Shown here: positions 1-64,000 of the stretch, one piece after another
Position numbering within the stretch: the stretch's first letter is position 1
Layout of the letters: each line of letters opens with the position of its first letter
DNA from: Lachnospiraceae bacterium
Lineage (GTDB): Bacteria; Bacillota; Clostridia; Lachnospirales; Lachnospiraceae
Length of the DNA: 64,000 nt
Assembly: GCA_022790615.1 (NCBI GenBank)
Contig: JAAVXK010000036.1
Coordinates: forward strand, 22,886-86,885
Reading direction: 5' to 3'
The notes under the pieces: generated by a model
Told to the model about the DNA's origin: nothing
Databases searched by the model: none
The model's input: only the letters and a program-made list of their open reading frames with translations
Made by a program: the position numbers and the translations under genes

Positions 1-8830: not shown

Positions 8831-10138
8831 ATGTGGACTGACAACAGCGTATTTTACCAGATATACCCCCTCGGTTTCTGCGGAGCCCCATTTGAAAACG
8901 ACGGAATACCGGCAAGCCGTATAACAAAAGTTTTGGACTGGATTCCCCATATAAAAGAGCTCGGCGCCAACGCGGTATACTTCTCCCCGGTCTTTGAATC
9001 CGACACACACGGATATAACACGAGAGATTACAAAAAGATAGATACAAGACTCGGCACAAACGACGACTTCAGGGAGGTATGCGCGGCTCTTTCTGACAAT
9101 GGCATACGGGTCGTACTCGACGGTGTGTTTAATCACGTGGGCCGGGGTTTTTTTGCTTTTCGGGACGTGCTGGAAAATAGACATAATTCCCGCTACAAAG
9201 ACTGGTTTTTCATAGATTTCAACGGCAACTCAAACTACAACGACGGTCTTTGGTATGAGGGATGGGAAGGCAATTATGACCTTGTCAAACTCAATCTGAG
9301 AAATGAGGAAGTAATATCCCACATATTTGACGCAGTGAAATATTGGATAAATGCGTTTGGTATAGACGGACTCCGGCTTGATGTGGCATACTGCCTCGAC
9401 ATGGACTTTTTAAAAAGGCTCCGTGGCTTCTGCAGTCAGCTGAAACCGGATTTTGTCCTTATAGGCGAACTCCTGCACGGCGATTACAACCGGTTCGTCA
9501 ATGATGAAATGCTTCACAGCTGCACCAATTACGAATGCTACAAAGGCCTGTACTCAAGCTTTAATTCTATGAATATGTTTGAAATCGTCCACTCGCTGCT
9601 TCGACAGTTCGGCCCTGAAAACTGGACTCTCTACAGGGGAAAGCACCTTTTGTGCTTTGTCGACAACCACGACGTATCACGTATCGCGAGCAGCTTAAGC
9701 AATGAAAACCATTTAAAGCCAATCTATGCAATGCTCTTTAGCATGCCTGGTATTCCATGTATATATTACGGCAGCGAATGGGGCGCAAAAGCTGATAAGA
9801 GCGAGGGAGACCCTGCCTTACGCGCCTGTTTTCCGCTTCCGCTTCGCAATGAACTCACAGAGTATATATCCATCCTCGCAAACGCCCACAAGAACAGCGA
9901 CGCGCTATGCAACGGAGATTTTTACTCAAAAGTCCTTCAAAATAAACATTGCGTATTTGAGCGCAACTGCGGTCATGAGCGCGTCTACGCCGCCATAAAT
10001 GCCGACGCCGAAGCTGTGTCCGTTTCATTTGACGCAGGCGCCGACAAGCTCGTCGACCTTATTACGGACAGAGAATATGATTTTAACGGAAATATAACAA
10101 TTCCCGCCTACAGCGCACTGTACCTGAAAGCTTTATAA
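8831..10138 (+). CDS. GH13 alpha-amylase-family glycosidase (cyclomaltodextrinase/neopullulanase-like)
   Basis: Conserved regions DGVFNH, GLRLDVA, GELLHG, FVDNHD. Confidence 0.93.
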   Translation: MWTDNSVFYQIYPLGFCGAPFENDGIPASRITKVLDWIPHIKELGANAVYFSPVFESDTHGYNTRDYKKIDTRLGTNDDFREVCAALSDNGIRVVLDGVFNHVGRGFFAFRDVLENRHNSRYKDWFFIDFNGNSNYNDGLWYEGWEGNYDLVKLNLRNEEVISHIFDAVKYWINAFGIDGLRLDVAYCLDMDFLKRLRGFCSQLKPDFVLIGELLHGDYNRFVNDEMLHSCTNYECYKGLYSSFNSMNMFEIVHSLLRQFGPENWTLYRGKHLLCFVDNHDVSRIASSLSNENHLKPIYAMLFSMPGIPCIYYGSEWGAKADKSEGDPALRACFPLPLRNELTEYISILANAHKNSDALCNGDFYSKVLQNKHCVFERNCGHERVYAAINADAEAVSVSFDAGADKLVDLITDREYDFNGNITIPAYSALYLKAL

Positions 10139-10156
10139 TGCTTTCGGGTACAGTGC
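10115..10156. terminator. 17-bp hairpin at end of GH13 gene
   Basis: GCACTGTACCTGAAAGC / GCTTTCGGGTACAGTGC between convergent GH13 and glnA; no clear U tract. Confidence 0.5.
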
Positions 10157-10322
10157 ACTGTAAGCAGCATATTATACTGCGCCGGGCGCGTGTTGCGAAT
10201 GCAGCAACTACTTATCGCGCAAGTGCGCATCTTTAGCAGAGCGCTTTTTAAATAATATGGGCCGACCAATGTCAGCTCATATCAAATCGTTTGATTCTTA
10301 TTATACGTCGTATATTTTCGCA

Positions 10323-11762
10323 TTACAGGTCGTAATACATCTTGAACTCTGCCGGATTCGGAATCTGCTCCATCTTCTTTAACTCCGCGCGCTTCCTGTC
10401 AATCCATATATCAATAAGACGCTGTGGGAATACCCCGCCCTTCGTGAGATATTCATGGTCGTTCTCAAGTGCGGTAAGAGCCTCTCCAAGCGATTTAGGA
10501 AGTCCCTTTATCTTCTTCTGTTCCTCCTCAGACAATGTATAGAGATTGAAATCATACGGTCCCCATCCCTCTTTCGCCGGGTCAATCTTCTTCTCGATTC
10601 CGTCAAGACCCGCCATAAGTATAGCCGAATAAGCAAAATACGGATTCGCTGTCGCATCAGGATTGCGAAGCTCGAACCGCTTTGCCTCCGGCGTCTTAGC
10701 GTATGCAGGAATTCTTATTACAGCGCTTCGGTTAGACGTAGCATAGCCGACCGTTACAGGAGCCTCAAAGCCCGGCACAAGACGCTTGAACGAATTCGTC
10801 GAAGGGTTGGTAAATGCGCACAGAGACGATATATGCGAAAGCAGTCCGCCGATAAAATAATGCGCTGTGCGGCTCAGTCCCGAATAACCGTCTTCGTCAT
10901 AGAATACAGGTTTTCCATCCTTAGTAAGAAGCATATGTACATGCAGTCCGTTGCCGGCCTCCTGATATATAGGCTTTGGCATAAATGTCGCGGTCTGTCC
11001 CTCCTGCGCCGCCATATTTTTAATGATATATTTTGTAATCATTGTATTATCCGCCATCTGAGGCATGTCTGCAAGCTCTACTTCTATCTCCATCTGTCCC
11101 GGACCGCCCACTTCATGGTGGTGGTACTTCACACGTATTCCCCAGTCTTCCATCATCATGCACATACGGCTTCTAAGGTCGTATCCCACATCCTGCGGAG
11201 CCGCTATGTGATAGCCGCCCTGGTAAGGCACCTCGTAGCCGTTGTTGCCCATTGTGTCCAGCCGGCAGTTCCAGTCGGCCTGCCTGGTATCTATACTGTA
11301 TCCGCACTGTTCCGGCGTAACCTCATAACGCGCGCTGTCAAAAAGATAAAATTCAAACTCCGGTCCGATAATCATCCTGTCGGCAATTCCGGTCTCTTTC
11401 ATATATTCTACCGCGCGCAGGCTTACATTTTTAGGATACTGGTCAAAAGGCTTATTCTCTCCTTTTCCTATCGTGCACACATTCCCGCACATAGTCAGTG
11501 TAGGAACAGCCGCAAATGGGTCTACATAAGCGGTATCAGGGTCCGGAAGAAATACCATATCGCTCTTCTCCACTGGAGCATATCCGTAATTGGAACCGTC
11601 AAACCCAATCCCCTGCGTAAACGTACTCTCTCCAAACCTCTCAACCGGAATTGTAATATGCCTCCATCGTCCGTCAATATCCGTCATCTTAAAGTCAATC
11701 ATGCGGATATCCTTTTCCTCACAAAGTTTCTTAATTTCCTCAATTTTGTTTTCGCTGCTCAT
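10323..11762 (-). CDS. glnA: glutamine synthetase type I
   Basis: FDGS, GPEFEF, HHEV, TFMPKP, GNGLHVH, NRSAVIRIP and RFELRNPD motifs; start moved to ATG 11762 after GGAAGGAG. Confidence 0.96.
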   Translation of the reverse strand: MSSENKIEEIKKLCEEKDIRMIDFKMTDIDGRWRHITIPVERFGESTFTQGIGFDGSNYGYAPVEKSDMVFLPDPDTAYVDPFAAVPTLTMCGNVCTIGKGENKPFDQYPKNVSLRAVEYMKETGIADRMIIGPEFEFYLFDSARYEVTPEQCGYSIDTRQADWNCRLDTMGNNGYEVPYQGGYHIAAPQDVGYDLRSRMCMMMEDWGIRVKYHHHEVGGPGQMEIEVELADMPQMADNTMITKYIIKNMAAQEGQTATFMPKPIYQEAGNGLHVHMLLTKDGKPVFYDEDGYSGLSRTAHYFIGGLLSHISSLCAFTNPSTNSFKRLVPGFEAPVTVGYATSNRSAVIRIPAYAKTPEAKRFELRNPDATANPYFAYSAILMAGLDGIEKKIDPAKEGWGPYDFNLYTLSEEEQKKIKGLPKSLGEALTALENDHEYLTKGGVFPQRLIDIWIDRKRAELKKMEQIPNPAEFKMYYDL

Positions 11763-11810
11763 AAATATTCTCCTTCCTCTTAATGCTTTCGCATTATTTA
11801 CAATATTTAC

Positions 11811-11839
11811 ATTATACACGCAAACACCCTAAATTTCAA
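11811..11839 (-). promoter_or_regulatory. sigA-type promoter of glnA
   Basis: TTGAAA-17-TATAAT on minus strand. Confidence 0.65.
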
Positions 11840-11927
11840 TGTATTCGCCTCAACAAGTCAGGGCAGTTCAAAAAAACAATTTTAATTACAATTTTTAGCG
11901 ATTGCCCCGTTAATGTGGAGAATTGTA

Positions 11928-11956
11928 TTGTAAATGTTGCACGCAAATGGTATAAT
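11928..11956 (+). promoter_or_regulatory. sigA-type promoter (extended -10) of RHH/methyltransferase unit
   Basis: TTGTAA-17-(TGG)TATAAT. Confidence 0.65.
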
Positions 11957-11979
11957 GTGACGCATAGGAGGGGTCTGGA

Positions 11980-12153
11980 ATGAACAAAACGATTTCGATG
12001 AGCATAAGAGTTAGTGAAGAAGAATTGGATACGCTAAAGCTGGCTGCAAGAATAGAGGCTTACGCATCATACAGCGAATTTATCAGAAGAACGGCACTCA
12101 AAGAGGCTTCCAAGGTCATAAAAAAGAATAACCAACAGAGTAAGCATTTGTAA
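11980..12153 (+). CDS. 57-aa ribbon-helix-helix protein (DUF1778-like), probable controller of the R-M gene
   Basis: Below ORF-track cutoff. MNKTISMSIRVSEEELDTLKLAARIEAYASYSEFIRRTALKEASKVIKKNNQQSKHL; AGGAGG RBS; next gene's AAGGAGG RBS follows its stop. Confidence 0.85.
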   Translation: MNKTISMSIRVSEEELDTLKLAARIEAYASYSEFIRRTALKEASKVIKKNNQQSKHL

Positions 12154-12167
12154 AAGGAGGCTGTACG

Positions 12168-14137
12168 ATGGCGGAAAAGAATGAACGGTATGCAGAAGAA
12201 TTAGTAAAAAGGGAAATGAAAATCAAAAAATCATATAGTCTTGACGCAATACGGTCAACGGCTGCGAATATGCATAATTCGTTACGGATTAACAAAATGA
12301 CTGAAAAGCTAAAGCCTTTGTTTGTTGCAGGAATTTTATTGGCGTTACAAGATGAAGATTTTTGTAATGATTATGATAAGTTAACAAGTTTTTCGTCTTT
12401 AATGAACAGTTGTTGTACAGCAATTGAGAATGTATTGGATGATGGTGAAATAGATAATAGAAAAATACAGGAAATAAAACATAAATTCAAAGAAATTGAT
12501 TCGGTTATAAAATTGAAAGCAACCCCGCTTCATGAGGATAACTCGTTGAGATGGTACATACAGCAATTAGAAATGAAAGTGAAGCCGATGATGGATTATG
12601 TTGGTAATACAGTAGATGCACTAGGTGTGTTTTATCATGAATTTATAAGCTATTCATCCGGTGATGGCAATTCACTGGGAATCGTTTTGACACCGCAGCA
12701 TCTAACAGAATTTATGGCGGAACTTATTAATGTTGACAAGAACTCGAAAGTTGTAGATATCTGTTGTGGGAGCGGAGCCTTTTTAGTAACATCAATGGGT
12801 ATAATGTTTAAACAGGCGGCCAGTGATAAAGAGATAGAATATATTAGAAAAAACAATCTGTATGGCATAGAGCAAAACTCGGATATTCATACTCTGGCTT
12901 TAGCCAATATGATTATAAGGAAAGATGGTAAATCACATATTATACATGGAGATTGTTTTGATAAAACATCAATCGATAAATTAAAAATCTAAAGGATACG
13001 GAAGGAAAGCCTATTGTTTTAAATAAGGGATTACTTAATCCGCCCTATTCGCAAAAAGACCATGTGGAATTAGAATTTGTAGAACGTGGATTAAGCGTTT
13101 TATGCCAGGGCGGCGAATTAGCGGTAGTATGCCCAATGAGCTGCGCGATAGGGACGAAATTTAAAAATGAACGCGCCCGATTGATGCGCAAGCATACTTT
13201 GAAAGCAGTTTTTTCTATGCCGGATGACATTTTTTATGGAAATAATGCTTCAACAAATGTTTGTGTAATGGTGTGGGAAGCAGGAAAACCTCATGATTCT
13301 TCCGTATCAACATTTTTCGGCTATTGTAAGGACGATGGTTTTGTAAAAAGAAAAAAACTTGGGAGAATTGATGCGCTTGGAAAATGGGAAAGTATAAAAG
13401 CGGAGTGGCTTCGATTTTATCGTGAAAAAGAGGAAAGAGAGGGTATATCAACGAAAGCCAAAGTAAAAGACTCCGACGAATGGTTGTGCGAGGCATATAT
13501 GAAAACAGATTTTTCGAAATTGACAGATGATGATTTTGAAAAATCAATATTAGAATACCTTTCTTACGAAATTAAGAACAATCCGCAACGCGTTTTTATG
13601 AAACCGGAAGAAAAAACAGCAGCAAAAAAAATCAAGAAAAAAGTTATTTATGAGGAGTTCAAAGTAGAAGATATATTTAACATACAAAATGGAAAAGGTG
13701 TGACGAAAGAAGAGATAGCAGGTTTTCCGGGAGAGATTGAAGCAATACAAAGCGGCGCGGACAATAATGCAGTATTAGGCAAATTAGATGAAGATTATTG
13801 TATACAATCCGGTTATAAAATTATTACAGAGCAATGTCTGAGCGTTGCACGTTCCGGAACATCCGGTTATGTTGCGTATCATGAAACCCCTTGTGTCATT
13901 GGAGATTCTGCTAAGGCATTGTTGTTAAAAGACAAAAAAAAGGCGTCGATATACGTCTATATTTATTTGCGGACTGTGTTAATGGCTAATAAATATAAAT
14001 ACGCATATGGAAGAAAGGTCACGGAAAAAAAATATTATAAAGATACGATTGTTTTACCGGTAATCCGAAACGGCGCACCGGACTGGAAATATATGGAGGA
14101 ATATATCAGGCAATTGCCTTATGGCGCCAGATTATAA
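12168..14137 (+). pseudogene. Type IIG/BcgI-like N6-adenine methyltransferase fused to a specificity (TRD) domain; frameshifted at about 12983-12987
   Basis: ORF1 has LTPQH and motif I DICCGSGAFL. Motif IV NPPY (13037-13048) is in the frame of ORF2, upstream of its called start. One extra A in TTAAAAATC joins them (KLKNLKDTEGKPIVLNKGLLNPPYSQ). C-terminus is S-subunit-like (KYAYGRK...PDWKYMEEYI). Confidence 0.85.
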
Positions 14138-14338
14138 TATATATCACTCATGGGACTGACCGATTTTTCAAGCGGTTTTGGCACATTTGTATGCTTTTGG
14201 CGGCAGGAAGGCCGGATAAGGACAAAATAATAAATTTGGAAACCGTTAGTATTGACATACGCCCACCTTAAGATATATCATATTATATGCGTACATTAAC
14301 TTATATACAGATTACTAATAATAAGGGAGTTAACATAT

Positions 14339-14785
14339 ATGACAAGTTCATCACAGTCACATATTATTGCAAAAATCATGACATATGACACATCCTATAA
14401 TAAATCATACGATATGTCAGCCATCAATGAATATGAGAGAACATACGAGGTATGCAATGAGAATACCGTATGCATGTTTAGCGGTAATGTTATAAAGCTA
14501 AACACATACAGCCTAAAGGAGCCTTTCATCGTGAACAACCACGACAGCGAATTCTGCCAGACGCTCGAAAAGCTCCGGTTAGAACACGCAGTCGTGGCTG
14601 AGCAGGATGATTCTTACGACGATGGTTCCGCATACGATTCCGATACAAACCTGTCAGAAGATGATACCGCCGCAAGACTTCTTACGGACGCCGAATACTC
14701 ATATGCGGATTCGCCGGATACAGATTCCGGCGATTATGGTTACGCCGCTGACGATTCTGAAATGCTTCCGGATGATGAATACTAA
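14339..14785 (+). CDS. hypothetical protein with Asp/Ser/Tyr-rich acidic tail
   Basis: 148-aa ORF with AAGGGAG RBS and upstream TTGACA-18-TATCAT. Confidence 0.7.
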   Translation: MTSSSQSHIIAKIMTYDTSYNKSYDMSAINEYERTYEVCNENTVCMFSGNVIKLNTYSLKEPFIVNNHDSEFCQTLEKLRLEHAVVAEQDDSYDDGSAYDSDTNLSEDDTAARLLTDAEYSYADSPDTDSGDYGYAADDSEMLPDDEY

Positions 14786-14850
14786 ATATTCACATCATTA
14801 TATTACCCCATGTCCTTTGGACATGGCGGCCCACCGCCGACTATATAACT

Positions 14851-16989
14851 TTACAATACCATACTAAGCTGTATTCTTTTCTTTTCAATATCTATACCAA
14901 TAACTTTTACTTCGACTATATCGCCGACACTTACAACTTCAAGCGGATGCTTGACAAACTTTTTGTCTGTGAGCTTTGATATATGTACCAATCCGTCCTG
15001 ATGGACTCCAATGTCGACAAATGCGCCAAAGTCAATTACATTTCTTACGGTTCCTTTCAGAATCATACCCTCAGTAAGGTCTTTCATATCGAGCACGTCC
15101 GTGCGCAAGACCGGCTTTGGCAGGTCCTCCCTCGGGTCTCTTCCGGGTTTTTCAAGCTCTTTTATAATATCGGTCAGCGTCTCTTTTCCAACAGCAAGCT
15201 CGTCCGCAAGCCTGTCGCGGTCTTTTGCCAGCAGAGACAGGCCTGTAAGTCCGCCCGAAAGTTCGGACAGACTGAATCCGAGCTTTGTTATAAGCTTTTT
15301 TGCCGCCTCATACGATTCCGGATGTACGCTTGTCGTATCAAGAGGATTATCCCCGTCCGATATCCTTAAAAATCCGGCGCACTGCTCGTAAGCCTTTGGC
15401 CCTAACTTTGCAACTTTAAGAAGCTGTTTTCTGTTCGAAAACTTTCCGTTATCCTCCCTGTACGTCACTATATTTTTCGCAATTGTCTTAGAAATACCCG
15501 AAACGTAGCCGAGCAGAGCCGCGGAAGCCGTATTTACGTCGACGCCTACGCTGTTAACGCAGTCCTCGACCACTCCGCCAAGCGCCTCGCCAAGCTTTTT
15601 CTGGTTCATGTCATGCTGGTACTGTCCGACTCCTATAGACTTCGGTTCTATCTTCACAAGCTCGGCAAGCGGGTCCTGTATTCTTCTCGCAATAGAAGTC
15701 GCGCTCCTCTGTCCCACGTCAAAATTAGGAAATTCTTCCGTGGCAAGCTTGCTTGCGGAGTATACGGAGGCCCCGGCTTCATTTACTATAACGTACGACA
15801 CGCCTGGAATATCTTTTAATATGTTCACTATTATCTGCTCAGACTCCCTTGACGCCGTCCCGTTTCCAACAGAAATAAGTGTGATATTATACTTTTTAAT
15901 AAGGTTTTTCACTACTTTCTCAGTCTCCGCGACCTTATTCTGAGGCTCAGTAGGATATACAACCGTCGTATCAAGCACCTTTCCGGTCTCGTCGACTACG
16001 GAAAGCTTACAGCCGGTACGAAATGCAGGGTCCCATCCAAGAACAACCTTTCCTGCTATAGGCGGCTGCATAAGGAGTTGTTTCAGATTCTTGCCAAATA
16101 CGGTTATCGCGCCGTCCTCCGCCATTTCCGTAAGCTCGTTCCTTATCTCCCTCTCAACCGCAGGGGCTATAAGCCTTGCATAGCTGTCCTCAATCGCCGC
16201 CATAAGGTACGGCGTAGTTTTGGGATTGTCCTTTACTATCATCTGCTTAGCAAGATACCTTACGATCTTCTCAGATTCCATATTGACTTTGACGGTAAGA
16301 AATTTTTCTTTCTCACCACGGTTTATGGCAAGAACCTTATATCCGCTCAGACGCGATACCGGCTCGCTGAAATCATAGTAATTCTCATATACGCTCTTCT
16401 CCTCCATATCCTTTGCGGATGATACAAGCGCGCCGTCCCTCTTTGTCATTCTTCTTATCTCTATTCTGTAGTCGGCCTCGTCGGAAATCGCTTCCGCGAT
16501 TATGTCGGACGCCCCTGCTATCGCCTCGTCCACGGTGTACACTTCCTTTTCCTCATCTATGTACGCCTTTGCTTCCTCCTCTATATCCTTATCCGTAACC
16601 TGAAGCCTTATAATATCGGCAAGCCCCTCAAGTCCCTTTTCTTTTGCCACCGTAGCCCTCGTTCTCCTCTTAGGCCTGTACGGCCTATAAAGGTCGTCCA
16701 CGACAACCTGCGTCTTCGCATCAAGTATCTTCTTTCGCAATTCGTCTGTCATGAGCCCCTGTTCCTCAATCGACGCTATAACAGTATTCTTCTTATCTTC
16801 CAGATTGCGGATATATGTAAGCCTTTCGCTCAGATTACGCAGCTGCTCGTCGTCAAGCGAGCCGTGCTTTTCCTTTCTGTACCTCGCAATAAAGGGTATC
16901 GTATTTCCCTCGTCAATAAGCTCAATTACAGCCTCCACCTGCCATAAATGAATACCAAGCTCGTCCTTAATCTGTTCTGCTATATTCAT
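14851..16989 (-). CDS. tex: Tex-family RNA-binding transcriptional accessory protein
   Basis: TIPFIARYRKE, DPAFRTGCK, NEAGASVYSAS, HhH region, C-terminal S1 domain (FGAFVDIGVHQDGLVHIS). Confidence 0.96.
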   Translation of the reverse strand: MNIAEQIKDELGIHLWQVEAVIELIDEGNTIPFIARYRKEKHGSLDDEQLRNLSERLTYIRNLEDKKNTVIASIEEQGLMTDELRKKILDAKTQVVVDDLYRPYRPKRRTRATVAKEKGLEGLADIIRLQVTDKDIEEEAKAYIDEEKEVYTVDEAIAGASDIIAEAISDEADYRIEIRRMTKRDGALVSSAKDMEEKSVYENYYDFSEPVSRLSGYKVLAINRGEKEKFLTVKVNMESEKIVRYLAKQMIVKDNPKTTPYLMAAIEDSYARLIAPAVEREIRNELTEMAEDGAITVFGKNLKQLLMQPPIAGKVVLGWDPAFRTGCKLSVVDETGKVLDTTVVYPTEPQNKVAETEKVVKNLIKKYNITLISVGNGTASRESEQIIVNILKDIPGVSYVIVNEAGASVYSASKLATEEFPNFDVGQRSATSIARRIQDPLAELVKIEPKSIGVGQYQHDMNQKKLGEALGGVVEDCVNSVGVDVNTASAALLGYVSGISKTIAKNIVTYREDNGKFSNRKQLLKVAKLGPKAYEQCAGFLRISDGDNPLDTTSVHPESYEAAKKLITKLGFSLSELSGGLTGLSLLAKDRDRLADELAVGKETLTDIIKELEKPGRDPREDLPKPVLRTDVLDMKDLTEGMILKGTVRNVIDFGAFVDIGVHQDGLVHISKLTDKKFVKHPLEVVSVGDIVEVKVIGIDIEKKRIQLSMVL

Positions 16990-17060
16990 TTTAATTACGC
17001 ACTCCTTAAAACTTTTTAATCGAATTCCACATCATACGGACCGGATATAACATACTGCAC

Positions 17061-19355
17061 TCACAAAATCACGTCGCATGAAACCCGCAAATCTTTAACT
17101 GAGCGGCCCGCGCTTATCGTATATTTGCCGGAATCGGCCCGGAACGTCCCGTCTGACACAGAATAATATGCAAATGCATTTCTGTCAAGCTTTATCGTAA
17201 CGGACCTGCACTCCCCGGGTTCAAGCCCTACTTTCTTAAATCCTTTCAGCTCAAGCGCGGGCCTGTCAATGACAGGGTCATGTGCGCTTACATAGACTTC
17301 AGCAGTCTCTTTTCCAAACACGGAGCCCGTATTGGTAATCTCAAACGTCACCTCGAAAGCGTCCTCATCTTTACATTTTACTGCTTTGATATTGCCATAT
17401 TCAAATGTCGTGTACGACAGCCCGTGTCCGAACGGAAACAGCACGTCGATATTGCGGGTTGAATAATGCCTGTAACCGACGTATATTCCCTCGGAATACG
17501 AACACGTTATACCACCGTCCCCATCGTATGTTCCGGGATATTCGCCTATGCCGTGCGCAGGGCAGTCTGAAAGTCTGAAAGGAAATGATACGGGCAGCTT
17601 TCCGGACGGATTGACGTCGCCAAATATTACTTCGGCAAGCGCAAGACCTGCCTGCATACCGTTCATGCTGTTCCATAAAATTGCCGGCGCATTTTTTTCA
17701 AAAGCCGACATGTCAACTGCAGAGCCAGACAGGATTGAAACTACAGTATTCGGATTAGCCGCGAGCAATGCGTTTATTACTTCCGCCTGCTTATATGGCA
17801 GCTCATACGACGTCCTGTCAAACCCTTCCGTATCGTAAGCCCGGTTAAGTCCTCCGACGTATATAACCGCGTCGCACTCCCTTGCAAGGGCAACCGCCTC
17901 CTCAAGGTACTGTCTGCGGAGCTTTTCGATACTTCCTGTCTCCTCCCCGTTGCTAATCTTATCAGCACAGCCTGGCTTTTCCTCACAGCTAATCTTATCA
18001 ACACAGCCAGAGTTATCGTTATCTGCCTGATCCGTTCCGGATGCTTCATTGTCATTTCCCTCACCCTGCACGCCGGCTGTGTCTCCTGTTCTGTCGGCAG
18101 GCGCGTCAAGGCTGTTTGCCTGCCAGTCAACCTCGCCGACAACATGTTCCTCGTTGTCGACATAATAGCCTTTCGCATATTTTACGACCGTCCTGCTGCC
18201 GGTCACCATATTAATTCCCATGAGCGGGGTAATCTCAAACAACGGTTTTATCTCGGAGCTTCCGCCGCCGTGGGCAAGCTTTCTTACGGCCGCGTCTCCT
18301 ATGACTGCGATTGTCTCACATTTATCAGCGTTAAGCGGCAGAATGCCTCTCTCATTCTTTAAAAGCACAACCCCCTCGCGGGCCGCGTCAAGCATCACAG
18401 TATGGTGTTCAGGAAGATTATATCCTCCCTTATTCCTCTCGCCGTCGTACAGCCTGATTCGTTTCTGCAGCCGCAGAATACGCGCTACCTTGTCGTCTAT
18501 AACGTCCTCCGCGATATCACCGGCACGCACGGCTTCCTTCAGAGCGTCGGCAAAGAAGTATTCGTCAAAATTATTCGTCACGCTCATCTCAAGGTCCGTG
18601 CCGGCAAGCGCTACTGCAGCCGTGCTGTGTACGGCTCCCCAGTCGGATATGACGACCCCGTCGTATCCCCATTGTTCTTTTAATATATCGTTCAATAGTT
18701 TCGGATTTTCGCTTGCATACAGTCCGTTTATCTTGTTATAGGAGCACATGACCGAATAAGCCCCGCCCTCCTCCACGGCCGTCTTAAATGCCGGAAGATA
18801 GAGTTCATGCAGCGTCCTCTCATCAACGCGCACGTCAACTTTCATGCGCTCTTTCTCCTGGTTGTTGAGCGCAAAATGCTTGACACAGACGGCGACGTTC
18901 TGACTCTGCACGCCCTGAATCTCAGCGGCCGCCATCTTACCCGCCAGACAAGGGTCCTCGCTCATATATTCAAAATTGCGCCCGCACAGCGGCGTGCGCA
19001 CTATATTGATTCCGGGCGCAAGAATAACCTGCTTTCCGCGCCCGCACGCCTCGTTTCCAAGAACCTCGCCAAGGCGCGCGGCTATATCCTCATTCCACGT
19101 GGACGCCATCGCCGCGCCGGACGGCAGCCATGACACATAACACATAGGTTCGTCAACCTGAACCCACTCGTCGTCCTTATGGTCAAATCTCACCCCGCAC
19201 GGCCCGTCAGACATTACAAGCGGCTGTATTCCAAGCCTGTCAATCCCTTTATTCTTGAATAACGCCGCGCCGTGAATGAATCCAATCTTTTCATCGAGCG
19301 TCATGGCGCTTATTTTATTCTCAATCCATTTCTCCATATCGGCATCGTGATACAT
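17061..19355 (-). CDS. GH3 beta-glucosidase/xylosidase
   Basis: SDGPCGVR, GRNFEYMSEDP, KHFALN, nucleophile VISDWG, TEGFDR, FPFGHGLSYT, FnIII-like C-terminus. Confidence 0.95.
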   Translation of the reverse strand: MYHDADMEKWIENKISAMTLDEKIGFIHGAALFKNKGIDRLGIQPLVMSDGPCGVRFDHKDDEWVQVDEPMCYVSWLPSGAAMASTWNEDIAARLGEVLGNEACGRGKQVILAPGINIVRTPLCGRNFEYMSEDPCLAGKMAAAEIQGVQSQNVAVCVKHFALNNQEKERMKVDVRVDERTLHELYLPAFKTAVEEGGAYSVMCSYNKINGLYASENPKLLNDILKEQWGYDGVVISDWGAVHSTAAVALAGTDLEMSVTNNFDEYFFADALKEAVRAGDIAEDVIDDKVARILRLQKRIRLYDGERNKGGYNLPEHHTVMLDAAREGVVLLKNERGILPLNADKCETIAVIGDAAVRKLAHGGGSSEIKPLFEITPLMGINMVTGSRTVVKYAKGYYVDNEEHVVGEVDWQANSLDAPADRTGDTAGVQGEGNDNEASGTDQADNDNSGCVDKISCEEKPGCADKISNGEETGSIEKLRRQYLEEAVALARECDAVIYVGGLNRAYDTEGFDRTSYELPYKQAEVINALLAANPNTVVSILSGSAVDMSAFEKNAPAILWNSMNGMQAGLALAEVIFGDVNPSGKLPVSFPFRLSDCPAHGIGEYPGTYDGDGGITCSYSEGIYVGYRHYSTRNIDVLFPFGHGLSYTTFEYGNIKAVKCKDEDAFEVTFEITNTGSVFGKETAEVYVSAHDPVIDRPALELKGFKKVGLEPGECRSVTIKLDRNAFAYYSVSDGTFRADSGKYTISAGRSVKDLRVSCDVIL
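17952..18008 (-). repeat. 36-nt-period duplication in GH3 insertion loop
   Basis: GCTAATCTTATCA(G/A)CACAGCC at 17952 and 17988; encodes GCVDKISCEEKP GCADKISNGEET. Confidence 0.7.
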
Positions 19356-19386
19356 AGTGTGCGTTCTCCTTTCAGATTTTTAAAAC

Positions 19387-21666
19387 TTATTGATCATTTT
19401 CTTCCTGACGCGGTGCCCCGTCAATCATATGCATCCGAATTCCGGCGTCATTGTCCGCCTTCCCGTTAGAGCATGTTACATGTACTTCCTTTCGCTCTCC
19501 CGAAAACGGATTATACAGCGTCACGGTTTTATCCATTCCATCCTGCGGCATATATACATGTAACTCGCAATTATTAATATAATCGTAGTCCGGCCTCCCG
19601 TCAATCGTTCCGTGCGGGGTGACCGCGCCTTCCCTGACAAAGCATGGAATTTCGGTGTACGGAATACTTTTAAGCGTAATCCATGCTTTTCCGTCGTACA
19701 CTTCATTTGAAAAATAATTGACCCATCTCCCCTCCGGAAGATAGACGTCGGCCTGCGACTTATCGTTAAATACCGGGGCAACCAGTATGTCTCCGCCAAG
19801 CATATACTGCTTGTCCGTGTACGCGCACATCTTATCGTCAGGATATTCAAGAATCATGCTTCGCATGAGCGGCAGTCCCGTATTATGCGCTTCGACGGCA
19901 AGCCCGTATATATACGGCATAAGCCTGTTTTTAAGGCGTACAAATGTCTTTGCGGTCAGCACCGCGTCCTCACCGTAATTCCAGGGCACCCTGTAAGAGC
20001 CGCTTCCGTGCATCCTCGAATGGGAAGACATAAGCCCGAAAGCCACCCATCTTTTGTACACATCCTCCGTCGAAGTATCCTCAAATCCGCCTATATCATG
20101 GCTCCAAAAACTGTAGCCGGACATTGTCAGTGAAAGGCCTCCCCTTAAGCTCTCCTCCATTGATTCATAATCGGATATGCTGTCGCCGCCCCAGTGTACG
20201 GGGAATTTCTGTCCCCCGGCGGTTCCGCTCCTTGCAAACAAAATTGCCTCTTCGGCTCCCTTTTCCTCCAATATTACATTATACACTGCCTCATTATACA
20301 GATATGAATAATAATTGTGCATAAGTACCGGGTCCGCCCCATTATGATAGCATACGCCCTCCGTCGGAATCTGCTCGCCGAAGTCTGTCTTAAAACAGTC
20401 CACGCCCATGTCTAAGAGTTTCCGCAGACAGTCCTGATACCACCTTACCGCATCCTCATTCGTAAAATCAACCACAGCCATCCCCGGCTGCCACATATCC
20501 CACTGCCAGATGTCTCCGTTTTTCTTCTTTATAAAATATCCGTTATCTCTTCCGCAGGCAAACAATTCCGAATTCTGCGCAATGTATGGATTAATCCATA
20601 CGCAGACCTTAAGCCCTTTCGCCTTAATCCTTGCAAGCATCGCCTCGGGTTCGCCAAACACCTTGTCATCCCACTTAAAATTGCACCAGCTCATACCTTT
20701 CATCCAAAAGCAGTCAAAATGAAATACGCTGAGCGGTATCTCTCTTCTCTCCATCTCGTCAATGAAGCTCATTACCGTGTTTTCATCATAATCCGTAGTA
20801 AATGAGGTCGACAGCCAAAGGCCGAACGACCACGCCGGAAGTATGGGAGGTCTTCCGATAAGCCCCGTATATTTTACCAGCACATCCTTCATGCGGCCAT
20901 ACGCATTCTCATCCCCGCATATGACGGAAAATTCAAGGCTTTCGCCCTGGACGGAAAACTGGACTCTCTGCGCAAGCTCGCTTCCAACCTCGTATTCTAC
21001 TCTTCCGGTATTATTTACGAATACGCCGTACCCTCTGTCTGACATATAAAACGGAACATTTTTATAGGAGAGCTGCGTCGACGTTCCCCCGTCGTCATTC
21101 CACATCTCGACAACCTGCCCGTTTTTAACAAACGCGGTAAATCTTTCCCCCAGACCGTATATGTGTTCGTCAACCGATAAGTTCGTTGCTGCGCACATAT
21201 AGTTAACGTCTTGCCAAGATATGTACGCCTCGCCCCGTCCGTCCTCTCTCACATACATGATATCGCCCGGCTTTATTCGCGTAAGATATCGTTCCTTCTG
21301 GTAAAATTCCAATGTCATATCATTTTTTATAACAAGCTTTGCGCCGTCGTTCTCGATAACAGTGTTACCTTCAACCGACTCTGCCTCAAGTTTTGCAGGG
21401 TTTGCATTTACATCAAATGCCGGCACATACCCGGTCTGTCCCTCAAAGTGTGTTAGCTTTACCGTAAATACCCCCGGAGCCGGAATACTTATCCTTACCG
21501 TTATAACCGGCACATTAAGCGTACACCCCCTGTTATATATTTTCCTTACAGGCGCGCATATCTTTAACACCGTGCCATCCTGTTCATAACATGTATCATA
21601 TATTTCAGCCGGCGAAAGGCACTCCATTCCCTTTTCTTTTAACCAATGTCCGTGATTGAACTTCAT
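19387..21666 (-). CDS. yicI: GH31 alpha-xylosidase
   Basis: MKF..G.W start, YGLGERF, FHFDCFWM, nucleophile FKTDFGE, HWGGD, WSHDIGGF. Confidence 0.93.
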   Translation of the reverse strand: MKFNHGHWLKEKGMECLSPAEIYDTCYEQDGTVLKICAPVRKIYNRGCTLNVPVITVRISIPAPGVFTVKLTHFEGQTGYVPAFDVNANPAKLEAESVEGNTVIENDGAKLVIKNDMTLEFYQKERYLTRIKPGDIMYVREDGRGEAYISWQDVNYMCAATNLSVDEHIYGLGERFTAFVKNGQVVEMWNDDGGTSTQLSYKNVPFYMSDRGYGVFVNNTGRVEYEVGSELAQRVQFSVQGESLEFSVICGDENAYGRMKDVLVKYTGLIGRPPILPAWSFGLWLSTSFTTDYDENTVMSFIDEMERREIPLSVFHFDCFWMKGMSWCNFKWDDKVFGEPEAMLARIKAKGLKVCVWINPYIAQNSELFACGRDNGYFIKKKNGDIWQWDMWQPGMAVVDFTNEDAVRWYQDCLRKLLDMGVDCFKTDFGEQIPTEGVCYHNGADPVLMHNYYSYLYNEAVYNVILEEKGAEEAILFARSGTAGGQKFPVHWGGDSISDYESMEESLRGGLSLTMSGYSFWSHDIGGFEDTSTEDVYKRWVAFGLMSSHSRMHGSGSYRVPWNYGEDAVLTAKTFVRLKNRLMPYIYGLAVEAHNTGLPLMRSMILEYPDDKMCAYTDKQYMLGGDILVAPVFNDKSQADVYLPEGRWVNYFSNEVYDGKAWITLKSIPYTEIPCFVREGAVTPHGTIDGRPDYDYINNCELHVYMPQDGMDKTVTLYNPFSGERKEVHVTCSNGKADNDAGIRMHMIDGAPRQEENDQ

Positions 21667-21730
21667 ATTGTAATAACCTCCTCCTCAATGTTTCTTTTAA
21701 TTAGCAGCAAAACCCAAAAAACCGATATAC

Positions 21731-21768
21731 TCAAAACAGGGTGAACACGTAATGTGTTCACCCTGTTT
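21731..21768 (-). terminator. intrinsic terminator closing the giant-protein/peptide transcript
   Basis: 15-bp perfect stem AAACAGGGTGAACAC / GTGTTCACCCTGTTT ending in a T run on the minus strand. Confidence 0.8.
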
Positions 21769-21842
21769 AAGTTATACCGTTGTCAGATGCCATATACACC
21801 TGACATATTACAACAAAGAATTAATCCACCTAATAGCATATA

Positions 21843-21944
21843 TTATGCAAATGGGTTTACTTCTCCTTCAGGTATACTTGTTGTAATAATATCCTCTGCA
21901 TAGAAGACAATTACCTCCATGTCAGGGGCTTCATACTTCTCCAT
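21843..21944 (-). CDS. 33-aa putative RiPP precursor with lasso-type RRE-binding leader
   Basis: Not in ORF track. MEKYEAPDMEVIVFYAEDIITTSIPEGEVNPFA; GAAAGGTGGTGG RBS 6 nt before ATG; YxxPx(L/M) motif and DIITT-S junction; followed by a terminator. Confidence 0.85.
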   Translation of the reverse strand: MEKYEAPDMEVIVFYAEDIITTSIPEGEVNPFA

Positions 21945-22007
21945 GTATATCCACCACCTTTCCTGATTCAGACGACATGTCGTATCACGGACATAACCAT
22001 CTTATCA

Positions 22008-25000
22008 TTATTTACTCTTGCAGTCATTATAACTGCTTGACTTCATAGAGCCGTAGATTGTTTCCTGATTTCCTTCCGGATCAGTAACTACCATATATGG
22101 TCTTGCCCACAAAGTCCTGTCAAGATTATTTGTAACCTTCATTGTAAATACGCTGGTTACACCTACAGAAGTAAATTTAAACTGTTTATGTGGCAGAACT
22201 GTGCCATTTACTGTCTGTCCCAGAGTTGCTATTGTCATCTGCTCTTCCTGTATCTCCTTAGCGCTATACAACATACCCATTTCAACTACAGTATAATCTT
22301 CACCTTCTGGAAGGTTCATAGTTGAAGAGAACGAAAGCTTATTATTTCCGTCCGCTGTATCAGTAGTGTATATTTCAGTAATAGCAATCGTAGGTTTAAC
22401 TGAACCCGGCTTAACAGAAACATAAACAGCTTTCAGTGTTATTGGAGTCTCAGTCAAAACAACAAACTCATATGGCAGTGCAGAACCGATGTTTTCACCG
22501 TCTCTCTCCCAGTGTGAGAAGTAGAGTGTGCTGCTTCCTACCGTAACTTCTGCCTCTGCATTTGCCTGATACTTACTTCCTACTTCAGGTTGTGCTGTAA
22601 CTTCATCAGCAACAGTATTTCCGCTCGCATCTACATATTGTACTGTTACATTTCCTGTCTTGGCAGCTTCTAACTCATATACAGAATATACATTTATATT
22701 TCCTGTCTTATTCTCTGTTGCTGCCAATTCATCCGCTTTGGCTTTAATAGCAGCTGCAATATCCGCTGTTGCTTCAGTTGCACCTTGTTCCATAGACCAT
22801 CCCTTGAATACATATCCAAACTTGTTAGCGCCGGCAGCCAATTGTATATCAGCAGCTTCCGGAACAGCCAATGGATTAATATCCGTACGGCCTACTTCTG
22901 TTTTATTGTCATAACCATAGAAGATTACGGTTATTCCGCCTTCAATACCGCACCATTTACATTTGCCGCCTACATAAGAATGTGGTACGGCAGGCAATAC
23001 CTGATAGAGCATACCTTCATAAGCCATACCTGCTTCTGTCTGCTCTCCTCCTGAGAAATACTTCTTGTTTTCCACATCGTTCACTGTAGTTCTGGCAAGA
23101 ACCCACTTGTAACCTTCACCAGGTTCAAGCGTACGGTTTTCATCAGGAACTTCTACAGGGTCACAGGATGTACAACGTGCTTCCTGTCCCTGGACATTGA
23201 AATCATTGTCCATTACGGCTTCGGCAGTGTACTTATGTCCCGGGTCGCCTTCCTGACAATCTTTACGCTCACACTCAAATGTTGCCAAAACTGTCGTTCC
23301 CTCTTCTCCTGCCTTCCATGAGAATGTAGGAGTACCATACAAATGTCCTTTTGCAACTCCTGCAACCTGCTCTGCAGTGTACTCGGCAGAACATTTGCTG
23401 TCCTTATAGAATCTGCCGCACCTGTCGCATGCATAATGAGCCGGTTTAGCCGGTTCAATACAAGAAGTCGTTGTTTCCGCCTTTACGTATCTCAGGTTAT
23501 GGTTAGCTGAACCTGTCGCTTCCTCTACGCTATATTCAATGCTGTCCCAACCTTCCGGCAGGTTCCATGATGCCATATCTTCTTGAGATATTCCATCGAA
23601 TACCGCAGTCTTTTCTTCATCAGATACCTGATATTTCCAAGAATATCCTTTAGAACAATCTGTAACCTTAATTCCATCCTCAGCAACAGTTGCTCCAGTT
23701 ACCTGGTCAGATACTACCGCTGCATTCAAAACATATTTCTGAGTATGCGACGCATCATGTGCACATGTACGGGTAATAGTAATTGGAATAGAAAGGGCTC
23801 CGTCTGCAACAGCCGCCTCGTCCTTAGTTACTTTTGCATCACCATAACTATGGGCGTCAGCAACTATAGCAAGGGTCTGCTCCTGACTCATTATCTGTTC
23901 TTCAGCAATATCATCCGAACCAACCAAATCACTATCAGCAATACTCCATGTAGCTGTTCCCGTAGCGCTGCAGGTAGCTTCTAATGTTACTTCTTTCTTA
24001 ACTGACGCGCTTTCCTCCGGCACCTCTACATGGTCGCATCCTGTTCTGGTACACTTCTTAGTCTTTGTAGCAGACCATGTACCATCCTCAGCCTGCGTCC
24101 AATTGATATACCACTTATTCAGATGTCCAAGCTGGTCGCTTGTTAATACCCTCATATCCTGTGCAAGACGAACATTAGTCATGCCCTTCTGATACAGGTT
24201 AGCTGTATATGTCATTGTACCCGACTTATCACATGTAGCCTGCGTACCTGATTTTACAAGCTCAAGAAGAGTATAAGTGTCTTCCCACTTGAACACTGTG
24301 TCTCCGTCTTCATTTTCTGTGCCATCTGTCAATGGCAACTCATAAGTCACAACCGGATAAACGTCATCATTAGCTTCACTTGTGTCCGGATGCTCCTCAC
24401 AAGCTGTACACTTTCTTGTTACTGCCAAGTTTGTATATACATGGTCAGCCTCATTCAAGGTCCAGTTAAATACAGTAGTCTCCTTATGTCCAGGTCCTTC
24501 TTTGGTATATACCTTTGTATTCGGATTACCAATCGTAGTCTCTCCTGCATGAATCTGAGCCACATATTCAGTCCTTGTACTTATTGTACAGCTTCCTTCT
24601 CTATGGTTCGGATTCGATACAAACTCAATATAAGGTTCTTCCTGCTCCGCCGGTGCAGACAACAGTGTGCTTACGTCTGTCTCAATAGTTGTCTTATTCT
24701 GTACACTATTAGTAGTACAGCCTTCATTCGCACAATAATATTCTGCCTGTACTTTATAATCAGGAATATTATATGTTTTTCCATCCTGAGTATACTCTAC
24801 CGTTAATGCTCCGCCGGAAACAGCATCCACCTGTTCTGTCCATGTCCATGCCGGCTCCGTCCAGTTATGAGCGTTAGGATCTATAGCCGTTGCCGTCTCA
24901 ATCTTTTCAGGCACTGCATTAACATCACATATATTCTTGGTGCCATCACGATATTTTACAACAACATCATATACGGCATAGCCTTTTTCTGCACAGGAAG

Positions 25001-28000
25001 CGGTCTTATTCTTTTCACTGTCCGCTTTTGTAATAACAACCTGAGGCATTGAATATACAACAGAGTCGTCATCACCATCCAACATGGTAGAGCCTTCGTC
25101 TATAATCATTGCCGGACTCTTGACTTTCAGTACCTTGTCACATCCTTCGTTCGCGCATGTGATAGTAACTATTACACCCTTACTGTAATCATGAACTGTT
25201 TCTTCAGTATCACCAGCTGTTGCATCTGCCCACTGTACTTTTACATTAGCGCCGCTAAGATTATGTTTCTGCTCTACAACTTTCTCCAGTACAGCAGTAT
25301 ACTTGGTTGACTTTGAGTCTGCAGTTACTTTCGAAGTATCATAGCTAAGTTCTACGTTACCGTCAACCGTCTCTGTAACAACGCCGTCTTTTGAAAAATC
25401 ATATGAAGCGTTATATTTCAATGTAACAGTTTTACCACATTCAGGTGTTGGATTATTCGCATCCGCAGGTGCTTCAATATTACCAATCGTAACTTTATTA
25501 TTACACTCTTTACATGTAATCTCCATCTGCGCCTTATCAGTGTCCTTACCTTCTGCGTCTTTCTCCCAGCTGAACTTCACGCTGCCTGACTCAAAAGTAT
25601 GTGGTCGCATTGGAATAATTGTATCTGCTTCTTCTACAGGTTCTGTTGAATCTTCGCCCAAAAACAGTCTGTTACAGGTTGAACAACTATATGTTGCCTT
25701 GTGTCCTTCCTTCGTACATGTAGCAGCCATGTATCCTTGCTGCTTAGTCAATTCATGAGCCGGAGTAATTGATTTCTCCGCCTCTACAGTTCCTTCCGTA
25801 TCAGCAAACGCAAATACTGCCTTGAACGGATAAGCGTTCTGACATGAAAGACTTGATGCATCAAACTCGCCTGTACCGGCATATGTCACAACAACCGGAT
25901 TCTCGGAAGCAGCCGTAAGTTCCTCTCCACACTTATCACAAACGGCCGTCACAGTCACTCCGTTATCTTGACCTGATGCAAAGTTCTTAATATCAAAATT
26001 ATCCCAGTTTGCTTCAACACTACTTACAGTATGCTTTCCTGCCGGAATGGTTACTTCCTGCTCTGTAAATGTCTTTGACAGCTTACCGCTAGGTGTATTA
26101 ATCGTAACCGTTACATCAAGTTTATATTTCTTTTCCTGTGCACAGTTACTCTTTGGGTCACCTTCTTTTATAATAACAGAAATGTTATTCTCAGAAGCTT
26201 CTATAACATGCTCTGCATTATTAGAACATGTAACCTTTGCTGTTACGCCATTAGCCTCACCATAGGCATAGTTCGCAGCATTGAATTCTGTTGTATCAAT
26301 CGAAATGTTATCTACAGCATAGCTGTGGCCTGTAGCAGGCGTCACGTATGTTGATTCTTTTTTGCCACTTATTCCGTTTGCATCCAACTCAAGCTCACTT
26401 AAGCTATCATAACACAATCCACAATTAGGGCACTTAACGTATGCCTTTGCAATAATATCATTCTCGCATGCATCCGTACCTTCCGGTGTTGCCTCAACAG
26501 TTGTTCCGTAATGCTGTTGTTTAGGAATAACAACATCTCCCGTCAGCATATCAGCGCCGGTCTTATCCTCATACATCTGGTGACAATTCACACACTCATA
26601 ATGACCAATCACGCCTTCTTCCCAACAAGTTGCCGCTTTTTCCGAAACCCATTTTATAGAATGTTCTTTTGGTACAATTACATATCTTCCATCCTGCTGC
26701 TCTGCCGGGCTGCAGCCTGAAACATGCTGAGGTTCCTTATCAAATGAACCTCCTCTGACATTGACATTGATTCCTGTAAGTGTACTATCAGTCTCACCGT
26801 CATAGAATATCTTGCTGTCAGAACCGTTACCTACATTGAATGTTCCTCCATTGATATTCAGGTTCAATTTTACAGGGTCATTATCGGTTCCCGGAACCTT
26901 TTTGTAAGGTATAGAAATTACATGCTGCTCGCCAGTAGTTCCTTTTGCCTCAAATGTACCGTCGTTAATTGTCACATCCGCATTGGCCGGGAGGTAAAGT
27001 ACTGCGTTGAATTTCTTGATAGTATCAGTATTACAACATACTTCACTTGAATATGTTCCGCCGTTAATCGTAATCTTGCCAGGAGCCGTACTTCCGTTCA
27101 TGGCAATCGGAGCAAACATACTTGAAATTGAAGGGTTCTTTGTACCGTCTCCTAATACCAATGTTCCGCCAAGGTTAACGTAGATACCATACATACCGTC
27201 TGTCTTCTGGGCATTACCTACGTTTGCATTAATTGTTGCGTCAAGTACTGTAAGCTTACCGCTTGTACCCGTCACACTAATCAATGACGCGCCGTCATAA
27301 CTTGTATTGTTTGACGTAGACATTTCACTTGTCTGTGCATTACACTCAAGTACAGCGCCGCCTTTAATTGTTGATATGCCGGCTACCATCATCATGGCAA
27401 CGCCCTTTGTCTGGTATTTACCGCCATCAATTGTCAATGTTCCTCTCACATCGAATATCGTGTGATTTTCAGCATTATCTGACCATGCAATTCCACCACT
27501 GTCTTCAGCTGCTACAGTATTCTTAATAACGCCTGTAGTTCCTCCTGTCAGAACAAGCTCCTGACCATCCGGAACCGTAACCATATAACCTTTTGTGTCA
27601 ATAGTCACACCAGTAAAGTCATAACTGCCTGCAAGTTCAATGTTATCCAGTAACTGAACTTCACTATTACCAGCATCTTTAGACGCATTAATAGCATCCT
27701 GAAGCTTTGAAAATTTCTTGCCGTTTACACTGAAACTAACCGGTTCTCCAACCTTGTACAGGCCGTCTCCATCCGCATCCGCAATAAGAGCTTTTCCGGC
27801 AGCAACAGAGCCTTCGTTCAATTCTTTTGATATATCAGAAGAGAACTTTCCTCCGGTTACTGAAACCTTAGTCTTGTTGCTTTCACTAGCCTTGTTCGGA
27901 TAGTAGAATACTGAACCGTTATTACCACCTGTCTTAAAAGTTCCGCCGCTAATCTTCAGATTAAGCCTTACAGTACCATACTGTGTCTTGTCATATGGTA

Positions 28001-28925
28001 TTGAGATAACATGCATATCGCTGCTTGTAGAATCAGAAGCTGTAAATGTTCCGCCGCTTATATCTACAGTAGCGCTTGCCGGAAGGTAAAGCACCGAGTT
28101 AAATTTAATAATATTCTCGCCGCTGCATACCAGCGTGCTGGTATATTCACCACCCTTAATGGTAATCCTTCCAGGCGCGGTCGTAGCGTTCATGGCTACT
28201 GCAGCGAACTTACTGGTTACGGACGGGCCTGTGCCATCGGCATTACCCAGTTCCACTTCTCCTCCGTTCCATATGTATATACCATACATTCCGCAGTCGG
28301 TATCGTTACCAACGTTGGCATCAATGCTACCGTAAGTCATAGTAAACTTCGCTCCCGCGCCATCTACATCAATGAATGCGGCGCCGTCATAATAACCTTT
28401 TGCAGCTGCCTGCTCCTTAGTTGCGGTACAGTCAAATATAGAGCCCTTAGCTGTTACCGTACCGGTAACCTTGAGCATATCTACGCCTGCGCTCTCATAG
28501 AGGCCGCCGTTCATAGTAAGATTACCGTTTACCAGGAGCATGGTATGGTTCTTTGCCATGTCGGTAAACCCAGCTTCCTCTACTGGAACTTCGTTAATAA
28601 TCCTAGTTCCTTGATCGAATACAACATTTTCAGCCGTATCCGGAATCGTAATCAGGTAACCCTTTGTATCAATGGCCACGCCTTCCAGATTCTCGGTAAG
28701 CTGTACGTTTTCTTTCAGCTCAATCTTCTTAGCGCCGGCTTTAACAGCAGCGTCCAAAGTAGCGTAATCGCCGCCCTTTCCGACAGTAACAGCCTGTTCA
28801 GTCGTCTGGCCGCCTGTTTCTGTGCCTTCTGCCGCTCTCGCGTTGGACGGTCCCGAAATAAGCGACACTACCATTGCCGCGCTAAGCGTCAGGCTCAACA
28901 AGCGTTTCAACTTCTTTTGCTTCAT
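22008..28925 (-). CDS. 2305-aa secreted/surface protein: duplicated beta-rich N-terminal domains, about 15 His/Cys modules, beta-sandwich C-terminus
   Basis: Start moved to ATG 28925 (GAAAGGAG RBS; signal peptide MKQKKLKRLLSLTLSAAMVVSLISGPSNARA). Two paralogous domains (GMYGIY, AMN.(T/S)TAPG.ITI.GG, FN.VLYLPA, HVISIPY). Repeated H..(T/S)C..G..CxxC. InlB-B-repeat-like GYVFKGWS and YFSHWE. Confidence 0.9.
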   Translation of the reverse strand: MKQKKLKRLLSLTLSAAMVVSLISGPSNARAAEGTETGGQTTEQAVTVGKGGDYATLDAAVKAGAKKIELKENVQLTENLEGVAIDTKGYLITIPDTAENVVFDQGTRIINEVPVEEAGFTDMAKNHTMLLVNGNLTMNGGLYESAGVDMLKVTGTVTAKGSIFDCTATKEQAAAKGYYDGAAFIDVDGAGAKFTMTYGSIDANVGNDTDCGMYGIYIWNGGEVELGNADGTGPSVTSKFAAVAMNATTAPGRITIKGGEYTSTLVCSGENIIKFNSVLYLPASATVDISGGTFTASDSTSSDMHVISIPYDKTQYGTVRLNLKISGGTFKTGGNNGSVFYYPNKASESNKTKVSVTGGKFSSDISKELNEGSVAAGKALIADADGDGLYKVGEPVSFSVNGKKFSKLQDAINASKDAGNSEVQLLDNIELAGSYDFTGVTIDTKGYMVTVPDGQELVLTGGTTGVIKNTVAAEDSGGIAWSDNAENHTIFDVRGTLTIDGGKYQTKGVAMMMVAGISTIKGGAVLECNAQTSEMSTSNNTSYDGASLISVTGTSGKLTVLDATINANVGNAQKTDGMYGIYVNLGGTLVLGDGTKNPSISSMFAPIAMNGSTAPGKITINGGTYSSEVCCNTDTIKKFNAVLYLPANADVTINDGTFEAKGTTGEQHVISIPYKKVPGTDNDPVKLNLNINGGTFNVGNGSDSKIFYDGETDSTLTGINVNVRGGSFDKEPQHVSGCSPAEQQDGRYVIVPKEHSIKWVSEKAATCWEEGVIGHYECVNCHQMYEDKTGADMLTGDVVIPKQQHYGTTVEATPEGTDACENDIIAKAYVKCPNCGLCYDSLSELELDANGISGKKESTYVTPATGHSYAVDNISIDTTEFNAANYAYGEANGVTAKVTCSNNAEHVIEASENNISVIIKEGDPKSNCAQEKKYKLDVTVTINTPSGKLSKTFTEQEVTIPAGKHTVSSVEANWDNFDIKNFASGQDNGVTVTAVCDKCGEELTAASENPVVVTYAGTGEFDASSLSCQNAYPFKAVFAFADTEGTVEAEKSITPAHELTKQQGYMAATCTKEGHKATYSCSTCNRLFLGEDSTEPVEEADTIIPMRPHTFESGSVKFSWEKDAEGKDTDKAQMEITCKECNNKVTIGNIEAPADANNPTPECGKTVTLKYNASYDFSKDGVVTETVDGNVELSYDTSKVTADSKSTKYTAVLEKVVEQKHNLSGANVKVQWADATAGDTEETVHDYSKGVIVTITCANEGCDKVLKVKSPAMIIDEGSTMLDGDDDSVVYSMPQVVITKADSEKNKTASCAEKGYAVYDVVVKYRDGTKNICDVNAVPEKIETATAIDPNAHNWTEPAWTWTEQVDAVSGGALTVEYTQDGKTYNIPDYKVQAEYYCANEGCTTNSVQNKTTIETDVSTLLSAPAEQEEPYIEFVSNPNHREGSCTISTRTEYVAQIHAGETTIGNPNTKVYTKEGPGHKETTVFNWTLNEADHVYTNLAVTRKCTACEEHPDTSEANDDVYPVVTYELPLTDGTENEDGDTVFKWEDTYTLLELVKSGTQATCDKSGTMTYTANLYQKGMTNVRLAQDMRVLTSDQLGHLNKWYINWTQAEDGTWSATKTKKCTRTGCDHVEVPEESASVKKEVTLEATCSATGTATWSIADSDLVGSDDIAEEQIMSQEQTLAIVADAHSYGDAKVTKDEAAVADGALSIPITITRTCAHDASHTQKYVLNAAVVSDQVTGATVAEDGIKVTDCSKGYSWKYQVSDEEKTAVFDGISQEDMASWNLPEGWDSIEYSVEEATGSANHNLRYVKAETTTSCIEPAKPAHYACDRCGRFYKDSKCSAEYTAEQVAGVAKGHLYGTPTFSWKAGEEGTTVLATFECERKDCQEGDPGHKYTAEAVMDNDFNVQGQEARCTSCDPVEVPDENRTLEPGEGYKWVLARTTVNDVENKKYFSGGEQTEAGMAYEGMLYQVLPAVPHSYVGGKCKWCGIEGGITVIFYGYDNKTEVGRTDINPLAVPEAADIQLAAGANKFGYVFKGWSMEQGATEATADIAAAIKAKADELAATENKTGNINVYSVYELEAAKTGNVTVQYVDASGNTVADEVTAQPEVGSKYQANAEAEVTVGSSTLYFSHWERDGENIGSALPYEFVVLTETPITLKAVYVSVKPGSVKPTIAITEIYTTDTADGNNKLSFSSTMNLPEGEDYTVVEMGMLYSAKEIQEEQMTIATLGQTVNGTVLPHKQFKFTSVGVTSVFTMKVTNNLDRTLWARPYMVVTDPEGNQETIYGSMKSSSYNDCKSK

Positions 28926-28939
28926 AGTGTATAAAACTC

Positions 28940-29530
28940 CTTTCATGTATAATATGTGACAGTCGTACAAACCCTCTGCCGGACTGCAAATCCCGGCGGC
29001 GCGCCCAAACAAGGGGCTTATAGGGTATGAAATGGACTTTGCCATGACTTCTCAGAGACATTCACAAGACCTTGTGGAGTGTCTCTCATGAATCTTGCAA
29101 TAATCCATGAAACACACAATGGCACATTACGTTTGCAGTTCCAACCTTCCACAAAGGCATGTAAACTTTCCCTTGCAGAATATGAATCCATATGGTTCCC
29201 AGCAAATCACTTCATAATGTCATGGATGCTTCTGCCCTCCTCTCAGTATATCCATATAAATGGTAATTGCCCATTGTCATATAACTGCCACTTTCATTGC
29301 CGCTTCTGCAGCAATGTATGGAAACAAAAAACCTTCCCACCCATTTGTTCCCATACATAAGCCGCAGAAACATGCTTTCGTTAAATACACTACGGCAAAA
29401 CGCCGTCTCGCCGGACTCCCGGCATTGAACACACTTTAACAAAACATAATTTTGCAGATAAAATTATTTTGCAAAATATATTTTCAAAATATATATAAAA
29501 GCATATTTTTTTCAAAACACACTTATATAC
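28940..29530 (-). promoter_or_regulatory. long (about 600 nt) structured 5' leader
   Basis: Lies between a consensus promoter and the ATG at 28925; long hairpins at 29304-29369, 29054-29086, 29410-29423 and 28978-28997. Confidence 0.6.
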
Positions 29531-29535
29531 CCTAA

Positions 29536-29564
29536 ATTATAGCACCCGGCTATCTTATTGTCAA
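29536..29564 (-). promoter_or_regulatory. perfect-consensus sigA promoter for the giant protein/peptide unit
   Basis: TTGACA-17-(TGC)TATAAT. Confidence 0.85.
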
Positions 29565-29711
29565 CAACACCGCCGCACACACTTTATTCCATTTCTTCCA
29601 GCGATTGCGTAAATCTTGCTTTTCGTCAATCCCCCGCTCCGCCGTTCCTGCGCGGCCGTTTTCCCATGTGCGCGTGCTCCGCTGTTTTCCACATATCCGG
29701 ATAGTTTCGTA

Positions 29712-29740
29712 ATTATATCATCTTCGGTTACTATATGCAA
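29712..29740 (-). promoter_or_regulatory. second, upstream sigA-type promoter
   Basis: TTGCAT-17-(TGA)TATAAT. Confidence 0.6.
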
Positions 29741-29771
29741 GCCAATTATGAAATAGACAGTTTATTTCCAT

Positions 29772-30968
29772 CTATTTCCCGCCGATATCGCGCAATGCGC
29801 CAAGTTCCGTTTTGAGACTTTTTCTGTAACGAAACAGCTGTCTGAACACACGGTAAACAAGAAAAAACGGAATGCATACCTTATGCTTTGCAAGGAACGG
29901 CTTATGTCTGCGATACCAATCCATGTCCGGAAACAGCCTTCTTACTATATATCTTCTTCTTACTGCTGCGCCGGGCGTCCCTCCGTCTATATGCATCTCC
30001 TGCATTTTCCTCTCCACAAGCCCTTTCGATGTTCCATATACTCCCGACAATGCAAAATCAGCCAGCAGGGTCTTTTCCTTTTCCGTAAGCGCCGGCGGAT
30101 TTGACAGCGCGTTCTCTCCAAATATTTTCCGGCTCAAAGCCCTCATTTTTGCCTCAAACGAGGCCATCCCAAGCTTATCCGCCTCACTTGTCACGTAATT
30201 CCAGTCTAACGCATCCCCCTTTTTCCATATATACACATATATGTCGGCCAGGTATCGGAATCCCGCGCCGGCGTTTAAGTAATGCCGGTACATGTGGGCA
30301 ATCATGTAGATATAGAAGTCCTCGTCGCTAAAATGCCTTCCGTATTCCAACCCTTCGTCCACAATCAGCCTGTCGCGCACTCCCCTGTAATATTGACATA
30401 ACGTCGGGGAAGCTTTGTCAAAGAGTCTGCCGTGCATCTCAAAACATCCCGCCGTCGGCTTCACGAATACGTCGTGATATTTTTTGTTGAGCTCCTCTGT
30501 CCGAAACCCCAAATTCTCCATTACCCGCCTGAGCTTTTTGTGGCAGGACACGTCATAGAGAATGTCCACATCGCCGTTCTGGCGCATTCCATAACACGGA
30601 TACATATACTGCAGCACGCTCCCCTTCAGGGGCATATACCAGATTCCCGCCGCTTCCATTGCCGTAAGGACCTGTTCCCTTGACGCGTCGAGAAGCATGT
30701 TCTTACGTATCGCCTTTCCCTTCTCCATAGTCCATTTCTGCACTGTGGATGCGTCTGCAGACTTGAAAGATTCCGTTCTTTCCAACGGCATACATATCAT
30801 GGCAGCCATATTATGGAACACGCCCATCCTGCACAGCCTATCCAAATCCATCAAAGCGACCCTGTCTTCCTCCGGAGCGCGGTCATGCAGGGCGCAGGCC
30901 GCAAGATACAACAGATCCCACGCTGCCGCGGGCATCTTTTTATTATCCGTCCTCTGCTCCTTACCCAT
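29772..30968 (-). CDS. nucleotidyltransferase family protein (NTP_transf_5-like)
   Basis: PLKGSVL..MYP..GMRQNGDVDIL motif, FEMH, H..RH....GAGFRYLADI; ATG 30968 preferred over GTG 30983. Confidence 0.88.
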   Translation of the reverse strand: MGKEQRTDNKKMPAAAWDLLYLAACALHDRAPEEDRVALMDLDRLCRMGVFHNMAAMICMPLERTESFKSADASTVQKWTMEKGKAIRKNMLLDASREQVLTAMEAAGIWYMPLKGSVLQYMYPCYGMRQNGDVDILYDVSCHKKLRRVMENLGFRTEELNKKYHDVFVKPTAGCFEMHGRLFDKASPTLCQYYRGVRDRLIVDEGLEYGRHFSDEDFYIYMIAHMYRHYLNAGAGFRYLADIYVYIWKKGDALDWNYVTSEADKLGMASFEAKMRALSRKIFGENALSNPPALTEKEKTLLADFALSGVYGTSKGLVERKMQEMHIDGGTPGAAVRRRYIVRRLFPDMDWYRRHKPFLAKHKVCIPFFLVYRVFRQLFRYRKSLKTELGALRDIGGK

Positions 30969-31013
30969 ACTGCACGCCCTCACCTTTCCCTAATTATCGC
31001 CAAACACTATAAT

Positions 31014-32783
31014 TTATCCAAACTTTATCTCTTTGTCGCATATCGACAGCGCCGCCATCCTGTGGGTTACTATAATGACCGTCTTATCAGTCATTGCCTT
31101 GAGATTAGCAAGAAGCCTTATCTCAAGAGCCTCGTCGAGCGCGCTAGTCGCCTCATCGAGCAGTAAAACCGGGTTGTCCGAAAATACCGCCCGCGCAATT
31201 GCAATACGCTGCATCTGCCCTTCCGAAAGACCCGTGCCGCGTTCGCCAAGCAAAGTGTCAACACCCTGTTCTAACTGTCTGACAAAGCCATCGGCGCATG
31301 CAATTTTCAATGCCCGCCAAAGCCGTTCTTCCTCCTGCATCATACCCGGATTGCCGAATGCTATAATCTCGCGAATCGTACCGGACATAAGCTGGTTCCC
31401 CTGCGGAACGTATGCAAAAAGCCGCCGCTGTCTGAGCGTAAGAGGAAGTTTCCCCGCATCCGAAACAAGGTACACCCCCCCGCCATCCGGATGATACAAG
31501 CCCATAAGCAGCTTGAGAACGGTGCTCTTGCCGCATCCGGAATGTCCGGTAAATGCAACATACTCTCCCTTACATATCTCTAAGCAAAGACCCGAGAGCA
31601 CTGCAGGCATTGACTGCCCGTCCGGCAGATTATCTTCCAGAACACCCGACTGTACCGGAGGTCTGTAAGTAAAGGATACGTTTTCCACACAGATTCTATG
31701 CAGACGCTCCCTGTAAAACACATGCTCTGGACTTTCATCTTCGCCGCTGCAACCTGCCTCTGTTATTTCATACTCATCATTCATACTATTCGTCCCCGCC
31801 GTTTCATGTATGACGCTGTCAGGCAGATATTCCGCCTCCATGAGACGCTCCGCGCTTGCTATCATCGCATAAAACTTTGGCAGATATCCCGTAATATTAG
31901 CAAAAGGATTCTGTATCTGACCGATAAGCTGCATTACGGCAGTCAGATTTCCATAACTCATAGTATCTCTTAGTATGCCGTACCCGCAAAAAACAGCTCC
32001 TAACACATAAGCTCCGTTCATTGCGGCTCCGAAACCGATGTTACATATATTAGAAAAATGATTCCTTCTCATCTTGGCCGCGCGGTGTTCTTTCATAAGT
32101 TCCTCCGCGCGTTCCGCCGTCGAAGCCTCCTGCGCGAAAGAACGGACAATCATCATTGCGCCAAGACGCTCCTGAAAAAATATTCTGAGACTCCCGTCCG
32201 CCTCCTGTATCTTCTTATGCAATTTCTTAAGGGCTTTCCTGAAAATGTAGGCCATAATAATCAAGATAGCCCCTCCGGGAACAAGTATTATGATAAACAC
32301 CGGCTCAATATACAGTATTGCGGCCAGTGCGCCCACAATCTTAACAGCCATTCCCGCCACGCCGGGAAGAATCTGAGCCATTCCGTCCGCTACTACAACC
32401 GTATCGGACGTCAGCCGGTTCATCCATTCACCTGAATTCACGCATGACACATATGCGTAATCCTTATACAGCAAAGATTCAAAAAGCCGCTTTTTCAAAC
32501 GGTTTTCGGAAGCGGAACGCGTGAATTCCTCCAAAAAGCGATAGACTGCCCGCAGCGCAATCTGTACAATCATTACTCCCGCAAAAGCCATGGCCGCCAC
32601 AGCAAATCCATCCGCGTTTCCAGCCACAGCCTCATTTACCAGTTCCCGCAGTATCATTGCGTATGCCACACCGCAGACCGACAGCACGGACTGTACGGCC
32701 AACAGTATCAGGATGTGTATTCTAATCTTTCCGGCCACGCCATTCAGCCACTGTAACGCGGAACGGTTTATTTTCTTTTTCAT
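31014..32783 (-). CDS. ABC exporter, fused permease/ATPase, no C39 peptidase domain
   Basis: TM domain; Walker A GHSGCGKST; signature LSEGQMQR; Walker B LLLDE. Confidence 0.95.
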   Translation of the reverse strand: MKKKINRSALQWLNGVAGKIRIHILILLAVQSVLSVCGVAYAMILRELVNEAVAGNADGFAVAAMAFAGVMIVQIALRAVYRFLEEFTRSASENRLKKRLFESLLYKDYAYVSCVNSGEWMNRLTSDTVVVADGMAQILPGVAGMAVKIVGALAAILYIEPVFIIILVPGGAILIIMAYIFRKALKKLHKKIQEADGSLRIFFQERLGAMMIVRSFAQEASTAERAEELMKEHRAAKMRRNHFSNICNIGFGAAMNGAYVLGAVFCGYGILRDTMSYGNLTAVMQLIGQIQNPFANITGYLPKFYAMIASAERLMEAEYLPDSVIHETAGTNSMNDEYEITEAGCSGEDESPEHVFYRERLHRICVENVSFTYRPPVQSGVLEDNLPDGQSMPAVLSGLCLEICKGEYVAFTGHSGCGKSTVLKLLMGLYHPDGGGVYLVSDAGKLPLTLRQRRLFAYVPQGNQLMSGTIREIIAFGNPGMMQEEERLWRALKIACADGFVRQLEQGVDTLLGERGTGLSEGQMQRIAIARAVFSDNPVLLLDEATSALDEALEIRLLANLKAMTDKTVIIVTHRMAALSICDKEIKFG

Positions 32784-33238
32784 CGCTTAAGCTTCCTTTT
32801 TAGCCGGCCGTATATCTCTTTCAGCCAGAGGATTATAACCCTGATATAGAAAAAATCACACCATATATGGGCGTATACCCTATATCTCCAGTCCGAAACC
32901 GGAATCGTCCTGCCATCCCGCACTACGGCGGAAAGCACGCCGATAATCTGGCGGTCGGTAATTCCGTATTCCCTGCGCCGGCAGTTATCCCCGCAGAGTA
33001 CATAGCTGTCATTATTTACTTTCAAGATACGATGCAGGACATATTTCCCGTCATTGCGCTTATATAGGGGAACGTCGTATCTCTGGCAGCGCCCGTCAGG
33101 CTTACGAATAATCATCAAATCCCTGTTCTGCCTTAGCAGCGGCATCATGCTTGTGCCAACATTCGTATACACAAGCCTGCCGCTTTCACTGATTTCTTCC
33201 TCAAAGGTCTTTTTATCATCCATCCATAGTCCCACCAT
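32780..33238 (-). CDS. S24/S26-family peptidase (Ser/His type, no N-terminal TM)
   Basis: GTSMMPLL catalytic Ser, VLHRI, CGDN; overlaps the ABC gene by 4 nt; start could be 33223. Confidence 0.88.
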   Translation of the reverse strand: MVGLWMDDKKTFEEEISESGRLVYTNVGTSMMPLLRQNRDLMIIRKPDGRCQRYDVPLYKRNDGKYVLHRILKVNNDSYVLCGDNCRRREYGITDRQIIGVLSAVVRDGRTIPVSDWRYRVYAHIWCDFFYIRVIILWLKEIYGRLKRKLKR

Positions 33239-33282
33239 CCGTCCTCAGCCGCGGACTTCTTACCTGCCGCTCATACAAACTA

Positions 33283-33540
33283 TCATTCTATAGCCCCGAT
33301 AGAGTTAAGTTTTTCAATTATCTTATTGACGTCCGCCTCAATCACTTCCCGCGGAGCGTCATATTTTGCAGCCATTGCATCTACAATCTCTGCCTGCGTA
33401 GTCTCTTCCTTAAGACAGTTAACAATAAATGCCGCCGTGCGGTTGCTTCGCACCATACCCGAAAATACGGACGTGCTTCCCGCAACCATAATCTGCTCAC
33501 CGTCACTTTCATGGGTGATGAAATCTTTCCGCAGTTTCAT
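33283..33540 (-). CDS. PqqD-family RiPP recognition element (stand-alone RRE)
   Basis: 85 aa: three beta strands, then NRTAAFIVNCL...IVDAMAAKYDAPREVIEADVNKIIEKLNSIGAIE. Confidence 0.92.
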   Translation of the reverse strand: MKLRKDFITHESDGEQIMVAGSTSVFSGMVRSNRTAAFIVNCLKEETTQAEIVDAMAAKYDAPREVIEADVNKIIEKLNSIGAIE

Positions 33541-33711
33541 CTATACAAAACCTCCAAATTATATATGCAGAGTGCATATATCTTAACTATTTATCCATGG
33601 GTACGCAATACTCCTATATATATTATCTGTATATCACAGGACAATATACAATAACCAGTATTAACGTAAGAATACTCAATAATTAGCAATTCAACATTAA
33701 GGTATGAATAC

Positions 33712-34473
33712 TCACTTCATACCTTCATAAGCCGTCACGGCGGCCTGCGCTTCCATATTACATGCAAGCCGGTACAATCCGGCTTTTGAAGTTATCTGTT
33801 CCGTCAGGCGCATAACCTGCTCCAGCTTATCCGAACACGCCGGGCGGTAGGTTTGCTGCATAAGAAACGGCCAGGCCTCCCTGCGCGTAATTTTACGAAT
33901 CCTGTTTTCACTGCCGCGTTCCAGAATGCATACCGCTTTCAGGGGAACCGCAATATTATTACTCAAATGATGCTTCCCGTCCCATGGTGTGCCATATACG
34001 GTCACTCCGCCATCCGTAATCCTTAGCAGCGGCTTATCGTCGTTAACCATTACCGCACGGCTGCCGAAGGTTTCTCTCCATATCCGCGTATGCGTACTCT
34101 TTCCAACGCCGCTCTTAGCCGTGAAAAGATAGGCCTCGCCATCCACCGCAACCGCCGAACCATGAAACAAAAGAATTCCCCAATCTGTCAGCTCTTCCGC
34201 AATCTTTCTGTACACTGCAAGCGTCTCCAGGTAATTGTCCGAAAACCGCCGTACACTCACGCCATTACGCTCATCCTGCATTGCGGACTTTTCTTTTTCA
34301 AATACTATATCGGAATATTCTACACAAACTTTACAAGCAGGTTTCTCATCCGTCAAATATTCCCGGCAAAATAGTTTTGTTGAATTATATAAGGCAGAGA
34401 TACCAATAGGAACATCTGCCAGTTTTATATTAAATCTTATATTTTCCCCCAAACCTTTCCTCCTGACATACAA
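33712..34473 (-). CDS. HPr-kinase-like P-loop kinase (ScmC / lasso-kinase-like)
   Basis: LFHGSAV, Walker A AKSGVGKST, VNDD, YGTPWDGK; true start may be TTG at 34452. Confidence 0.85.
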   Translation of the reverse strand: MYVRRKGLGENIRFNIKLADVPIGISALYNSTKLFCREYLTDEKPACKVCVEYSDIVFEKEKSAMQDERNGVSVRRFSDNYLETLAVYRKIAEELTDWGILLFHGSAVAVDGEAYLFTAKSGVGKSTHTRIWRETFGSRAVMVNDDKPLLRITDGGVTVYGTPWDGKHHLSNNIAVPLKAVCILERGSENRIRKITRREAWPFLMQQTYRPACSDKLEQVMRLTEQITSKAGLYRLACNMEAQAAVTAYEGMK

Positions 34474-34519
34474 AAACGTATTATCCCGCCGCCATACTTC
34501 CCAGAGAGTATTTCAAGCA

Positions 34520-34548
34520 ATTATAGCACGAATACCCTTTTAATGCAA
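34520..34548 (-). promoter_or_regulatory. sigA-type promoter of kinase/RRE cassette
   Basis: TTGCAT-17-(TGC)TATAAT. Confidence 0.7.
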
Positions 34549-34560
34549 AGAATATTTCGA

Positions 34561-34595
34561 GCTTAATTATGCGCTTAATTATGCCTTAAATTTAT
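34561..34595. repeat. direct repeat GCTTAATTATGC x2 plus a degenerate third copy, between divergent promoters
   Basis: gcttaattatgc gcttaattatgc cttaaatttat. Confidence 0.6.
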
Positions 34596-34689
34596 CTTGC
34601 TAATTTCCAGATTTATGCTAGACTATTCTTATGGGAATTCCACGAAATTCCTTTTACACTTACTGCAAAATGCAGGGACGGGAGACGCC

Positions 34690-36963
34690 ATGGAACTAAA
34701 ATACATAACGCGCGGGAATTCCAAACCGCAGGGAAAGCCAAGAGTTTATTTTTCCTGCCACCCCGCTGATTTTGAAACATACTTTGATAAAATAACCGAT
34801 GAAATTCTAAACATGGAAGACTGCGTTATCTGGTACGACGACAAGTCCTGCGAGCCGGAAGATATCGATTCATTCCTGAATAATCTTTCGCAGATACAGC
34901 TGATTGTCATCCCCGTCACCAGTCTCTATCTGACGGAACATAACCGTTCGCGCGATGCGGAATTTCTTTATGCAGCCAAACAGCATATTCCGGTACTGCC
35001 GCTCATGCAGGAAGAAGGCATCGACGTGCTGTTTAATGAAATATGCGGCAATATACAGTATTTAATGGAAAATGATACCGTTACACCCGGCCTGTCTTAT
35101 GAAGAAAAACTTGAAAAGTATCTTTCCTCCGTTCTAATCGGCGGCGAACTGTTAAATGAAGTTCGCGCCGCTTTCGACGCGCATATTTTTTTGAGTTACA
35201 GGAAAGCGGATAAGGAATATGCAGAACAGCTTATGCGCCTGATACACAATTGTGATTTTTGCAAAAGTACCGCCATATGGTACGACGAGTTTCTGACTGC
35301 CGGAGAAAACTTTGATGAATCCATTATAGAATCGCTTGAAAACTGCGAGCTATTTGCGATGGTTGTCACCCCTAATCTTATTAACGAAGATAATTATGTA
35401 ATGACGACGGAATACCCGCTGGCCGTAAAATATAAAAAACCGCTCCTGCCCGTCGAAATGACGGAAACCGATTACGGGGAGCTTGCGGCCGCATACGAGG
35501 GAATTCCAAAATGCGTAGACGCGAAAAACACGCCCGCCCTGTCGGCGGCGCTGCGCAGTCACCTGCAGGAATACGTAAAAGAAGACAGCCTTACCGAACC
35601 CCGGAAAAATTATTTAATAGGACTGGCGTATTTATCAGGCATCGATACGGAAGTGAACAAGACGCTCGCCGTGGAATTCATTACCTCGTCAGCCGGGGCC
35701 GGGCTTTTGGAAGCCATGGAAAAGCTGGCGGAAATGTTCGTCTTAGGCGAGGGCGTCGCCCAAAATTACGATACCGCCGCAAACTGGTATAGAAAAATTG
35801 CTGTTGCGAGAGAGCAGGAATATTTTGCCGACCCGGACAACGGCTTTAACGAATACCTGTCCGCGCTTATTGATTACGCCTCCTGCTGCCATCATCTCTG
35901 CGGCAGCCTGGCCGCGGCGGAAGACGCCTATCTGAGAATAGACGAAATAACCATGGCGGACAACGGCCGCCATCACTGCAGCGAAGACGTCCGTTTAGCT
36001 ATGTACAATTCACTGGGCAGTCTCTATCTGGCTGCGGGAGAATACGAATCCGCATACCAATATTATGATAAGGCGCGTTCTATAGAGTCGCTTCCTGCAG
36101 GCGAAGGCTTCACCGAACTGAACAGACAGCGCGCGTTACAGACTGCCTATTACGGCCTGTGCAGCGCATGTCAGAAAATGGGACGGTACCGTGAGGCATG
36201 GGAATATCTGCAAAAAGATTATTCCATTGCCAGTGAAATTGTAACAAAAACGGGGGAAAGCGAGGATACGCAGATGTTTGTGGAGATATACGGACGTATG
36301 GGCTATCTTCGCGAGCTGCAAAATGACATTTCCAGCGCAAAAAACTACTATTATAAAGGCCTCACTCTCAGCAGGAACATTACACTACAATCGGGCGCTT
36401 CGCTGACCGACTGGCTTTCTCTTGCGGCAAGCAACCAGAATATGGGGAAGATTTCAGCAAAAGACGGCGACTTTGCCCTTGCATATGAGTACTATATGTT
36501 CGCTCTCTCCATATATGAGTCCACAATATCAGAATCACGAATGACAATACATGATATGCAGAATTACGCCAGCCTCTGTCTGCTTATTGGTAAACTGGAA
36601 AAAGAACACGGCGTTCCCGGCAAGGCAAAGGAATTTTACGAAAGGAGTTTATCGCTCCATGAAAAATTATGGGAAAATTACGGCTTAAAACAATCGCATG
36701 GCGCGTTAGCCCTGCTTTATTACGAATTAGGATGTTTTGACGGCGGCAATATCGAATATCTGCAAACGGCGCGCCAGATTTTATACGAGGATGCCAAAGA
36801 AGCTGCATATAACGGCACACGGCTGTCCAAAGTGGCGGCAAACTCGTTTCGTTCCGGCATCATAATGGGAGATATAAAAAAACGGATTCGAAAGATGAAA
36901 CGCCAAAAGCTAAAATCAAAAATAAAGTCAAAAATAACGCGGGACACCTTATCTTCCTTTTGA
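34690..36963 (+). CDS. tandem TIR-domain protein with Sel1/TPR repeats
   Basis: TIR-like 1: RVYFSCHPAD..IWYD..DAEFLYA. TIR 2: HIFLSYRKAD..IWYDEFLTAGENF..TTEYPLA. Then Sel1-like (GEGVAQNYDTAANWY) and TPR helices; start moved to ATG 34690 after GGAG. Confidence 0.88.
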   Translation: MELKYITRGNSKPQGKPRVYFSCHPADFETYFDKITDEILNMEDCVIWYDDKSCEPEDIDSFLNNLSQIQLIVIPVTSLYLTEHNRSRDAEFLYAAKQHIPVLPLMQEEGIDVLFNEICGNIQYLMENDTVTPGLSYEEKLEKYLSSVLIGGELLNEVRAAFDAHIFLSYRKADKEYAEQLMRLIHNCDFCKSTAIWYDEFLTAGENFDESIIESLENCELFAMVVTPNLINEDNYVMTTEYPLAVKYKKPLLPVEMTETDYGELAAAYEGIPKCVDAKNTPALSAALRSHLQEYVKEDSLTEPRKNYLIGLAYLSGIDTEVNKTLAVEFITSSAGAGLLEAMEKLAEMFVLGEGVAQNYDTAANWYRKIAVAREQEYFADPDNGFNEYLSALIDYASCCHHLCGSLAAAEDAYLRIDEITMADNGRHHCSEDVRLAMYNSLGSLYLAAGEYESAYQYYDKARSIESLPAGEGFTELNRQRALQTAYYGLCSACQKMGRYREAWEYLQKDYSIASEIVTKTGESEDTQMFVEIYGRMGYLRELQNDISSAKNYYYKGLTLSRNITLQSGASLTDWLSLAASNQNMGKISAKDGDFALAYEYYMFALSIYESTISESRMTIHDMQNYASLCLLIGKLEKEHGVPGKAKEFYERSLSLHEKLWENYGLKQSHGALALLYYELGCFDGGNIEYLQTARQILYEDAKEAAYNGTRLSKVAANSFRSGIIMGDIKKRIRKMKRQKLKSKIKSKITRDTLSSF

Positions 36964-36980
36964 AAGGACGGCGGTACAAT

Positions 36981-37763
36981 ATGGGTAAAAAAAATAATAA
37001 AAATAAAAAAAATAAAAAAAGAAAAAAATGTTATTCTATAGAAAAATCTTTAGAAAATGACAAGCAGTCTGCAATCAATATAGTATATGACCACTACAGG
37101 GAAACCTATCAATTGAGCAGACAAGCCCAGCAAAGGCGAAATAAAAGTTTTATCATACTCTGTATATTAGAGGCGTTTTCTTTCCTATTGCTAATCAGGC
37201 CCGAACAGGTATTGAATCTTATTATTGACAGTATTAACAGCCAATTGGATATTACATTGACATTTGGAAATACCATATTGCAGACCTTATTGTGGATATT
37301 AATAATATATGTAATGATTCGCTATATACAGGATGTATTTTACATAGAACGGCAGTATTCATATATCGGCAGCCTGGAAGCGGCGATGGAGTCCTTGATG
37401 CAGGATGCAATAAAGGAATCAAAGACGCTTTCTGTGAACAGCAAACTATTTCTTCGGGAAAGCGATAACTACCTGACAGATTATCCGATTGTTCTGAATC
37501 TGATTGATTTATTTTACAAAACGCTCATACCTGTTATATTTATCGTAATAAATACTGTGCGTATCTACAATGAGTGGGCTTTTATAAGATATAAAATGAC
37601 ACTGGCATTTTTTTGTGACAGTGTCATGTACGTATCGCTTTTTATTATTACATGGTTTTATTATTTTGAAATCCACGCAAAAACAACGGCGTTTATTAAG
37701 AGGCATGTGCGGTTTGTGGATAAAACCGCACGCTTTCTGAAAAAGCTGTTAAAAAATGTTTAG
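36981..37763 (+). CDS. 4-TM membrane protein, AT-rich, coupled to TIR gene
   Basis: GAAAGGA RBS overlaps the TIR gene stop; four hydrophobic segments; Lys/Asn-rich N-terminus. Confidence 0.8.
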   Translation: MGKKNNKNKKNKKRKKCYSIEKSLENDKQSAINIVYDHYRETYQLSRQAQQRRNKSFIILCILEAFSFLLLIRPEQVLNLIIDSINSQLDITLTFGNTILQTLLWILIIYVMIRYIQDVFYIERQYSYIGSLEAAMESLMQDAIKESKTLSVNSKLFLRESDNYLTDYPIVLNLIDLFYKTLIPVIFIVINTVRIYNEWAFIRYKMTLAFFCDSVMYVSLFIITWFYYFEIHAKTTAFIKRHVRFVDKTARFLKKLLKNV

Positions 37764-37774
37764 TTTTACTTTCA

Positions 37775-38689
37775 CTATTTGTCTTTTTCGCTTTTTTTCT
37801 TATCCTTCCTCTCAAAATAGGCGAGCGCGTAAGGTCCTTCGGCGAGTACGCGCTTATATCTGTTAAACGCATTGACTATAATCCAGGCCGCCGCCAGTGC
37901 GCATGCAAACACATATGCGTCGTATAACAGAGCCACCGAATTTTCGCCGACGACATGTCCCATCTCATCAGAACCGAGCGCATTGATTAGCATTCCGAAA
38001 AACGAGTATGCAAATCCCGCCGCACCGCTTATAACTGTAGCGATCACGGTTTTCTTCCTTACATATCCTTCGTAAATGATAATTATAAGGGCTATCTCGA
38101 CAAGCAGCGACATAAAAACATTGACTCCCTGCATTGCTGCGTCAAACGCGCCTGCCTGCGTGAGATTGTCAATCATCGACGCCGCATTTTCACTGTTCAC
38201 GGCGCCGCTGGCAGTAAGTACTTTCATAAGTTCATCCCTGCCCTGCGTGTTGAATATCTTAATATAATTATAATAACTGAGATAGGAAGCCAGCACGCTC
38301 ACCGCCTTAAATGACGCGAAACCGACAGCCGAGCTCATCGCACGATAAAGCGACGGAACCTTTCTGTTCATAAGCCATATGCACCATACCCTGCCAAGCG
38401 ACGCAAGAGACGAAAGAAGCAGCGCGGTTATTAATAAATATACTACATACAGATTGTCCGTCTCATATACCTTCATAAACCATCCCATTTTTGTCAGTAA
38501 TAATAAAATGGGTATAGGAAGGAGGTATTGCGACCAAAAATACGCCAGAAGGCCAAGTCCAAAGGAAGACAGGGTTCCCGTCTCTTTTTTCCTCGCCATA
38601 AAATATATAACGGCAAAAGGCGCCACAACCGCCGCGCCCGACATAATCGCCGTAAATATCATGGCTATCATTACTGAATCAGCAACCAT
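37775..38689 (-). CDS. multi-pass membrane protein, YhfC-like
   Basis: About 7-8 TM segments; the Glu/His motifs of YhfC intramembrane proteases are not evident. Confidence 0.55.
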   Translation of the reverse strand: MVADSVMIAMIFTAIMSGAAVVAPFAVIYFMARKKETGTLSSFGLGLLAYFWSQYLLPIPILLLLTKMGWFMKVYETDNLYVVYLLITALLLSSLASLGRVWCIWLMNRKVPSLYRAMSSAVGFASFKAVSVLASYLSYYNYIKIFNTQGRDELMKVLTASGAVNSENAASMIDNLTQAGAFDAAMQGVNVFMSLLVEIALIIIIYEGYVRKKTVIATVISGAAGFAYSFFGMLINALGSDEMGHVVGENSVALLYDAYVFACALAAAWIIVNAFNRYKRVLAEGPYALAYFERKDKKKSEKDK

Positions 38690-38707
38690 ATATTACTCCA
38701 TTTCCAT

Positions 38708-39919
38708 CTATTCAGCTAGGCCAAACGCGTCATGGACAGCATTAAGCGCCCTGTCTGAATATTTCTCATCAATAAGTACAGTCACCCTGATTTCCGAGGT
38801 AGATATCTGCATTATGTTAATGTTTGCGTCATATATCGCCTCGAACATCTTGGCTGCGACGCCCGCATTGCTCATCATACCGGCTCCTACAACGGATACC
38901 TTCGCAACGTCTCTCGTGATATTAAGTTCCTGATATTCCAGGCTCTTTCCCTCGTGTCTCTTAATCGTTTCAATTGCGGTGTCTGTCATGTCCTCGGTTA
39001 CGGTAAAGCTTATATCCTTAGTGCCGTCCCTTCCTACCGACTGAAGAATCATATCTACGTTAACATTATGGTTTGCAAGGTGATGGAACAGCTTAAATGC
39101 CACTCCCGGTTTATCCTTAAGTCCCAATAACGCAATCTGCGTAACATTCTTATCACAAGCAACTCCACTGACGAGCATTTTTTCCATTTCAACATCCTCC
39201 TTAACGACTGTTCCCTCATTTTCATTTAAACTTGAACGTACAACAAGCTGTACACCATATTTTTTGGCCATCTCCACCGACCTGTTGTGAAGCACTCCCG
39301 CGCCAAAGCTTGCAAGCTCAAGCATTTCGTCATACGTTATCTCATCCATTTTGCGGGCATTCTTAACAATCCTCGGGTCGGCCGTATATACGCCGTCAAC
39401 GTCAGTATATATCTCGCAGGCGTCCGCATGCAGTACTGCGGCAAGGGCAACTGCCGTAGTATCGGAGCCGCCGCGTCCAAGGGTAGTGTAGTCGCCGTAG
39501 CGGTTAATCCCCTGAAATCCGGTAACGAATACAATTTTGTTATTGGAAAGTTCGTATCTTATTCTTTCACAATCTATCTTAGTAAGCCTCGCATTGCCGT
39601 AAACACGCGTCGTCTCCATCGGCACCTGAAACGCGTTGAGCGAGATTGCCGGAACACCAAGTTCTTTTACCGCCATTGCGGCAAGCGCAACGGAAGTCTG
39701 CTCACCCGTTGTAAACAGCATATCCATCTCTCTCTTTGGCGGATTGTCGCTTATGTGCTTCGCCATGTCAATGAGCACGTCCGTCTGCTTACCCATTGCG
39801 GATAAAACGACTACAACCTGATTGCCTTTCTTGTATTCTTCCACACATCGTCTCGCGACATTGAATATTCTGTCCCTGTCCGCTACCGACGTGCCTCCAA
39901 ACTTTTTAACTACGAGCAT
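38708..39919 (-). CDS. lysC: aspartate kinase
   Basis: KFGGTSV, TLGRGGSDTTA, YTDVDGVYTADPR, two ACT domains. Confidence 0.96.
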   Translation of the reverse strand: MLVVKKFGGTSVADRDRIFNVARRCVEEYKKGNQVVVVLSAMGKQTDVLIDMAKHISDNPPKREMDMLFTTGEQTSVALAAMAVKELGVPAISLNAFQVPMETTRVYGNARLTKIDCERIRYELSNNKIVFVTGFQGINRYGDYTTLGRGGSDTTAVALAAVLHADACEIYTDVDGVYTADPRIVKNARKMDEITYDEMLELASFGAGVLHNRSVEMAKKYGVQLVVRSSLNENEGTVVKEDVEMEKMLVSGVACDKNVTQIALLGLKDKPGVAFKLFHHLANHNVNVDMILQSVGRDGTKDISFTVTEDMTDTAIETIKRHEGKSLEYQELNITRDVAKVSVVGAGMMSNAGVAAKMFEAIYDANINIMQISTSEIRVTVLIDEKYSDRALNAVHDAFGLAE

Positions 39920-39988
39920 AATTCAGCCTCCTGCTATCACATAAATCTATTTAAATATCTACAAGTAAAACATTATTAATTCGCATTG

Positions 39989-41191
39989 TCAAGAGATTAT
40001 AAAATAAGACATAAGTTCATATCCCTTTTCAAATATCCTGCCAGTCTCTTTTGCCTGTCTTTCATTGTACGTTATATCATGGTTCAATTGATTCGTGCTG
40101 TCATACATCATATAAGGAACAGGGTCGCTTGTATGCGTACGAACGGCAATCGGCGTCGGGTGGTCGGGAAGTATAAGCATCCTGAAATCCATGCCTGATT
40201 CCGTAAGTTTTTCATAGATTGGTTTTATAACCCTGCTGTCAAGATATTCAATTGCTTTGAGTTTGTTACCAAGGCTGCCCTGGTGTCCCATCTCGTCAGG
40301 CGCTTCCACATGAACGTATACATAATCAAAACCGTCCTCGACAACCGCTTTGACAGCCGCGCAGGCTTTTCCCTCATAGTTTGTATCAAGCGTTCCGTCT
40401 GCGCCGTCGACTATAATATTAGTCATTCCCGTACCAACGGCAATGCCTTTTAGCAAATCGACCGCCGATATCATGGCGCCCTTTTTACCGTATTTTTCTT
40501 CAAAAGAATCCAGCGCGGGTTTTGTTCCCGCTCCCCAGAACCAGATGGAATTCGCTTTGTTTAATCCTTTTTTAGCCCTCTCTATATTAATTGGGTGCAT
40601 ATTAAGAATATCATACGAGCGTTTCATGAACTCCCTTAATTTATCATCTTCGGGCAGATAGCCGCCGATAACCTTTCCCAGTATATCGTGAGGCGGCGTA
40701 AGCTCTCTGACTGTTCCTTTTTTCCATATAGTAAGATGCCTGTAGCTTGTGCCGACATAATACTGGAATATATCATCCTGAAGCTCTCCCTTAACGGCCT
40801 CAATAAGCTGCGCCGCCTCCCTGGTAGATATCTCCCCGGAACTGTGATCTATAATCGTCTTTTCCTCGTACGGCTTGTCGTCATCTGACAGTGTGACAAT
40901 ATTACATCGTATAGCTATGTCCGTATCTTCCATATCGACGCCTATGCTGAGAGCCTCGAGCGGGGACCTTCCAGTGTAATATTTCTCAGGGTTATACCCA
41001 AGTACCGCGAGGTTGGCCGTATCGCTGCCGGGCTTCATACCGGACGGAATGTTAGCTGAAAGCCCCACCTCGGACATCGCCGCAAGCTTATCCATAACGG
41101 GGGTGTCCGCATATTCAAGCGGAGTTTTGCCGCCAATCTCCTCTATGGGACGGTCCGCCATTCCATCCCCAAGGACAACAACATATTTCAT
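39989..41191 (-). CDS. apgM: cofactor-independent phosphoglycerate mutase family (ApgM) protein
   Basis: LGDGMAD, PGSDTANL, HVEAPDEMGH, PDHPTP..RTH. Confidence 0.9.
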   Translation of the reverse strand: MKYVVVLGDGMADRPIEEIGGKTPLEYADTPVMDKLAAMSEVGLSANIPSGMKPGSDTANLAVLGYNPEKYYTGRSPLEALSIGVDMEDTDIAIRCNIVTLSDDDKPYEEKTIIDHSSGEISTREAAQLIEAVKGELQDDIFQYYVGTSYRHLTIWKKGTVRELTPPHDILGKVIGGYLPEDDKLREFMKRSYDILNMHPINIERAKKGLNKANSIWFWGAGTKPALDSFEEKYGKKGAMISAVDLLKGIAVGTGMTNIIVDGADGTLDTNYEGKACAAVKAVVEDGFDYVYVHVEAPDEMGHQGSLGNKLKAIEYLDSRVIKPIYEKLTESGMDFRMLILPDHPTPIAVRTHTSDPVPYMMYDSTNQLNHDITYNERQAKETGRIFEKGYELMSYFIIS

Positions 41192-41209
41192 AACGCTACA
41201 TACACCTCT

Positions 41210-42418
41210 CTACATAACCCTTATTCTCGTTATCAATTCAGGAACATTCGCAATCTTTGACTCGAATTCCCTCTCGGTGATAGAATCGGTCAAAAATGCG
41301 CATTCACCCTCAATTCCTATATCAAGCGGAACTATCTGTCCGAAATTGGCGTTTACTTCATCAACAATAGACGGAGTCTCCTTTACCCTGACGAAGAACT
41401 TATTTTTAACATCCTTATAATCCTGCAGCGCAAGCTTTTCACTGTCCCATAAAACTTTTATATTGCTTCCCTTGTTCCTTGCCGCCTCTATTACGTCCGC
41501 GACAACTGCGCTCGCTGTAGGAAGCTTGCCGGCTCCTTTGCCATAAAACATGGAATCTCCAAGCATATTCCCTTTTACAAATATTCCGTTAAATACGTCG
41601 TCAACCGTATACAGCGGATGTCCCTGCTTTACAAGCACCGGCGATACCATTGCCGAAACTTTTCCATCCTCCATCTTGCTTCTTCCGACAAGTTTGATGG
41701 TCGAGTTCATTTTTTTTGCATATTTGAAATCCGCAGCCGTTATTTTTGTTATACCCTCTGTGTAGATATCGTTATAGTCAACTTGTTTTCCGTATGCAAG
41801 CGATGTAAGGATTGCTATCTTCCTGCACGCGTCATAACCTTCAACATCCGCTTCCGGATTGCGCTCCGCATAACCGAGTTCCTGCGCTTCCTTCAAAACA
41901 TCTTCAAAATCTGCGCCGGCGTCCCGCATCTTTGTAAGAATAAAGTTCGTCGTACCATTGAGTATTCCGGTAATCTCCTCAATTACCTCCGCAGTAAGAG
42001 ACTGGTTAATCGGACGAATAATAGGTATTCCGCCTCCAACGCTTGCCTCAAATAAGAAGTTTACGTTCTTATCCTTTGCAATTGCAATAAGCTCCGCGCC
42101 ATGGCTGGCAACAAGCTCTTTGTTTGATGTACATACGCTTTTACCGTTTTCAAGACATTCTTTGACGAACATATATGCAGGATTAACGCCGCCCATTGTC
42201 TCGACAACTATTTCAATCTCGGGGTCGTCGACTATTTTCTTATAGTCCTTGATAAGAAGATTTTCAACAGGACTTCCCGGAAAATCCCTGAGGTCGAGCA
42301 CATACTTTATCTCCACCGCTTCCCCGGTCCTCTCTGCTATAACCCCGCTGTTAGAGGCAAGCACTTCGACAACTCCCGAACCAATAGTTCCATAACCCAT
42401 TACTGCAACTTTACTCAT
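41210..42418 (-). CDS. hom: homoserine dehydrogenase
   Basis: GYGTIGSG, FEASVGGGIPII, GILNGTTN, GKGAGKLPTASAV; start moved to 42418 after GGAGG. Confidence 0.96.
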   Translation of the reverse strand: MSKVAVMGYGTIGSGVVEVLASNSGVIAERTGEAVEIKYVLDLRDFPGSPVENLLIKDYKKIVDDPEIEIVVETMGGVNPAYMFVKECLENGKSVCTSNKELVASHGAELIAIAKDKNVNFLFEASVGGGIPIIRPINQSLTAEVIEEITGILNGTTNFILTKMRDAGADFEDVLKEAQELGYAERNPEADVEGYDACRKIAILTSLAYGKQVDYNDIYTEGITKITAADFKYAKKMNSTIKLVGRSKMEDGKVSAMVSPVLVKQGHPLYTVDDVFNGIFVKGNMLGDSMFYGKGAGKLPTASAVVADVIEAARNKGSNIKVLWDSEKLALQDYKDVKNKFFVRVKETPSIVDEVNANFGQIVPLDIGIEGECAFLTDSITEREFESKIANVPELITRIRVM

Positions 42419-42513
42419 AATATATCCTCCAATCGTTTTGCTCAATTTTAAGGAAACATCCGCCAAATCGTTTCCCGCGCCTGATTTCACATCCTGTTCC
42501 AAATAACCGGGGG

Positions 42514-42969
42514 TTAAGCCTGCGTTTCCTTAGACACGAACTCTGATATATCATCCTGCTCGCCGCAAGGTATCAGCATATCAGGCGCGATAACAAGCGC
42601 AAGCCCTTTATTTCCGAGATTAATCACCTTTGTAAAATAGTCGGTTTCCTCAGTAAACATTTCCGGCATGTCAATCACGTCGCCATCATCGAATGTTTTC
42701 ATTCCGTCAACCTCGTCGACGGCAAGGCAGACCGCGGCCCTGTCAAGTCTTACAAGAAGATATTTCTTTTGCAAATCCGAATGTTCAAGCATGAATTTTT
42801 CTTCAAGGTCAAATACCGGCACAATTTCCCCGCGCACATTGACAATCCCCGAAATAAACTTCGGAGCCCTGGCAACCGGCGTGACATTGTCCAGCTCCTC
42901 TATACCCTCAAGAAAATCAATTTCCATTCCGTACGCCTGTCCGTTAAGGCGAAATATAACTATCTCCAT
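42514..42969 (-). CDS. cheW: chemotaxis coupling protein CheW
   Basis: IVIFRL..YGMEI, TPV..APKFISGIVNVRGEIVPVFDL, LAVDEV. Confidence 0.92.
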   Translation of the reverse strand: MEIVIFRLNGQAYGMEIDFLEGIEELDNVTPVARAPKFISGIVNVRGEIVPVFDLEEKFMLEHSDLQKKYLLVRLDRAAVCLAVDEVDGMKTFDDGDVIDMPEMFTEETDYFTKVINLGNKGLALVIAPDMLIPCGEQDDISEFVSKETQA

Positions 42970-42996
42970 TGTAATCCCTCCTGAAGCGCGCTGTCC

Positions 42997-44113
42997 TTAA
43001 TCCCGTTTTTCCGTGTTAATCCATTTCAAATATCCGTTAATAAATAAATCTATGTCTCCGTCCATAACAGCATTCACATTTCCGGTCTCCTCATTCGTCC
43101 TGTGATCCTTGACCATAGTGTATGGCTGCATTACATATGAACGTATCTGGTTGCCCCAGCCAATCTCTGTGACGTCCCCGCGTATATCATCCTGCAAAGC
43201 CTGATTCTCCTGCTGCTTTAAAATATACAGCTTTGCCTTGAGCATCTGCATTGCCTTATCCTTGTTCATATGCTGTGATCTTTCATTCTGGCATTGAACG
43301 ACAATTCCCGTCGGATAATGTGTAATACGTATGGCGGACGACGTTTTGTTAATATGCTGTCCGCCTGCTCCGCTCGACCGGTACGTATCGATTCTAATAT
43401 CATCGTCAGCTATTTCGATATCAATATCTTCCTCTATATCAGGCATTACGTCACACGATACGAACGACGTCTGTCTTTTTCCGGCGGCATTGAACGGCGA
43501 GATTCTCACAAGCCTGTGGACGCCTTTTTCAGATTTGAGATATCCGTATGCGTTCTCTCCGTTAATCTGCATAGTGACTGATTTTAATCCCGCCTCATCG
43601 CCGTCAAGCGAATCAAGTATCTCAACGCCATAACCCTTTTTATCGGCCCACCGCTGATACATCCTGAACAGCATACTCGCCCAGTCACAGCTTTCCGTGC
43701 CGCCTGCGCCGGCATGAAGCGTAAGTATCGCGTTGTCTTTGTCATACTCCCCGGAGAGAAGCGTTGTAAGCCTAAGCTCTGTAAATTCCTTTACGAATGC
43801 ATTAAGCTCCTCCTCAATCTCAGGAATAAGAGAGGCGTCTTCCTCCTCGTATCCCATCTCGATAAGAGTTTTAACATCATCAAACCTTCCCGTCAGCTTT
43901 TCAAATCCTTCCACGACGGACTGAAGAGATTTCAGCTCTTTCATCAGTTCCTGCGACTTTGCCGCATCATCCCAGAATCCGGGTTCCTCCATAATACGCT
44001 GCAGTTCTTCAATCCTTAACTCTTTGCCAGCGAGGTCAAAGTGAATCCCTCACTTCTAATAGCGGACCCTCATAACCGTTTAATACTACTTTATAATTAT
44101 CAAGTTCTACCAT
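42997..44113 (-). CDS. prfB: peptide chain release factor 2 with programmed +1 frameshift
   Basis: MVELDNYKVVLNGYEGPLLEVRDSL then CTT TGA C (44041-44035) with upstream AGGGA; +1 frame continues DLAGKELR..; SPF and GGQ motifs. Confidence 0.97.
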
Positions 44114-44237
44114 TTAATCACTTCCCATCTCAAAATGCTTTTTATTTGTTATAGTATTACCTTAACTCACTTATGATTCCTTTTGCTTTCTGCTTATCCC
44201 CTTTTTTGCGTTGCATGTTCTTTCTTATGCCTTTCGG

Positions 44238-46802
44238 TTACCTTCTTCCACAACACTGCTTATACTTTCTTCCCGATCCGCACGGACACGGGTCGTTCGG
44301 CTGAATCTTCTTGCCCTCTCTCCTTACGGGGCCTTTTTTCACCGACTCGTCCTTATTGGTTCCGGTAACCTTCGCAACTTCCTCTCTCTCAACCTTTTGT
44401 TCAATCTTAACGTGCATGAGAGAACGGATTGTATCTTCCATTATAGCGTCCGTCATAGAATCAAACATGTCAAATCCCTGGAACTTGTACTCAAGCAGCG
44501 GGTCTTTCTGTCCGAGGGACTGGAGACCTATACCCTGTCTGAGCTGGTCCATATCGTCTATATGGTCCATCCACTTTCTATCAATAACCCTGAGAAGGAT
44601 AACCCTCTCAACTTCCCTTATCTGTTCCGGGTCAGGGAATTCCGCCTCTTTGGACTCATAGAGCTTAACGGCGCGTTCCTTAAGATTCTGCATCAGTTCT
44701 TTTTTACTGGTCTTTTCCAATTCTTCCTTAGTCAGCGTTACCGGCTCCATCGGTATAACCGGCAGAATCATATCGTTAAGTTCTTTCAAATCCCAGTTGT
44801 CAGACGTCTGGTCGTCACCAATAACGGTATTGACGGTATTCTCAACAATATCGGATATCATTCTGTAGATGGTATCCCGCATGCTCTCCCCGTCAAGCAC
44901 CCTTCTTCTCTCTTTGTATATAATCTCTCTTTGGTCATTGTTAACCTGGTCATACTCAAGCAGGTTTTTACGAATTCCAAAGTTGTTTCCCTCAATTTTT
45001 TTCTGCGCCCTCTCAATCGCATTGCTCAGCGATTTGTGGCTTATCTGCTCATCCTCTCCAATTCCGAGCGAATTGAATATAGACATCATTCTCTCTGATG
45101 CGAACAGGCGCATAAGTTCATCCTCCAGCGAGATATAGAACTTTGATTCACCTGGGTCTCCCTGACGGCCCGCACGTCCTCGAAGCTGATTGTCAATACG
45201 TCTGGACTCGTGTCTTTCCGTACCTATTATCTTGAGACCTCCGACTTCCTTAACGCCTTCCCCAAGCTTTATATCCGTTCCACGTCCGGCCATGTTCGTC
45301 GCAATCGTTACAGCTCCGGGCTGTCCTGCGTCCGCAATAATCTCAGCCTCAAGTTCATGGAACTTTGCGTTGAGCACCTTATGCGGTATTCCCTTTTTCT
45401 TTAGAAGCTGGCTGAGTTCCTCCGACGCCTCGATTGTTATCGTACCGACAAGAACCGGCTGTCCCTTTTCATGGGCCTCGCAAACTTCGTTAACAACAGC
45501 GTTAAGCTTGCCCCTCTTAGTCTTGTATACGGCGTCGTTATGGTCTATACGCTGTACCGGAAGATTCGTTGGGACTTCCACAACGTCCATTCCGTATATA
45601 TCACGAAACTCCTTCTCCTCCGTAAGCGCCGTACCCGTCATTCCCGACTTCTTTTTATATTTGTTAAAGAAGTTCTGGAATGTTATTGTTGCAAGGGTCT
45701 TACTCTCCCTTTTTACTTTTACGTGCTCTTTTGCCTCAATAGCCTGATGAAGACCGTCGGAGAATCTCCTTCCCGGCATAATTCGTCCCGTAAATTCATC
45801 GACTATGAGCACCTGGTCTTCCTGAACCACATAGTCCTTGTCCCTGAACATAAGGTTATGCGCGCGCAGCGCAAGGTCCACGTTATGCTGTACTTCAAGA
45901 TTCTCAGGGTCGGCAAGGTTTTGCAGTCCGAAAAACTTCTCTACCTTTCTGACGCCCGCCTCGGTGAGGGTCACATTCTTTTCCTTTTCATTGACTACAA
46001 AGTCTCCTGATTCCTGCACTTCCTCACCCATCATGTAATCCATCTTGCTCATCTCTTTTGCAGTTCCTTTCTCGAGCTGCTTTGCAAGAATGTCGCACGC
46101 TTCATACAGTTTGGTTGATTTGCCGCTCTGGCCTGATATTATAAGAGGCGTTCTGGCCTCGTCGATAAGGACAGAGTCAACCTCGTCGATAATTGCATAA
46201 TTCAAATCACGCTGAACAAGTCTTTCTTTATATATAACCATGTTATCCCTAAGATAATCGAACCCAAGCTCATTGTTCGTAGCATAGGTTATGTCGCAGC
46301 CATAAGCCGCCCGTCTGTCGTCATTACTCATGTCGTTGAGGATTACGCCTACAGTAAGACCGAGGAACGTATGAATCTGTCCCATCCACTCAGCGTCACG
46401 CTTTGCGAGGTAATCATTGACTGTAACGACATGGACGCCTTCGCCCGTAAGGGCATTCAGGTACGCCGGCAGTGTTGCCACGAGCGTCTTTCCTTCTCCC
46501 GTCCTCATCTCGGTTATACGTCCCTGGTGGAGAATGACGCCTCCGATGAGCTGAACCCTGAAGTGGCGCATATTAAGCACTCGCTTTCCGGCCTCGCGCA
46601 CAGTAGCGTACGCCTCGGGAAGTATATCATCCAAAGTCTCCCCGTCCGCAAGCCGCTTCTTGAATTCATCCGTCTTTGCACGAAGTTCGTCGTCGGTTAA
46701 TTTTTCAAACTCCGGCTCAAGGCTTTCTATTTTATCAACAATCGGAAGTATTCTTTTTACTTCCCTTTCACTGTGGCTTTTAAACATTTTAGATAAAATC
46801 AT
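44238..46802 (-). CDS. secA: preprotein translocase ATPase SecA
   Basis: [39 protein letters not shown]-terminal [13 protein letters not shown]. Confidence 0.98.
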
Positions 46803-47001
46803 TTATTTTTCTCCTAATTATATAACCTATATTCGGGAAACAACATCCCAAGCTATTGTAACATCAAGAACCGCTAAATTCAAGACCGAGTTTTACATTT
46901 ATATTTTATACATTACGAAACCGGCGGGCTCGTACTTCATGTAACGCATCCGCCGGTTTCATTCGCAACGGCATTCCGCCGTTCATTCTATAGCTTGTCC
47001 C

Positions 47002-47039
47002 TAGTGTGTGTCTGAAAATTGCTTTCCGACACACATTAG
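47002..47039. repeat. short palindrome immediately after the hpf stop
   Basis: TAGTGTGTGTCTGAAA-attgc-TTTCCGACACACATTAG. Confidence 0.55.
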
Positions 47040-47040
47040 C

Positions 47041-47565
47041 TTAACACTCAGGTTCAATTAACCCGTATGTATTTTCCTTTCTCTTGTATACTACGTTAAC
47101 CTCATCGGTGTCAGCATTTCTGAACACGAAGAAGTTGTGTCCAAGAAGTTCCATCTGTACGCAGGCCTCCTCGGCGTCCATAGGTTTAACCGCAAATCTC
47201 TTCGTCCTTATTATCTTAATCTCCTCGTCGTCGTAATCTTCTTCAATAAACGACCTGCTAAGGTTAACTGCCGCCTGCTGTTTCTCAATGATTTTTGTCT
47301 TATATTTTCTAAGCTGCCGTTCTATTATCTCCTCTACAAGGTCTATCGATACATACATATCGTTACTTTCCTGCTCGGCGCGGACTATATTACCTTTCAT
47401 AGGTATTGTGACCTCTATCTTCTGTCTCTCTTTCTGTGTGCTAAGCGTAACGTGAATCTCTGTATCTTCGGTAAAATATTTCTCAAGTTTTCCTATCTTT
47501 TCCGTTACGGCCGTCCGTAACCCTTCTGTAACTGTAAGATTTTTTCCACTAATAATAAACTTCAT
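47041..47565 (-). CDS. hpf: ribosome hibernation promoting factor (long HPF)
   Basis: ISGKNLTVTEGLR..KIGKLEKYF, DMYVSIDLV..IERQLRKYK, KPMDAEEACVQMELLGHNFFVF. Confidence 0.95.
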   Translation of the reverse strand: MKFIISGKNLTVTEGLRTAVTEKIGKLEKYFTEDTEIHVTLSTQKERQKIEVTIPMKGNIVRAEQESNDMYVSIDLVEEIIERQLRKYKTKIIEKQQAAVNLSRSFIEEDYDDEEIKIIRTKRFAVKPMDAEEACVQMELLGHNFFVFRNADTDEVNVVYKRKENTYGLIEPEC

Positions 47566-47827
47566 ATTTACCAACTCCCTCAAGCGTATTAACCGCCGGC
47601 CGTTTTTCCCCAAATCGGCCAGTCGGCTTACTGCAATTATACCACATTTTACTTATTTTACAACAAAAGAACACACAGTTTTATCAAAAAAACTCTGCAT
47701 CTTATTATCTTCAATTATAATTGTGTCTACAATTCAAAAGTCAAGCTTTTTATTTTATTTAATATTATTTATATTTATTTTATATAATGTGGGACATTGA
47801 TTTTTGACTACATACGTCTCCATTTTA

Positions 47828-47899
47828 TGTGGATAACGTTGATAACTTCGTGAATAACTATGAATACAGCATTAAATTATACTCTAAAAACGTGAATAA
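47828..47899. promoter_or_regulatory. cluster of co-oriented DnaA boxes
   Basis: TGTGGATAA (perfect, 47828), CGTTGATAA, CGTGAATAA (47849), TATGAATAC, CGTGAATAA (47891) in an AT-rich intergenic region. Confidence 0.6.
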
Positions 47900-48077
47900 C
47901 TAATAATTTCACTTTTTTACCAATTGATGCAAACGTATATTCCGAATCTACGTTTCCGTCTTAACGTATATTATTTTGTCATATTTTATGCTTTTATAAA
48001 AAATATATTAACAACATGTTTACGATAAAACGTCGAATTGTTTTAATTATCTGACAATTGAATCATATGTTGGCATT

Positions 48078-48614
48078 TCAACACCAACCAAGCAGCGTAC
48101 ATATCCAGTATATTATACCAAATACACAGCTTGTGAATACTCCGTATAAGATAACCGGCCCGGCTATGGTGAATATTTTACATCCGATTCCATATACCTG
48201 ACCCTCTTTTTTGAATTCAATGGCAGGAGATGCAACCGAGTTGGCAAAACCTGTTATCGGTACTATCACTCCGGCCCCGGCGTACTTTGCTATTTTTGCA
48301 AAAAGGCCGAATCCCGTAAGCACGGCGCTTATAAAAATGAGCGTAAGCGTTTCATACAGGGCCGCGGTATCCTTATCGAATCCCGCATATTTATATAGGT
48401 TCAGAAGTCCCTGTCCGAGCGTGCACACAAGACCTCCCACAACAAACGCCCGAAACACGTTTTTCTTTGTACTGTGCTTTGGAGTAATGGCCGTAACATA
48501 ATCACCGTACAGTTTGTTGCGTTTTTCGGTATCTTTCTCATCCATTACATCCTGCAGTGCAACGTCATTTTCTTTGTAGTACAGTTTTTTGTAAAATTCT
48601 TCACTTTCTAACAT
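48078..48614 (-). CDS. spoVAC: stage V sporulation protein AC
   Basis: AFVVGGLVCTLGQ, AGAGVIVPITGFANSVASPAIEFKKEG, KIFTIAGPVILYG; start moved to 48614. Confidence 0.93.
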   Translation of the reverse strand: MLESEEFYKKLYYKENDVALQDVMDEKDTEKRNKLYGDYVTAITPKHSTKKNVFRAFVVGGLVCTLGQGLLNLYKYAGFDKDTAALYETLTLIFISAVLTGFGLFAKIAKYAGAGVIVPITGFANSVASPAIEFKKEGQVYGIGCKIFTIAGPVILYGVFTSCVFGIIYWICTLLGWC

Positions 48615-48757
48615 ACGATTCACCTTCCGCAAATATAATAGTTCCCCGCAAATTCCTGTACGTCTATACGCAGGTCCGATAAAATCCGCCATGCGTACCG
48701 CGCCGGCCGAAGCCGCAAAGCGGCGTAATTCCTTATGCGTCTGTGCGCATCTAATTT

Positions 48758-49177
48758 TTAACCGCCCAGCACAAAAAGCTGTAATACCGCGCCCAGACAT
48801 TTTCCGGCCGCTATCGATAATACTATATACTGTATTCCCTCTACCAGCCCGACTCTTTTCACAAATACGGGGAATATTTTTAAAACCTCCGCAAGGGCCA
48901 TTGCAAGACATCCCACAAATATTCCGCAGAAAAAACCAAACAGTACGATTCCTATATAATAAAACGGAAGTTTTATTTCATATATAAATAAAATATTTCC
49001 GAGAGTTCCGCCAAGTATTACCGCATTTTCAAACAGAGAGGTATACTGGGAAGTTCTGGTCCTGTGCGCGAGCCTTGTAAATATTCCAATCATTACTATA
49101 AAAGCAAATGTTCCGGCCGCCACCATTCCGCCCGCTGCAAGCCCGGTAAATACCATTACTGCCTCTTTAAGATACAT
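48758..49177 (-). CDS. spoVAB: stage V sporulation protein AB
   Basis: GIFVGCLAMALAEVL, AAGKCLGA; operon position. Confidence 0.9.
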   Translation of the reverse strand: MYLKEAVMVFTGLAAGGMVAAGTFAFIVMIGIFTRLAHRTRTSQYTSLFENAVILGGTLGNILFIYEIKLPFYYIGIVLFGFFCGIFVGCLAMALAEVLKIFPVFVKRVGLVEGIQYIVLSIAAGKCLGAVLQLFVLGG

Positions 49178-49823
49178 CAATGGTCTTTCCCTCCCTTGAA
49201 GAATCCTCAATAATAGCGCTGTTTATCTGTTTTTCATAGTTTCTCATTTCAACATGTATCGGAGTAGGGTCCGTTGTCAGCTTCTTTCTTGAGAAGTGGT
49301 TGAAGAATACGATGATTCCTATCGGAAGTCCCACACAGTACGACAACTCCAGTATGGAAGGTTCGCCGCCTTTTTCAACTCCCATAAACCACAAGTACAG
49401 CTTATCAAACAAATCGGCGACGCTCACATCCATATTAAAAGTCATGATTGTAAATGCCGCGCCAAAAAACGCCACAAGACATACAAACGCAGCCTTGGCA
49501 TATTCCATGACAGTATTTTTAGGACGTTTGCCCTTGCCAATTTTTTCGTCTGCAGGGGAGGTATATTCTATTATAAAATCTTTCTCTCCCTCGTTTACAA
49601 CCGTTATATCCTGCCTCTTCCTGTGGACAAGCTCGACAATTTTTATGAATGTCATCGCGTACATGCCGTTTTCGCTTCCCGATATGGACAATACCATAAG
49701 CTGGGAAAGCTCCTTTGCAATATCGTGATTCGAACAGTGTACGCTTGCAATATCGGAAAGAAGCACTTTCTTTTTATTTACTTTTACATGCTGCTCTATC
49801 TTTATATATAGCTCCGTGCTCAT
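49167..49823 (-). CDS. spoVAA: stage V sporulation protein AA
   Basis: FFGAAFTIMTFNMDV, FFNHF...DPTPIHVEMRNYE. Confidence 0.92.
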   Translation of the reverse strand: MSTELYIKIEQHVKVNKKKVLLSDIASVHCSNHDIAKELSQLMVLSISGSENGMYAMTFIKIVELVHRKRQDITVVNEGEKDFIIEYTSPADEKIGKGKRPKNTVMEYAKAAFVCLVAFFGAAFTIMTFNMDVSVADLFDKLYLWFMGVEKGGEPSILELSYCVGLPIGIIVFFNHFSRKKLTTDPTPIHVEMRNYEKQINSAIIEDSSREGKTIDVS

Positions 49824-49966
49824 AATACGCTCTCCACCACATTCCGGCTGTCAACCAGAACTCCTTTCATTATCATGGTGGTCTCGCGCTGCCAGTACAT
49901 ATACATTACTATAGCCACAGCTATTATCATCACAACCATAAATATAGCTACTATCCTGCGCATCAT
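49820..49966 (-). CDS. 48-aa single-TM protein coupled to spoVAA
   Basis: Not in ORF track. MMRRIVAIFMVVMIIAVAIVMYMYWQRETTMIMKGVLVDSRNVVESVL; GGAGGTG RBS; ATGA overlap with spoVAA. Confidence 0.75.
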   Translation of the reverse strand: MMRRIVAIFMVVMIIAVAIVMYMYWQRETTMIMKGVLVDSRNVVESVL

Positions 49967-50029
49967 ACACACCTCCATACAAAATATGAACTACCAATAC
50001 AAACATAAAATATACGTATCATCATATTT

Positions 50030-50059
50030 TAGTATGGCATGGCGCTGGATATATTATTC
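50030..50059 (-). promoter_or_regulatory. sigG-type promoter of the spoVA operon
   Basis: GAATA-18-CATACTA. Confidence 0.7.
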
Positions 50060-50746
50060 ACACGCCGCTTTTTTTCTCATTTTTAAAAGTACTCTTTTTT
50101 CAATTCTTGAAACCTGAACCTGGCTTATTCCCATAGCTTTTGCAACCTGAACCTGGGTTTTGTTCTGGTAATATCTTAATTCTATAAGATTTCTCTCATC
50201 ATTTGACAGTCCTTCCAGCAGTCCGTTTAAAAATATCTGATTGATTACGGCCTCCTTGTCGTCGTCGCATCCTGCCTCCCTGCCCTGATAGGTTTCACTG
50301 TATATGGATTCTATTTCCCTGTCAGCCTCTGTCGCAATCACAATATCTTCCTTTGATATTCCCGTTTCATTTTGAATTTCCTCAATGGTCGGCTCTCTGT
50401 GCATATCCTGCGAAAGTTTCTGCGTAGCCTGTTTGATTCGCCAGCTGTTTTCCTTGATTCCCCTGCTGACTTTAACCATACCGTCGTCTCGCAGGAATCT
50501 TTTTATCTCGCCTATAATCATGGGTACGGCGTAAGTTGACAGTTTTACATCGTAACTTGTATCAAACCTGTCGATTGCCTTCATCAGCCCTATACTTCCA
50601 ATCTGAAATAAATCTTCAGGCTCGTATCCCCTGTTCGTAAATCTTTTCACCACGCTCCATACCAAAGCCATATTATCCACAATAACCTGCTCTCTCGCCT
50701 TGGCGTCACCCTCACCCGCAAGTTTGATAAGTTCAGTCGAATCCAA
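50054..50746 (-). CDS. sigF: sporulation sigma factor F
   Basis: DLFQIGSIGLMKAIDRFD, YAVPMIIGEIKRFLRDDG, ISQVQVSRIEK; follows spoIIAB; TTG start 50746 inferred. Confidence 0.93.
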   Translation of the reverse strand: MDSTELIKLAGEGDAKAREQVIVDNMALVWSVVKRFTNRGYEPEDLFQIGSIGLMKAIDRFDTSYDVKLSTYAVPMIIGEIKRFLRDDGMVKVSRGIKENSWRIKQATQKLSQDMHREPTIEEIQNETGISKEDIVIATEADREIESIYSETYQGREAGCDDDKEAVINQIFLNGLLEGLSNDERNLIELRYYQNKTQVQVAKAMGISQVQVSRIEKRVLLKMRKKAACE

Positions 50747-51203
50747 CCGCTCTCTCCATTTGCCCAGATAATGCCGCTTCTTTCGCAATTTTTTTACTCA
50801 TCCTTACAGTTGTTCCCTCGCCCGGTGTGGATTCCACGCTTACTTTATCCATAAATGCCTCCATAAATGCAAATCCCATTCCAGAGCGCTCAAGCTCCGG
50901 TTTTGTCGTATACAACGGCTCCATAGCCTTTTTTATATTTTCTATTCCTACTCCCCTGTCCTCAACCGTCACTTCAAACTCATTGCCTGTGATTCTGCAG
51001 ACCATGCGTATCGTTCCCTCCTTCATACAATATCCGTGTATTATTGAATTCGTCACGGCCTCTGACACCGCCGTCCTTATATCTGACAGTTCTTCCAGCG
51101 TCGGATTAAGCCTAGCGATGAATCCTGCGACTATCATTCTTGCAAAACCCTCGTTCTCGGCTTCCGTTCCAAATTCAACTGCCGCTTCATATACCTTATC
51201 CAT
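50733..51203 (-). CDS. spoIIAB: anti-sigma F factor
   Basis: NEGFAR, AVSEAVTNSIIHGY, ERSGMGFAFME. Confidence 0.96.
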   Translation of the reverse strand: MDKVYEAAVEFGTEAENEGFARMIVAGFIARLNPTLEELSDIRTAVSEAVTNSIIHGYCMKEGTIRMVCRITGNEFEVTVEDRGVGIENIKKAMEPLYTTKPELERSGMGFAFMEAFMDKVSVESTPGEGTTVRMSKKIAKEAALSGQMERAVGFD

Positions 51204-51551
51204 TCATGCCCCCTCCTTCTTATTGATTCTGTTTACCGCCTCTATAATACTGTCATATTTTGTGACGAAGGAATATACCCCCGACATTTTCAAAAGTCTG
51301 TCTATATTCTCCGGCACGGCGGCTACTACAACTTGTCCATTTATATATTTCATTTTTCTGTATCTCCCCATTATCATCCCTATTCCGGAGCTGTCCATGA
51401 ACTCAACTCCGGACATATCAAAGATTACGTTTTTTACATGCCCCCTTAAATAGTATCTCTCAAATTCGGTTTTTATTTTGTCAGCCACACAATGGTCAAC
51501 TTCTTTTTCCACATGTATTATCATGTTGCCGTCAGCTATATCCACATGCAA
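51204..51551 (-). CDS. spoIIAA: anti-sigma F factor antagonist (STAS)
   Basis: EVDH, FMDSSGIGMIMGRY. Confidence 0.95.
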   Translation of the reverse strand: MHVDIADGNMIIHVEKEVDHCVADKIKTEFERYYLRGHVKNVIFDMSGVEFMDSSGIGMIMGRYRKMKYINGQVVVAAVPENIDRLLKMSGVYSFVTKYDSIIEAVNRINKKEGA

Positions 51552-51588
51552 ACCTCCTTATGCAAAATATTTTTTGTTTTCTATATGT

Positions 51589-51627
51589 AAAAACGGCATA
51601 CCATCAATTACATGAACGGTATGCCGT
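51589..51627 (-). terminator. intrinsic terminator after TPR gene
   Basis: ACGGCATACC / GGTATGCCGT stem followed by a T run on the minus strand. Confidence 0.65.
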
Positions 51628-51654
51628 CTGTCTTATCCTGGCAGGATTTCCGAA

Positions 51655-53061
51655 CTATTCTCCCCTGACACCCAGTTCCGCAAGGCGTGTCTTTGCCTCC
51701 CTTGCTCTGGAACATTCAGGATAATCCTCTATAATCCTGTTATAGTATTCCACTGCCTTTTCCTTATTTCCCTGTCTGTGATACAGTCTTCCGTAAAAAT
51801 AAATCGCGTCATAATTGTCCTTATTAAGCTCCAGCGCCTCGTCAAAATGCTCCTTTGCCTCATCATACTTTCCGCTGTTGTATGCGGTACGTCCCTTTTC
51901 AAACGCTTCGGCCGACGCATTGGATGCGTCTTCCGACTGTATGGTATCTACTATATCTTTTGCGGTACTGTCCTCAATTCCCGACATATCAATATCCGCC
52001 ACCGCTGCTAACGCTTTCGCCTTGTCACCGTCGTTATACTGCTTGTAAGCTGCAAGTATCTTCTGATAAACTTCGGCGGCCGAAAGCGAGGTATCCTCAT
52101 TGGCTTCTTTGAGCTGCCTCTCCAGTTCCGCTATATGGTTCTCAAGATTTCCCTTGTCATATTCAAGGCTTTTTATCTTGCTGTCCCTTTCCGCAATCTT
52201 CTCTCCGTAATCCGTAACTTCCGAAGCCTTATCTTCATTATATTTGTTTGAAAGCGTCGGCATAATGAGCCCTATTCCTACAAAAAGCCCTATTATCACG
52301 CCTATCATGACGTTGATGAATGGAAATGCCCTGGGCTTTTCTTTTTCATAGGAACCTATCCGGCTGACCGTTACGTTATTGTCCCCTTTGAATACTTTAC
52401 GCTCGGGTGCAGACGCTTTTTTTTCTACAACGCTTTCGACATTCTTATTCGTTCCCCCAAGAAGGTTAATATATCTGTTAGTAAGCGTATTGCCGCAATC
52501 GGTCTTTCTTGCCTTTACAAGATGATTGAGCGCCTTCGCCTCGTCTCCGACAATAATATACATAAGAGCTATCAGCTGCTGCGCTCTCACAAAATTCGGC
52601 GAGATACTGACAACCTTTTTAAGCTGTATAATAGCAAGGTCTTCATTCCCCTGTTTCGCCGACTGAAGGGCGGCGTTATATTTTTTAATCGTAAGGCTCC
52701 AGTTTTCAAGCACATGGGGATTTGACTGTATACTATCAATATAATAATCAGCCTCGTTGTTTTCCCCGCAGAGATTCTTGCTCAGAATCCATTGCGTAAG
52801 CGCGGCTACAATCTCTCCCATCTCATAATACACAAGGCCAAGCAGATTTCTCGCATTCACATTACTCTTATAGTATGTAAGACTTCTTTCAAGCGTATCC
52901 GCCGCCCCGCTCAAGTTCCTGACCCTGGCCTTTTCCAGTCCTTCATTGTATAGGCTGTTTGATATTCTTACCGCCTTCTTATACACAAGTATGGACTGTC
53001 CACACTGGCTGCAGCGGTTCATTTGCATATTAACGGATGCATTACATCTCGGACAATTCAT
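51655..53061 (-). CDS. zinc-ribbon / TPR membrane protein
   Basis: CPRC..CSQC, TPR repeats, central TM helix, coiled coil, C-terminal TPRs. Confidence 0.85.
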   Translation of the reverse strand: MNCPRCNASVNMQMNRCSQCGQSILVYKKAVRISNSLYNEGLEKARVRNLSGAADTLERSLTYYKSNVNARNLLGLVYYEMGEIVAALTQWILSKNLCGENNEADYYIDSIQSNPHVLENWSLTIKKYNAALQSAKQGNEDLAIIQLKKVVSISPNFVRAQQLIALMYIIVGDEAKALNHLVKARKTDCGNTLTNRYINLLGGTNKNVESVVEKKASAPERKVFKGDNNVTVSRIGSYEKEKPRAFPFINVMIGVIIGLFVGIGLIMPTLSNKYNEDKASEVTDYGEKIAERDSKIKSLEYDKGNLENHIAELERQLKEANEDTSLSAAEVYQKILAAYKQYNDGDKAKALAAVADIDMSGIEDSTAKDIVDTIQSEDASNASAEAFEKGRTAYNSGKYDEAKEHFDEALELNKDNYDAIYFYGRLYHRQGNKEKAVEYYNRIIEDYPECSRAREAKTRLAELGVRGE

Positions 53062-53090
53062 CAACGTATCCTCCACTCAGATTAACGACG

Positions 53091-53231
53091 CTATTCAGAC
53101 ATCATTTCTTTCATCAAATCCTTGACAATATCGGTTACATCTTCATACTTGTTATTCAAAACAGCGTCCTCAACTTGTTCGACATCCGCAATCGGCTGGA
53201 ATTTCTCAAGCTCTTCATCAAAATTAATCAT
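53091..53231 (-). CDS. 46-aa acidic hypothetical protein
   Basis: Not in ORF track. MINFDEELEKFQPIADVEQVEDAVLNNKYEDVTDIVKDLMKEMMSE; AAGGAGGA RBS. Confidence 0.8.
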   Translation of the reverse strand: MINFDEELEKFQPIADVEQVEDAVLNNKYEDVTDIVKDLMKEMMSE

Positions 53232-53312
53232 TCGTTCCTCCTTAATAATTCACAAACATATAATACAGACTAAAACTTCAAAATGCAACAACCGTTCGCC
53301 GCAGAATACGAC

Positions 53313-55952
53313 TTATTTTGAAAGCTGCCCAAGTCGATTCACAACCTGCTCCATCATATCGCTGTATTTCTTCTGTTTTGCCTTTTCTTCTTCAATCTTA
53401 GCCTTAGGAGCTTTTGATACGAACTTTTCATTTCCAAGCATTTTTTCCGAACGCGCAAGCTCTTTTGAAAGCTTTTCCTTTTCTTTTACTAGGCGCTCTA
53501 TCTCCTTTTCAACGTCAACAAGTTCTGCAAATGGAATATATATCGCCGCCTCGTGTATAAGTATTGACACGGCGTCGTCCGCAATGCCGGTTTTATCTTT
53601 CTGTACGTTTACCTCGCCCGCATATCCGAGTGTTGCAAAAAATACTTTGCTGTCCTCGAATATACTCCTTACCCCGCTGTTTTCGGACACAACGTAGAGC
53701 GCCGTCTTCCTGCTAGGCGGCACGTTCATCTCGGCGCGCATATTTCTGATTCCCTTGACAGCCTCTTTTATTCTCTCAACAGACTGTTCCTCTGTTTCAA
53801 AATGATATTCATCCCTGTATACCGGCCAGTCGCTTACCATTATGGATGCATCCTCATCATCAATGAGAGTACAATATATCTCCTCCGTAACAAACGGCAT
53901 ATACGGGTGCAGAAGTTTAAGCGCAGTTATGAGAACTTCCTTAAGCGTCCAAAGAGCCGCCGTCCTTGTGTTGTCTTTGTCATTGTACAGACGCGGCTTC
54001 ACCATCTCAATATACCAGTCGCAGAATTCCTCCCATACAAAATTATATATTTTATCGGCGGCTATACCGAGCTCGTATTTATCAAGGTTATAGGTTACGT
54101 CCCTGACCACGTCGTTTACTTTCGATAGAACCCACTTATCAGCGTCCGTAAGTTCCGGCATTTCGGATATCTCATCCCCGTCCGTCAGATTCATCATAAT
54201 GAATCTCGACGCGTTCCAGACCTTATTGGCAAAGTTACGGCTTGCCTCCACCCTCTCATTGTAGAATCTCATGTCATTGCCGGGCGCATTTCCGGTAATG
54301 AGCGTGAACCTGAGCGCATCCGCGCCGTACTTATCAATTATTTCCAGCGGGTCGATTCCGTTTCCGAGCGACTTGCTCATCTTCCGGCCAAGCGAATCCC
54401 TCACAAGTCCATGAATAAGAACCGTATCAAACGGAACTTTTCCAACCTGTTCTATTCCCGAGAACATCATCCGCATTACCCAGAACGGAATAATGTCATA
54501 TCCGGTCACAAGCGTGCTCGTAGGGTAAAAATATTCCATCTCCTCCGTCTTATCAGGCCATCCAAGCGTTGAGAACGGCCATAATGCGGACGAGAACCAT
54601 GTATCAAGCGTATCCGGGTCCTGTCTCATGCTTTTACCGCACTTCGGACACACGGGCGCTTGTTCCTTGGACACAACAAGTTCTCCGCATTCGTCGCAGT
54701 AAAACGCCGGAATCCGGTGTCCCCACCAAAGCTGTCTCGAAATACACCAGTCGCGTATGTTTTCAAGCCAGTGGAAATACGTCTTTTCAAAATATTCAGG
54801 AACAAACTGCGTCTCGTCATCCTGAACAGCCTTTATCGCAGGCTCGGCAAGCGGCTTCATCTTAACGAACCACTGCTTTGAAACCCTCGGCTCCACGGTT
54901 GTCCCACACCTGTAACATACTCCGACATTGTGCGCATGGTCCTCTACTTTGACGAGCGCCCCCTCTTTCTCAAGGTCGGCAACTATCGCTTTCCGCGCCT
55001 CATATCTATCCATTCCCGCATAAGCAGGATATTCGTCCGTAATCTTTGCATCGTCAGTCATAACATTAATTACAGGAAGGTTATGTCTGAGTCCTACTTC
55101 AAAGTCGTTCGGATCATGCGCAGGGGTTATCTTAACAACTCCCGTACCGAATTCCATATCTACATAATCGTCGGCGACAACGGGTATTTCCCTGTGTACA
55201 ATAGGGAGTATAACCGTCTTGCCTACGTAATCCGCATATCTTTCATCCTTAGGATGAACCGCAACGGCAGTATCTCCGAGAAGCGTCTCGGGACGCGTCG
55301 TCGCAAGCCGTATCGAGCCGCTGCCGTCGGCAAGCTTATATTCAAGATGCCAGAAATGTCCGGCCTGGTCTTCATGTTCAACCTCAGCGTCGGAAATGGA
55401 CGTAAGACAGTGCGGACACCAGTTGATGATTCTCTCACCGCGGTAAATAAGTCCTTTTTCATACAGCTTTACGAACACCTCTTTAACCGCGCGGTTACAG
55501 CCTTCATCCATCGTGAACCTTTCTCTGTCCCAGTCGCAGGACGAACCCATCTTCTTAAGCTGCGATACGATTCTTCCGCCGTACTGTTCCTTCCATTTCC
55601 ACGCACGCTCCAGAAAACCTTCCCTTCCTATATCTTCCTTTGCGATACCTTCTTCTCTCATGGCCTCGACAATCTTAGCCTCGGTAGCAATTGACGCGTG
55701 GTCCGTTCCGGGAACCCACAACGCATTGTAGCCCTGCATCCTCTTAAATCTTATAAGAATATCCTGCAGGGTATTGTCAAGCGCATGTCCCATATGCAGC
55801 TGACCCGTTATATTTGGAGGCGGCATTACTATAGTAAATGGCTTCTTACTTTTGTCCACATCAGCATGAAAGTACTTCTTTCCTACCCACTTAGAATATA
55901 ACCTGTCCTCAATATCAGCAGGATTATATGTTTTCTCCAGTTCTTTTTTCAT
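53313..55952 (-). CDS. valS: valine--tRNA ligase
   Basis: PPPNITGQLHMGH, DWCISRQLWWGH, KMSKS, C-terminal coiled coil. Confidence 0.98.
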   Translation of the reverse strand: MKKELEKTYNPADIEDRLYSKWVGKKYFHADVDKSKKPFTIVMPPPNITGQLHMGHALDNTLQDILIRFKRMQGYNALWVPGTDHASIATEAKIVEAMREEGIAKEDIGREGFLERAWKWKEQYGGRIVSQLKKMGSSCDWDRERFTMDEGCNRAVKEVFVKLYEKGLIYRGERIINWCPHCLTSISDAEVEHEDQAGHFWHLEYKLADGSGSIRLATTRPETLLGDTAVAVHPKDERYADYVGKTVILPIVHREIPVVADDYVDMEFGTGVVKITPAHDPNDFEVGLRHNLPVINVMTDDAKITDEYPAYAGMDRYEARKAIVADLEKEGALVKVEDHAHNVGVCYRCGTTVEPRVSKQWFVKMKPLAEPAIKAVQDDETQFVPEYFEKTYFHWLENIRDWCISRQLWWGHRIPAFYCDECGELVVSKEQAPVCPKCGKSMRQDPDTLDTWFSSALWPFSTLGWPDKTEEMEYFYPTSTLVTGYDIIPFWVMRMMFSGIEQVGKVPFDTVLIHGLVRDSLGRKMSKSLGNGIDPLEIIDKYGADALRFTLITGNAPGNDMRFYNERVEASRNFANKVWNASRFIMMNLTDGDEISEMPELTDADKWVLSKVNDVVRDVTYNLDKYELGIAADKIYNFVWEEFCDWYIEMVKPRLYNDKDNTRTAALWTLKEVLITALKLLHPYMPFVTEEIYCTLIDDEDASIMVSDWPVYRDEYHFETEEQSVERIKEAVKGIRNMRAEMNVPPSRKTALYVVSENSGVRSIFEDSKVFFATLGYAGEVNVQKDKTGIADDAVSILIHEAAIYIPFAELVDVEKEIERLVKEKEKLSKELARSEKMLGNEKFVSKAPKAKIEEEKAKQKKYSDMMEQVVNRLGQLSK

Positions 55953-56014
55953 TATCCGTCCTCATTTCTATTAGAAAATAACAATTTAGCAAAATCACAT
56001 TCATAACCTATTTT

Positions 56015-56043
56015 ATAGTATTCTAAAAGCTTCTGTATGTCAA
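56015..56043 (-). promoter_or_regulatory. sigA-type promoter of valS
   Basis: TTGACA-17-TACTAT. Confidence 0.7.
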
Positions 56044-56206
56044 GCTGAAAAAGAATAGGATAGGATATAAGATTTTTAACAAAATTATCCTTTTACCAAA
56101 ATTGTATTTTCTGCTATACTAAATGATATGAACCCATTTTTCATGGAAAAATGAGCAAATTAGAGGTGTATTTCATATTTTCTTTAACAAAGGGGGAATC
56201 GGCGTC

Positions 56207-56689
56207 ATGGCATCATTTGCAGTATACCAGACAAAATTCGGAATGTACCGGATAGAATACGATAACGGTGTTGTAACCGGATTAAAACGATCCGACGACA
56301 GTGCGGTCGGAGGAGCCAGAAACGAATTAACCAAAAATGTATACATACAGCTTTCGGAATATTTTGACGGCAGGCGGACTTCATTTGATTTTCCATATGA
56401 GCTTCGGGGGACGGCATTTCAAAAGAAGGTTTGGGCAGAGCTTTGCAAAATTCCTTACGGACACACAAAATCATACAAGGAAATTGCGGCGGCAATCGGT
56501 AATCCCGCGGCCTGCCGCGCGGTAGGAATGGCAAACAACAAAAATCCTATCGCAATCGCGGTTCCCTGCCACAGGGTAATCGGAAGCGACGGTTCCCTTA
56601 CCGGTTATGCCTCGGGAATCAATATAAAAAAAGCCCTTCTTGCGCTCGAGAAGGGACAGATGCATGGCGTTAGGGATGAAAAGGCATGA
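56207..56689 (+). CDS. ogt: methylated-DNA--protein-cysteine methyltransferase
   Basis: GTAFQKKVW, IPYG..SY, RAVG, active site PCHRV. Confidence 0.95.
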   Translation: MASFAVYQTKFGMYRIEYDNGVVTGLKRSDDSAVGGARNELTKNVYIQLSEYFDGRRTSFDFPYELRGTAFQKKVWAELCKIPYGHTKSYKEIAAAIGNPAACRAVGMANNKNPIAIAVPCHRVIGSDGSLTGYASGINIKKALLALEKGQMHGVRDEKA

Positions 56690-56690
56690 C

Positions 56691-57506
56691 TTAACGCCAT
56701 ATTTTTTTTATTATTACCGATGCTATAAGTACAATTATATTAACAACGACTATGCTTGCACCCGTAGGCGCCGCATAACTGTATGAAAACACAAGGCCGG
56801 CGACAAAACAGAATACGGATACAGCCGCAGAAACCGTGATTACGCTTTTGTATGTCCTGCACAGCCTCATCGCGGTCATAGACGGGAATATAATAAGGCT
56901 TGATATGAGCAGAGCCCCCATCATCCTCATACCCAGGACGACAGTTACCGCCGTCAGGATTGCGAGTATCATATTGTATATGTTCGTCCTTATACCGGTC
57001 GCCCTTGCGAATGTCTCATCAAACGTTACGGCGAATATCCTGTTATAAAACAGCAGGTATACCGATATCACGATAACCGACAGTAGTATGCACAATACCG
57101 TATCTGTATTATTGAGCGCCAGTATACTGCCGAACATATAGTTATAGATATCAGTATTGACGCCCGTCGTCATAGATATCACCATGACTCCCACGGCGAG
57201 CGCGCCGCTTGATACAACGGCTATGCCCGCGTCGCCGCCCATACTGCTTTTCTCGCTTATGCGAAGCAGTAAAAATGCCGTCACGATACATACCGGAATC
57301 GCAACCGCAAGCGGAGCCGCCCCAAGCACCGCGGCGACAGCCATTGCCCCAAACCCGACATGCGACAGCCCGTCGCCAATCATGGAATATCTCTTAAGCA
57401 CAAGGCTTACACCGAGAAGCGCGGCGCACAGCGCCACAAGAACGCCGACAACCAGCGCCCGCAGAAGAAACGGATATGAAATTATATCTGACAATGCATG
57501 AATCAT
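56691..57506 (-). CDS. znuB: metal (Zn/Mn) ABC transporter permease
   Basis: SMIGDGLSH, YMFGSIL, TFDETFARATG, GALLISSLIIFP. Confidence 0.9.
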   Translation of the reverse strand: MIHALSDIISYPFLLRALVVGVLVALCAALLGVSLVLKRYSMIGDGLSHVGFGAMAVAAVLGAAPLAVAIPVCIVTAFLLLRISEKSSMGGDAGIAVVSSGALAVGVMVISMTTGVNTDIYNYMFGSILALNNTDTVLCILLSVIVISVYLLFYNRIFAVTFDETFARATGIRTNIYNMILAILTAVTVVLGMRMMGALLISSLIIFPSMTAMRLCRTYKSVITVSAAVSVFCFVAGLVFSYSYAAPTGASIVVVNIIVLIASVIIKKIWR

Positions 57507-58210
57507 CTCGTACCCCTTTCCCTTAAGATAAGAGCCGCGTCGCTGCTCACATAATCCGAAGTTTTTCCAAAGTAAAGCTGGGTATGCGACAGGTGGAGTA
57601 TATGGCTTGCATATTGCAAAGCCGCATTCATATCGTGTGAAACCATCACTATGGTAATCTTCATTTCCGTGTTAATTCTTTTTATCAAATCATATAAATC
57701 TGCCGTCACAACAGGGTCAAGCCCTGCCGCCGGCTCGTCGAGAAGAATCATCCTGCTCGTAGCGCACAGCGCTCTTGCAAGAAGAACCCGTTGCTGCTGC
57801 CCGCCGGATAATTCCTGATAACAGCGTCTCTCAAGGCCTCCAAGGCCCATAAGGTCTATCTTGTCAAGCGCCTCCATCCTCTCCTTTCTGGAGTAGAAAG
57901 GACGGGCTCCCATGTGGTTCAGCGTTCCCGACATGACAACCTCCAGTATGCTCGCCGGAAAATTACGCTGGATATCCGTCTGCTGCGGCAGATAGCCAAT
58001 CTCCGAAACACCGAGTCCATCCGACATTACAATATTTCCCCTCATAGGATTGATGAGCTTTAAAAGCCCTTTTATGAGCGTGCTCTTTCCCGCGCCGTTT
58101 TCCCCGACAACGCATAAGTAATCGCCGCTTTCTATTGTGAAGTTAATGTCGGTGAGCACAATCTCGCCATCATATCCCAGCACCACATCTTCGCATGTAA
58201 TCAATGCCAT
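57503..58210 (-). CDS. znuC: metal ABC transporter ATPase
   Basis: GENGAGKST, LSGGQQQR, LLDEP. Confidence 0.9.
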   Translation of the reverse strand: MALITCEDVVLGYDGEIVLTDINFTIESGDYLCVVGENGAGKSTLIKGLLKLINPMRGNIVMSDGLGVSEIGYLPQQTDIQRNFPASILEVVMSGTLNHMGARPFYSRKERMEALDKIDLMGLGGLERRCYQELSGGQQQRVLLARALCATSRMILLDEPAAGLDPVVTADLYDLIKRINTEMKITIVMVSHDMNAALQYASHILHLSHTQLYFGKTSDYVSSDAALILRERGTR

Positions 58211-59247
58211 CCGTTAAGAGCCTCCTTAAGCGTCTCAAGATTCCTTTCCATCAAACCGACATATCCGACGCCGGAATCATAATCTTCCTTTGATACGTTA
58301 TGGCAGGCATACAGCGTACGGACGGCAGCCCCGGTTTCAGCCGCGATAGCGTCGGCAATCGTACCGCTGCCCATCTCATTTTTTAACACAACCGGTATAT
58401 CCTCTTCCCGTATCCTGTCGATAAGGAACTTGATTGTAGCCGCATCCGCCTCGGTATCCGCGGAACATCCCGGAAATGCCGCATAGTAATCAAGACCGAA
58501 TTCCTCGGTAAAATACCGCATCGGAAATCTATCCCCAAATACCAAAAGCTTTCGCGGCGAACCACTCACAACTCCCGCAATTGCATCGCGCACATCCGAC
58601 AGCTCCCTGACATATGAATCAAGCCTTTCCGTATAAAGCGCCTCGTTTTGCGGGTCAATCGCCGCTATTTCATCCTTTATGGCCCGCGTTATCGCTATCG
58701 CATTGTCAACCGAAGCCCACACATGTTCATCAAACTCCGCATCCGCGTCTGCATCTTTCGCTGCGCCGCCTCCGGCTGCATCACCGTCATCCGCGCCGGA
58801 GCCATTACCATCGCTGTCACCGTGTTCATCCGGCTGCATCCCTTCTACAATCTCCTCGGTATATACAGTATCAACAACATCCATCATGCGAAGCACTTTG
58901 ACATTGCCTCCAGCCGACTCGAGAACTCCGTCCACCCATTTTTCATTCTCACCGCCGTTATATATGAATAAATCACAGCTGCCGATACTGATTATATCCT
59001 GCGGGGTAGGGTCGTACGAATGACTCTCTTCCCCGGGAGACAAAAGCATACTGACGTCCGCTTCGCCGCCCGCAATCTGACATGCAAAATCATACGGCGC
59101 GTACAGTGTTGTAACAATCCTTAGTTTTCCATTACCGGTACCGCTCTCCCCGTCTCCCCGGCCGTTATCAGGTTTTACACACGACGCCGACAGCATTGAC
59201 ATACACGTCAAAAAAAACGCCAGTGCCGTTAGACATATTTTTTTCAT
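58201..59247 (-). CDS. znuA: metal ABC transporter substrate-binding lipoprotein
   Basis: Lipobox SASC, ESHSYDP, DEHVW, acidic loop, C-terminal H. Confidence 0.88.
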   Translation of the reverse strand: MKKICLTALAFFLTCMSMLSASCVKPDNGRGDGESGTGNGKLRIVTTLYAPYDFACQIAGGEADVSMLLSPGEESHSYDPTPQDIISIGSCDLFIYNGGENEKWVDGVLESAGGNVKVLRMMDVVDTVYTEEIVEGMQPDEHGDSDGNGSGADDGDAAGGGAAKDADADAEFDEHVWASVDNAIAITRAIKDEIAAIDPQNEALYTERLDSYVRELSDVRDAIAGVVSGSPRKLLVFGDRFPMRYFTEEFGLDYYAAFPGCSADTEADAATIKFLIDRIREEDIPVVLKNEMGSGTIADAIAAETGAAVRTLYACHNVSKEDYDSGVGYVGLMERNLETLKEALNGWH

Positions 59248-59257
59248 AACCTAAAAC

Positions 59258-60196
59258 CTATGCCTCCTCTTTTGAAATATAGATAGGCCTGTTCTTGCAC
59301 TCGAGATACGTCTTTGACAGATACATTCCGATAATGCCTATACAAAGAAGCTGTATACCGCCTAAAAACATTATAATACACACCATGGAAGGCCAGCCCG
59401 AAACCGGGTCCCCGAATATCAGAGCGCGCAAAGATATAAAAATTGTGCCTACAAACGCTACTATACAGAATAACAGGCCGAAAAACGACGCTATGGATAA
59501 CGGTACTGTTGAAAACGCGGCAATCCCCTCAAGCGAATAATTGAACAGTTTCCAGAAACTCCATTTTGTCTCGCCGGCCACGCGCTCTATGTTTTCATAT
59601 TCAATCCATTTTGTCTTAAAACCGACCCAGCCAAATATACCTTTGGAAAAGCGGTTATACTCATGCATGGATACTATACTGTCGGCCATCTGCCTGGTCA
59701 TAAAGCGGTAATCCCTCGCACCGTCCACAATTTCCGTTTTAGAAATCTTATTTATCATTTTATAGAACATTCTTGCAAAAAATGAACGTATGGGTGGTTC
59801 TCCCTTTCTGTTCACGCGTCTTGTAGCGACGCAGTCATATCCTTCTTCCTTTATCGTATGATACATACCGCATATCAGCTCGGGCGGGTCCTGCAAATCC
59901 ACATCCATGATTACGACATAGTCTCCCCTTGCATGTTCAAGCCCCGCATAGATTCCAGCCTCTTTTCCAAAATTTCTGGAAAATGATACATAGTGGACAC
60001 GTTCGTCCTCATCCCTGAGTTGCTTAATTATCTTTAACGTACCATCCGCGCTCCCATCGTCTATAAAGACAAATTCAAAGTCAAGCTCGGGAATCATTTC
60101 AAATATTTTCAACATTTCCCCATAATATATTGGTACGGCATCCTGCTCATTATAACATGGAACAACGATGGAACATAATTTTTTTTCTTCTTTCAA
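59258..60196 (-). CDS. GT2 polyprenol-phosphate glycosyltransferase (CsbB/GtrB-like)
   Basis: VVPCYNE, DDGSAD, FSRNFGKEA, MDVDLQDPP, two C-terminal TMs. Confidence 0.93.
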   Translation of the reverse strand: MKEEKKLCSIVVPCYNEQDAVPIYYGEMLKIFEMIPELDFEFVFIDDGSADGTLKIIKQLRDEDERVHYVSFSRNFGKEAGIYAGLEHARGDYVVIMDVDLQDPPELICGMYHTIKEEGYDCVATRRVNRKGEPPIRSFFARMFYKMINKISKTEIVDGARDYRFMTRQMADSIVSMHEYNRFSKGIFGWVGFKTKWIEYENIERVAGETKWSFWKLFNYSLEGIAAFSTVPLSIASFFGLLFCIVAFVGTIFISLRALIFGDPVSGWPSMVCIIMFLGGIQLLCIGIIGMYLSKTYLECKNRPIYISKEEA

Positions 60197-60244
60197 TAGA
60201 ATTCCTCCAAGCCTGATTTCCCGTCATGGCGCTTCGGGAGTACA

Positions 60245-62641
60245 TTATTTTCGCGCGCCTGATAACCATTTGCGCAACGGTACAAAATATATCACTGCCG
60301 ATAAAACGGCTGCGGCAAACAGCAGCATACCCGCCTTAAATCCCGGCGATATATACTGAAATGAAATGCTATGTTCCCCGCTGCCTGCATCTATAACTAA
60401 AAACGTATCTGCAAATTTTTCCACCCCGGCCTTTTTTCCGTCTATTTTGACAGTCCAGCCTTCGTCATACGGGATAGACGTGATTATTTTCTGTCCGTCC
60501 CCAACAGTAATTTTACCCGACAGGCGACCGCCCGAATGTTCCGTTAACTCCATACCATTTTCATTCAGAGTGCCGAGCGTCTCCCGTAACAAATCCATAT
60601 TAAGACCTGCAATTACCGCATATCTGACAGAGGCTTCCCCCGATGGAACAACATTTACGACTACCTCCTCGCCAGGCTGAAAACTTCCCAGATACAGGCT
60701 GCATGTAGTTTCTGTCGAAAAGTAATTGCCGACCCATGAATTATTCACATATACATCCGCCCACGAGCCATTATCCGGGAACATATACAGGTAAACCGGA
60801 TTGTCTGAATCCGCGGTAAATGTATAACTCCATCCCGCACCGTCTGACAAGGTGTTGTATTCATATGCAGTAAAGTATTCCCCGTCCGTTCCCGCAATAG
60901 TATTGAGAAACGTATTCTGGTTCGTAAATGGGTCGCCATAATTAATATCAGGCGATACATTAACGCACGGCGCCGCATATGCGATAGGCAGCGCATACGG
61001 ATTTTCATAGGAACAGGCCCCGCTTTCATTACTGCCAATACGTGTATAATCTGACGGAACTATGCCGTCCTCCATAATATATTTTACCGCAAACAGACTG
61101 TCCAGCATAGCGTTAGAGCCATACCCCGAATTCCAGATATGCGACTGGGCGATTCCAAGTTTCGGCGTCAGCGCATTAACCGATGCGTTAAATGTGGATG
61201 AATAATGGGTCATTCCGTTATATCCCAACAGCATGGCATCATTTTTAGAATACTCAAACCCCTGATTCATCCGGTAAAATCCGCCGTCCTTTTCTTTTAT
61301 TTCCTCAACCAGCGGCTGGGTTTTATCAAGAAAGGCCTCATAATCAGCGGCGGCGGCATATCCGAACTCATTCTCAAGTCCCTCAGACAGAGACTTTGCG
61401 TTAACACCCAAATCAACGACAGCCACTATACAAAGCGCAGCAGCCGCTATTACGGCAGTACTGCCTGCACGCAGCCGTTTGTTATCCATGCAGAATATTT
61501 CATATATGGCCCGAAGCGCCATATACAGCAAAAAGAAACTGAACACAAACGCATAACGGAACGGAAACCATGTCGGGTACTGGAATCCATGCCACATAAT
61601 ATCCAGTTTTGTAAAATAAAAGCTTAACGACATCAATATAAGTATTATTGCGGCCCCCGCCTTCTCACGTACCGATATGCGCGGAAGGAAGAAAAAGATA
61701 ACGGCCAGCAGTACTATGGCATACCCGCAATATATAGCCGGCAGCCCCGCATTCGTAATACTGTCGTAGACGCCGTTTTTTAACTTGCCAAAAAGCCCGG
61801 AAAACGCAAAATTCGTCTGGATATCCGGTACATACGACACAGCCGAAAGCTTACCCTGCATCAGATCTTTTACCACCGGAAGAATTAGCGGCGCCGATAA
61901 CCCAAAAGCCATCAGGGTACAGCCTGCAAAACGCAGCGCCTTCATGACGTATTCTTTTACATTGTCCTTTCCAATCCTGCATATAATGCGGAAAATCACA
62001 TAAAGCGCGGTAAATATGCCCACCATGTAACCTGTATAATAATTGCATACGAACAACGCGGCCAGAGCAAGCATATAGTGAAGCCCCCTGCGCCCATCCA
62101 GTATCTTCTCCACGCCAAGCAGGATTACCGGCAGCATAATAACTCCGTCCAGCCACATCAGGCACATGCCGTATACTATATTATAGGAGATAAGCGCATA
62201 ACTTACGGCAAACGGAAGAACCAGAATTTTTTTATTTTTACACAAATAATTGCCAAAAAAGGCAAAACTTAAACCGGACAGCCCTATTTTGAGCACTGTC
62301 AGTACAACAATTGCCAGAGTCATATCTTTCAGCGGAAAAAATACCGTTATAAAAGAAAGCGGGCTTGCCACATAGTATGCAAACAAACCAAGATAATTTC
62401 CTCCCATAGAGCGGGACCATGAAAAGAACAGTGAATCATCTCCCGATAGTACTCCGCGCAGGGATGCAAAGAATTCAAGATACTGGTCCCTCATATCCAT
62501 AATAAACATCGACTTTTCCCCAAAAGGATAAAAGCCCCGGACTTTTAAAACAAATAACATTACCAGAACCGGAATTACAAATGATAAAGCATATAGTAAC
62601 CCTGCTTCAGGAAAGGACTTCTGCATTTCCTTTTTCGACAT
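60245..62641 (-). CDS. yfhO: YfhO-family GT-C membrane glycosyltransferase
   Basis: DMRDQYLEF, YYVASPL, MWLDGVIMLP, RYAF, HYSS, SIPYDEGWTVKIDGK; start moved to 62641. Confidence 0.9.
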   Translation of the reverse strand: MSKKEMQKSFPEAGLLYALSFVIPVLVMLFVLKVRGFYPFGEKSMFIMDMRDQYLEFFASLRGVLSGDDSLFFSWSRSMGGNYLGLFAYYVASPLSFITVFFPLKDMTLAIVVLTVLKIGLSGLSFAFFGNYLCKNKKILVLPFAVSYALISYNIVYGMCLMWLDGVIMLPVILLGVEKILDGRRGLHYMLALAALFVCNYYTGYMVGIFTALYVIFRIICRIGKDNVKEYVMKALRFAGCTLMAFGLSAPLILPVVKDLMQGKLSAVSYVPDIQTNFAFSGLFGKLKNGVYDSITNAGLPAIYCGYAIVLLAVIFFFLPRISVREKAGAAIILILMSLSFYFTKLDIMWHGFQYPTWFPFRYAFVFSFFLLYMALRAIYEIFCMDNKRLRAGSTAVIAAAALCIVAVVDLGVNAKSLSEGLENEFGYAAAADYEAFLDKTQPLVEEIKEKDGGFYRMNQGFEYSKNDAMLLGYNGMTHYSSTFNASVNALTPKLGIAQSHIWNSGYGSNAMLDSLFAVKYIMEDGIVPSDYTRIGSNESGACSYENPYALPIAYAAPCVNVSPDINYGDPFTNQNTFLNTIAGTDGEYFTAYEYNTLSDGAGWSYTFTADSDNPVYLYMFPDNGSWADVYVNNSWVGNYFSTETTCSLYLGSFQPGEEVVVNVVPSGEASVRYAVIAGLNMDLLRETLGTLNENGMELTEHSGGRLSGKITVGDGQKIITSIPYDEGWTVKIDGKKAGVEKFADTFLVIDAGSGEHSISFQYISPGFKAGMLLFAAAVLSAVIYFVPLRKWLSGARK

Positions 62642-62763
62642 CACGAACCTCCTTAACATACACAAAAACGCATTAACAACACAGTATCCTTTTCATTATT
62701 ACCGCAACTGCGCATTCCTTTAACCACTATCACATTTGCGCATGTCCTAAAATTTCTGCATAT

Positions 62764-64000
62764 CTACTTTACTTTAAATATAAGGACACTTCCATCATTA
62801 TAGATACAATCCGCAATCTGGGCAATACCTTCAAAATTAACTGTATAACTGCCTGTTTCATTACCGCTCACATATATATATCCCACATTATAAGTTTTAA
62901 ACAAATCATAATTGGATACCGGGTCGGAGTACATCGAAGGAAGCTTTTCCTCACGTCCCAAATAATCCAATCCGTGCGTCCACAAAAATGTCGGTGAACT
63001 GCAAAAAACGCTTCTGCCCGTAAGGGCAGCCACCGCATTATTATGGTTTGTCGCGGTCAGTATCACAGAATCCGCCGGTACATTTTTCTCAATGAACCTG
63101 CAGGCCTCAACACTTGACGCCGAATATAACTCATAATCGGAAACCCACTCGCGCCCAAGCGATAGCAGCGCAGATATTACCCCGAAAAATATCAATGCCG
63201 ATGCGGCAAGCGCCTTGCATACAATATTCCATCTCTTTAAAAAGAGTTTCGTTATAAAATCAGCCGAAATTCCGCAAATGAAAATAAATGCAACAAAAAA
63301 CAGCTTGTTATTATCGTATTCAAGCGGCTGGAATGATATCAGCTCAGCTATGAAATATATTAGTAGCAGCGGGGAAGCAATCCTCAGATTCTTCTTACCC
63401 GCAAAGAAATACCCTATCAAAAAGAATATAAACGTTACCCCTATATTCTTTATATAGAACCAAATATACTGGTCTCCAGTATTCTGCCAGTTAAAATGTC
63501 CCCTGACAAACCCTTCAGAACCGGCCTGTCCAAACGTCCATGTTACAAGCTGCGGAAATGCCAGCAAAATAATAATAGCAAGAAATAATCCCCACGTACT
63601 TAATAATCGTACCAGCTGTTTGCTGCGTATCACCCTGAACAGGCATACCATTATATAAACGAAAAGAAGCGCAACACCGATTCCAAGAATCACAAATCCG
63701 TTTTTGCTCGTTGATTCGTCGCGCCATTCAGCCAACTGTAATATGCTGAAAAACGCAAGCCCGAGCGGAAGGGCCGCGAGCAGCCCGTAGGCTTTCCTTT
63801 CTTTGCCGCCGCACATTTCCCTGCAGTCAAATATAAGCCACATTGTACATACAAGACCAAATCCCAAAAAGGAATGCGTGTGTATCATCGGCAGCGCCCC
63901 TGCAATAACTCCTGCTATTGCAAAACATAACCTGCTCCTGTTTCTTACCGCATAGAGAAAAAAGGCCAGGAGCGGAAACAGGATTGCCCAACCAAACAAG
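62764..64000 (-). CDS. multi-pass membrane protein, GT-C-like; N-terminus lies beyond the window
   Basis: Open frame to window edge; many TMs then an extracellular C-terminal region (LTGR...LWTHG...YIYVS..E). Confidence 0.7.
   Translation of the reverse strand, partial: LFGWAILFPLLAFFLYAVRNRSRLCFAIAGVIAGALPMIHTHSFLGFGLVCTMWLIFDCREMCGGKERKAYGLLAALPLGLAFFSILQLAEWRDESTSKNGFVILGIGVALLFVYIMVCLFRVIRSKQLVRLLSTWGLFLAIIILLAFPQLVTWTFGQAGSEGFVRGHFNWQNTGDQYIWFYIKNIGVTFIFFLIGYFFAGKKNLRIASPLLLIYFIAELISFQPLEYDNNKLFFVAFIFICGISADFITKLFLKRWNIVCKALAASALIFFGVISALLSLGREWVSDYELYSASSVEACRFIEKNVPADSVILTATNHNNAVAALTGRSVFCSSPTFLWTHGLDYLGREEKLPSMYSDPVSNYDLFKTYNVGYIYVSGNETGSYTVNFEGIAQIADCIYNDGSVLIFKVK

Follow-up and report, generated by a model that had tools for sequence, protein, structure and literature searches.

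The window analysed here, a 64,000-nucleotide stretch of a mouse-gut Lachnospiraceae bacterium (assembly GCA_022790615.1, contig JAAVXK010000036.1, positions 22,886 to 86,885), carries a gut-Clostridia version of the linear polyphosphorylated peptide (LPP) pathway first described in 2026 (Popov et al., Nat Commun 2026;17:6633, PMC13381572), in which a small LppA-like precursor gene sits directly behind the gene of a giant secreted protein. This pairing is repeated up to ten times per genome in relatives, which hints at what these peptides are for. The gene set and order, K-B-S-D-N (kinase, RRE, signal-peptidase-like enzyme, exporter, NTP transferase), are those of the LPP clusters of Bacilli, in which the kinase polyphosphorylates a core serine and the signal-peptidase-like enzyme, helped by the RRE, removes the leader. 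Two results go beyond that work: the near-constant position of the precursor gene behind a gene for a signal-peptide protein with no visible wall anchor, and the match between families of peptide cores and the C-terminal region of the upstream proteins, one cassette serving up to ten such pairs per genome.

The locus had been picked out by a sequence-only reading, which described seven co-directional genes and a terminator, and this observation was confirmed: all seven minus-strand genes are real. The kinase-like gene lies at 33712-34473, behind a promoter-like site at 34520..34549 (10 of 12 consensus positions, with an extended -10 TG; consensus match only). The kinase call is weak by sequence (ScmC, E 7e-7), but PF27840 (ScmC) is recorded on a near-identical protein, the P-loop G-x-G-K-S-T is invariant, and the AlphaFold model (pLDDT 96) matches the PEP-carboxykinase/HPr-kinase P-loop fold (Foldseek E 3e-7 and 5e-5). 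Next comes a stand-alone PqqD/RRE gene at 33283-33540 (PF05402, E 1.4e-15). Its product is collinear with LppB and keeps N33, Y60 and D70, residues whose role has been described. N33 is invariant and D70 at least 90% conserved in 32 homologues, although the similarity to LppB is weak by score (E 0.0017, probability 15%). A PDB sequence search with this RRE returned only weak lasso B1 hits (TbiB1, E 0.035), and the LppB entry named in PMC13381572 did not appear among them.

The S24/S26-like gene, at 32780-33238 with a likely start at 33223, encodes an LppS-like putative leader peptidase of the soluble S26B type (SipW/archaeal-type), with a basic amphipathic C-terminal helix. Its best NCBIfam hit is archaeal signal peptidase I, weakly. 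Ser25, His64 and Asp79 (147-aa numbering) are invariant in 20 homologues, and alignment of the S26 profile with an LppS fragment (HHalign probability 90%, E 1.6e-6) superposes all three boxes, the catalytic Ser, His and Asp being aligned; S29, H68 and D93 of LppS are shown to be essential in PMC13381572. This gene overlaps by 4 nt the start of an ABC exporter gene (31014-32783), whose only transporter domains are ABC_membrane and ABC_tran. MsbA-type models score best on this protein, and no C39 peptidase domain was found, the transporter starting directly with its membrane domain, in contrast to double-glycine bacteriocin exporters. An LppN-like nucleotidyltransferase gene of the NTP_transf_5 family follows at 29772-30983 (PF14907, E 5.8e-43, G-S ... 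D-x-D motif present).

A perfect TTGACA-17-TATAAT promoter with TG, at 29536..29564 on the minus strand, is predicted to begin a second transcription unit made of a leader of about 610 nt, the giant gene and the precursor gene. This unit is inferred from sequence only, as the RNA-library evidence consisted of assembled contigs, from which transcription, strand and transcript ends cannot be claimed, and parts of the locus lacking such a contig prove nothing. An Rfam search over 21600-34700 found no family, in the leader or elsewhere. The giant ORF is open from 29045 to 22008, its likely start being Met41 at 28925, which gives the 2305 aa of the sequence-only reading (22008..28925) and a classic signal peptide. 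Neither an LPXTG motif nor a C-terminal membrane anchor was found. Its last 125 aa or so (22011..22415, about residues 2175-2305) form a domain that we call type B, predicted to be an Ig/Fn3-like beta-sandwich with no Pfam family. Foldseek on the domain model returned only generic Ig/Fn3-like sandwiches, none at E <= 0.001, and a protein atlas gave only unnamed Bacillota clusters. The 33-aa ORF, P0001, lies at 21843-21944 with a strong ribosome-binding site, 63 nt after the stop of the giant gene, and is followed at 21767-21733 by an intrinsic terminator (perfect 14-bp stem, 5-nt loop, T run).

P0001 is not a chance ORF, as more than 80 homologues with the same leader were found in other genomes, 42 of them in a total of 1.2 Mb around S26-like genes of other species, with a conserved leader and hypervariable tails. 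The leader has Y4-x-x-P7 and F14-x-A16, Ser23 is invariant and lies in a T-T-S motif, and the tail is variable and acidic. In this family Y, F and one Ser are invariant and the residue two after F is small. The spacing is however P-x6-F instead of the published P-x9-F, and the Ser lies 9 residues after F instead of 5, so that the same logic appears in a different register. A loose regular-expression search for divergent precursors, in cassette loci that lack one, returned only noise. In 401 genomes of the same order, all 35 with a leader-type peptide also have the S26-like gene, against only 15 of the other 366. These 15 S26-positive genomes had no detectable leader peptide, and many cassettes lack the ABC and/or NTP genes, being reduced in many cases to K-B-S, so that export and the nucleotidyl step are not universal.

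We next examined what lies upstream of the precursor genes. Among 41 precursor genes, 16 directly follow a signal-peptide protein of at least 500 aa, against 7% of background genes. Every ORF with a C-terminal domain of type A (11/11) or type B (5/5) is followed by a precursor within 0-70 nt. All 29 loci found by the leader alone have a long same-strand ORF ending -3 to 62 nt upstream, and only one has cassette genes within 1.5 kb. In one genome, designated G242, which has a single K-B-S cassette, 10 of 10 precursors follow complete signal-peptide proteins, including a pectinesterase and a GDSL esterase. A search with the single type B domain sequence in 400 genomes of the order recovered only the window's own copy, and a search with the C-terminal 135 aa of the giant, restricted to proteins of 238-2000 aa, gave no hit; a later profile search showed that the single sequence was simply too insensitive. 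Five of 5 genes picked only by the type B domain from 1.84 billion proteins are followed by a leader-type peptide. Core families match clusters of the C-terminal 200 aa of the upstream proteins, although this could partly reflect inheritance of the two genes as one unit, and related genomes are not independent samples. None of about 30 partner proteins has an LPXTG motif or a C-terminal membrane helix. We had at first given even odds to the giant protein being a chance neighbour, and reject this in view of these counts.

The interpretation given by the sequence-only reading, a lasso-like but cyclase-free, RRE-dependent pathway making a linear, phosphorylated and exported peptide with a signal-peptidase-fold enzyme as leader peptidase, is supported, since this is what was shown experimentally for the homologous Bacilli LPP clusters (PMC13381572). 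Its inclusion of the giant protein and its suggestion of a cell-surface role are both backed by the comparative genomics above. Its statement that no product is characterised for this architecture is out of date, and the nucleotidyl or glyco modification that it proposed remains hypothetical, as LppN had no detectable activity in the published system.

We consider, with moderate confidence, that the locus is a Clostridia-branch LPP system joined to a module made of a secreted protein and its cognate peptide. Homology establishes that the cassette encodes the five LPP enzymes in the published order and supports P0001 as an LppA-like precursor; all the chemistry, as well as binding and export, is inferred by analogy with the Paenibacillus system. 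In this view, the RRE would bind the YxxP leader using Asn33 and Asp70, and the kinase would add one or more phosphates to Ser23, the only hydroxyl residue invariant in more than 80 homologous precursors. The Ser/His/Asp peptidase, presented with the leader by the RRE, would remove it, either after F14-x-A16 (equivalent to the published F-E-T cut) or after T21, the difference in leader spacing making the site ambiguous. The product would then be residues 17-33 or 22-33, with the phospho-serine 7 or 2 residues into the core, rather than 3. The ABC pump would export this product, and the nucleotidyltransferase would add a phosphate-linked group of unknown nature. A complex prediction with S26, RRE and the precursor as partner gave no answer, one control being too close, and counts neither for nor against binding. 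From comparative genomics, we infer that the exported peptide is a specific partner of the protein encoded just upstream, most likely through its C-terminal domain, and that one cassette matures many such peptides per genome. Our best guess is that it acts as an adaptor or anchor tying anchor-less secreted proteins to the cell envelope.

Alternatively, the peptide may be a free LPP-type secreted product, such as a signal, a bacteriocin or a matrix component, whose gene merely shares an operon with surface-protein genes. Hypervariable cores behind a conserved leader are also typical of pheromones and bacteriocins, some precursors sit directly before the kinase gene with no large protein upstream (as in loci L015, L032 and L040), and the Bacilli LPP loci lie in capsule loci rather than next to such proteins. 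We find this unlikely, because co-regulation alone does not easily explain the near universal adjacency, including overlapping stop and start codons, the matching of cores with C-terminal regions, the prediction of a downstream peptide by the C-terminal domain alone, and the presence of up to ten different peptides per genome. It is more doubtful still that the small protein is an intracellular or co-secretion helper of the large one, for instance a chaperone-like or strand-donating peptide, rather than a substrate of the cassette. The tight, often translational, coupling of the two genes and the distance of most pairs from any cassette would fit, but every leader-positive genome also carries the S26-like gene, the leader has, as in LppA, the YxxP RRE motif, an F-x-small site and an invariant Ser, and many precursors sit immediately before the kinase gene.

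A true lasso peptide, with a cyclase and a B2 protease acting in trans, was rejected as very unlikely, even though the leader resembles lasso leaders and the kinase, RRE, ABC and NTP_transf_5 set is shared with paeninodin-type clusters. No macrolactam cyclase or B2 protease was found in the window or in 80 related loci, and no cyclase recurs in 84 such loci. In the 2.63-Mb MAG, which is only 85% complete, no Transglut_core3 was found, and the only full Asn_synthase is a canonical AsnB (TIGR01536 scores 452 bits against a cut-off of 267, while the lasso-cyclase model scores below its cut-off). Predicted cores are moreover as short as about 7-12 residues, and the published LPP products are linear.

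A further possibility, which we put forward only tentatively, is that these loci constitute a previously unrecognised surface-protein partnering or anchoring system of gut and rumen Clostridia. Each peptide would bind the C-terminal domain of the Sec-secreted enzyme or adhesin encoded before it through its variable tail, while its phosphorylated, and perhaps nucleotidyl- or glycan-linked, head would tie the complex to the envelope. This would give LPP-type peptides their first biological role, the authors who described them stating that the final product and role are unknown. The branch is much larger than their data set, with more than 2,400 S26-like sequence clusters at 90% identity and 990 representative clusters for the C-terminal domain of the giant, and it occurs in culturable rumen Ruminococcus strains. 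Culturable carriers include Ruminococcus flavefaciens FD-1, YAD2003 and SAb67, and Ruminococcus sp. zg-924. The near-obligatory pairing makes the role of the phosphopeptide experimentally approachable and, if it does bind, retain or position its partner, this bears on how fibre-degrading gut bacteria display pectinesterases, esterases, starch-binding proteins and adhesins.

The closest known system is the lppA-K-B-S-D-N cluster of Bacilli, for example that of Paenibacillus alginolyticus DSM5050, with the same five enzyme families in the same order, no cyclase, a YxxP leader with an F-x-small site and a conserved Ser followed by a variable tail, a Ser/His/Asp leader peptidase and an RRE with Asn33 and Asp70. 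The present branch belongs to a different class, gut and rumen Clostridia, with only distant sequence similarity, and it has its own leader, with P-x6-F spacing and an extra conserved block ending in T-T-S. Its cores are short and acidic (about 7-35 aa) rather than 45 aa, basic and Gly/Asn-rich, and its precursor genes are dispersed and paired with secreted-protein genes, a pairing that is not mentioned in PMC13381572. Paeninodin- and pseudomycoidin-type phosphorylated lasso clusters of Firmicutes share the HprK-like kinase, stand-alone RRE, NTP_transf_5, ABC exporter and YxxP/WxxP leader logic, but here the Asn-synthetase-like cyclase and transglutaminase-like B2 protease are missing, an S26B-type serine peptidase is inferred to remove the leader instead, and the predicted product is linear. 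With SipW and archaeal-eukaryal type signal peptidase I (S26B), the peptidase shares the Ser/His(/Asp) arrangement and the S-M-x-P, H-R and G-D-N boxes, but it has about 147 aa, no N-terminal membrane anchor, and would act with an RRE on a cytoplasmic leader rather than on Sec signal peptides. Finally, as a functional analogy only, sortase/LPXTG and the cohesin-dockerin system of Ruminococcus also rely on one processing locus per genome serving many secreted enzymes and adhesins that share a C-terminal module; here there is no sorting signal in cis, no LPXTG motif, hydrophobic helix and basic tail or dockerin was seen, and the shared element is a separate small gene product plus an unannotated C-terminal domain.

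All seven co-directional genes described by the sequence-only reading were found to be present as claimed, on the minus strand. The PqqD/RRE gene matched PF05402 (E 1.4e-15), the ABC exporter was found to contain membrane and ATPase domains but no C39 domain, and the nucleotidyltransferase matched PF14907 (NTP_transf_5, E 5.8e-43). The S24/S26-like protein has the S-M-x-P, H-R and G-D-N boxes, and its best NCBIfam hit was archaeal signal peptidase I, although weakly. For the kinase, only a weak match to ScmC was obtained by sequence. However, its P-loop is invariant in 31 homologues, and an AlphaFold model with a pLDDT of 96 matched ATP-dependent PEP carboxykinase and HPr kinase/phosphatase. 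The giant ORF is open from 29045, but Met41, at 28925, starts a typical signal peptide and yields a protein of 2305 aa, and a representative of identical length, P0122, is present in the public protein library. The 33-aa ORF, which encodes the putative precursor peptide P0001, has a strong ribosome-binding site 63 nt after the stop of the giant gene, and is followed by a perfect 14-bp hairpin terminator.

Consensus scans placed one promoter-like site before the kinase gene, and a perfect extended −10 promoter at 29564-29536, before the giant gene. The locus is therefore probably composed of two units, one containing the kinase (K), RRE (B), S26-like peptidase (S), exporter (D) and nucleotidyltransferase (N) genes, and the other the giant and precursor genes. 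An untranslated leader of about 610 nt (28925-29536, minus strand) separates the perfect promoter from the start of the giant gene. It contains a terminator-like hairpin at 29413-29393, and no Rfam family matched it. Contigs from one mouse-gut RNA library cover the giant gene and parts of the cassette, and a contig from a second RNA library covers the precursor ORF. Both stop near 21956 (21955-21957), inside the ribosome-binding site of the precursor, where a DNA run continues. This may reflect an RNA processing site or an assembly break, and since only contigs are concerned, it is at most a weak hint of an RNA end between the two genes. On the other side, the cassette is flanked by a divergent gene for a 788-aa TIR/TPR-type protein and a downstream 267-aa ORF (34597-37763, plus strand). 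The same neighbour is present in the same-species contig L014 but not in the loci of other species, so that it is probably unrelated to the pathway.

We next asked whether lasso peptide enzymes were encoded elsewhere in the genome, a 2.63-Mb, 85%-complete MAG from mouse gut. No Transglut_core3 was found in it. Its only full-length Asn_synthase passed the curated cut-off for ordinary glutamine-hydrolysing asparagine synthase, and failed the lasso-cyclase models. Clustering of all ORFs around 84 related loci revealed no further recurrent enzyme family besides K, B, S, D and N. The same genome has a second, reduced module on another contig (C23:1264-2619), with a 49-aa leader-type peptide lacking the Pro of YxxP (1264-1413, plus strand), a 93-aa membrane protein, and a convergent S26-like gene (1875-2372, minus strand) plus RRE (2353-2619, minus strand). 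This module lies next to spoIIP-gpr-rpsT, and has no second kinase or nucleotidyltransferase.

A literature search led to a report on "linear polyphosphorylated peptides" (LPP) of Bacilli (Popov et al., Nat Commun 2026, PMC13381572), whose clusters contain lppA, coding for the precursor, and lppK, B, S, D and N in the same order as here. In Bacillus subtilis, LppK puts up to four phosphates on core Ser3, and LppS, with catalytic residues S29/H68/D93, removes the leader after F-E-T, only in the presence of the RRE LppB. LppN showed no activity, and neither the final product nor its role is known. The family profile of our S26-like protein aligned to an LppS fragment, taken from the supplement of that paper, with 90% HHalign probability (E 1.6e-6) across the three catalytic boxes. 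The RRE aligned to LppB without gaps and keeps Asn33, Tyr60 and Asp70, of which Asn33 and Asp70 are shown in the paper to hold the Pro and Tyr of the leader.

To examine the clostridial branch of this family, we collected relatives of the S26-like protein, of which more than 2,400 at 60-75% identity were found in gut and rumen metagenomes, and fetched 80 species-level loci around it. Thirty of these have all five genes, while others lack the ABC and/or NTP gene, or consist of S26 and ABC only. In several Lachnospiraceae-labelled genomes (loci L009-L011, L016-L017 and L023), this two-gene form lies beside rpsT-gpr-spoIIP, with no RRE, kinase or detectable precursor within 10 kb, and its function is unexplained. 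A profile built from P0001-like hits found 42 precursor genes in the fetched loci. Their leader is very conserved: Tyr, Phe and one Ser are invariant, and the block before that Ser is nearly invariant, whereas the tail after the Ser is hypervariable, 7-35 aa long and mostly acidic. Loci in which the tails behind the same leader are Cys-rich also carry radical SAM/SPASM RiPP maturases, inserted in the cassettes (L048:7995-9425 and L034:10076-11428, also L058 and L072), and these look like hybrid phospho/thioether peptides. In some Ruminococcus loci (L094:10342-11103, and L075 at the same position), a gene for a 253-aa SAM-methyltransferase lies between the S26-like and ABC genes, and is a further tailoring candidate.

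We then looked at the genes preceding the precursors. In the cassette-centred loci, 16 of 41 precursor genes directly follow a gene for a signal-peptide protein of at least 500 aa, compared to 7% of background genes, and in some cases stop and start codons overlap. On one metagenomic contig, L140, two consecutive pairs of large protein and leader peptide (1-485 and 1501-6426) sit just upstream of a kinase gene, showing that the pairs can be arrayed in tandem. The N-terminal parts of the secreted proteins are unrelated to one another, and include transglutaminase-like, cadherin-like, Big_2, CBM26, Glug and Flg_new domains. Their C-termini, however, fall into a few unannotated domain types. Type A is about 280 aa long, and type B, the domain found at the end of the giant protein, is about 125 aa long and predicted to be an Ig/Fn3-like sandwich. 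In 1.2 Mb of locus sequence, every carrier of type A (11/11) and of type B (5/5) is followed within 0-70 nt by a precursor gene.

Three independent samplings agreed with this pairing. A search of 401 genomes of the same order with the leader alone found 35 positive genomes, with up to ten copies each. All 29 loci fetched from this search show a long same-strand ORF ending −3 to 62 nt upstream, and only one has cassette genes within 1.5 kb. In one genome (G242), all ten precursor genes follow complete signal-peptide proteins of 330-1540 aa, among them a pectinesterase and a GDSL esterase, and this genome has one K-B-S cassette. Finally, a profile of the type B domain found 990 representative proteins in a library of 1.84 billion proteins, nearly always at the extreme C-terminus, and all five genes sampled from that list are followed by a leader-type peptide. 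All 35 leader-positive genomes carry the S26-like gene, compared to 15 of the 366 others; as related genomes are not independent, no p-value is given for this difference. Clusters of the C-terminal 200 aa of the upstream proteins coincide with families of peptide tails. None of about 30 partner proteins has an LPXTG motif or a C-terminal membrane helix.

What the analysis establishes is the gene content, its homology to LPP clusters and the recurrent pairing of precursor and secreted-protein genes, whereas the enzymology is inferred from the published homologues, and any partnership of peptide and protein from comparative data. In this view, the RRE would capture the leader, the kinase phosphorylate the conserved Ser, the S26B-type peptidase remove the leader and the ABC pump export the product, the nucleotidyltransferase performing an unknown phosphate-directed step. 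The mechanism put forward by the sequence-only reading, a cyclase-free, RRE-dependent route to a linear, modified and exported peptide, is supported. The comparative data add that each peptide would be a cognate partner of the secreted protein encoded before it, one cassette serving many such pairs. We favour an adaptor or anchor role at the cell surface, but binding is only inferred, the one complex prediction carried out having given no verdict. Alternatively, the peptide may be a free signal or bacteriocin that is merely co-regulated with the secreted protein, or a helper peptide that is not processed by the cassette. A lasso peptide made in trans is very unlikely.

The sequence-only reading had also held that no product is characterised for this architecture, a claim that has been overtaken by the LPP report. 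The text of that paper never mentions Clostridia, Ruminococcus, or secreted or surface proteins, and a few clostridial peptidases appear, unanalysed, in minor network clusters of its supplement. The systematic pairing with secreted proteins is new compared to the paper that we found, and gives a testable lead on LPP function. The clostridial cluster also differs from the published ones in its leader, where the spacing is P-x6-F-x-[small] instead of P-x9-F-x-[T/A], and the invariant Ser lies nine residues after Phe. The leader could therefore be cut in either of two places, after F14-x-A16, by analogy with the published motif, or after T21, which keeps the hydrophobic-x-Thr context and puts the Ser at +2. 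Either way, the only invariant hydroxyl residue stays in the predicted product, which fits the strict serine specificity of LppK.

Follow-up and report, generated by a model that had tools for sequence, protein, structure and literature searches.

The linear polyphosphorylated peptides (LPPs) described by Popov et al. (Nat Commun 2026, May; PMC13381572) were discovered by starting from SipW-like signal peptidases that are co-located with RREs. Their core set comprises an SpI enzyme (LppS), an RRE (LppB), an HprK-like kinase (LppK), an NTP transferase (LppN) and an MsbA-like pump (LppD). About 126 clusters were reported, mostly from Bacilli, and the studied one, lppA-K-B-S-D-N, belongs to Paenibacillus alginolyticus DSM5050. 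The precursors follow the consensus Y-x-x-P-x-V-L-x-H-Q-x-I-x-F-E-T-x-x-S, in which the conserved block ends at the Ser. In a heterologous host, the P. alginolyticus precursor receives one to four phosphates, all of them on core Ser3; the S3A exchange abolishes phosphorylation, and neither S3T nor S3Y is accepted. Deletion of lppK leaves the peptide unphosphorylated, and deletion of lppS abolishes the cleavage after T-1, which requires the RRE, the LppS triad S29/H68/D93 and the leader residues F-3, E-2 and T-1. The unphosphorylated precursor is cut poorly, phosphorylation near the scissile bond promoting cleavage. Deletion of lppN has no visible effect, and LppN activity was undetectable in reconstitution. 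In the crystal structure of LppB, D70 hydrogen-bonds the leader Tyr and N33 fixes the Pro kink. The published genes are embedded in capsule loci, and the authors speculate on biofilm (PMC13381572). As sampled there, the LPP set (SSN cluster 1) is from Bacillales; the Clostridia that we found in the paper's table stand only in other SSN clusters, with a different RRE type. Our literature search found the LPP family name in no paper other than this one.

In the 64,000-nt stretch of DNA analysed here (the window), a 33-residue ORF very probably encodes an LppA-type precursor of a linear phosphorylated RiPP of the LPP family. It belongs to a large nameless gut-Clostridia branch of that family, which is not a new kind of system or chemistry. 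The complete five-gene enzyme set lies on the strand of the peptide gene, upstream of a giant surface-protein gene plus a gap of 727 nt, at a distance of 7.8 kb from the precursor (Table 1).

Table 1. Coordinates of the features of the candidate LPP locus in the window
Feature	Positions	Strand	Description
Two hairpins 3' of the peptide stop, then U-rich tract	21712..21805	minus	from folding
lppA-like precursor gene	21843..21944	minus	33 codons plus TAA stop; translation identical to that of the preliminary description
Spacer, giant-gene stop to peptide ATG	21945..22007	minus	63 nt; contains GGTGGTGG and a 12-nt palindrome
2345-aa secreted surface-type protein	22008..29045	minus	MucBP domain; directly upstream of the peptide gene
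Promoter-like site, TTGACA-17-TATAAT	29536..29564	minus	upstream of the giant gene; read directly
LppN-like nucleotidyltransferase	29772..30983	minus	NTP_transf_5 (PF14907), E 5.8e-43
LppD-like MsbA-type ABC exporter	31014..32783	minus	ABC_membrane and ABC_tran; no C39 peptidase domain
LppS-like S26/SipW-type leader peptidase	32780..33238	minus	152 aa; weak archaeal-type signal-peptidase match (TIGR02228)
LppB-like discrete PqqD/RRE	33283..33540	minus	85 aa; PqqD E 1.4e-15
LppK-like HprK-related kinase	33712..34473	minus	253 aa; Walker-A K-S-G-V-G-K-S-T; ScmC 7e-7

The preliminary description of this DNA had placed the peptide ORF behind a ribosome-binding site, 63 nt past the giant gene and ahead of a terminator, and this is confirmed, the reading direction being that of the minus strand (21944 to 21843). 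A Shine-Dalgarno site, GGTGGTGG, was read directly from the sequence at 21951-21958 (minus strand), with a 6-nt spacer to the ATG; it differs by one mismatch from a AAGGAGGTG-type Shine-Dalgarno. The stop codon of the 2345-residue ORF occupies 22008-22010, leaving exactly 63 nt to the peptide gene. This spacer also holds a perfect 12-nt palindrome, ACGACATGTCGT, at 21972-21983, which may form a small hairpin or bind a protein. Downstream of the peptide gene, the hairpins are located at 21805-21781 and at 21768-21734, the latter with a 15-bp stem, and the 146 nt past the peptide stop fold with -52.4 kcal/mol (z = -6.2 against shuffles). Together with the U-rich tract, the hairpin pair is a probable intrinsic terminator of a transcript shared by the giant gene and the peptide gene. 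A simple terminator/promoter scan of positions 21500-22300 flagged no terminator, and it missed the second hairpin because the U-run is interrupted. At the other end, the promoter-like site ahead of the giant gene is the likely start of a transcript that also carries the peptide gene.

Two RNA-derived contigs bear on this transcript. One, from an RNA library of a mouse-gut sample and belonging to a closely related strain, spans 21780-21955 and with it the entire peptide ORF; it is weak evidence of transcription of the ORF, because DNA carry-over is possible in RNA libraries. The other, a metatranscriptome contig from another run, covers the giant gene's 3' end as far as 21957; the 63-nt spacer is bridged by neither of the two. 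The exact peptide sequence has also been called as a gene, nameless, in other assemblies. Since the ORF is short and has no proteomic or ribosome-profiling support, one could take it for an accidental reading frame, never translated, within the giant gene's 3' untranslated region. We regard this as scarcely credible, given the hundreds of homologues, the conservation at the level of single residues, the Shine-Dalgarno site and the conserved gene neighbourhood. As judged from sequence, the ORF is a genuine gene rather than a product of chance.

A tblastn search with the peptide against 60 relatives gave matches in nine of the 36 same-family genomes, usually covering residues 2-27 and often in two to four copies per genome. 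The homologous ORFs extracted from them have the N-terminal block in common, with unrelated tails. A profile built from 26 family members matched 492 database proteins at E <= 1e-3 (best 3.5e-12, among 5.8 billion sequences), all of which are 31-69 residues long and carry neither a Pfam domain nor a name. The family is hosted by gut Clostridia and Erysipelotrichales. Conservation was counted over 116 non-redundant members, with positions numbered from the Tyr, so that Tyr1 is Tyr4 of the window's peptide. Tyr1, Phe11, Glu14 and Asp15 (Tyr4, Phe14, Glu17 and Asp18 in the window) are invariant, positions 16-17 are hydrophobic in every member, Glu12 is kept in 108 and Pro4 in 98, about 15% of the members being devoid of the Pro. 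Thr18 and Thr19 (Thr21 and Thr22 in the window) are present in 88 and 99 members, respectively, and Ser20 (Ser23 in the window) is usually followed by Gly. The tails after this Ser vary in sequence and in length (7-31 residues) and are rich in Gly, Asp, Asn, Glu and Pro. In the window's peptide, the conserved leader block thus extends from Tyr4 to Ser23, followed by the variable tail Ile24-Ala33. It is a member of a small subgroup with tails ending in G-E-[VI]-[ND]-P-F, and is atypical at two leader positions, Val13 and Tyr15. The strain variants N30D and V29T plus N30D are limited to tail codons 29-30. The preliminary description had expected homologues to differ in the core while the leader and the Ser stay invariant, and the alignment bears this out, with the Ser in 115 of the 116 members.

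The same source had read the peptide as a RiPP precursor with a YxxP leader for binding an RRE, which is supported. It had further pointed to the junction Ser23, rather than a C-terminal Ser, as the likely target of the kinase. The near-invariance of this residue and the role of the homologous LPP Ser as sole phospho-acceptor agree with that choice. Moreover, in 22 of the 116 tails, the window's included, the conserved Ser is followed by no further hydroxyl residue (Ser, Thr or Tyr). From the leader-core junction onwards, it is therefore the only acceptor common to the whole family. The assignment of Ser23 as the predicted kinase target is well supported by the alignment and by analogy to the LPP system.

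The five enzyme genes were examined for residues of known function. The S26 peptidase, whose ORF overlaps the ABC gene and comes after the PqqD gene, has Ser30, His69 and Asp84 invariant across 13 homologues. In the RRE, Asn33 and Asp70 are invariant across 14 homologues; they were equated by eye with N33 and D70 of LppB, using the RRE sequences in the paper's table, and the comparison with LppB and LppS was drawn from the text and tables of that paper (PMC13381572). The putative kinase is matched weakly by HprK models, and homologous loci consistently include it among the adjoining genes. Between the kinase and PqqD genes, the window has an AT-rich gap of 171 nt (33541-33711), compared to 10-70 nt in most homologous loci, and this gap may serve as an internal promoter or in regulation. 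A small ORF in it (33591-33689) was considered as a precursor and rejected, as it bears no resemblance to the family.

In relatives of the window's genome, homologues of the peptide adjoin homologues of all five genes, for instance in the order large protein, peptide, kinase, PqqD, S26, ABC, NTP5 in genome G005. Independent seeding with the S26 protein gave 25 loci (Lachnospiraceae, Ruminococcus, Eubacteriales, Thomasclavelia, Herbinix and others) with the recurrent order HprK-PqqD-S26-(ABC)-NTP5. In eleven of these, the profile matched a peptide encoded on the strand of the cassette, usually immediately ahead of the kinase and in one case behind NTP5. Among the loci lacking a profile match, seven were inspected just before the kinase and no hidden precursor was found there, so that dispersed precursors, as in the window, seem common. 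In the window's own genome, the profile search returned only two family ORFs, and the one studied here is the sole one on the contig of the five-gene set.

The second family ORF of this genome (L095) lies on contig C23, at 1246-1410 on the plus strand (profile E 7e-8), and has no Pro in its YxxP motif. Genes for a further S26-like peptidase and a further PqqD (1875-2372 and 2353-2619, both minus strand) are oriented convergently to it. This 8.9-kb contig carries no kinase, nucleotidyltransferase or exporter, the neighbours being SpoIIP and a germination protease, and its peptide system may depend on the main cluster in trans. The presence of a second PqqD/S26 pair with a peptide of its own makes the pairing of enzyme sets and peptides in this genome ambiguous. 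The closest relatives of the window's S26 and ABC proteins (71-74% identity; loci L040 and L041) consist of S26 and ABC genes only, with no kinase, PqqD or NTP_transf_5 gene within 10 kb. They adjoin a gene resembling the germination protease of C23, and the ABC gene of L040 is broken into two parts. Both loci look like decaying remnants. Elsewhere, some S26-like matches fall inside open frames of 370-520 residues (G385:C29, G229:C9, G119:C1, G458:C9, G407:C134), and in L082 kinase-like and S26-like matches are contiguous, which suggests that natural kinase-peptidase fusions exist.

Within the class that contains Thomasclavelia, 83 of the 399 sampled genomes have an S26-like match, and the same cassette occurs there with further leader variants. 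Leaders of the form F-E-L-E-E-S-I-A-T-S from this class (L087, L089, L092) have a Ser at both F+5, the published LPP register, and F+9, the Clostridial one; these bridge forms are possible evolutionary intermediates or belong to peptides with two acceptors. A search of 400 Thomasclavelia-class genomes for Paenibacillus-type LPP clusters yielded only gut-type leader variants. A further observation concerns the tails. In genome G018 (L025), the last 12 residues of a peptide (7609-7746, plus strand) are nearly identical to the last 12 of the preceding protein (6692-7438, plus strand), a membrane-anchored, low-complexity protein of 249 residues located after a sortase-like gene. A second peptide of G018 (L026, 9981-10097, plus strand) has in its core an acidic D-N-E-I-P-F-D-D motif that also occurs inside this protein. 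Peptide cores may mimic, or derive from, the tails of surface proteins.

To relate the Clostridial leaders to the described family, they were aligned profile against profile with four published Bacilli precursors, whose sequences were copied from the table of the LPP paper (PMC13381572) and form the bridge between the two groups. In this alignment (hhalign E 4e-4, probability 35%), the Y-x-x-P motifs of the two groups fall on one another, as do the F-E motifs, and a 3-residue gap just after the Pro coincides with the β-bulge of the published leader. Strings typical of the Clostridial leader are absent from the supplementary tables of that paper, and so are the gut hosts of this leader variant. 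PDB sequence searches with the RRE and with the peptide profile did not return the LppB-LppA entries, giving only weak matches to the lasso RREs TbiB1 and TfuB1.

S26-type enzymes prefer a small residue at P1 and a hydrophobic one at P3, and three registers of leader cleavage fit this, namely after position 16, after Thr22 and after Ser23. We favour, with middling confidence, a cut after Ala16 (F14-Y15-A16 / E17), whose product would have 17 residues and carry the phospho-Ser at +7. Across the family, P3 of this register is the invariant Phe, P2 is Glu in 93% and P1 is Val, Thr or Ser, and in the alignment the F(-3)-E(-2)-T(-1) of the published cut site falls on the conserved F-E-x. The register is preferred because both the residue identities and the bridge forms match that site; Val, common at P1 under this F-E-x model, is unusual there for S26 enzymes. 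A cut after Ser23, with Ser at P1, is unlikely, the P3 residue being Arg in 25 of the 116 members.

The preliminary description had let the leader end at Thr22, with Thr21 as the -2 residue, giving an 11-residue core from Ser23 to Ala33 that is modified on its N-terminal Ser. Several features speak for such a boundary. Position 20 is hydrophobic (Ile, Val, Met or Leu) in all members and a small residue occupies position 22 in 114 of 116 (Thr in 99, Ala in 11, Ser in 4), a P3-hydrophobic/P1-Thr pattern resembling the published F(-3)/T(-1); in addition, the conserved block ends exactly at the Ser, like the published motif, and a Ser at P1' fits the published promotion of cleavage by phosphorylation. 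However, the reasoning that had led to this boundary does not hold. The Thr(-2) requirement belongs to lasso B2 cysteine peptidases; it is inapplicable here because the leader peptidase is an S26 Ser-His-Asp enzyme, and Thr21 and Thr22 both vary within the family. Anchoring the leader alignment on the Ser pairs unlike residues, whereas anchoring it on F-E pairs identical ones, and the bridge forms show F-E-x-x-x-S in the published register. A cut after Thr22 would also turn the invariant Glu17-Asp18 into leader residues without counterpart in the published leader. Altogether, we hold this boundary to be possible, if doubtful. With the cut after Ala16, by contrast, phospho-Ser at +7 would be part of a product that keeps the conserved acidic head (the E-D-h-h-T-T-S block) before the variable tail.

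The window's peptide is almost certainly not a lasso peptide. The preliminary description had concluded that it cannot be one, and the conclusion stands on the gene content, the cluster encoding neither a cyclase nor a B2 peptidase; the original argument from the peptide sequence depended on the assumed register. Counted from Ser23, the core has Glu at positions 4 and 6, but a core starting at Thr21 or Thr22 has Glu at position 8 or 7, with a tail of at most five residues. Such a core start, the YxxP leader common to lasso precursors, and the presence of one Asn-synthase-family gene for a protein of 627 residues on another contig of the 85%-complete genome could be taken to indicate a lasso precursor whose cyclase and B2 peptidase genes lie elsewhere in the genome. 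However, the window has no Asn-synthase-like or transglutaminase-like gene from 21.8 to 34.5 kb, and PF13471 (B2) has no match anywhere in the 85%-complete assembly. The 627-residue protein is the sole full-length Asn synthase, and none of the three PqqD genes of the genome lies on its contig. Moreover, the cluster has a different leader peptidase of its own, two-thirds of the published LPP clusters likewise lack lasso genes (PMC13381572), and a tail of five residues or fewer would be too short to hold a thread. A lasso precursor served by distant genes is therefore highly unlikely.

The position of the peptide gene behind a giant surface-protein gene recurs in the family. Among 30 members examined, ten lie at most ~170 nt (nine of them at most 70 nt) downstream of a large protein, and these large proteins end in one of two recurrent nameless C-terminal domains that are unrelated to each other. 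Type 1 is found in the window and in L021, L030, L045 and L023, and type 2 in L027, L034, L053, L052 and L062, with jackhmmer E values of 1e-37 to 1e-130 within each type. In the sampled large proteins, Pfam sees only InlB-B-repeat or MucBP domains, located ahead of the C-terminal domain. This recurrence, along with the position of the peptide gene on the giant gene's strand and a probably common promoter and terminator, would suit a peptide that is chiefly a partner of the giant surface protein, such as a ligand, an anchor, a chaperone or a co-secreted factor, its link to the enzymes being secondary or absent. We consider that distinctly unlikely, since other members lie directly before the kinase with no large protein nearby, and the conserved RRE-type leader would have no evident role in a protein-binding peptide. 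A partnership and an LPP-type precursor are nevertheless compatible, as the peptide, once modified, could cooperate with the surface protein. One such scheme, speculative and in our estimate rather improbable, is that of a gut-Clostridia LPP-type peptide which is exported, decorated with phosphate, and binds, anchors or regulates the giant surface protein at the cell surface. If true, the surface-protein partnership would be the first concrete function for the LPP family.

Taking the peptide as an LPP-type precursor, we propose the following pathway. The peptide would be translated from its own Shine-Dalgarno site, probably off the transcript of the giant surface-protein gene. The PqqD-type RRE would bind the leader segment Tyr4-x-x-Pro7, and Ser23 would receive one or several phosphates from the HprK-like kinase. 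Assisted by the RRE, the soluble S26 Ser-His-Asp peptidase would then remove the leader. The NTP_transf_5 enzyme would probably add a further group to the phosphate; by analogy this may be a hexose, as PsmN, the only functional precedent for an NTP_transf_5 enzyme, is required for one or two hexoses on phosphorylated pseudomycoidin. The MsbA-like ABC transporter would export the product, and no macrolactam would be formed. For the window's peptide, each chemical step is inferred; RRE binding, polyphosphorylation of the Ser and S26 cleavage have been demonstrated in the homologous system of P. alginolyticus.

Compared to SipW/Sec11-type signal peptidase I, with the substrates TasA and TapA in Bacillus subtilis, the window's S26 enzyme belongs to the same fold family and shares the Ser-His-type catalysis. 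SipW cuts Sec signal peptides. Unlike SipW, the window's enzyme adjoins an RRE, and its expected substrate is an RRE-bound cytoplasmic leader. Furthermore, the SipW entries in the table of the LPP paper (PMC13381572) start with a hydrophobic, membrane-anchor-like segment, which the window's enzyme lacks.

The locus also resembles the paeninodin and pseudomycoidin systems of Bacillota, which make phosphorylated lasso peptides and in which an HprK-like kinase (PadeK, PsmK) puts one to several phosphates on a single Ser of a precursor with a leader. They share with it the PqqD-type RRE, the [Y/W]xxP leader, the ABC exporter and, in the case of PsmN, an NTP_transf_5 homologue. However, these systems differ from the window in having an Asn-synthetase-like cyclase and a B2 cysteine peptidase, their product being a macrolactam; their acceptor is a C-terminal Ser, and their leaders carry WxxP.

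The closest likeness is to the LPP systems themselves. Both have the identical enzyme set of HprK-like kinase, PqqD RRE, S26 Ser-His-Asp peptidase, MsbA-like exporter and NTP_transf_5 enzyme, both lack a cyclase, and in both the precursor consists of an N-terminal Y-x-x-P ... F-E-x ... Ser block followed by a variable tail. The S26 triad Ser30/His69/Asp84 of the window corresponds to the published S29/H68/D93. Despite this similarity, the leaders differ in their spacing. In the Clostridial leader, the distance from Pro to Phe is three residues shorter, whereas that from Phe to Ser amounts to nine positions, compared to five in Bacilli, with an invariant E-D-h-h-T-T inserted ahead of the Ser and after F-E-x; the distance from Tyr to Ser remains nearly equal (18 residues in LPP leaders versus 19 in Clostridial ones). 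At 33 residues, the window's precursor is among the shortest, compared to the 35-200 residues reported, and its gene is displaced behind that of the giant surface protein. In addition, the LPP machinery is known from soil Bacilli, whereas gut Clostridia and Erysipelotrichales carry a large precursor family of at least 492 sequence clusters, in which the cores are very short, the leader is distinct and the genes are often coupled to those of giant surface proteins. As short cores suit mass spectrometry and synthesis, this clade could be a good one for working out how the final LPP is built, what the nucleotidyltransferase does and which function the family has.

Follow-up and report, generated by a model that had tools for sequence, protein, structure and literature searches.

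The 64,000-nucleotide stretch of DNA that was analyzed (the window), from a mouse-gut Clostridium, contains a real and undescribed system made up of a giant secreted protein, a small precursor-type peptide, and a peptide-maturation cassette. The giant protein and the small peptide probably work together, and we consider it evenly balanced that the locus represents one copy of a system widespread in gut and rumen Clostridia, consisting of the cassette, precursor peptides, and anchor-less surface proteins. The peptides, the two main types of C-terminal domain, and the gene order are unnamed in Pfam, in NCBIfam, and in the papers searched, and that literature did not describe the arrangement of cassette, peptide, and surface protein. 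The features of the locus are listed in Table 1.

Table 1. Features of the locus, with positions numbered from the first nucleotide of the window
Feature	Position	Strand	Basis
Intrinsic terminator	21730..21765	-	12-bp GC-rich stem, 5-nt loop, then UUUUGAG; RNA fold and sequence
Precursor-type peptide ORF (33 aa)	21843..21944	-	Translation, family alignment A2
63-nt spacer	21945..22007	-	In-frame stops TAA TGA TAA, modest hairpin, Shine-Dalgarno sequence
Giant-protein gene (2305-aa secreted protein)	22008..28925	-	Translation and start-codon context
C-terminal FN3-like beta-sandwich (unnamed family, "type A")	22011..22433	-	Alignment A1, AlphaFold2 model
MucBP-like domain (residues 2132-2208)	22422..22652	-	PF06458, 24-27.3 bits, cut-off 23
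InlB B-repeat-like segment	22755..22871	-	Flg_new and Flg_new_2, E 0.01, 16 bits
Sec signal peptide (residues 1-31)	28833..28925	-	Cleavage after A-R-A; translation reading
Long untranslated leader	28926..29535	-	Promoter-like site to real start codon; sequence reading
Promoter-like site	29536..29564	-	TTGACA-17-TATAAT with TG extension, 12/12 match
NTP_transf_5 nucleotidyltransferase (cassette)	29772..30983	-	PF14907, E 5.8e-43
ABC exporter (cassette)	31014..32783	-	Fused permease and ATPase, without peptidase domain
Signal-peptidase-I-like protein, 152 aa (cassette)	32780..33238	-	TIGR02228, weak, E 4.6e-4
PqqD-type peptide-recognition protein, RRE (cassette)	33283..33540	-	PF05402, E 1.4e-15
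HPr-kinase-like/ScmC-like P-loop protein (cassette)	33712..34473	-	TIGR04249, E 7e-7; alignment A3

The giant protein is encoded within an open frame that extends from 22008 to 29045 on the minus strand; translation actually begins at the ATG at position 28925, which is preceded by AAAGGAG. A public representative (P0003) agrees in length and start and is identical over the C-terminal domain. The Sec signal peptide proposed in the first-pass annotation was evident in the translation; it has an A-R-A cleavage site, lacks a lipobox, and is the sole hydrophobic stretch in the protein to reach 17 residues. The accompanying proposal that the protein has no recognizable wall anchor was also upheld. 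A motif and hydrophobicity check of the whole protein showed that the C terminus lacks an LPXTG-like motif with a membrane tail, and no SLH, LysM, choline-binding, GW/SH3b, WxL, or dockerin match was obtained either with the whole protein at an E value of ≤0.01 or with four overlapping pieces at an E value of ≤5. Absence of an LPXTG motif is meaningful because the window's genome encodes two sortases. Searches of Pfam and NCBIfam with the giant protein detected the MucBP domain and a sub-threshold InlB B-repeat (16 bits for Flg_new versus a Pfam cut-off of 27) and nothing else. Membership of the InlB B-repeat/MucBP class of surface proteins was indicated by the MucBP score, which exceeded the Pfam cut-off, and clear InlB B-repeats were present in relatives with the same C-terminal domain.

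The last ~130 aa of the giant protein form the type A domain, for which Pfam returned no family. An AlphaFold2 model of this domain had a pLDDT of 93.5, while folding the last 306 aa from a single sequence gave an unusable model (pLDDT of 39). Structure comparison of the domain gave FN3 domains as the best matches (Z of 9.1, rmsd of 2.6, 91 residues aligned), and the top matches were generic FN3 domains with Z scores of 9.1 to 7.5. Some of these matched FN3 structures had been determined with a partner protein or ligand bound. Among the structural matches listed there was no known wall- or scaffold-binding module, with the proviso that a family absent from this list is not thereby excluded. 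The first-pass annotation had named a match to a known wall-binding domain as an outcome that would count against its proposal, and the C-terminal module matched no such domain in Pfam.

The type A family comprised 87 representative clusters; the domain ended within 25 aa of the C terminus in 85 of them. A crude signal-peptide test was passed by 45 of the 61 full-length members. The window protein matched the type A profile with an E value of 2.4e-37. The N-terminal regions of type A proteins differed in length and domains, and the conserved part was the C-terminal domain. An order-wide profile search of 400 other genomes produced no match; the domain was rare among representative genomes, and metagenomes were the source of most members. 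The confident model, the FN3 resemblance, and the terminal position show the type A domain to be a folded and family-specific module. A cofold of the A1 domain with the A2 peptide, run without controls, scored 0.02 against a mark of 0.32 and spoke neither for nor against binding.

The peptide ORF begins 63 nt past the TAA of the giant gene, with a Shine-Dalgarno-like sequence (AAAGGUGGUGG) 5' of its start. It encodes an N-terminal part containing Y-x-x-P and E-D-I-I-T-T-S, followed by a short acidic tail ending in N-P-F-A. No match to this peptide was obtained in Pfam or NCBIfam. The family to which it belongs contained at least 608 clusters, all unnamed, of peptides of 30 to 60 aa with a conserved Y-x-x-P, hydrophobic strand, and E-D-I-I-T-T-S (alignments A2 and A6). 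Residues Y4, D18, and S23 were invariant in alignment A2, and the proline of Y-x-x-P was present in 19 of 22 peptides. The tails were short (8 to ~35 aa), acidic, and variable, with no fixed acidic position and often with an aromatic or proline motif at the end. Because of this conservation and the strong ribosome-binding site, the window peptide is not considered to be spurious. The family had the features of generic RRE-dependent ribosomal precursors, namely, a conserved leader, a hypervariable tail, and an RRE gene, peptidase, and exporter nearby. If cut after T-T-S, the window tail would be 10 aa long with Glu at positions 3 and 5, and would lack Ser, Thr, and Tyr and hence any kinase target. 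The same N-P-F-A ending on an enzyme-like ORF of contig C5 was judged to be a coincidence.

Two statements in the first-pass annotation concerned transcription and proved correct as worded. The gap between the giant gene and the peptide ORF contained only a modest hairpin without a U-tract and no strong terminator, and the promoter was a perfect-consensus sequence, located ~600 nt upstream of the giant-gene start. A terminator scan of positions 21400 to 22300 made no call, but this negative result is weak because the scan missed the obvious hairpin at 21730 to 21765. The next gene past the peptide encodes an alpha-xylosidase and lies beyond that terminator. RNA-library contigs spanned positions 21957 to 29099 and thus the whole giant gene, and an RNA contig at 21780 to 21955 lay over the peptide ORF; none of the RNA contigs bridged the junction between the two. 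The X5 RNA contigs listed included none over the peptide ORF and none over 29100 to 29660, and the end of cover at 29099 is a loose end; no RNA contig extended as far as the promoter-like site. Contigs of two RNA studies ended at 21955 to 21957, where DNA runs continued. These contig ends hint weakly that an RNA ends or is processed within the Shine-Dalgarno region and, equally weakly, that the giant mRNA and peptide RNA are separate or processed. Such separation would undercut the first-pass suggestion that protein and peptide are made in matched amounts. Fusion of the peptide to the giant protein by read-through or frameshifting was rejected: the two share a frame in the window but are separated by three stops, and their frames differ in two related loci (L028 and L029).

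Conservation of the protein-peptide pair was examined with the family profile, by which a downstream ORF was recognized as a peptide. Twelve type A proteins had readable downstream DNA (those of the window, L025, L052, L028, L029, L055, L056, L057, L058, L067, L120, and L022), and 11 of these were followed on the same strand, within 3 to 130 nt, by a family peptide; the twelfth (L022) had a divergent 38-aa ORF downstream. In 14 loci, a peptide came directly after a gene on the same strand that encoded a protein of 390 aa or more. Four of the 14 were unbiased look-ups, and these four had no cassette within 9 kb. The pair also persisted far from the cassette in L025, L029, and L140 to L147, and the order of protein followed by peptide was kept across genera and metagenomes. 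This conserved order argues for functional coupling and not for chance placement. Of the 11 type A pairs, 6 had tails with x-P-W/F, and four of the five type B pairs had tails ending in W-x-x-x-Y. No weight was given to this correspondence, because the pairs are inherited together and three of the type B pairs come from one genome. Adjacent genes duplicate together, such that a match of domain type with tail motif can arise by descent alone.

The cassette adjoined protein-peptide pairs in the window and in L043, L044, L046, L023, L056, L057, and L058, and the pairing held with or without a cassette nearby. At least 595 cassette loci were detected among species-representative genomes, and 45 peptides were found in 33 of 80 cassette loci. 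The adjacency of the signal-peptidase-I-like protein to PqqD was conserved in relatives, and PF27840 ScmC was present in relatives. Lasso-type PqqD models matched the cassette PqqD below their cut-offs. All sampled genomes with true peptides had homologues of the kinase and peptidase, and a false-positive genome had neither. The co-occurrence check that the first-pass annotation had named as a possible refutation did not refute its proposal, as the type A domain was found only in sampled genomes with the cassette. Among 201 family genomes, strong type A matches beyond the window's genome occurred in three (G007, G023, and G165), and all three had a full-length cassette kinase, which was present overall in ~18 of 200 sampled genomes.

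Among the closest known systems are the paeninodin/pseudomycoidin-type lasso clusters of Bacillota, which share the HPr-kinase-like enzyme, the stand-alone PqqD, the ABC exporter, and an NTP_transf_5-type nucleotidyltransferase. Their precursors resemble the window peptide in having a Y-x-x-P leader and a Thr near the presumed cleavage site, and the combination of a PqqD-type RRE with a Y-x-x-P leader is a lasso characteristic that was present in the window. In systems of the paeninodin/pseudomycoidin type, tailoring by the kinase and nucleotidyltransferase takes place at the C-terminal Ser of the peptide (PMC7533575). Unlike lasso clusters, the five cassette proteins include neither an asparagine-synthetase-like cyclase nor a transglutaminase-like leader protease. 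The signal-peptidase-like protein stands where lasso clusters have these two enzymes, and neither was seen in the cassettes of relatives. The tails of the window family, moreover, do not fit a lasso ring, which calls for a small first residue, an Asp/Glu at position 7 to 9, and enough length to thread; the presumed window tail is 10 aa long with Glu at positions 3 and 5, and the family has no fixed acidic position. A further difference from lasso clusters is the characteristic position of the precursors, downstream of large secreted proteins.

These upstream proteins were almost always large and secreted and ended in one of three recurring C-terminal modules. Family peptides also followed secreted proteins with a type C domain, which had no Pfam match and gave a probability of only 0.8% in an hhalign comparison with A1. 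Tandem arrays of up to six precursors adjoined the cassette without a large protein in L060, L075, and L101. Among the 45 peptides near cassettes, seven were in tandem arrays and some others came after small genes or had no same-strand upstream neighbor, which indicated that the large protein is frequent and not obligatory. The first-pass annotation had proposed that the peptide acts as a tether or adaptor bound by the C-terminal domain. The coupling part of this proposal is supported by the conserved gene order, but the A1 domain cannot be the general or only receptor, because peptides follow type C proteins and form lone arrays.

Many related loci contained a further component, a membrane-anchored acidic "stalk" protein that was encoded after the peptide and whose C terminus mirrored the peptide core. 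These proteins were 77 to 245 aa in length; they began with a membrane helix or lipobox, continued as an acidic stretch of low complexity, and ended in the tail-mirroring motif. Stalk and peptide motifs were, for example, G-W-T-G-Y-Y beside G-W-S-G-Y-Y in L023 and G-W-G-P beside P-G-W-G-S in L052. An E-L-P-F-I/V-P motif was found in L066 and L082 and an I-E-L-P-I-I-P motif in L146, and contig C23 of the window's own genome had F-E-I-P-F beside D-F-P-F-E. The stalk protein is a better candidate for a tether than the peptide. A membrane-anchored protein of L056, "X," matched the window's genome only in its leucine-rich-repeat part, which aligned with a 765-aa ORF elsewhere.

The anatomy of the genes, the domain and peptide families, the conserved order, and the co-occurrence in genomes are observed, whereas processing and export of the peptide, any binding, and any holding of the protein on the cell are steps that we infer. 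The peptide would be translated as part of the giant-protein operon or from a processed fragment of its RNA, and PqqD would recognize it by the conserved N-terminal part. The signal-peptidase-like enzyme would then cut after T-T-S, where the small residues at -3 and -1 fit the enzyme class; the kinase and nucleotidyltransferase might modify the peptide, and the ABC transporter would export it. Outside the cell, the peptide would act with its co-encoded protein, most plausibly as the cognate ligand of the C-terminal region. A more far-reaching version, which we regard as unlikely, is sortase-independent display of large proteins in gut and rumen Clostridia, in which the peptide, matured by a lasso-like cassette that lacks a cyclase, and/or the stalk motif would be cognate ligands of dedicated C-terminal domains and would allow attachment, exchange, or release protein by protein. 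Also unlikely, though slightly less so, is that an ordinary exported signaling or antimicrobial peptide, unrelated to the upstream protein, was placed behind it solely for high transcription. Precursors in peptide natural-product clusters are commonly expressed more strongly than their enzymes, and such a placement would be consistent with the lone arrays beside the cassette, with upstream proteins that have at least two unrelated types of C-terminal domain, and with the RNA cover of the whole giant gene. The upstream genes are not, however, a random set of highly expressed genes but encode large secreted proteins with three recurring modules. The persistence of the pair away from the cassette and the presence of a peptide behind 11 of the 12 type A proteins also argue against this explanation.

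Other readings keep the coupling of protein and peptide but assign it differently. The domain of the large protein might bind the C-terminal motif of the stalk, which would keep the anchor-less protein on the cell, with the exported peptide mimicking that motif and competing with, regulating, or reporting on the contact. The adjacency of tail-mirroring stalk genes to many peptides is in agreement with this, but no stalk gene follows the window peptide, where the alpha-xylosidase gene is found behind a terminator instead, and common descent or a common processing enzyme may explain the shared motifs; a stalk tether of this kind is decidedly unlikely. The conserved N-terminal part could instead have a cytoplasmic role, targeting either the upstream protein or its mRNA and serving, for example, as a secretion pilot, an antifolding factor, or a regulator. 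This is very improbable, since Y-x-x-P in combination with a nearby PqqD and an ABC exporter typifies leader-dependent maturation of peptides and since tandem arrays with varied tails resemble precursor libraries, even though it is the first 23 residues that are conserved, some tails consist of 8 to 10 aa without modifiable residues, and gaps of 3 to 20 nt in many loci suggest production at the same place and time. Polymorphic toxins are large secreted proteins with a small acidic ORF at once downstream, a layout that recalls the window. A toxin-immunity-like pair is nonetheless hardly credible, as is a spurious ORF: a conserved, plain FN3-like C-terminal domain with variable N-terminal regions is the reverse of the polymorphic toxin arrangement, and the ORF is conserved at the protein level.

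Features of the giant protein and its peptide have counterparts in other surface systems. The WxL/csc clusters of lactobacilli and enterococci encode non-LPXTG secreted proteins with a shared C-terminal module and small membrane- or wall-anchored partners. The likeness lies in anchor-less secreted proteins with a common C-terminal module and in small anchored partners, but no WxL match was found here, the domains are unrelated, and csc clusters are not known to include a peptide-maturation cassette. In the type IX secretion systems of Bacteroidota, a beta-sandwich CTD of ~100 to 130 aa ends many otherwise unrelated secreted proteins. The type A domain is likewise a sandwich at the extreme C terminus in nearly all of its clusters, but its host is Gram-positive and without type IX machinery, and its partner is a small peptide with an RRE-type cassette. 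Staphylococcal MSCRAMMs contain Ig/FN3-like adhesin domains that bind peptide by "dock, lock and latch." By analogy, the modeled Ig/FN3-like sandwich could take up a short peptide with a free C terminus by strand addition, although no sequence relation was found and the bacterium would itself produce the candidate ligand.

Gut and rumen Clostridia commonly carry large surface proteins that lack an anchor. The system is directly testable, as it is present in the cultured strains Ruminococcus flavefaciens Y1, Kandleria vitulina DSM 20405, and Porcipelethomonas ammoniilytica. If the peptide or the stalk is the partner of the C-terminal domain, the machinery that matures ribosomal peptides would take on a new role, and surface display in Gram-positive bacteria would gain a new principle. 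If that reading is false, the loci would still constitute a large unexplored class of lasso-like peptides that are made without a cyclase.

Conservation of the pairing between the giant secreted protein and the 33-aa peptide was the main new result. The DNA downstream of genes bearing the C-terminal domain of the giant protein (type A; alignment A1) was read, and a peptide ORF of the same family lay 3 to 130 nt away on the same strand after the type A genes of two sampled family genomes (G023 and G014), of the two closest full-length relatives (public representative proteins P0053 and P0089), of the representatives P0006, P0015, P0019 and P0013 and of two cassette-anchored loci (L067 and L120). 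Counting the window, protein was followed by peptide in 11 of 12 cases; in the twelfth, G165, this position is taken by a 38-aa ORF that is divergent but has both a strong ribosome-binding site and a terminator. The sole negative, G032, has a weak and partial A1 match. The A1 profile matched 5 genomes among 201 sampled from the same family, and an earlier peptide search had matched all 4 of the other A1-positive genomes. These comparisons strongly support the view that the giant protein and the peptide belong together.

An exhaustive search of 1.84 billion proteins with the last 141 aa of the giant protein detected 87 representative clusters (E ≤ 0.001); in 85, no more than 25 aa lay between the end of the domain and the C-terminus. 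Protein length ranged from about 115 to 4700 aa, most full-length ones had a signal peptide, and InlB B-repeats, CBM6, fn3 or Big_4 preceded the domain in the relatives checked. AlphaFold2 with alignment A1 predicted a confident sandwich (pLDDT 93.5), for which Foldseek and an exhaustive aligner gave FN3 domains of generic type, the best at Z 9.1 and rmsd 2.6 over 91 residues; predicted-structure neighbours were unnamed Bacillota proteins with InlB B-repeats. The placement and matches indicated an unnamed, family-specific C-terminal module, with no known wall-binding domain among its Pfam matches at E ≤ 5 or among the top structural matches listed.

The giant protein is 2305 aa long from its ATG, the start also used in public representative P0003. 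A Sec signal peptide (residues 1-31, A-R-A site, no lipobox) is the sole long hydrophobic run, and a C-terminal LPXTG or membrane tail is absent. The only Pfam and NCBIfam matches were a MucBP domain just over the cut-off (residues 2132-2208) and a sub-threshold InlB B-repeat; SLH, LysM, choline-binding, WxL, SH3b and dockerin models gave no match even at E ≤ 5. The genome encodes two sortases, so the organism uses LPXTG anchoring, though not for this protein. The N-terminal part carries two mutually similar repeats without a Pfam match, followed by a long Cys/His-rich region of recurring C-x-x-C units (51 Cys and 35 His in the protein); no family was found for either.

Features of the window and of related loci (L, loci read; C23, a contig of the window's own genome).
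Feature	Location	Strand	Remarks
Giant-protein ORF	22008-29045	minus	ORF reading; actual start ATG at 28925, 3' of AAAGGAG
~350-aa repeats (two) and Cys/His-rich region, giant protein	22940-28800		residues ~40-2000
33-aa peptide ORF	21843-21944	minus	begins 63 nt after giant gene, behind AAAGGUGGUGG
12-bp GC-rich hairpin	21730-21765		then UUUUGAG (fold)
Promoter-like site, 12/12 match	29564-29536		TTGACA-17-TATAAT with TG extension, ~600 nt ahead of giant gene start codon
GH31 and GH3 genes	17061-21666		same strand, past terminator
Small acidic protein next to peptide	L023:3511-4248
Small acidic protein next to peptide	L044:11288-11521
Small acidic protein next to peptide	L052:7271-7516
Small acidic protein next to peptide	L043:9105-9638
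Small acidic protein next to peptide	L146:9160-9528
Small acidic protein next to peptide	L066:5380-5919
Small acidic protein next to peptide	L082:9363-9845
Gene right after peptide	L056:8779-9594		C-terminal membrane helix and basic tail, not LPXTG
Gene right after peptide	L057:13731-14585		as L056
Gene right after peptide	L058:5797-6405		as L056
Gene right after peptide	L022:13872-14924		as L056
Type C domain	L107:5756-6175
Type C domain	L043:9963-10382
Six tandem precursor genes	L060:2215-3223		directly upstream of cassette kinase
Second locus in own genome	C23:1246-3399		outside window

The giant gene stops with TAA TGA TAA, and the spacer before the peptide folds into a modest hairpin without a U-tract. 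A terminator pattern scan of 21400-22300 reported none; as it also missed the GC-rich hairpin, this silence carries little weight. The first-pass annotation had correctly described a signal peptide, no recognised anchor, a peptide ORF with no strong terminator before it and a 12/12 promoter. The window is DNA of a mouse-gut organism, and three contigs of a mouse-gut metatranscriptome (X5) together span 29099-21957, the whole giant gene. The 5'-most of them stops at 29099 with a loose end, indicating that the X5 strain or transcript differs from the window upstream of this point. A contig of a second RNA study (X15) covers 21780-21955, including the peptide ORF. At 21955-21957 the RNA contigs of both studies stop with no loose end, whereas DNA runs extend past this point; this weakly hints at an RNA end or a processing site within the Shine-Dalgarno region. 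None of the RNA contigs bridged the junction or reached the promoter. The GH31 alpha-xylosidase (1067 bits to an NCBIfam equivalog) and GH3 glycosidase are ordinary carbohydrate genes and have no relation to the protein-peptide system.

A profile search detected at least 608 peptide clusters, none with a Pfam domain and the few named ones being labelled hypothetical protein. In alignments A2 and A6, Tyr, Asp and Ser never vary within the frame Y-x-x-P ... E-D-I-I-T-T-S, after which comes an acidic tail that varies. Signal peptidases prefer small residues at -3 and -1, as T-T-S provides, and on this basis the signal-peptidase-like protein of the cassette may cut after T-T-S.

The window cassette lies upstream and comprises HPr-kinase/ScmC-like, PqqD, 152-aa signal-peptidase-like, ABC exporter and NTP_transf_5 genes. 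All or most of these adjoin protein-peptide pairs in G035, G014, G156 and G165 and on the contigs of P0015, P0019 and P0013. On the latter three the order is protein, peptide, membrane-anchored protein, kinase, PqqD and peptidase-like gene; exporter and nucleotidyltransferase come next for P0019 and P0013, while the P0015 contig stops within an unidentified gene just past the peptidase-like gene. In G007 the cassette directly follows an A1-bearing gene, and no peptide was detected at that locus. The kinase alone marks at least 595 loci in species-representative genomes (Ruminococcus, Lachnospiraceae, Oscillospiraceae, Eubacterium, Kandleria and others). Full-length orthologues occurred in about 19 of 201 family genomes, which included all those with a strong A1 match, and kinase and peptidase homologues were present in genomes with true peptides. 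A domain common in genomes without the cassette would have counted against the first-pass proposal; this pattern was not seen among the genomes searched. Since related genomes are not independent, no probability was put on this co-occurrence.

In paeninodin- and pseudomycoidin-type lasso clusters, a kinase and a nucleotidyltransferase tailor the C-terminal Ser of the peptide (PMC7533575). Kinase, PqqD, ABC exporter and nucleotidyltransferase are common to these clusters and the cassette. In contrast to lasso clusters, the cassette lacks a cyclase and a transglutaminase-like protease and the peptide tails do not fit a lasso, so that this identity was ruled out. By analogy, the cassette probably recognises and exports its peptide much as lasso clusters do.

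The first-pass annotation had proposed that the modified peptide is made in amounts matched to the giant protein and is a tether or adaptor bound by the type A domain. The conserved pairing agrees with a link between protein and peptide, but the domain cannot be a universal receptor, since other modules precede many peptides and some peptides have no large protein. With the peptide as anchor, the rule proved wider than the A1 domain: in 14 loci the protein ahead of the peptide was secreted and at least 390 aa long, and four of these loci, looked up without bias, had no cassette within 9 kb. Many of these proteins carry a different C-terminal module. One such module, type B (A5), is a probable relative of A1 (hhalign probability 67%, E 5e-5); type C (A4) is unrelated (hhalign probability 0.8%) and matched no Pfam family. 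Type C, with a terminal helix bearing A-L-Y-x-Y-x-x-A-A-x-x-Y, was the commonest module upstream of cassette-near peptides. The cassette-anchored survey detected 45 peptides in 33 of 80 loci: 19 directly after a same-strand gene of at least 300 aa, 7 after another peptide (arrays up to six, in L060), 5 after small secreted proteins, 1 after a cassette gene, 8 with an upstream neighbour on the opposite strand only and 5 at contig ends. These counts indicated that a large protein is the commonest but a non-obligatory neighbour. The tails in the L060 array differ and no large protein is present; smaller arrays occurred in L075, L101 and L126.

Many peptides adjoin small proteins that carry a membrane helix or lipobox at the N-terminus, ahead of an acidic low-complexity body, and whose C-terminal motif mirrors the adjacent peptide tail (L023, L044, L052, L066, L082, L146 and C23). 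Those tabulated carry a membrane helix, lipobox or signal peptide and end in G-W-x-G-Y-Y, G-W-G-P or E-L-P-F/I-I/V-P, resembling the adjacent tail; they are possible wall-spanning stalks. The C23 locus, a second one of the system, encodes a peptide of the same family and then a membrane-anchored acidic protein of 93 aa; the C-terminus of this protein, F-E-I-P-F-S-L-F-E, mirrors the tail of the peptide, D-F-P-F-E-G-F-E. Further genes at C23 encode divergent PqqD and signal-peptidase-like proteins and a secreted protein of 193 aa that ends in G-W-V-P-G-W-Y. The protein encoded just after the peptide in L056-L058 and L022 has its membrane anchor at the C-terminus; in L056-L058 this protein also carries a signal peptide, an acidic linker and a domain resembling leucine-rich repeats. 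No stalk-type gene follows the peptide in the window. If anything tethers the anchor-less proteins, stalks are better candidates than the free peptide, which could then be a soluble mimic. No description of the protein-peptide-cassette arrangement was found in the literature searched; the window locus belongs to a large system of this kind in gut Clostridia that has no name.
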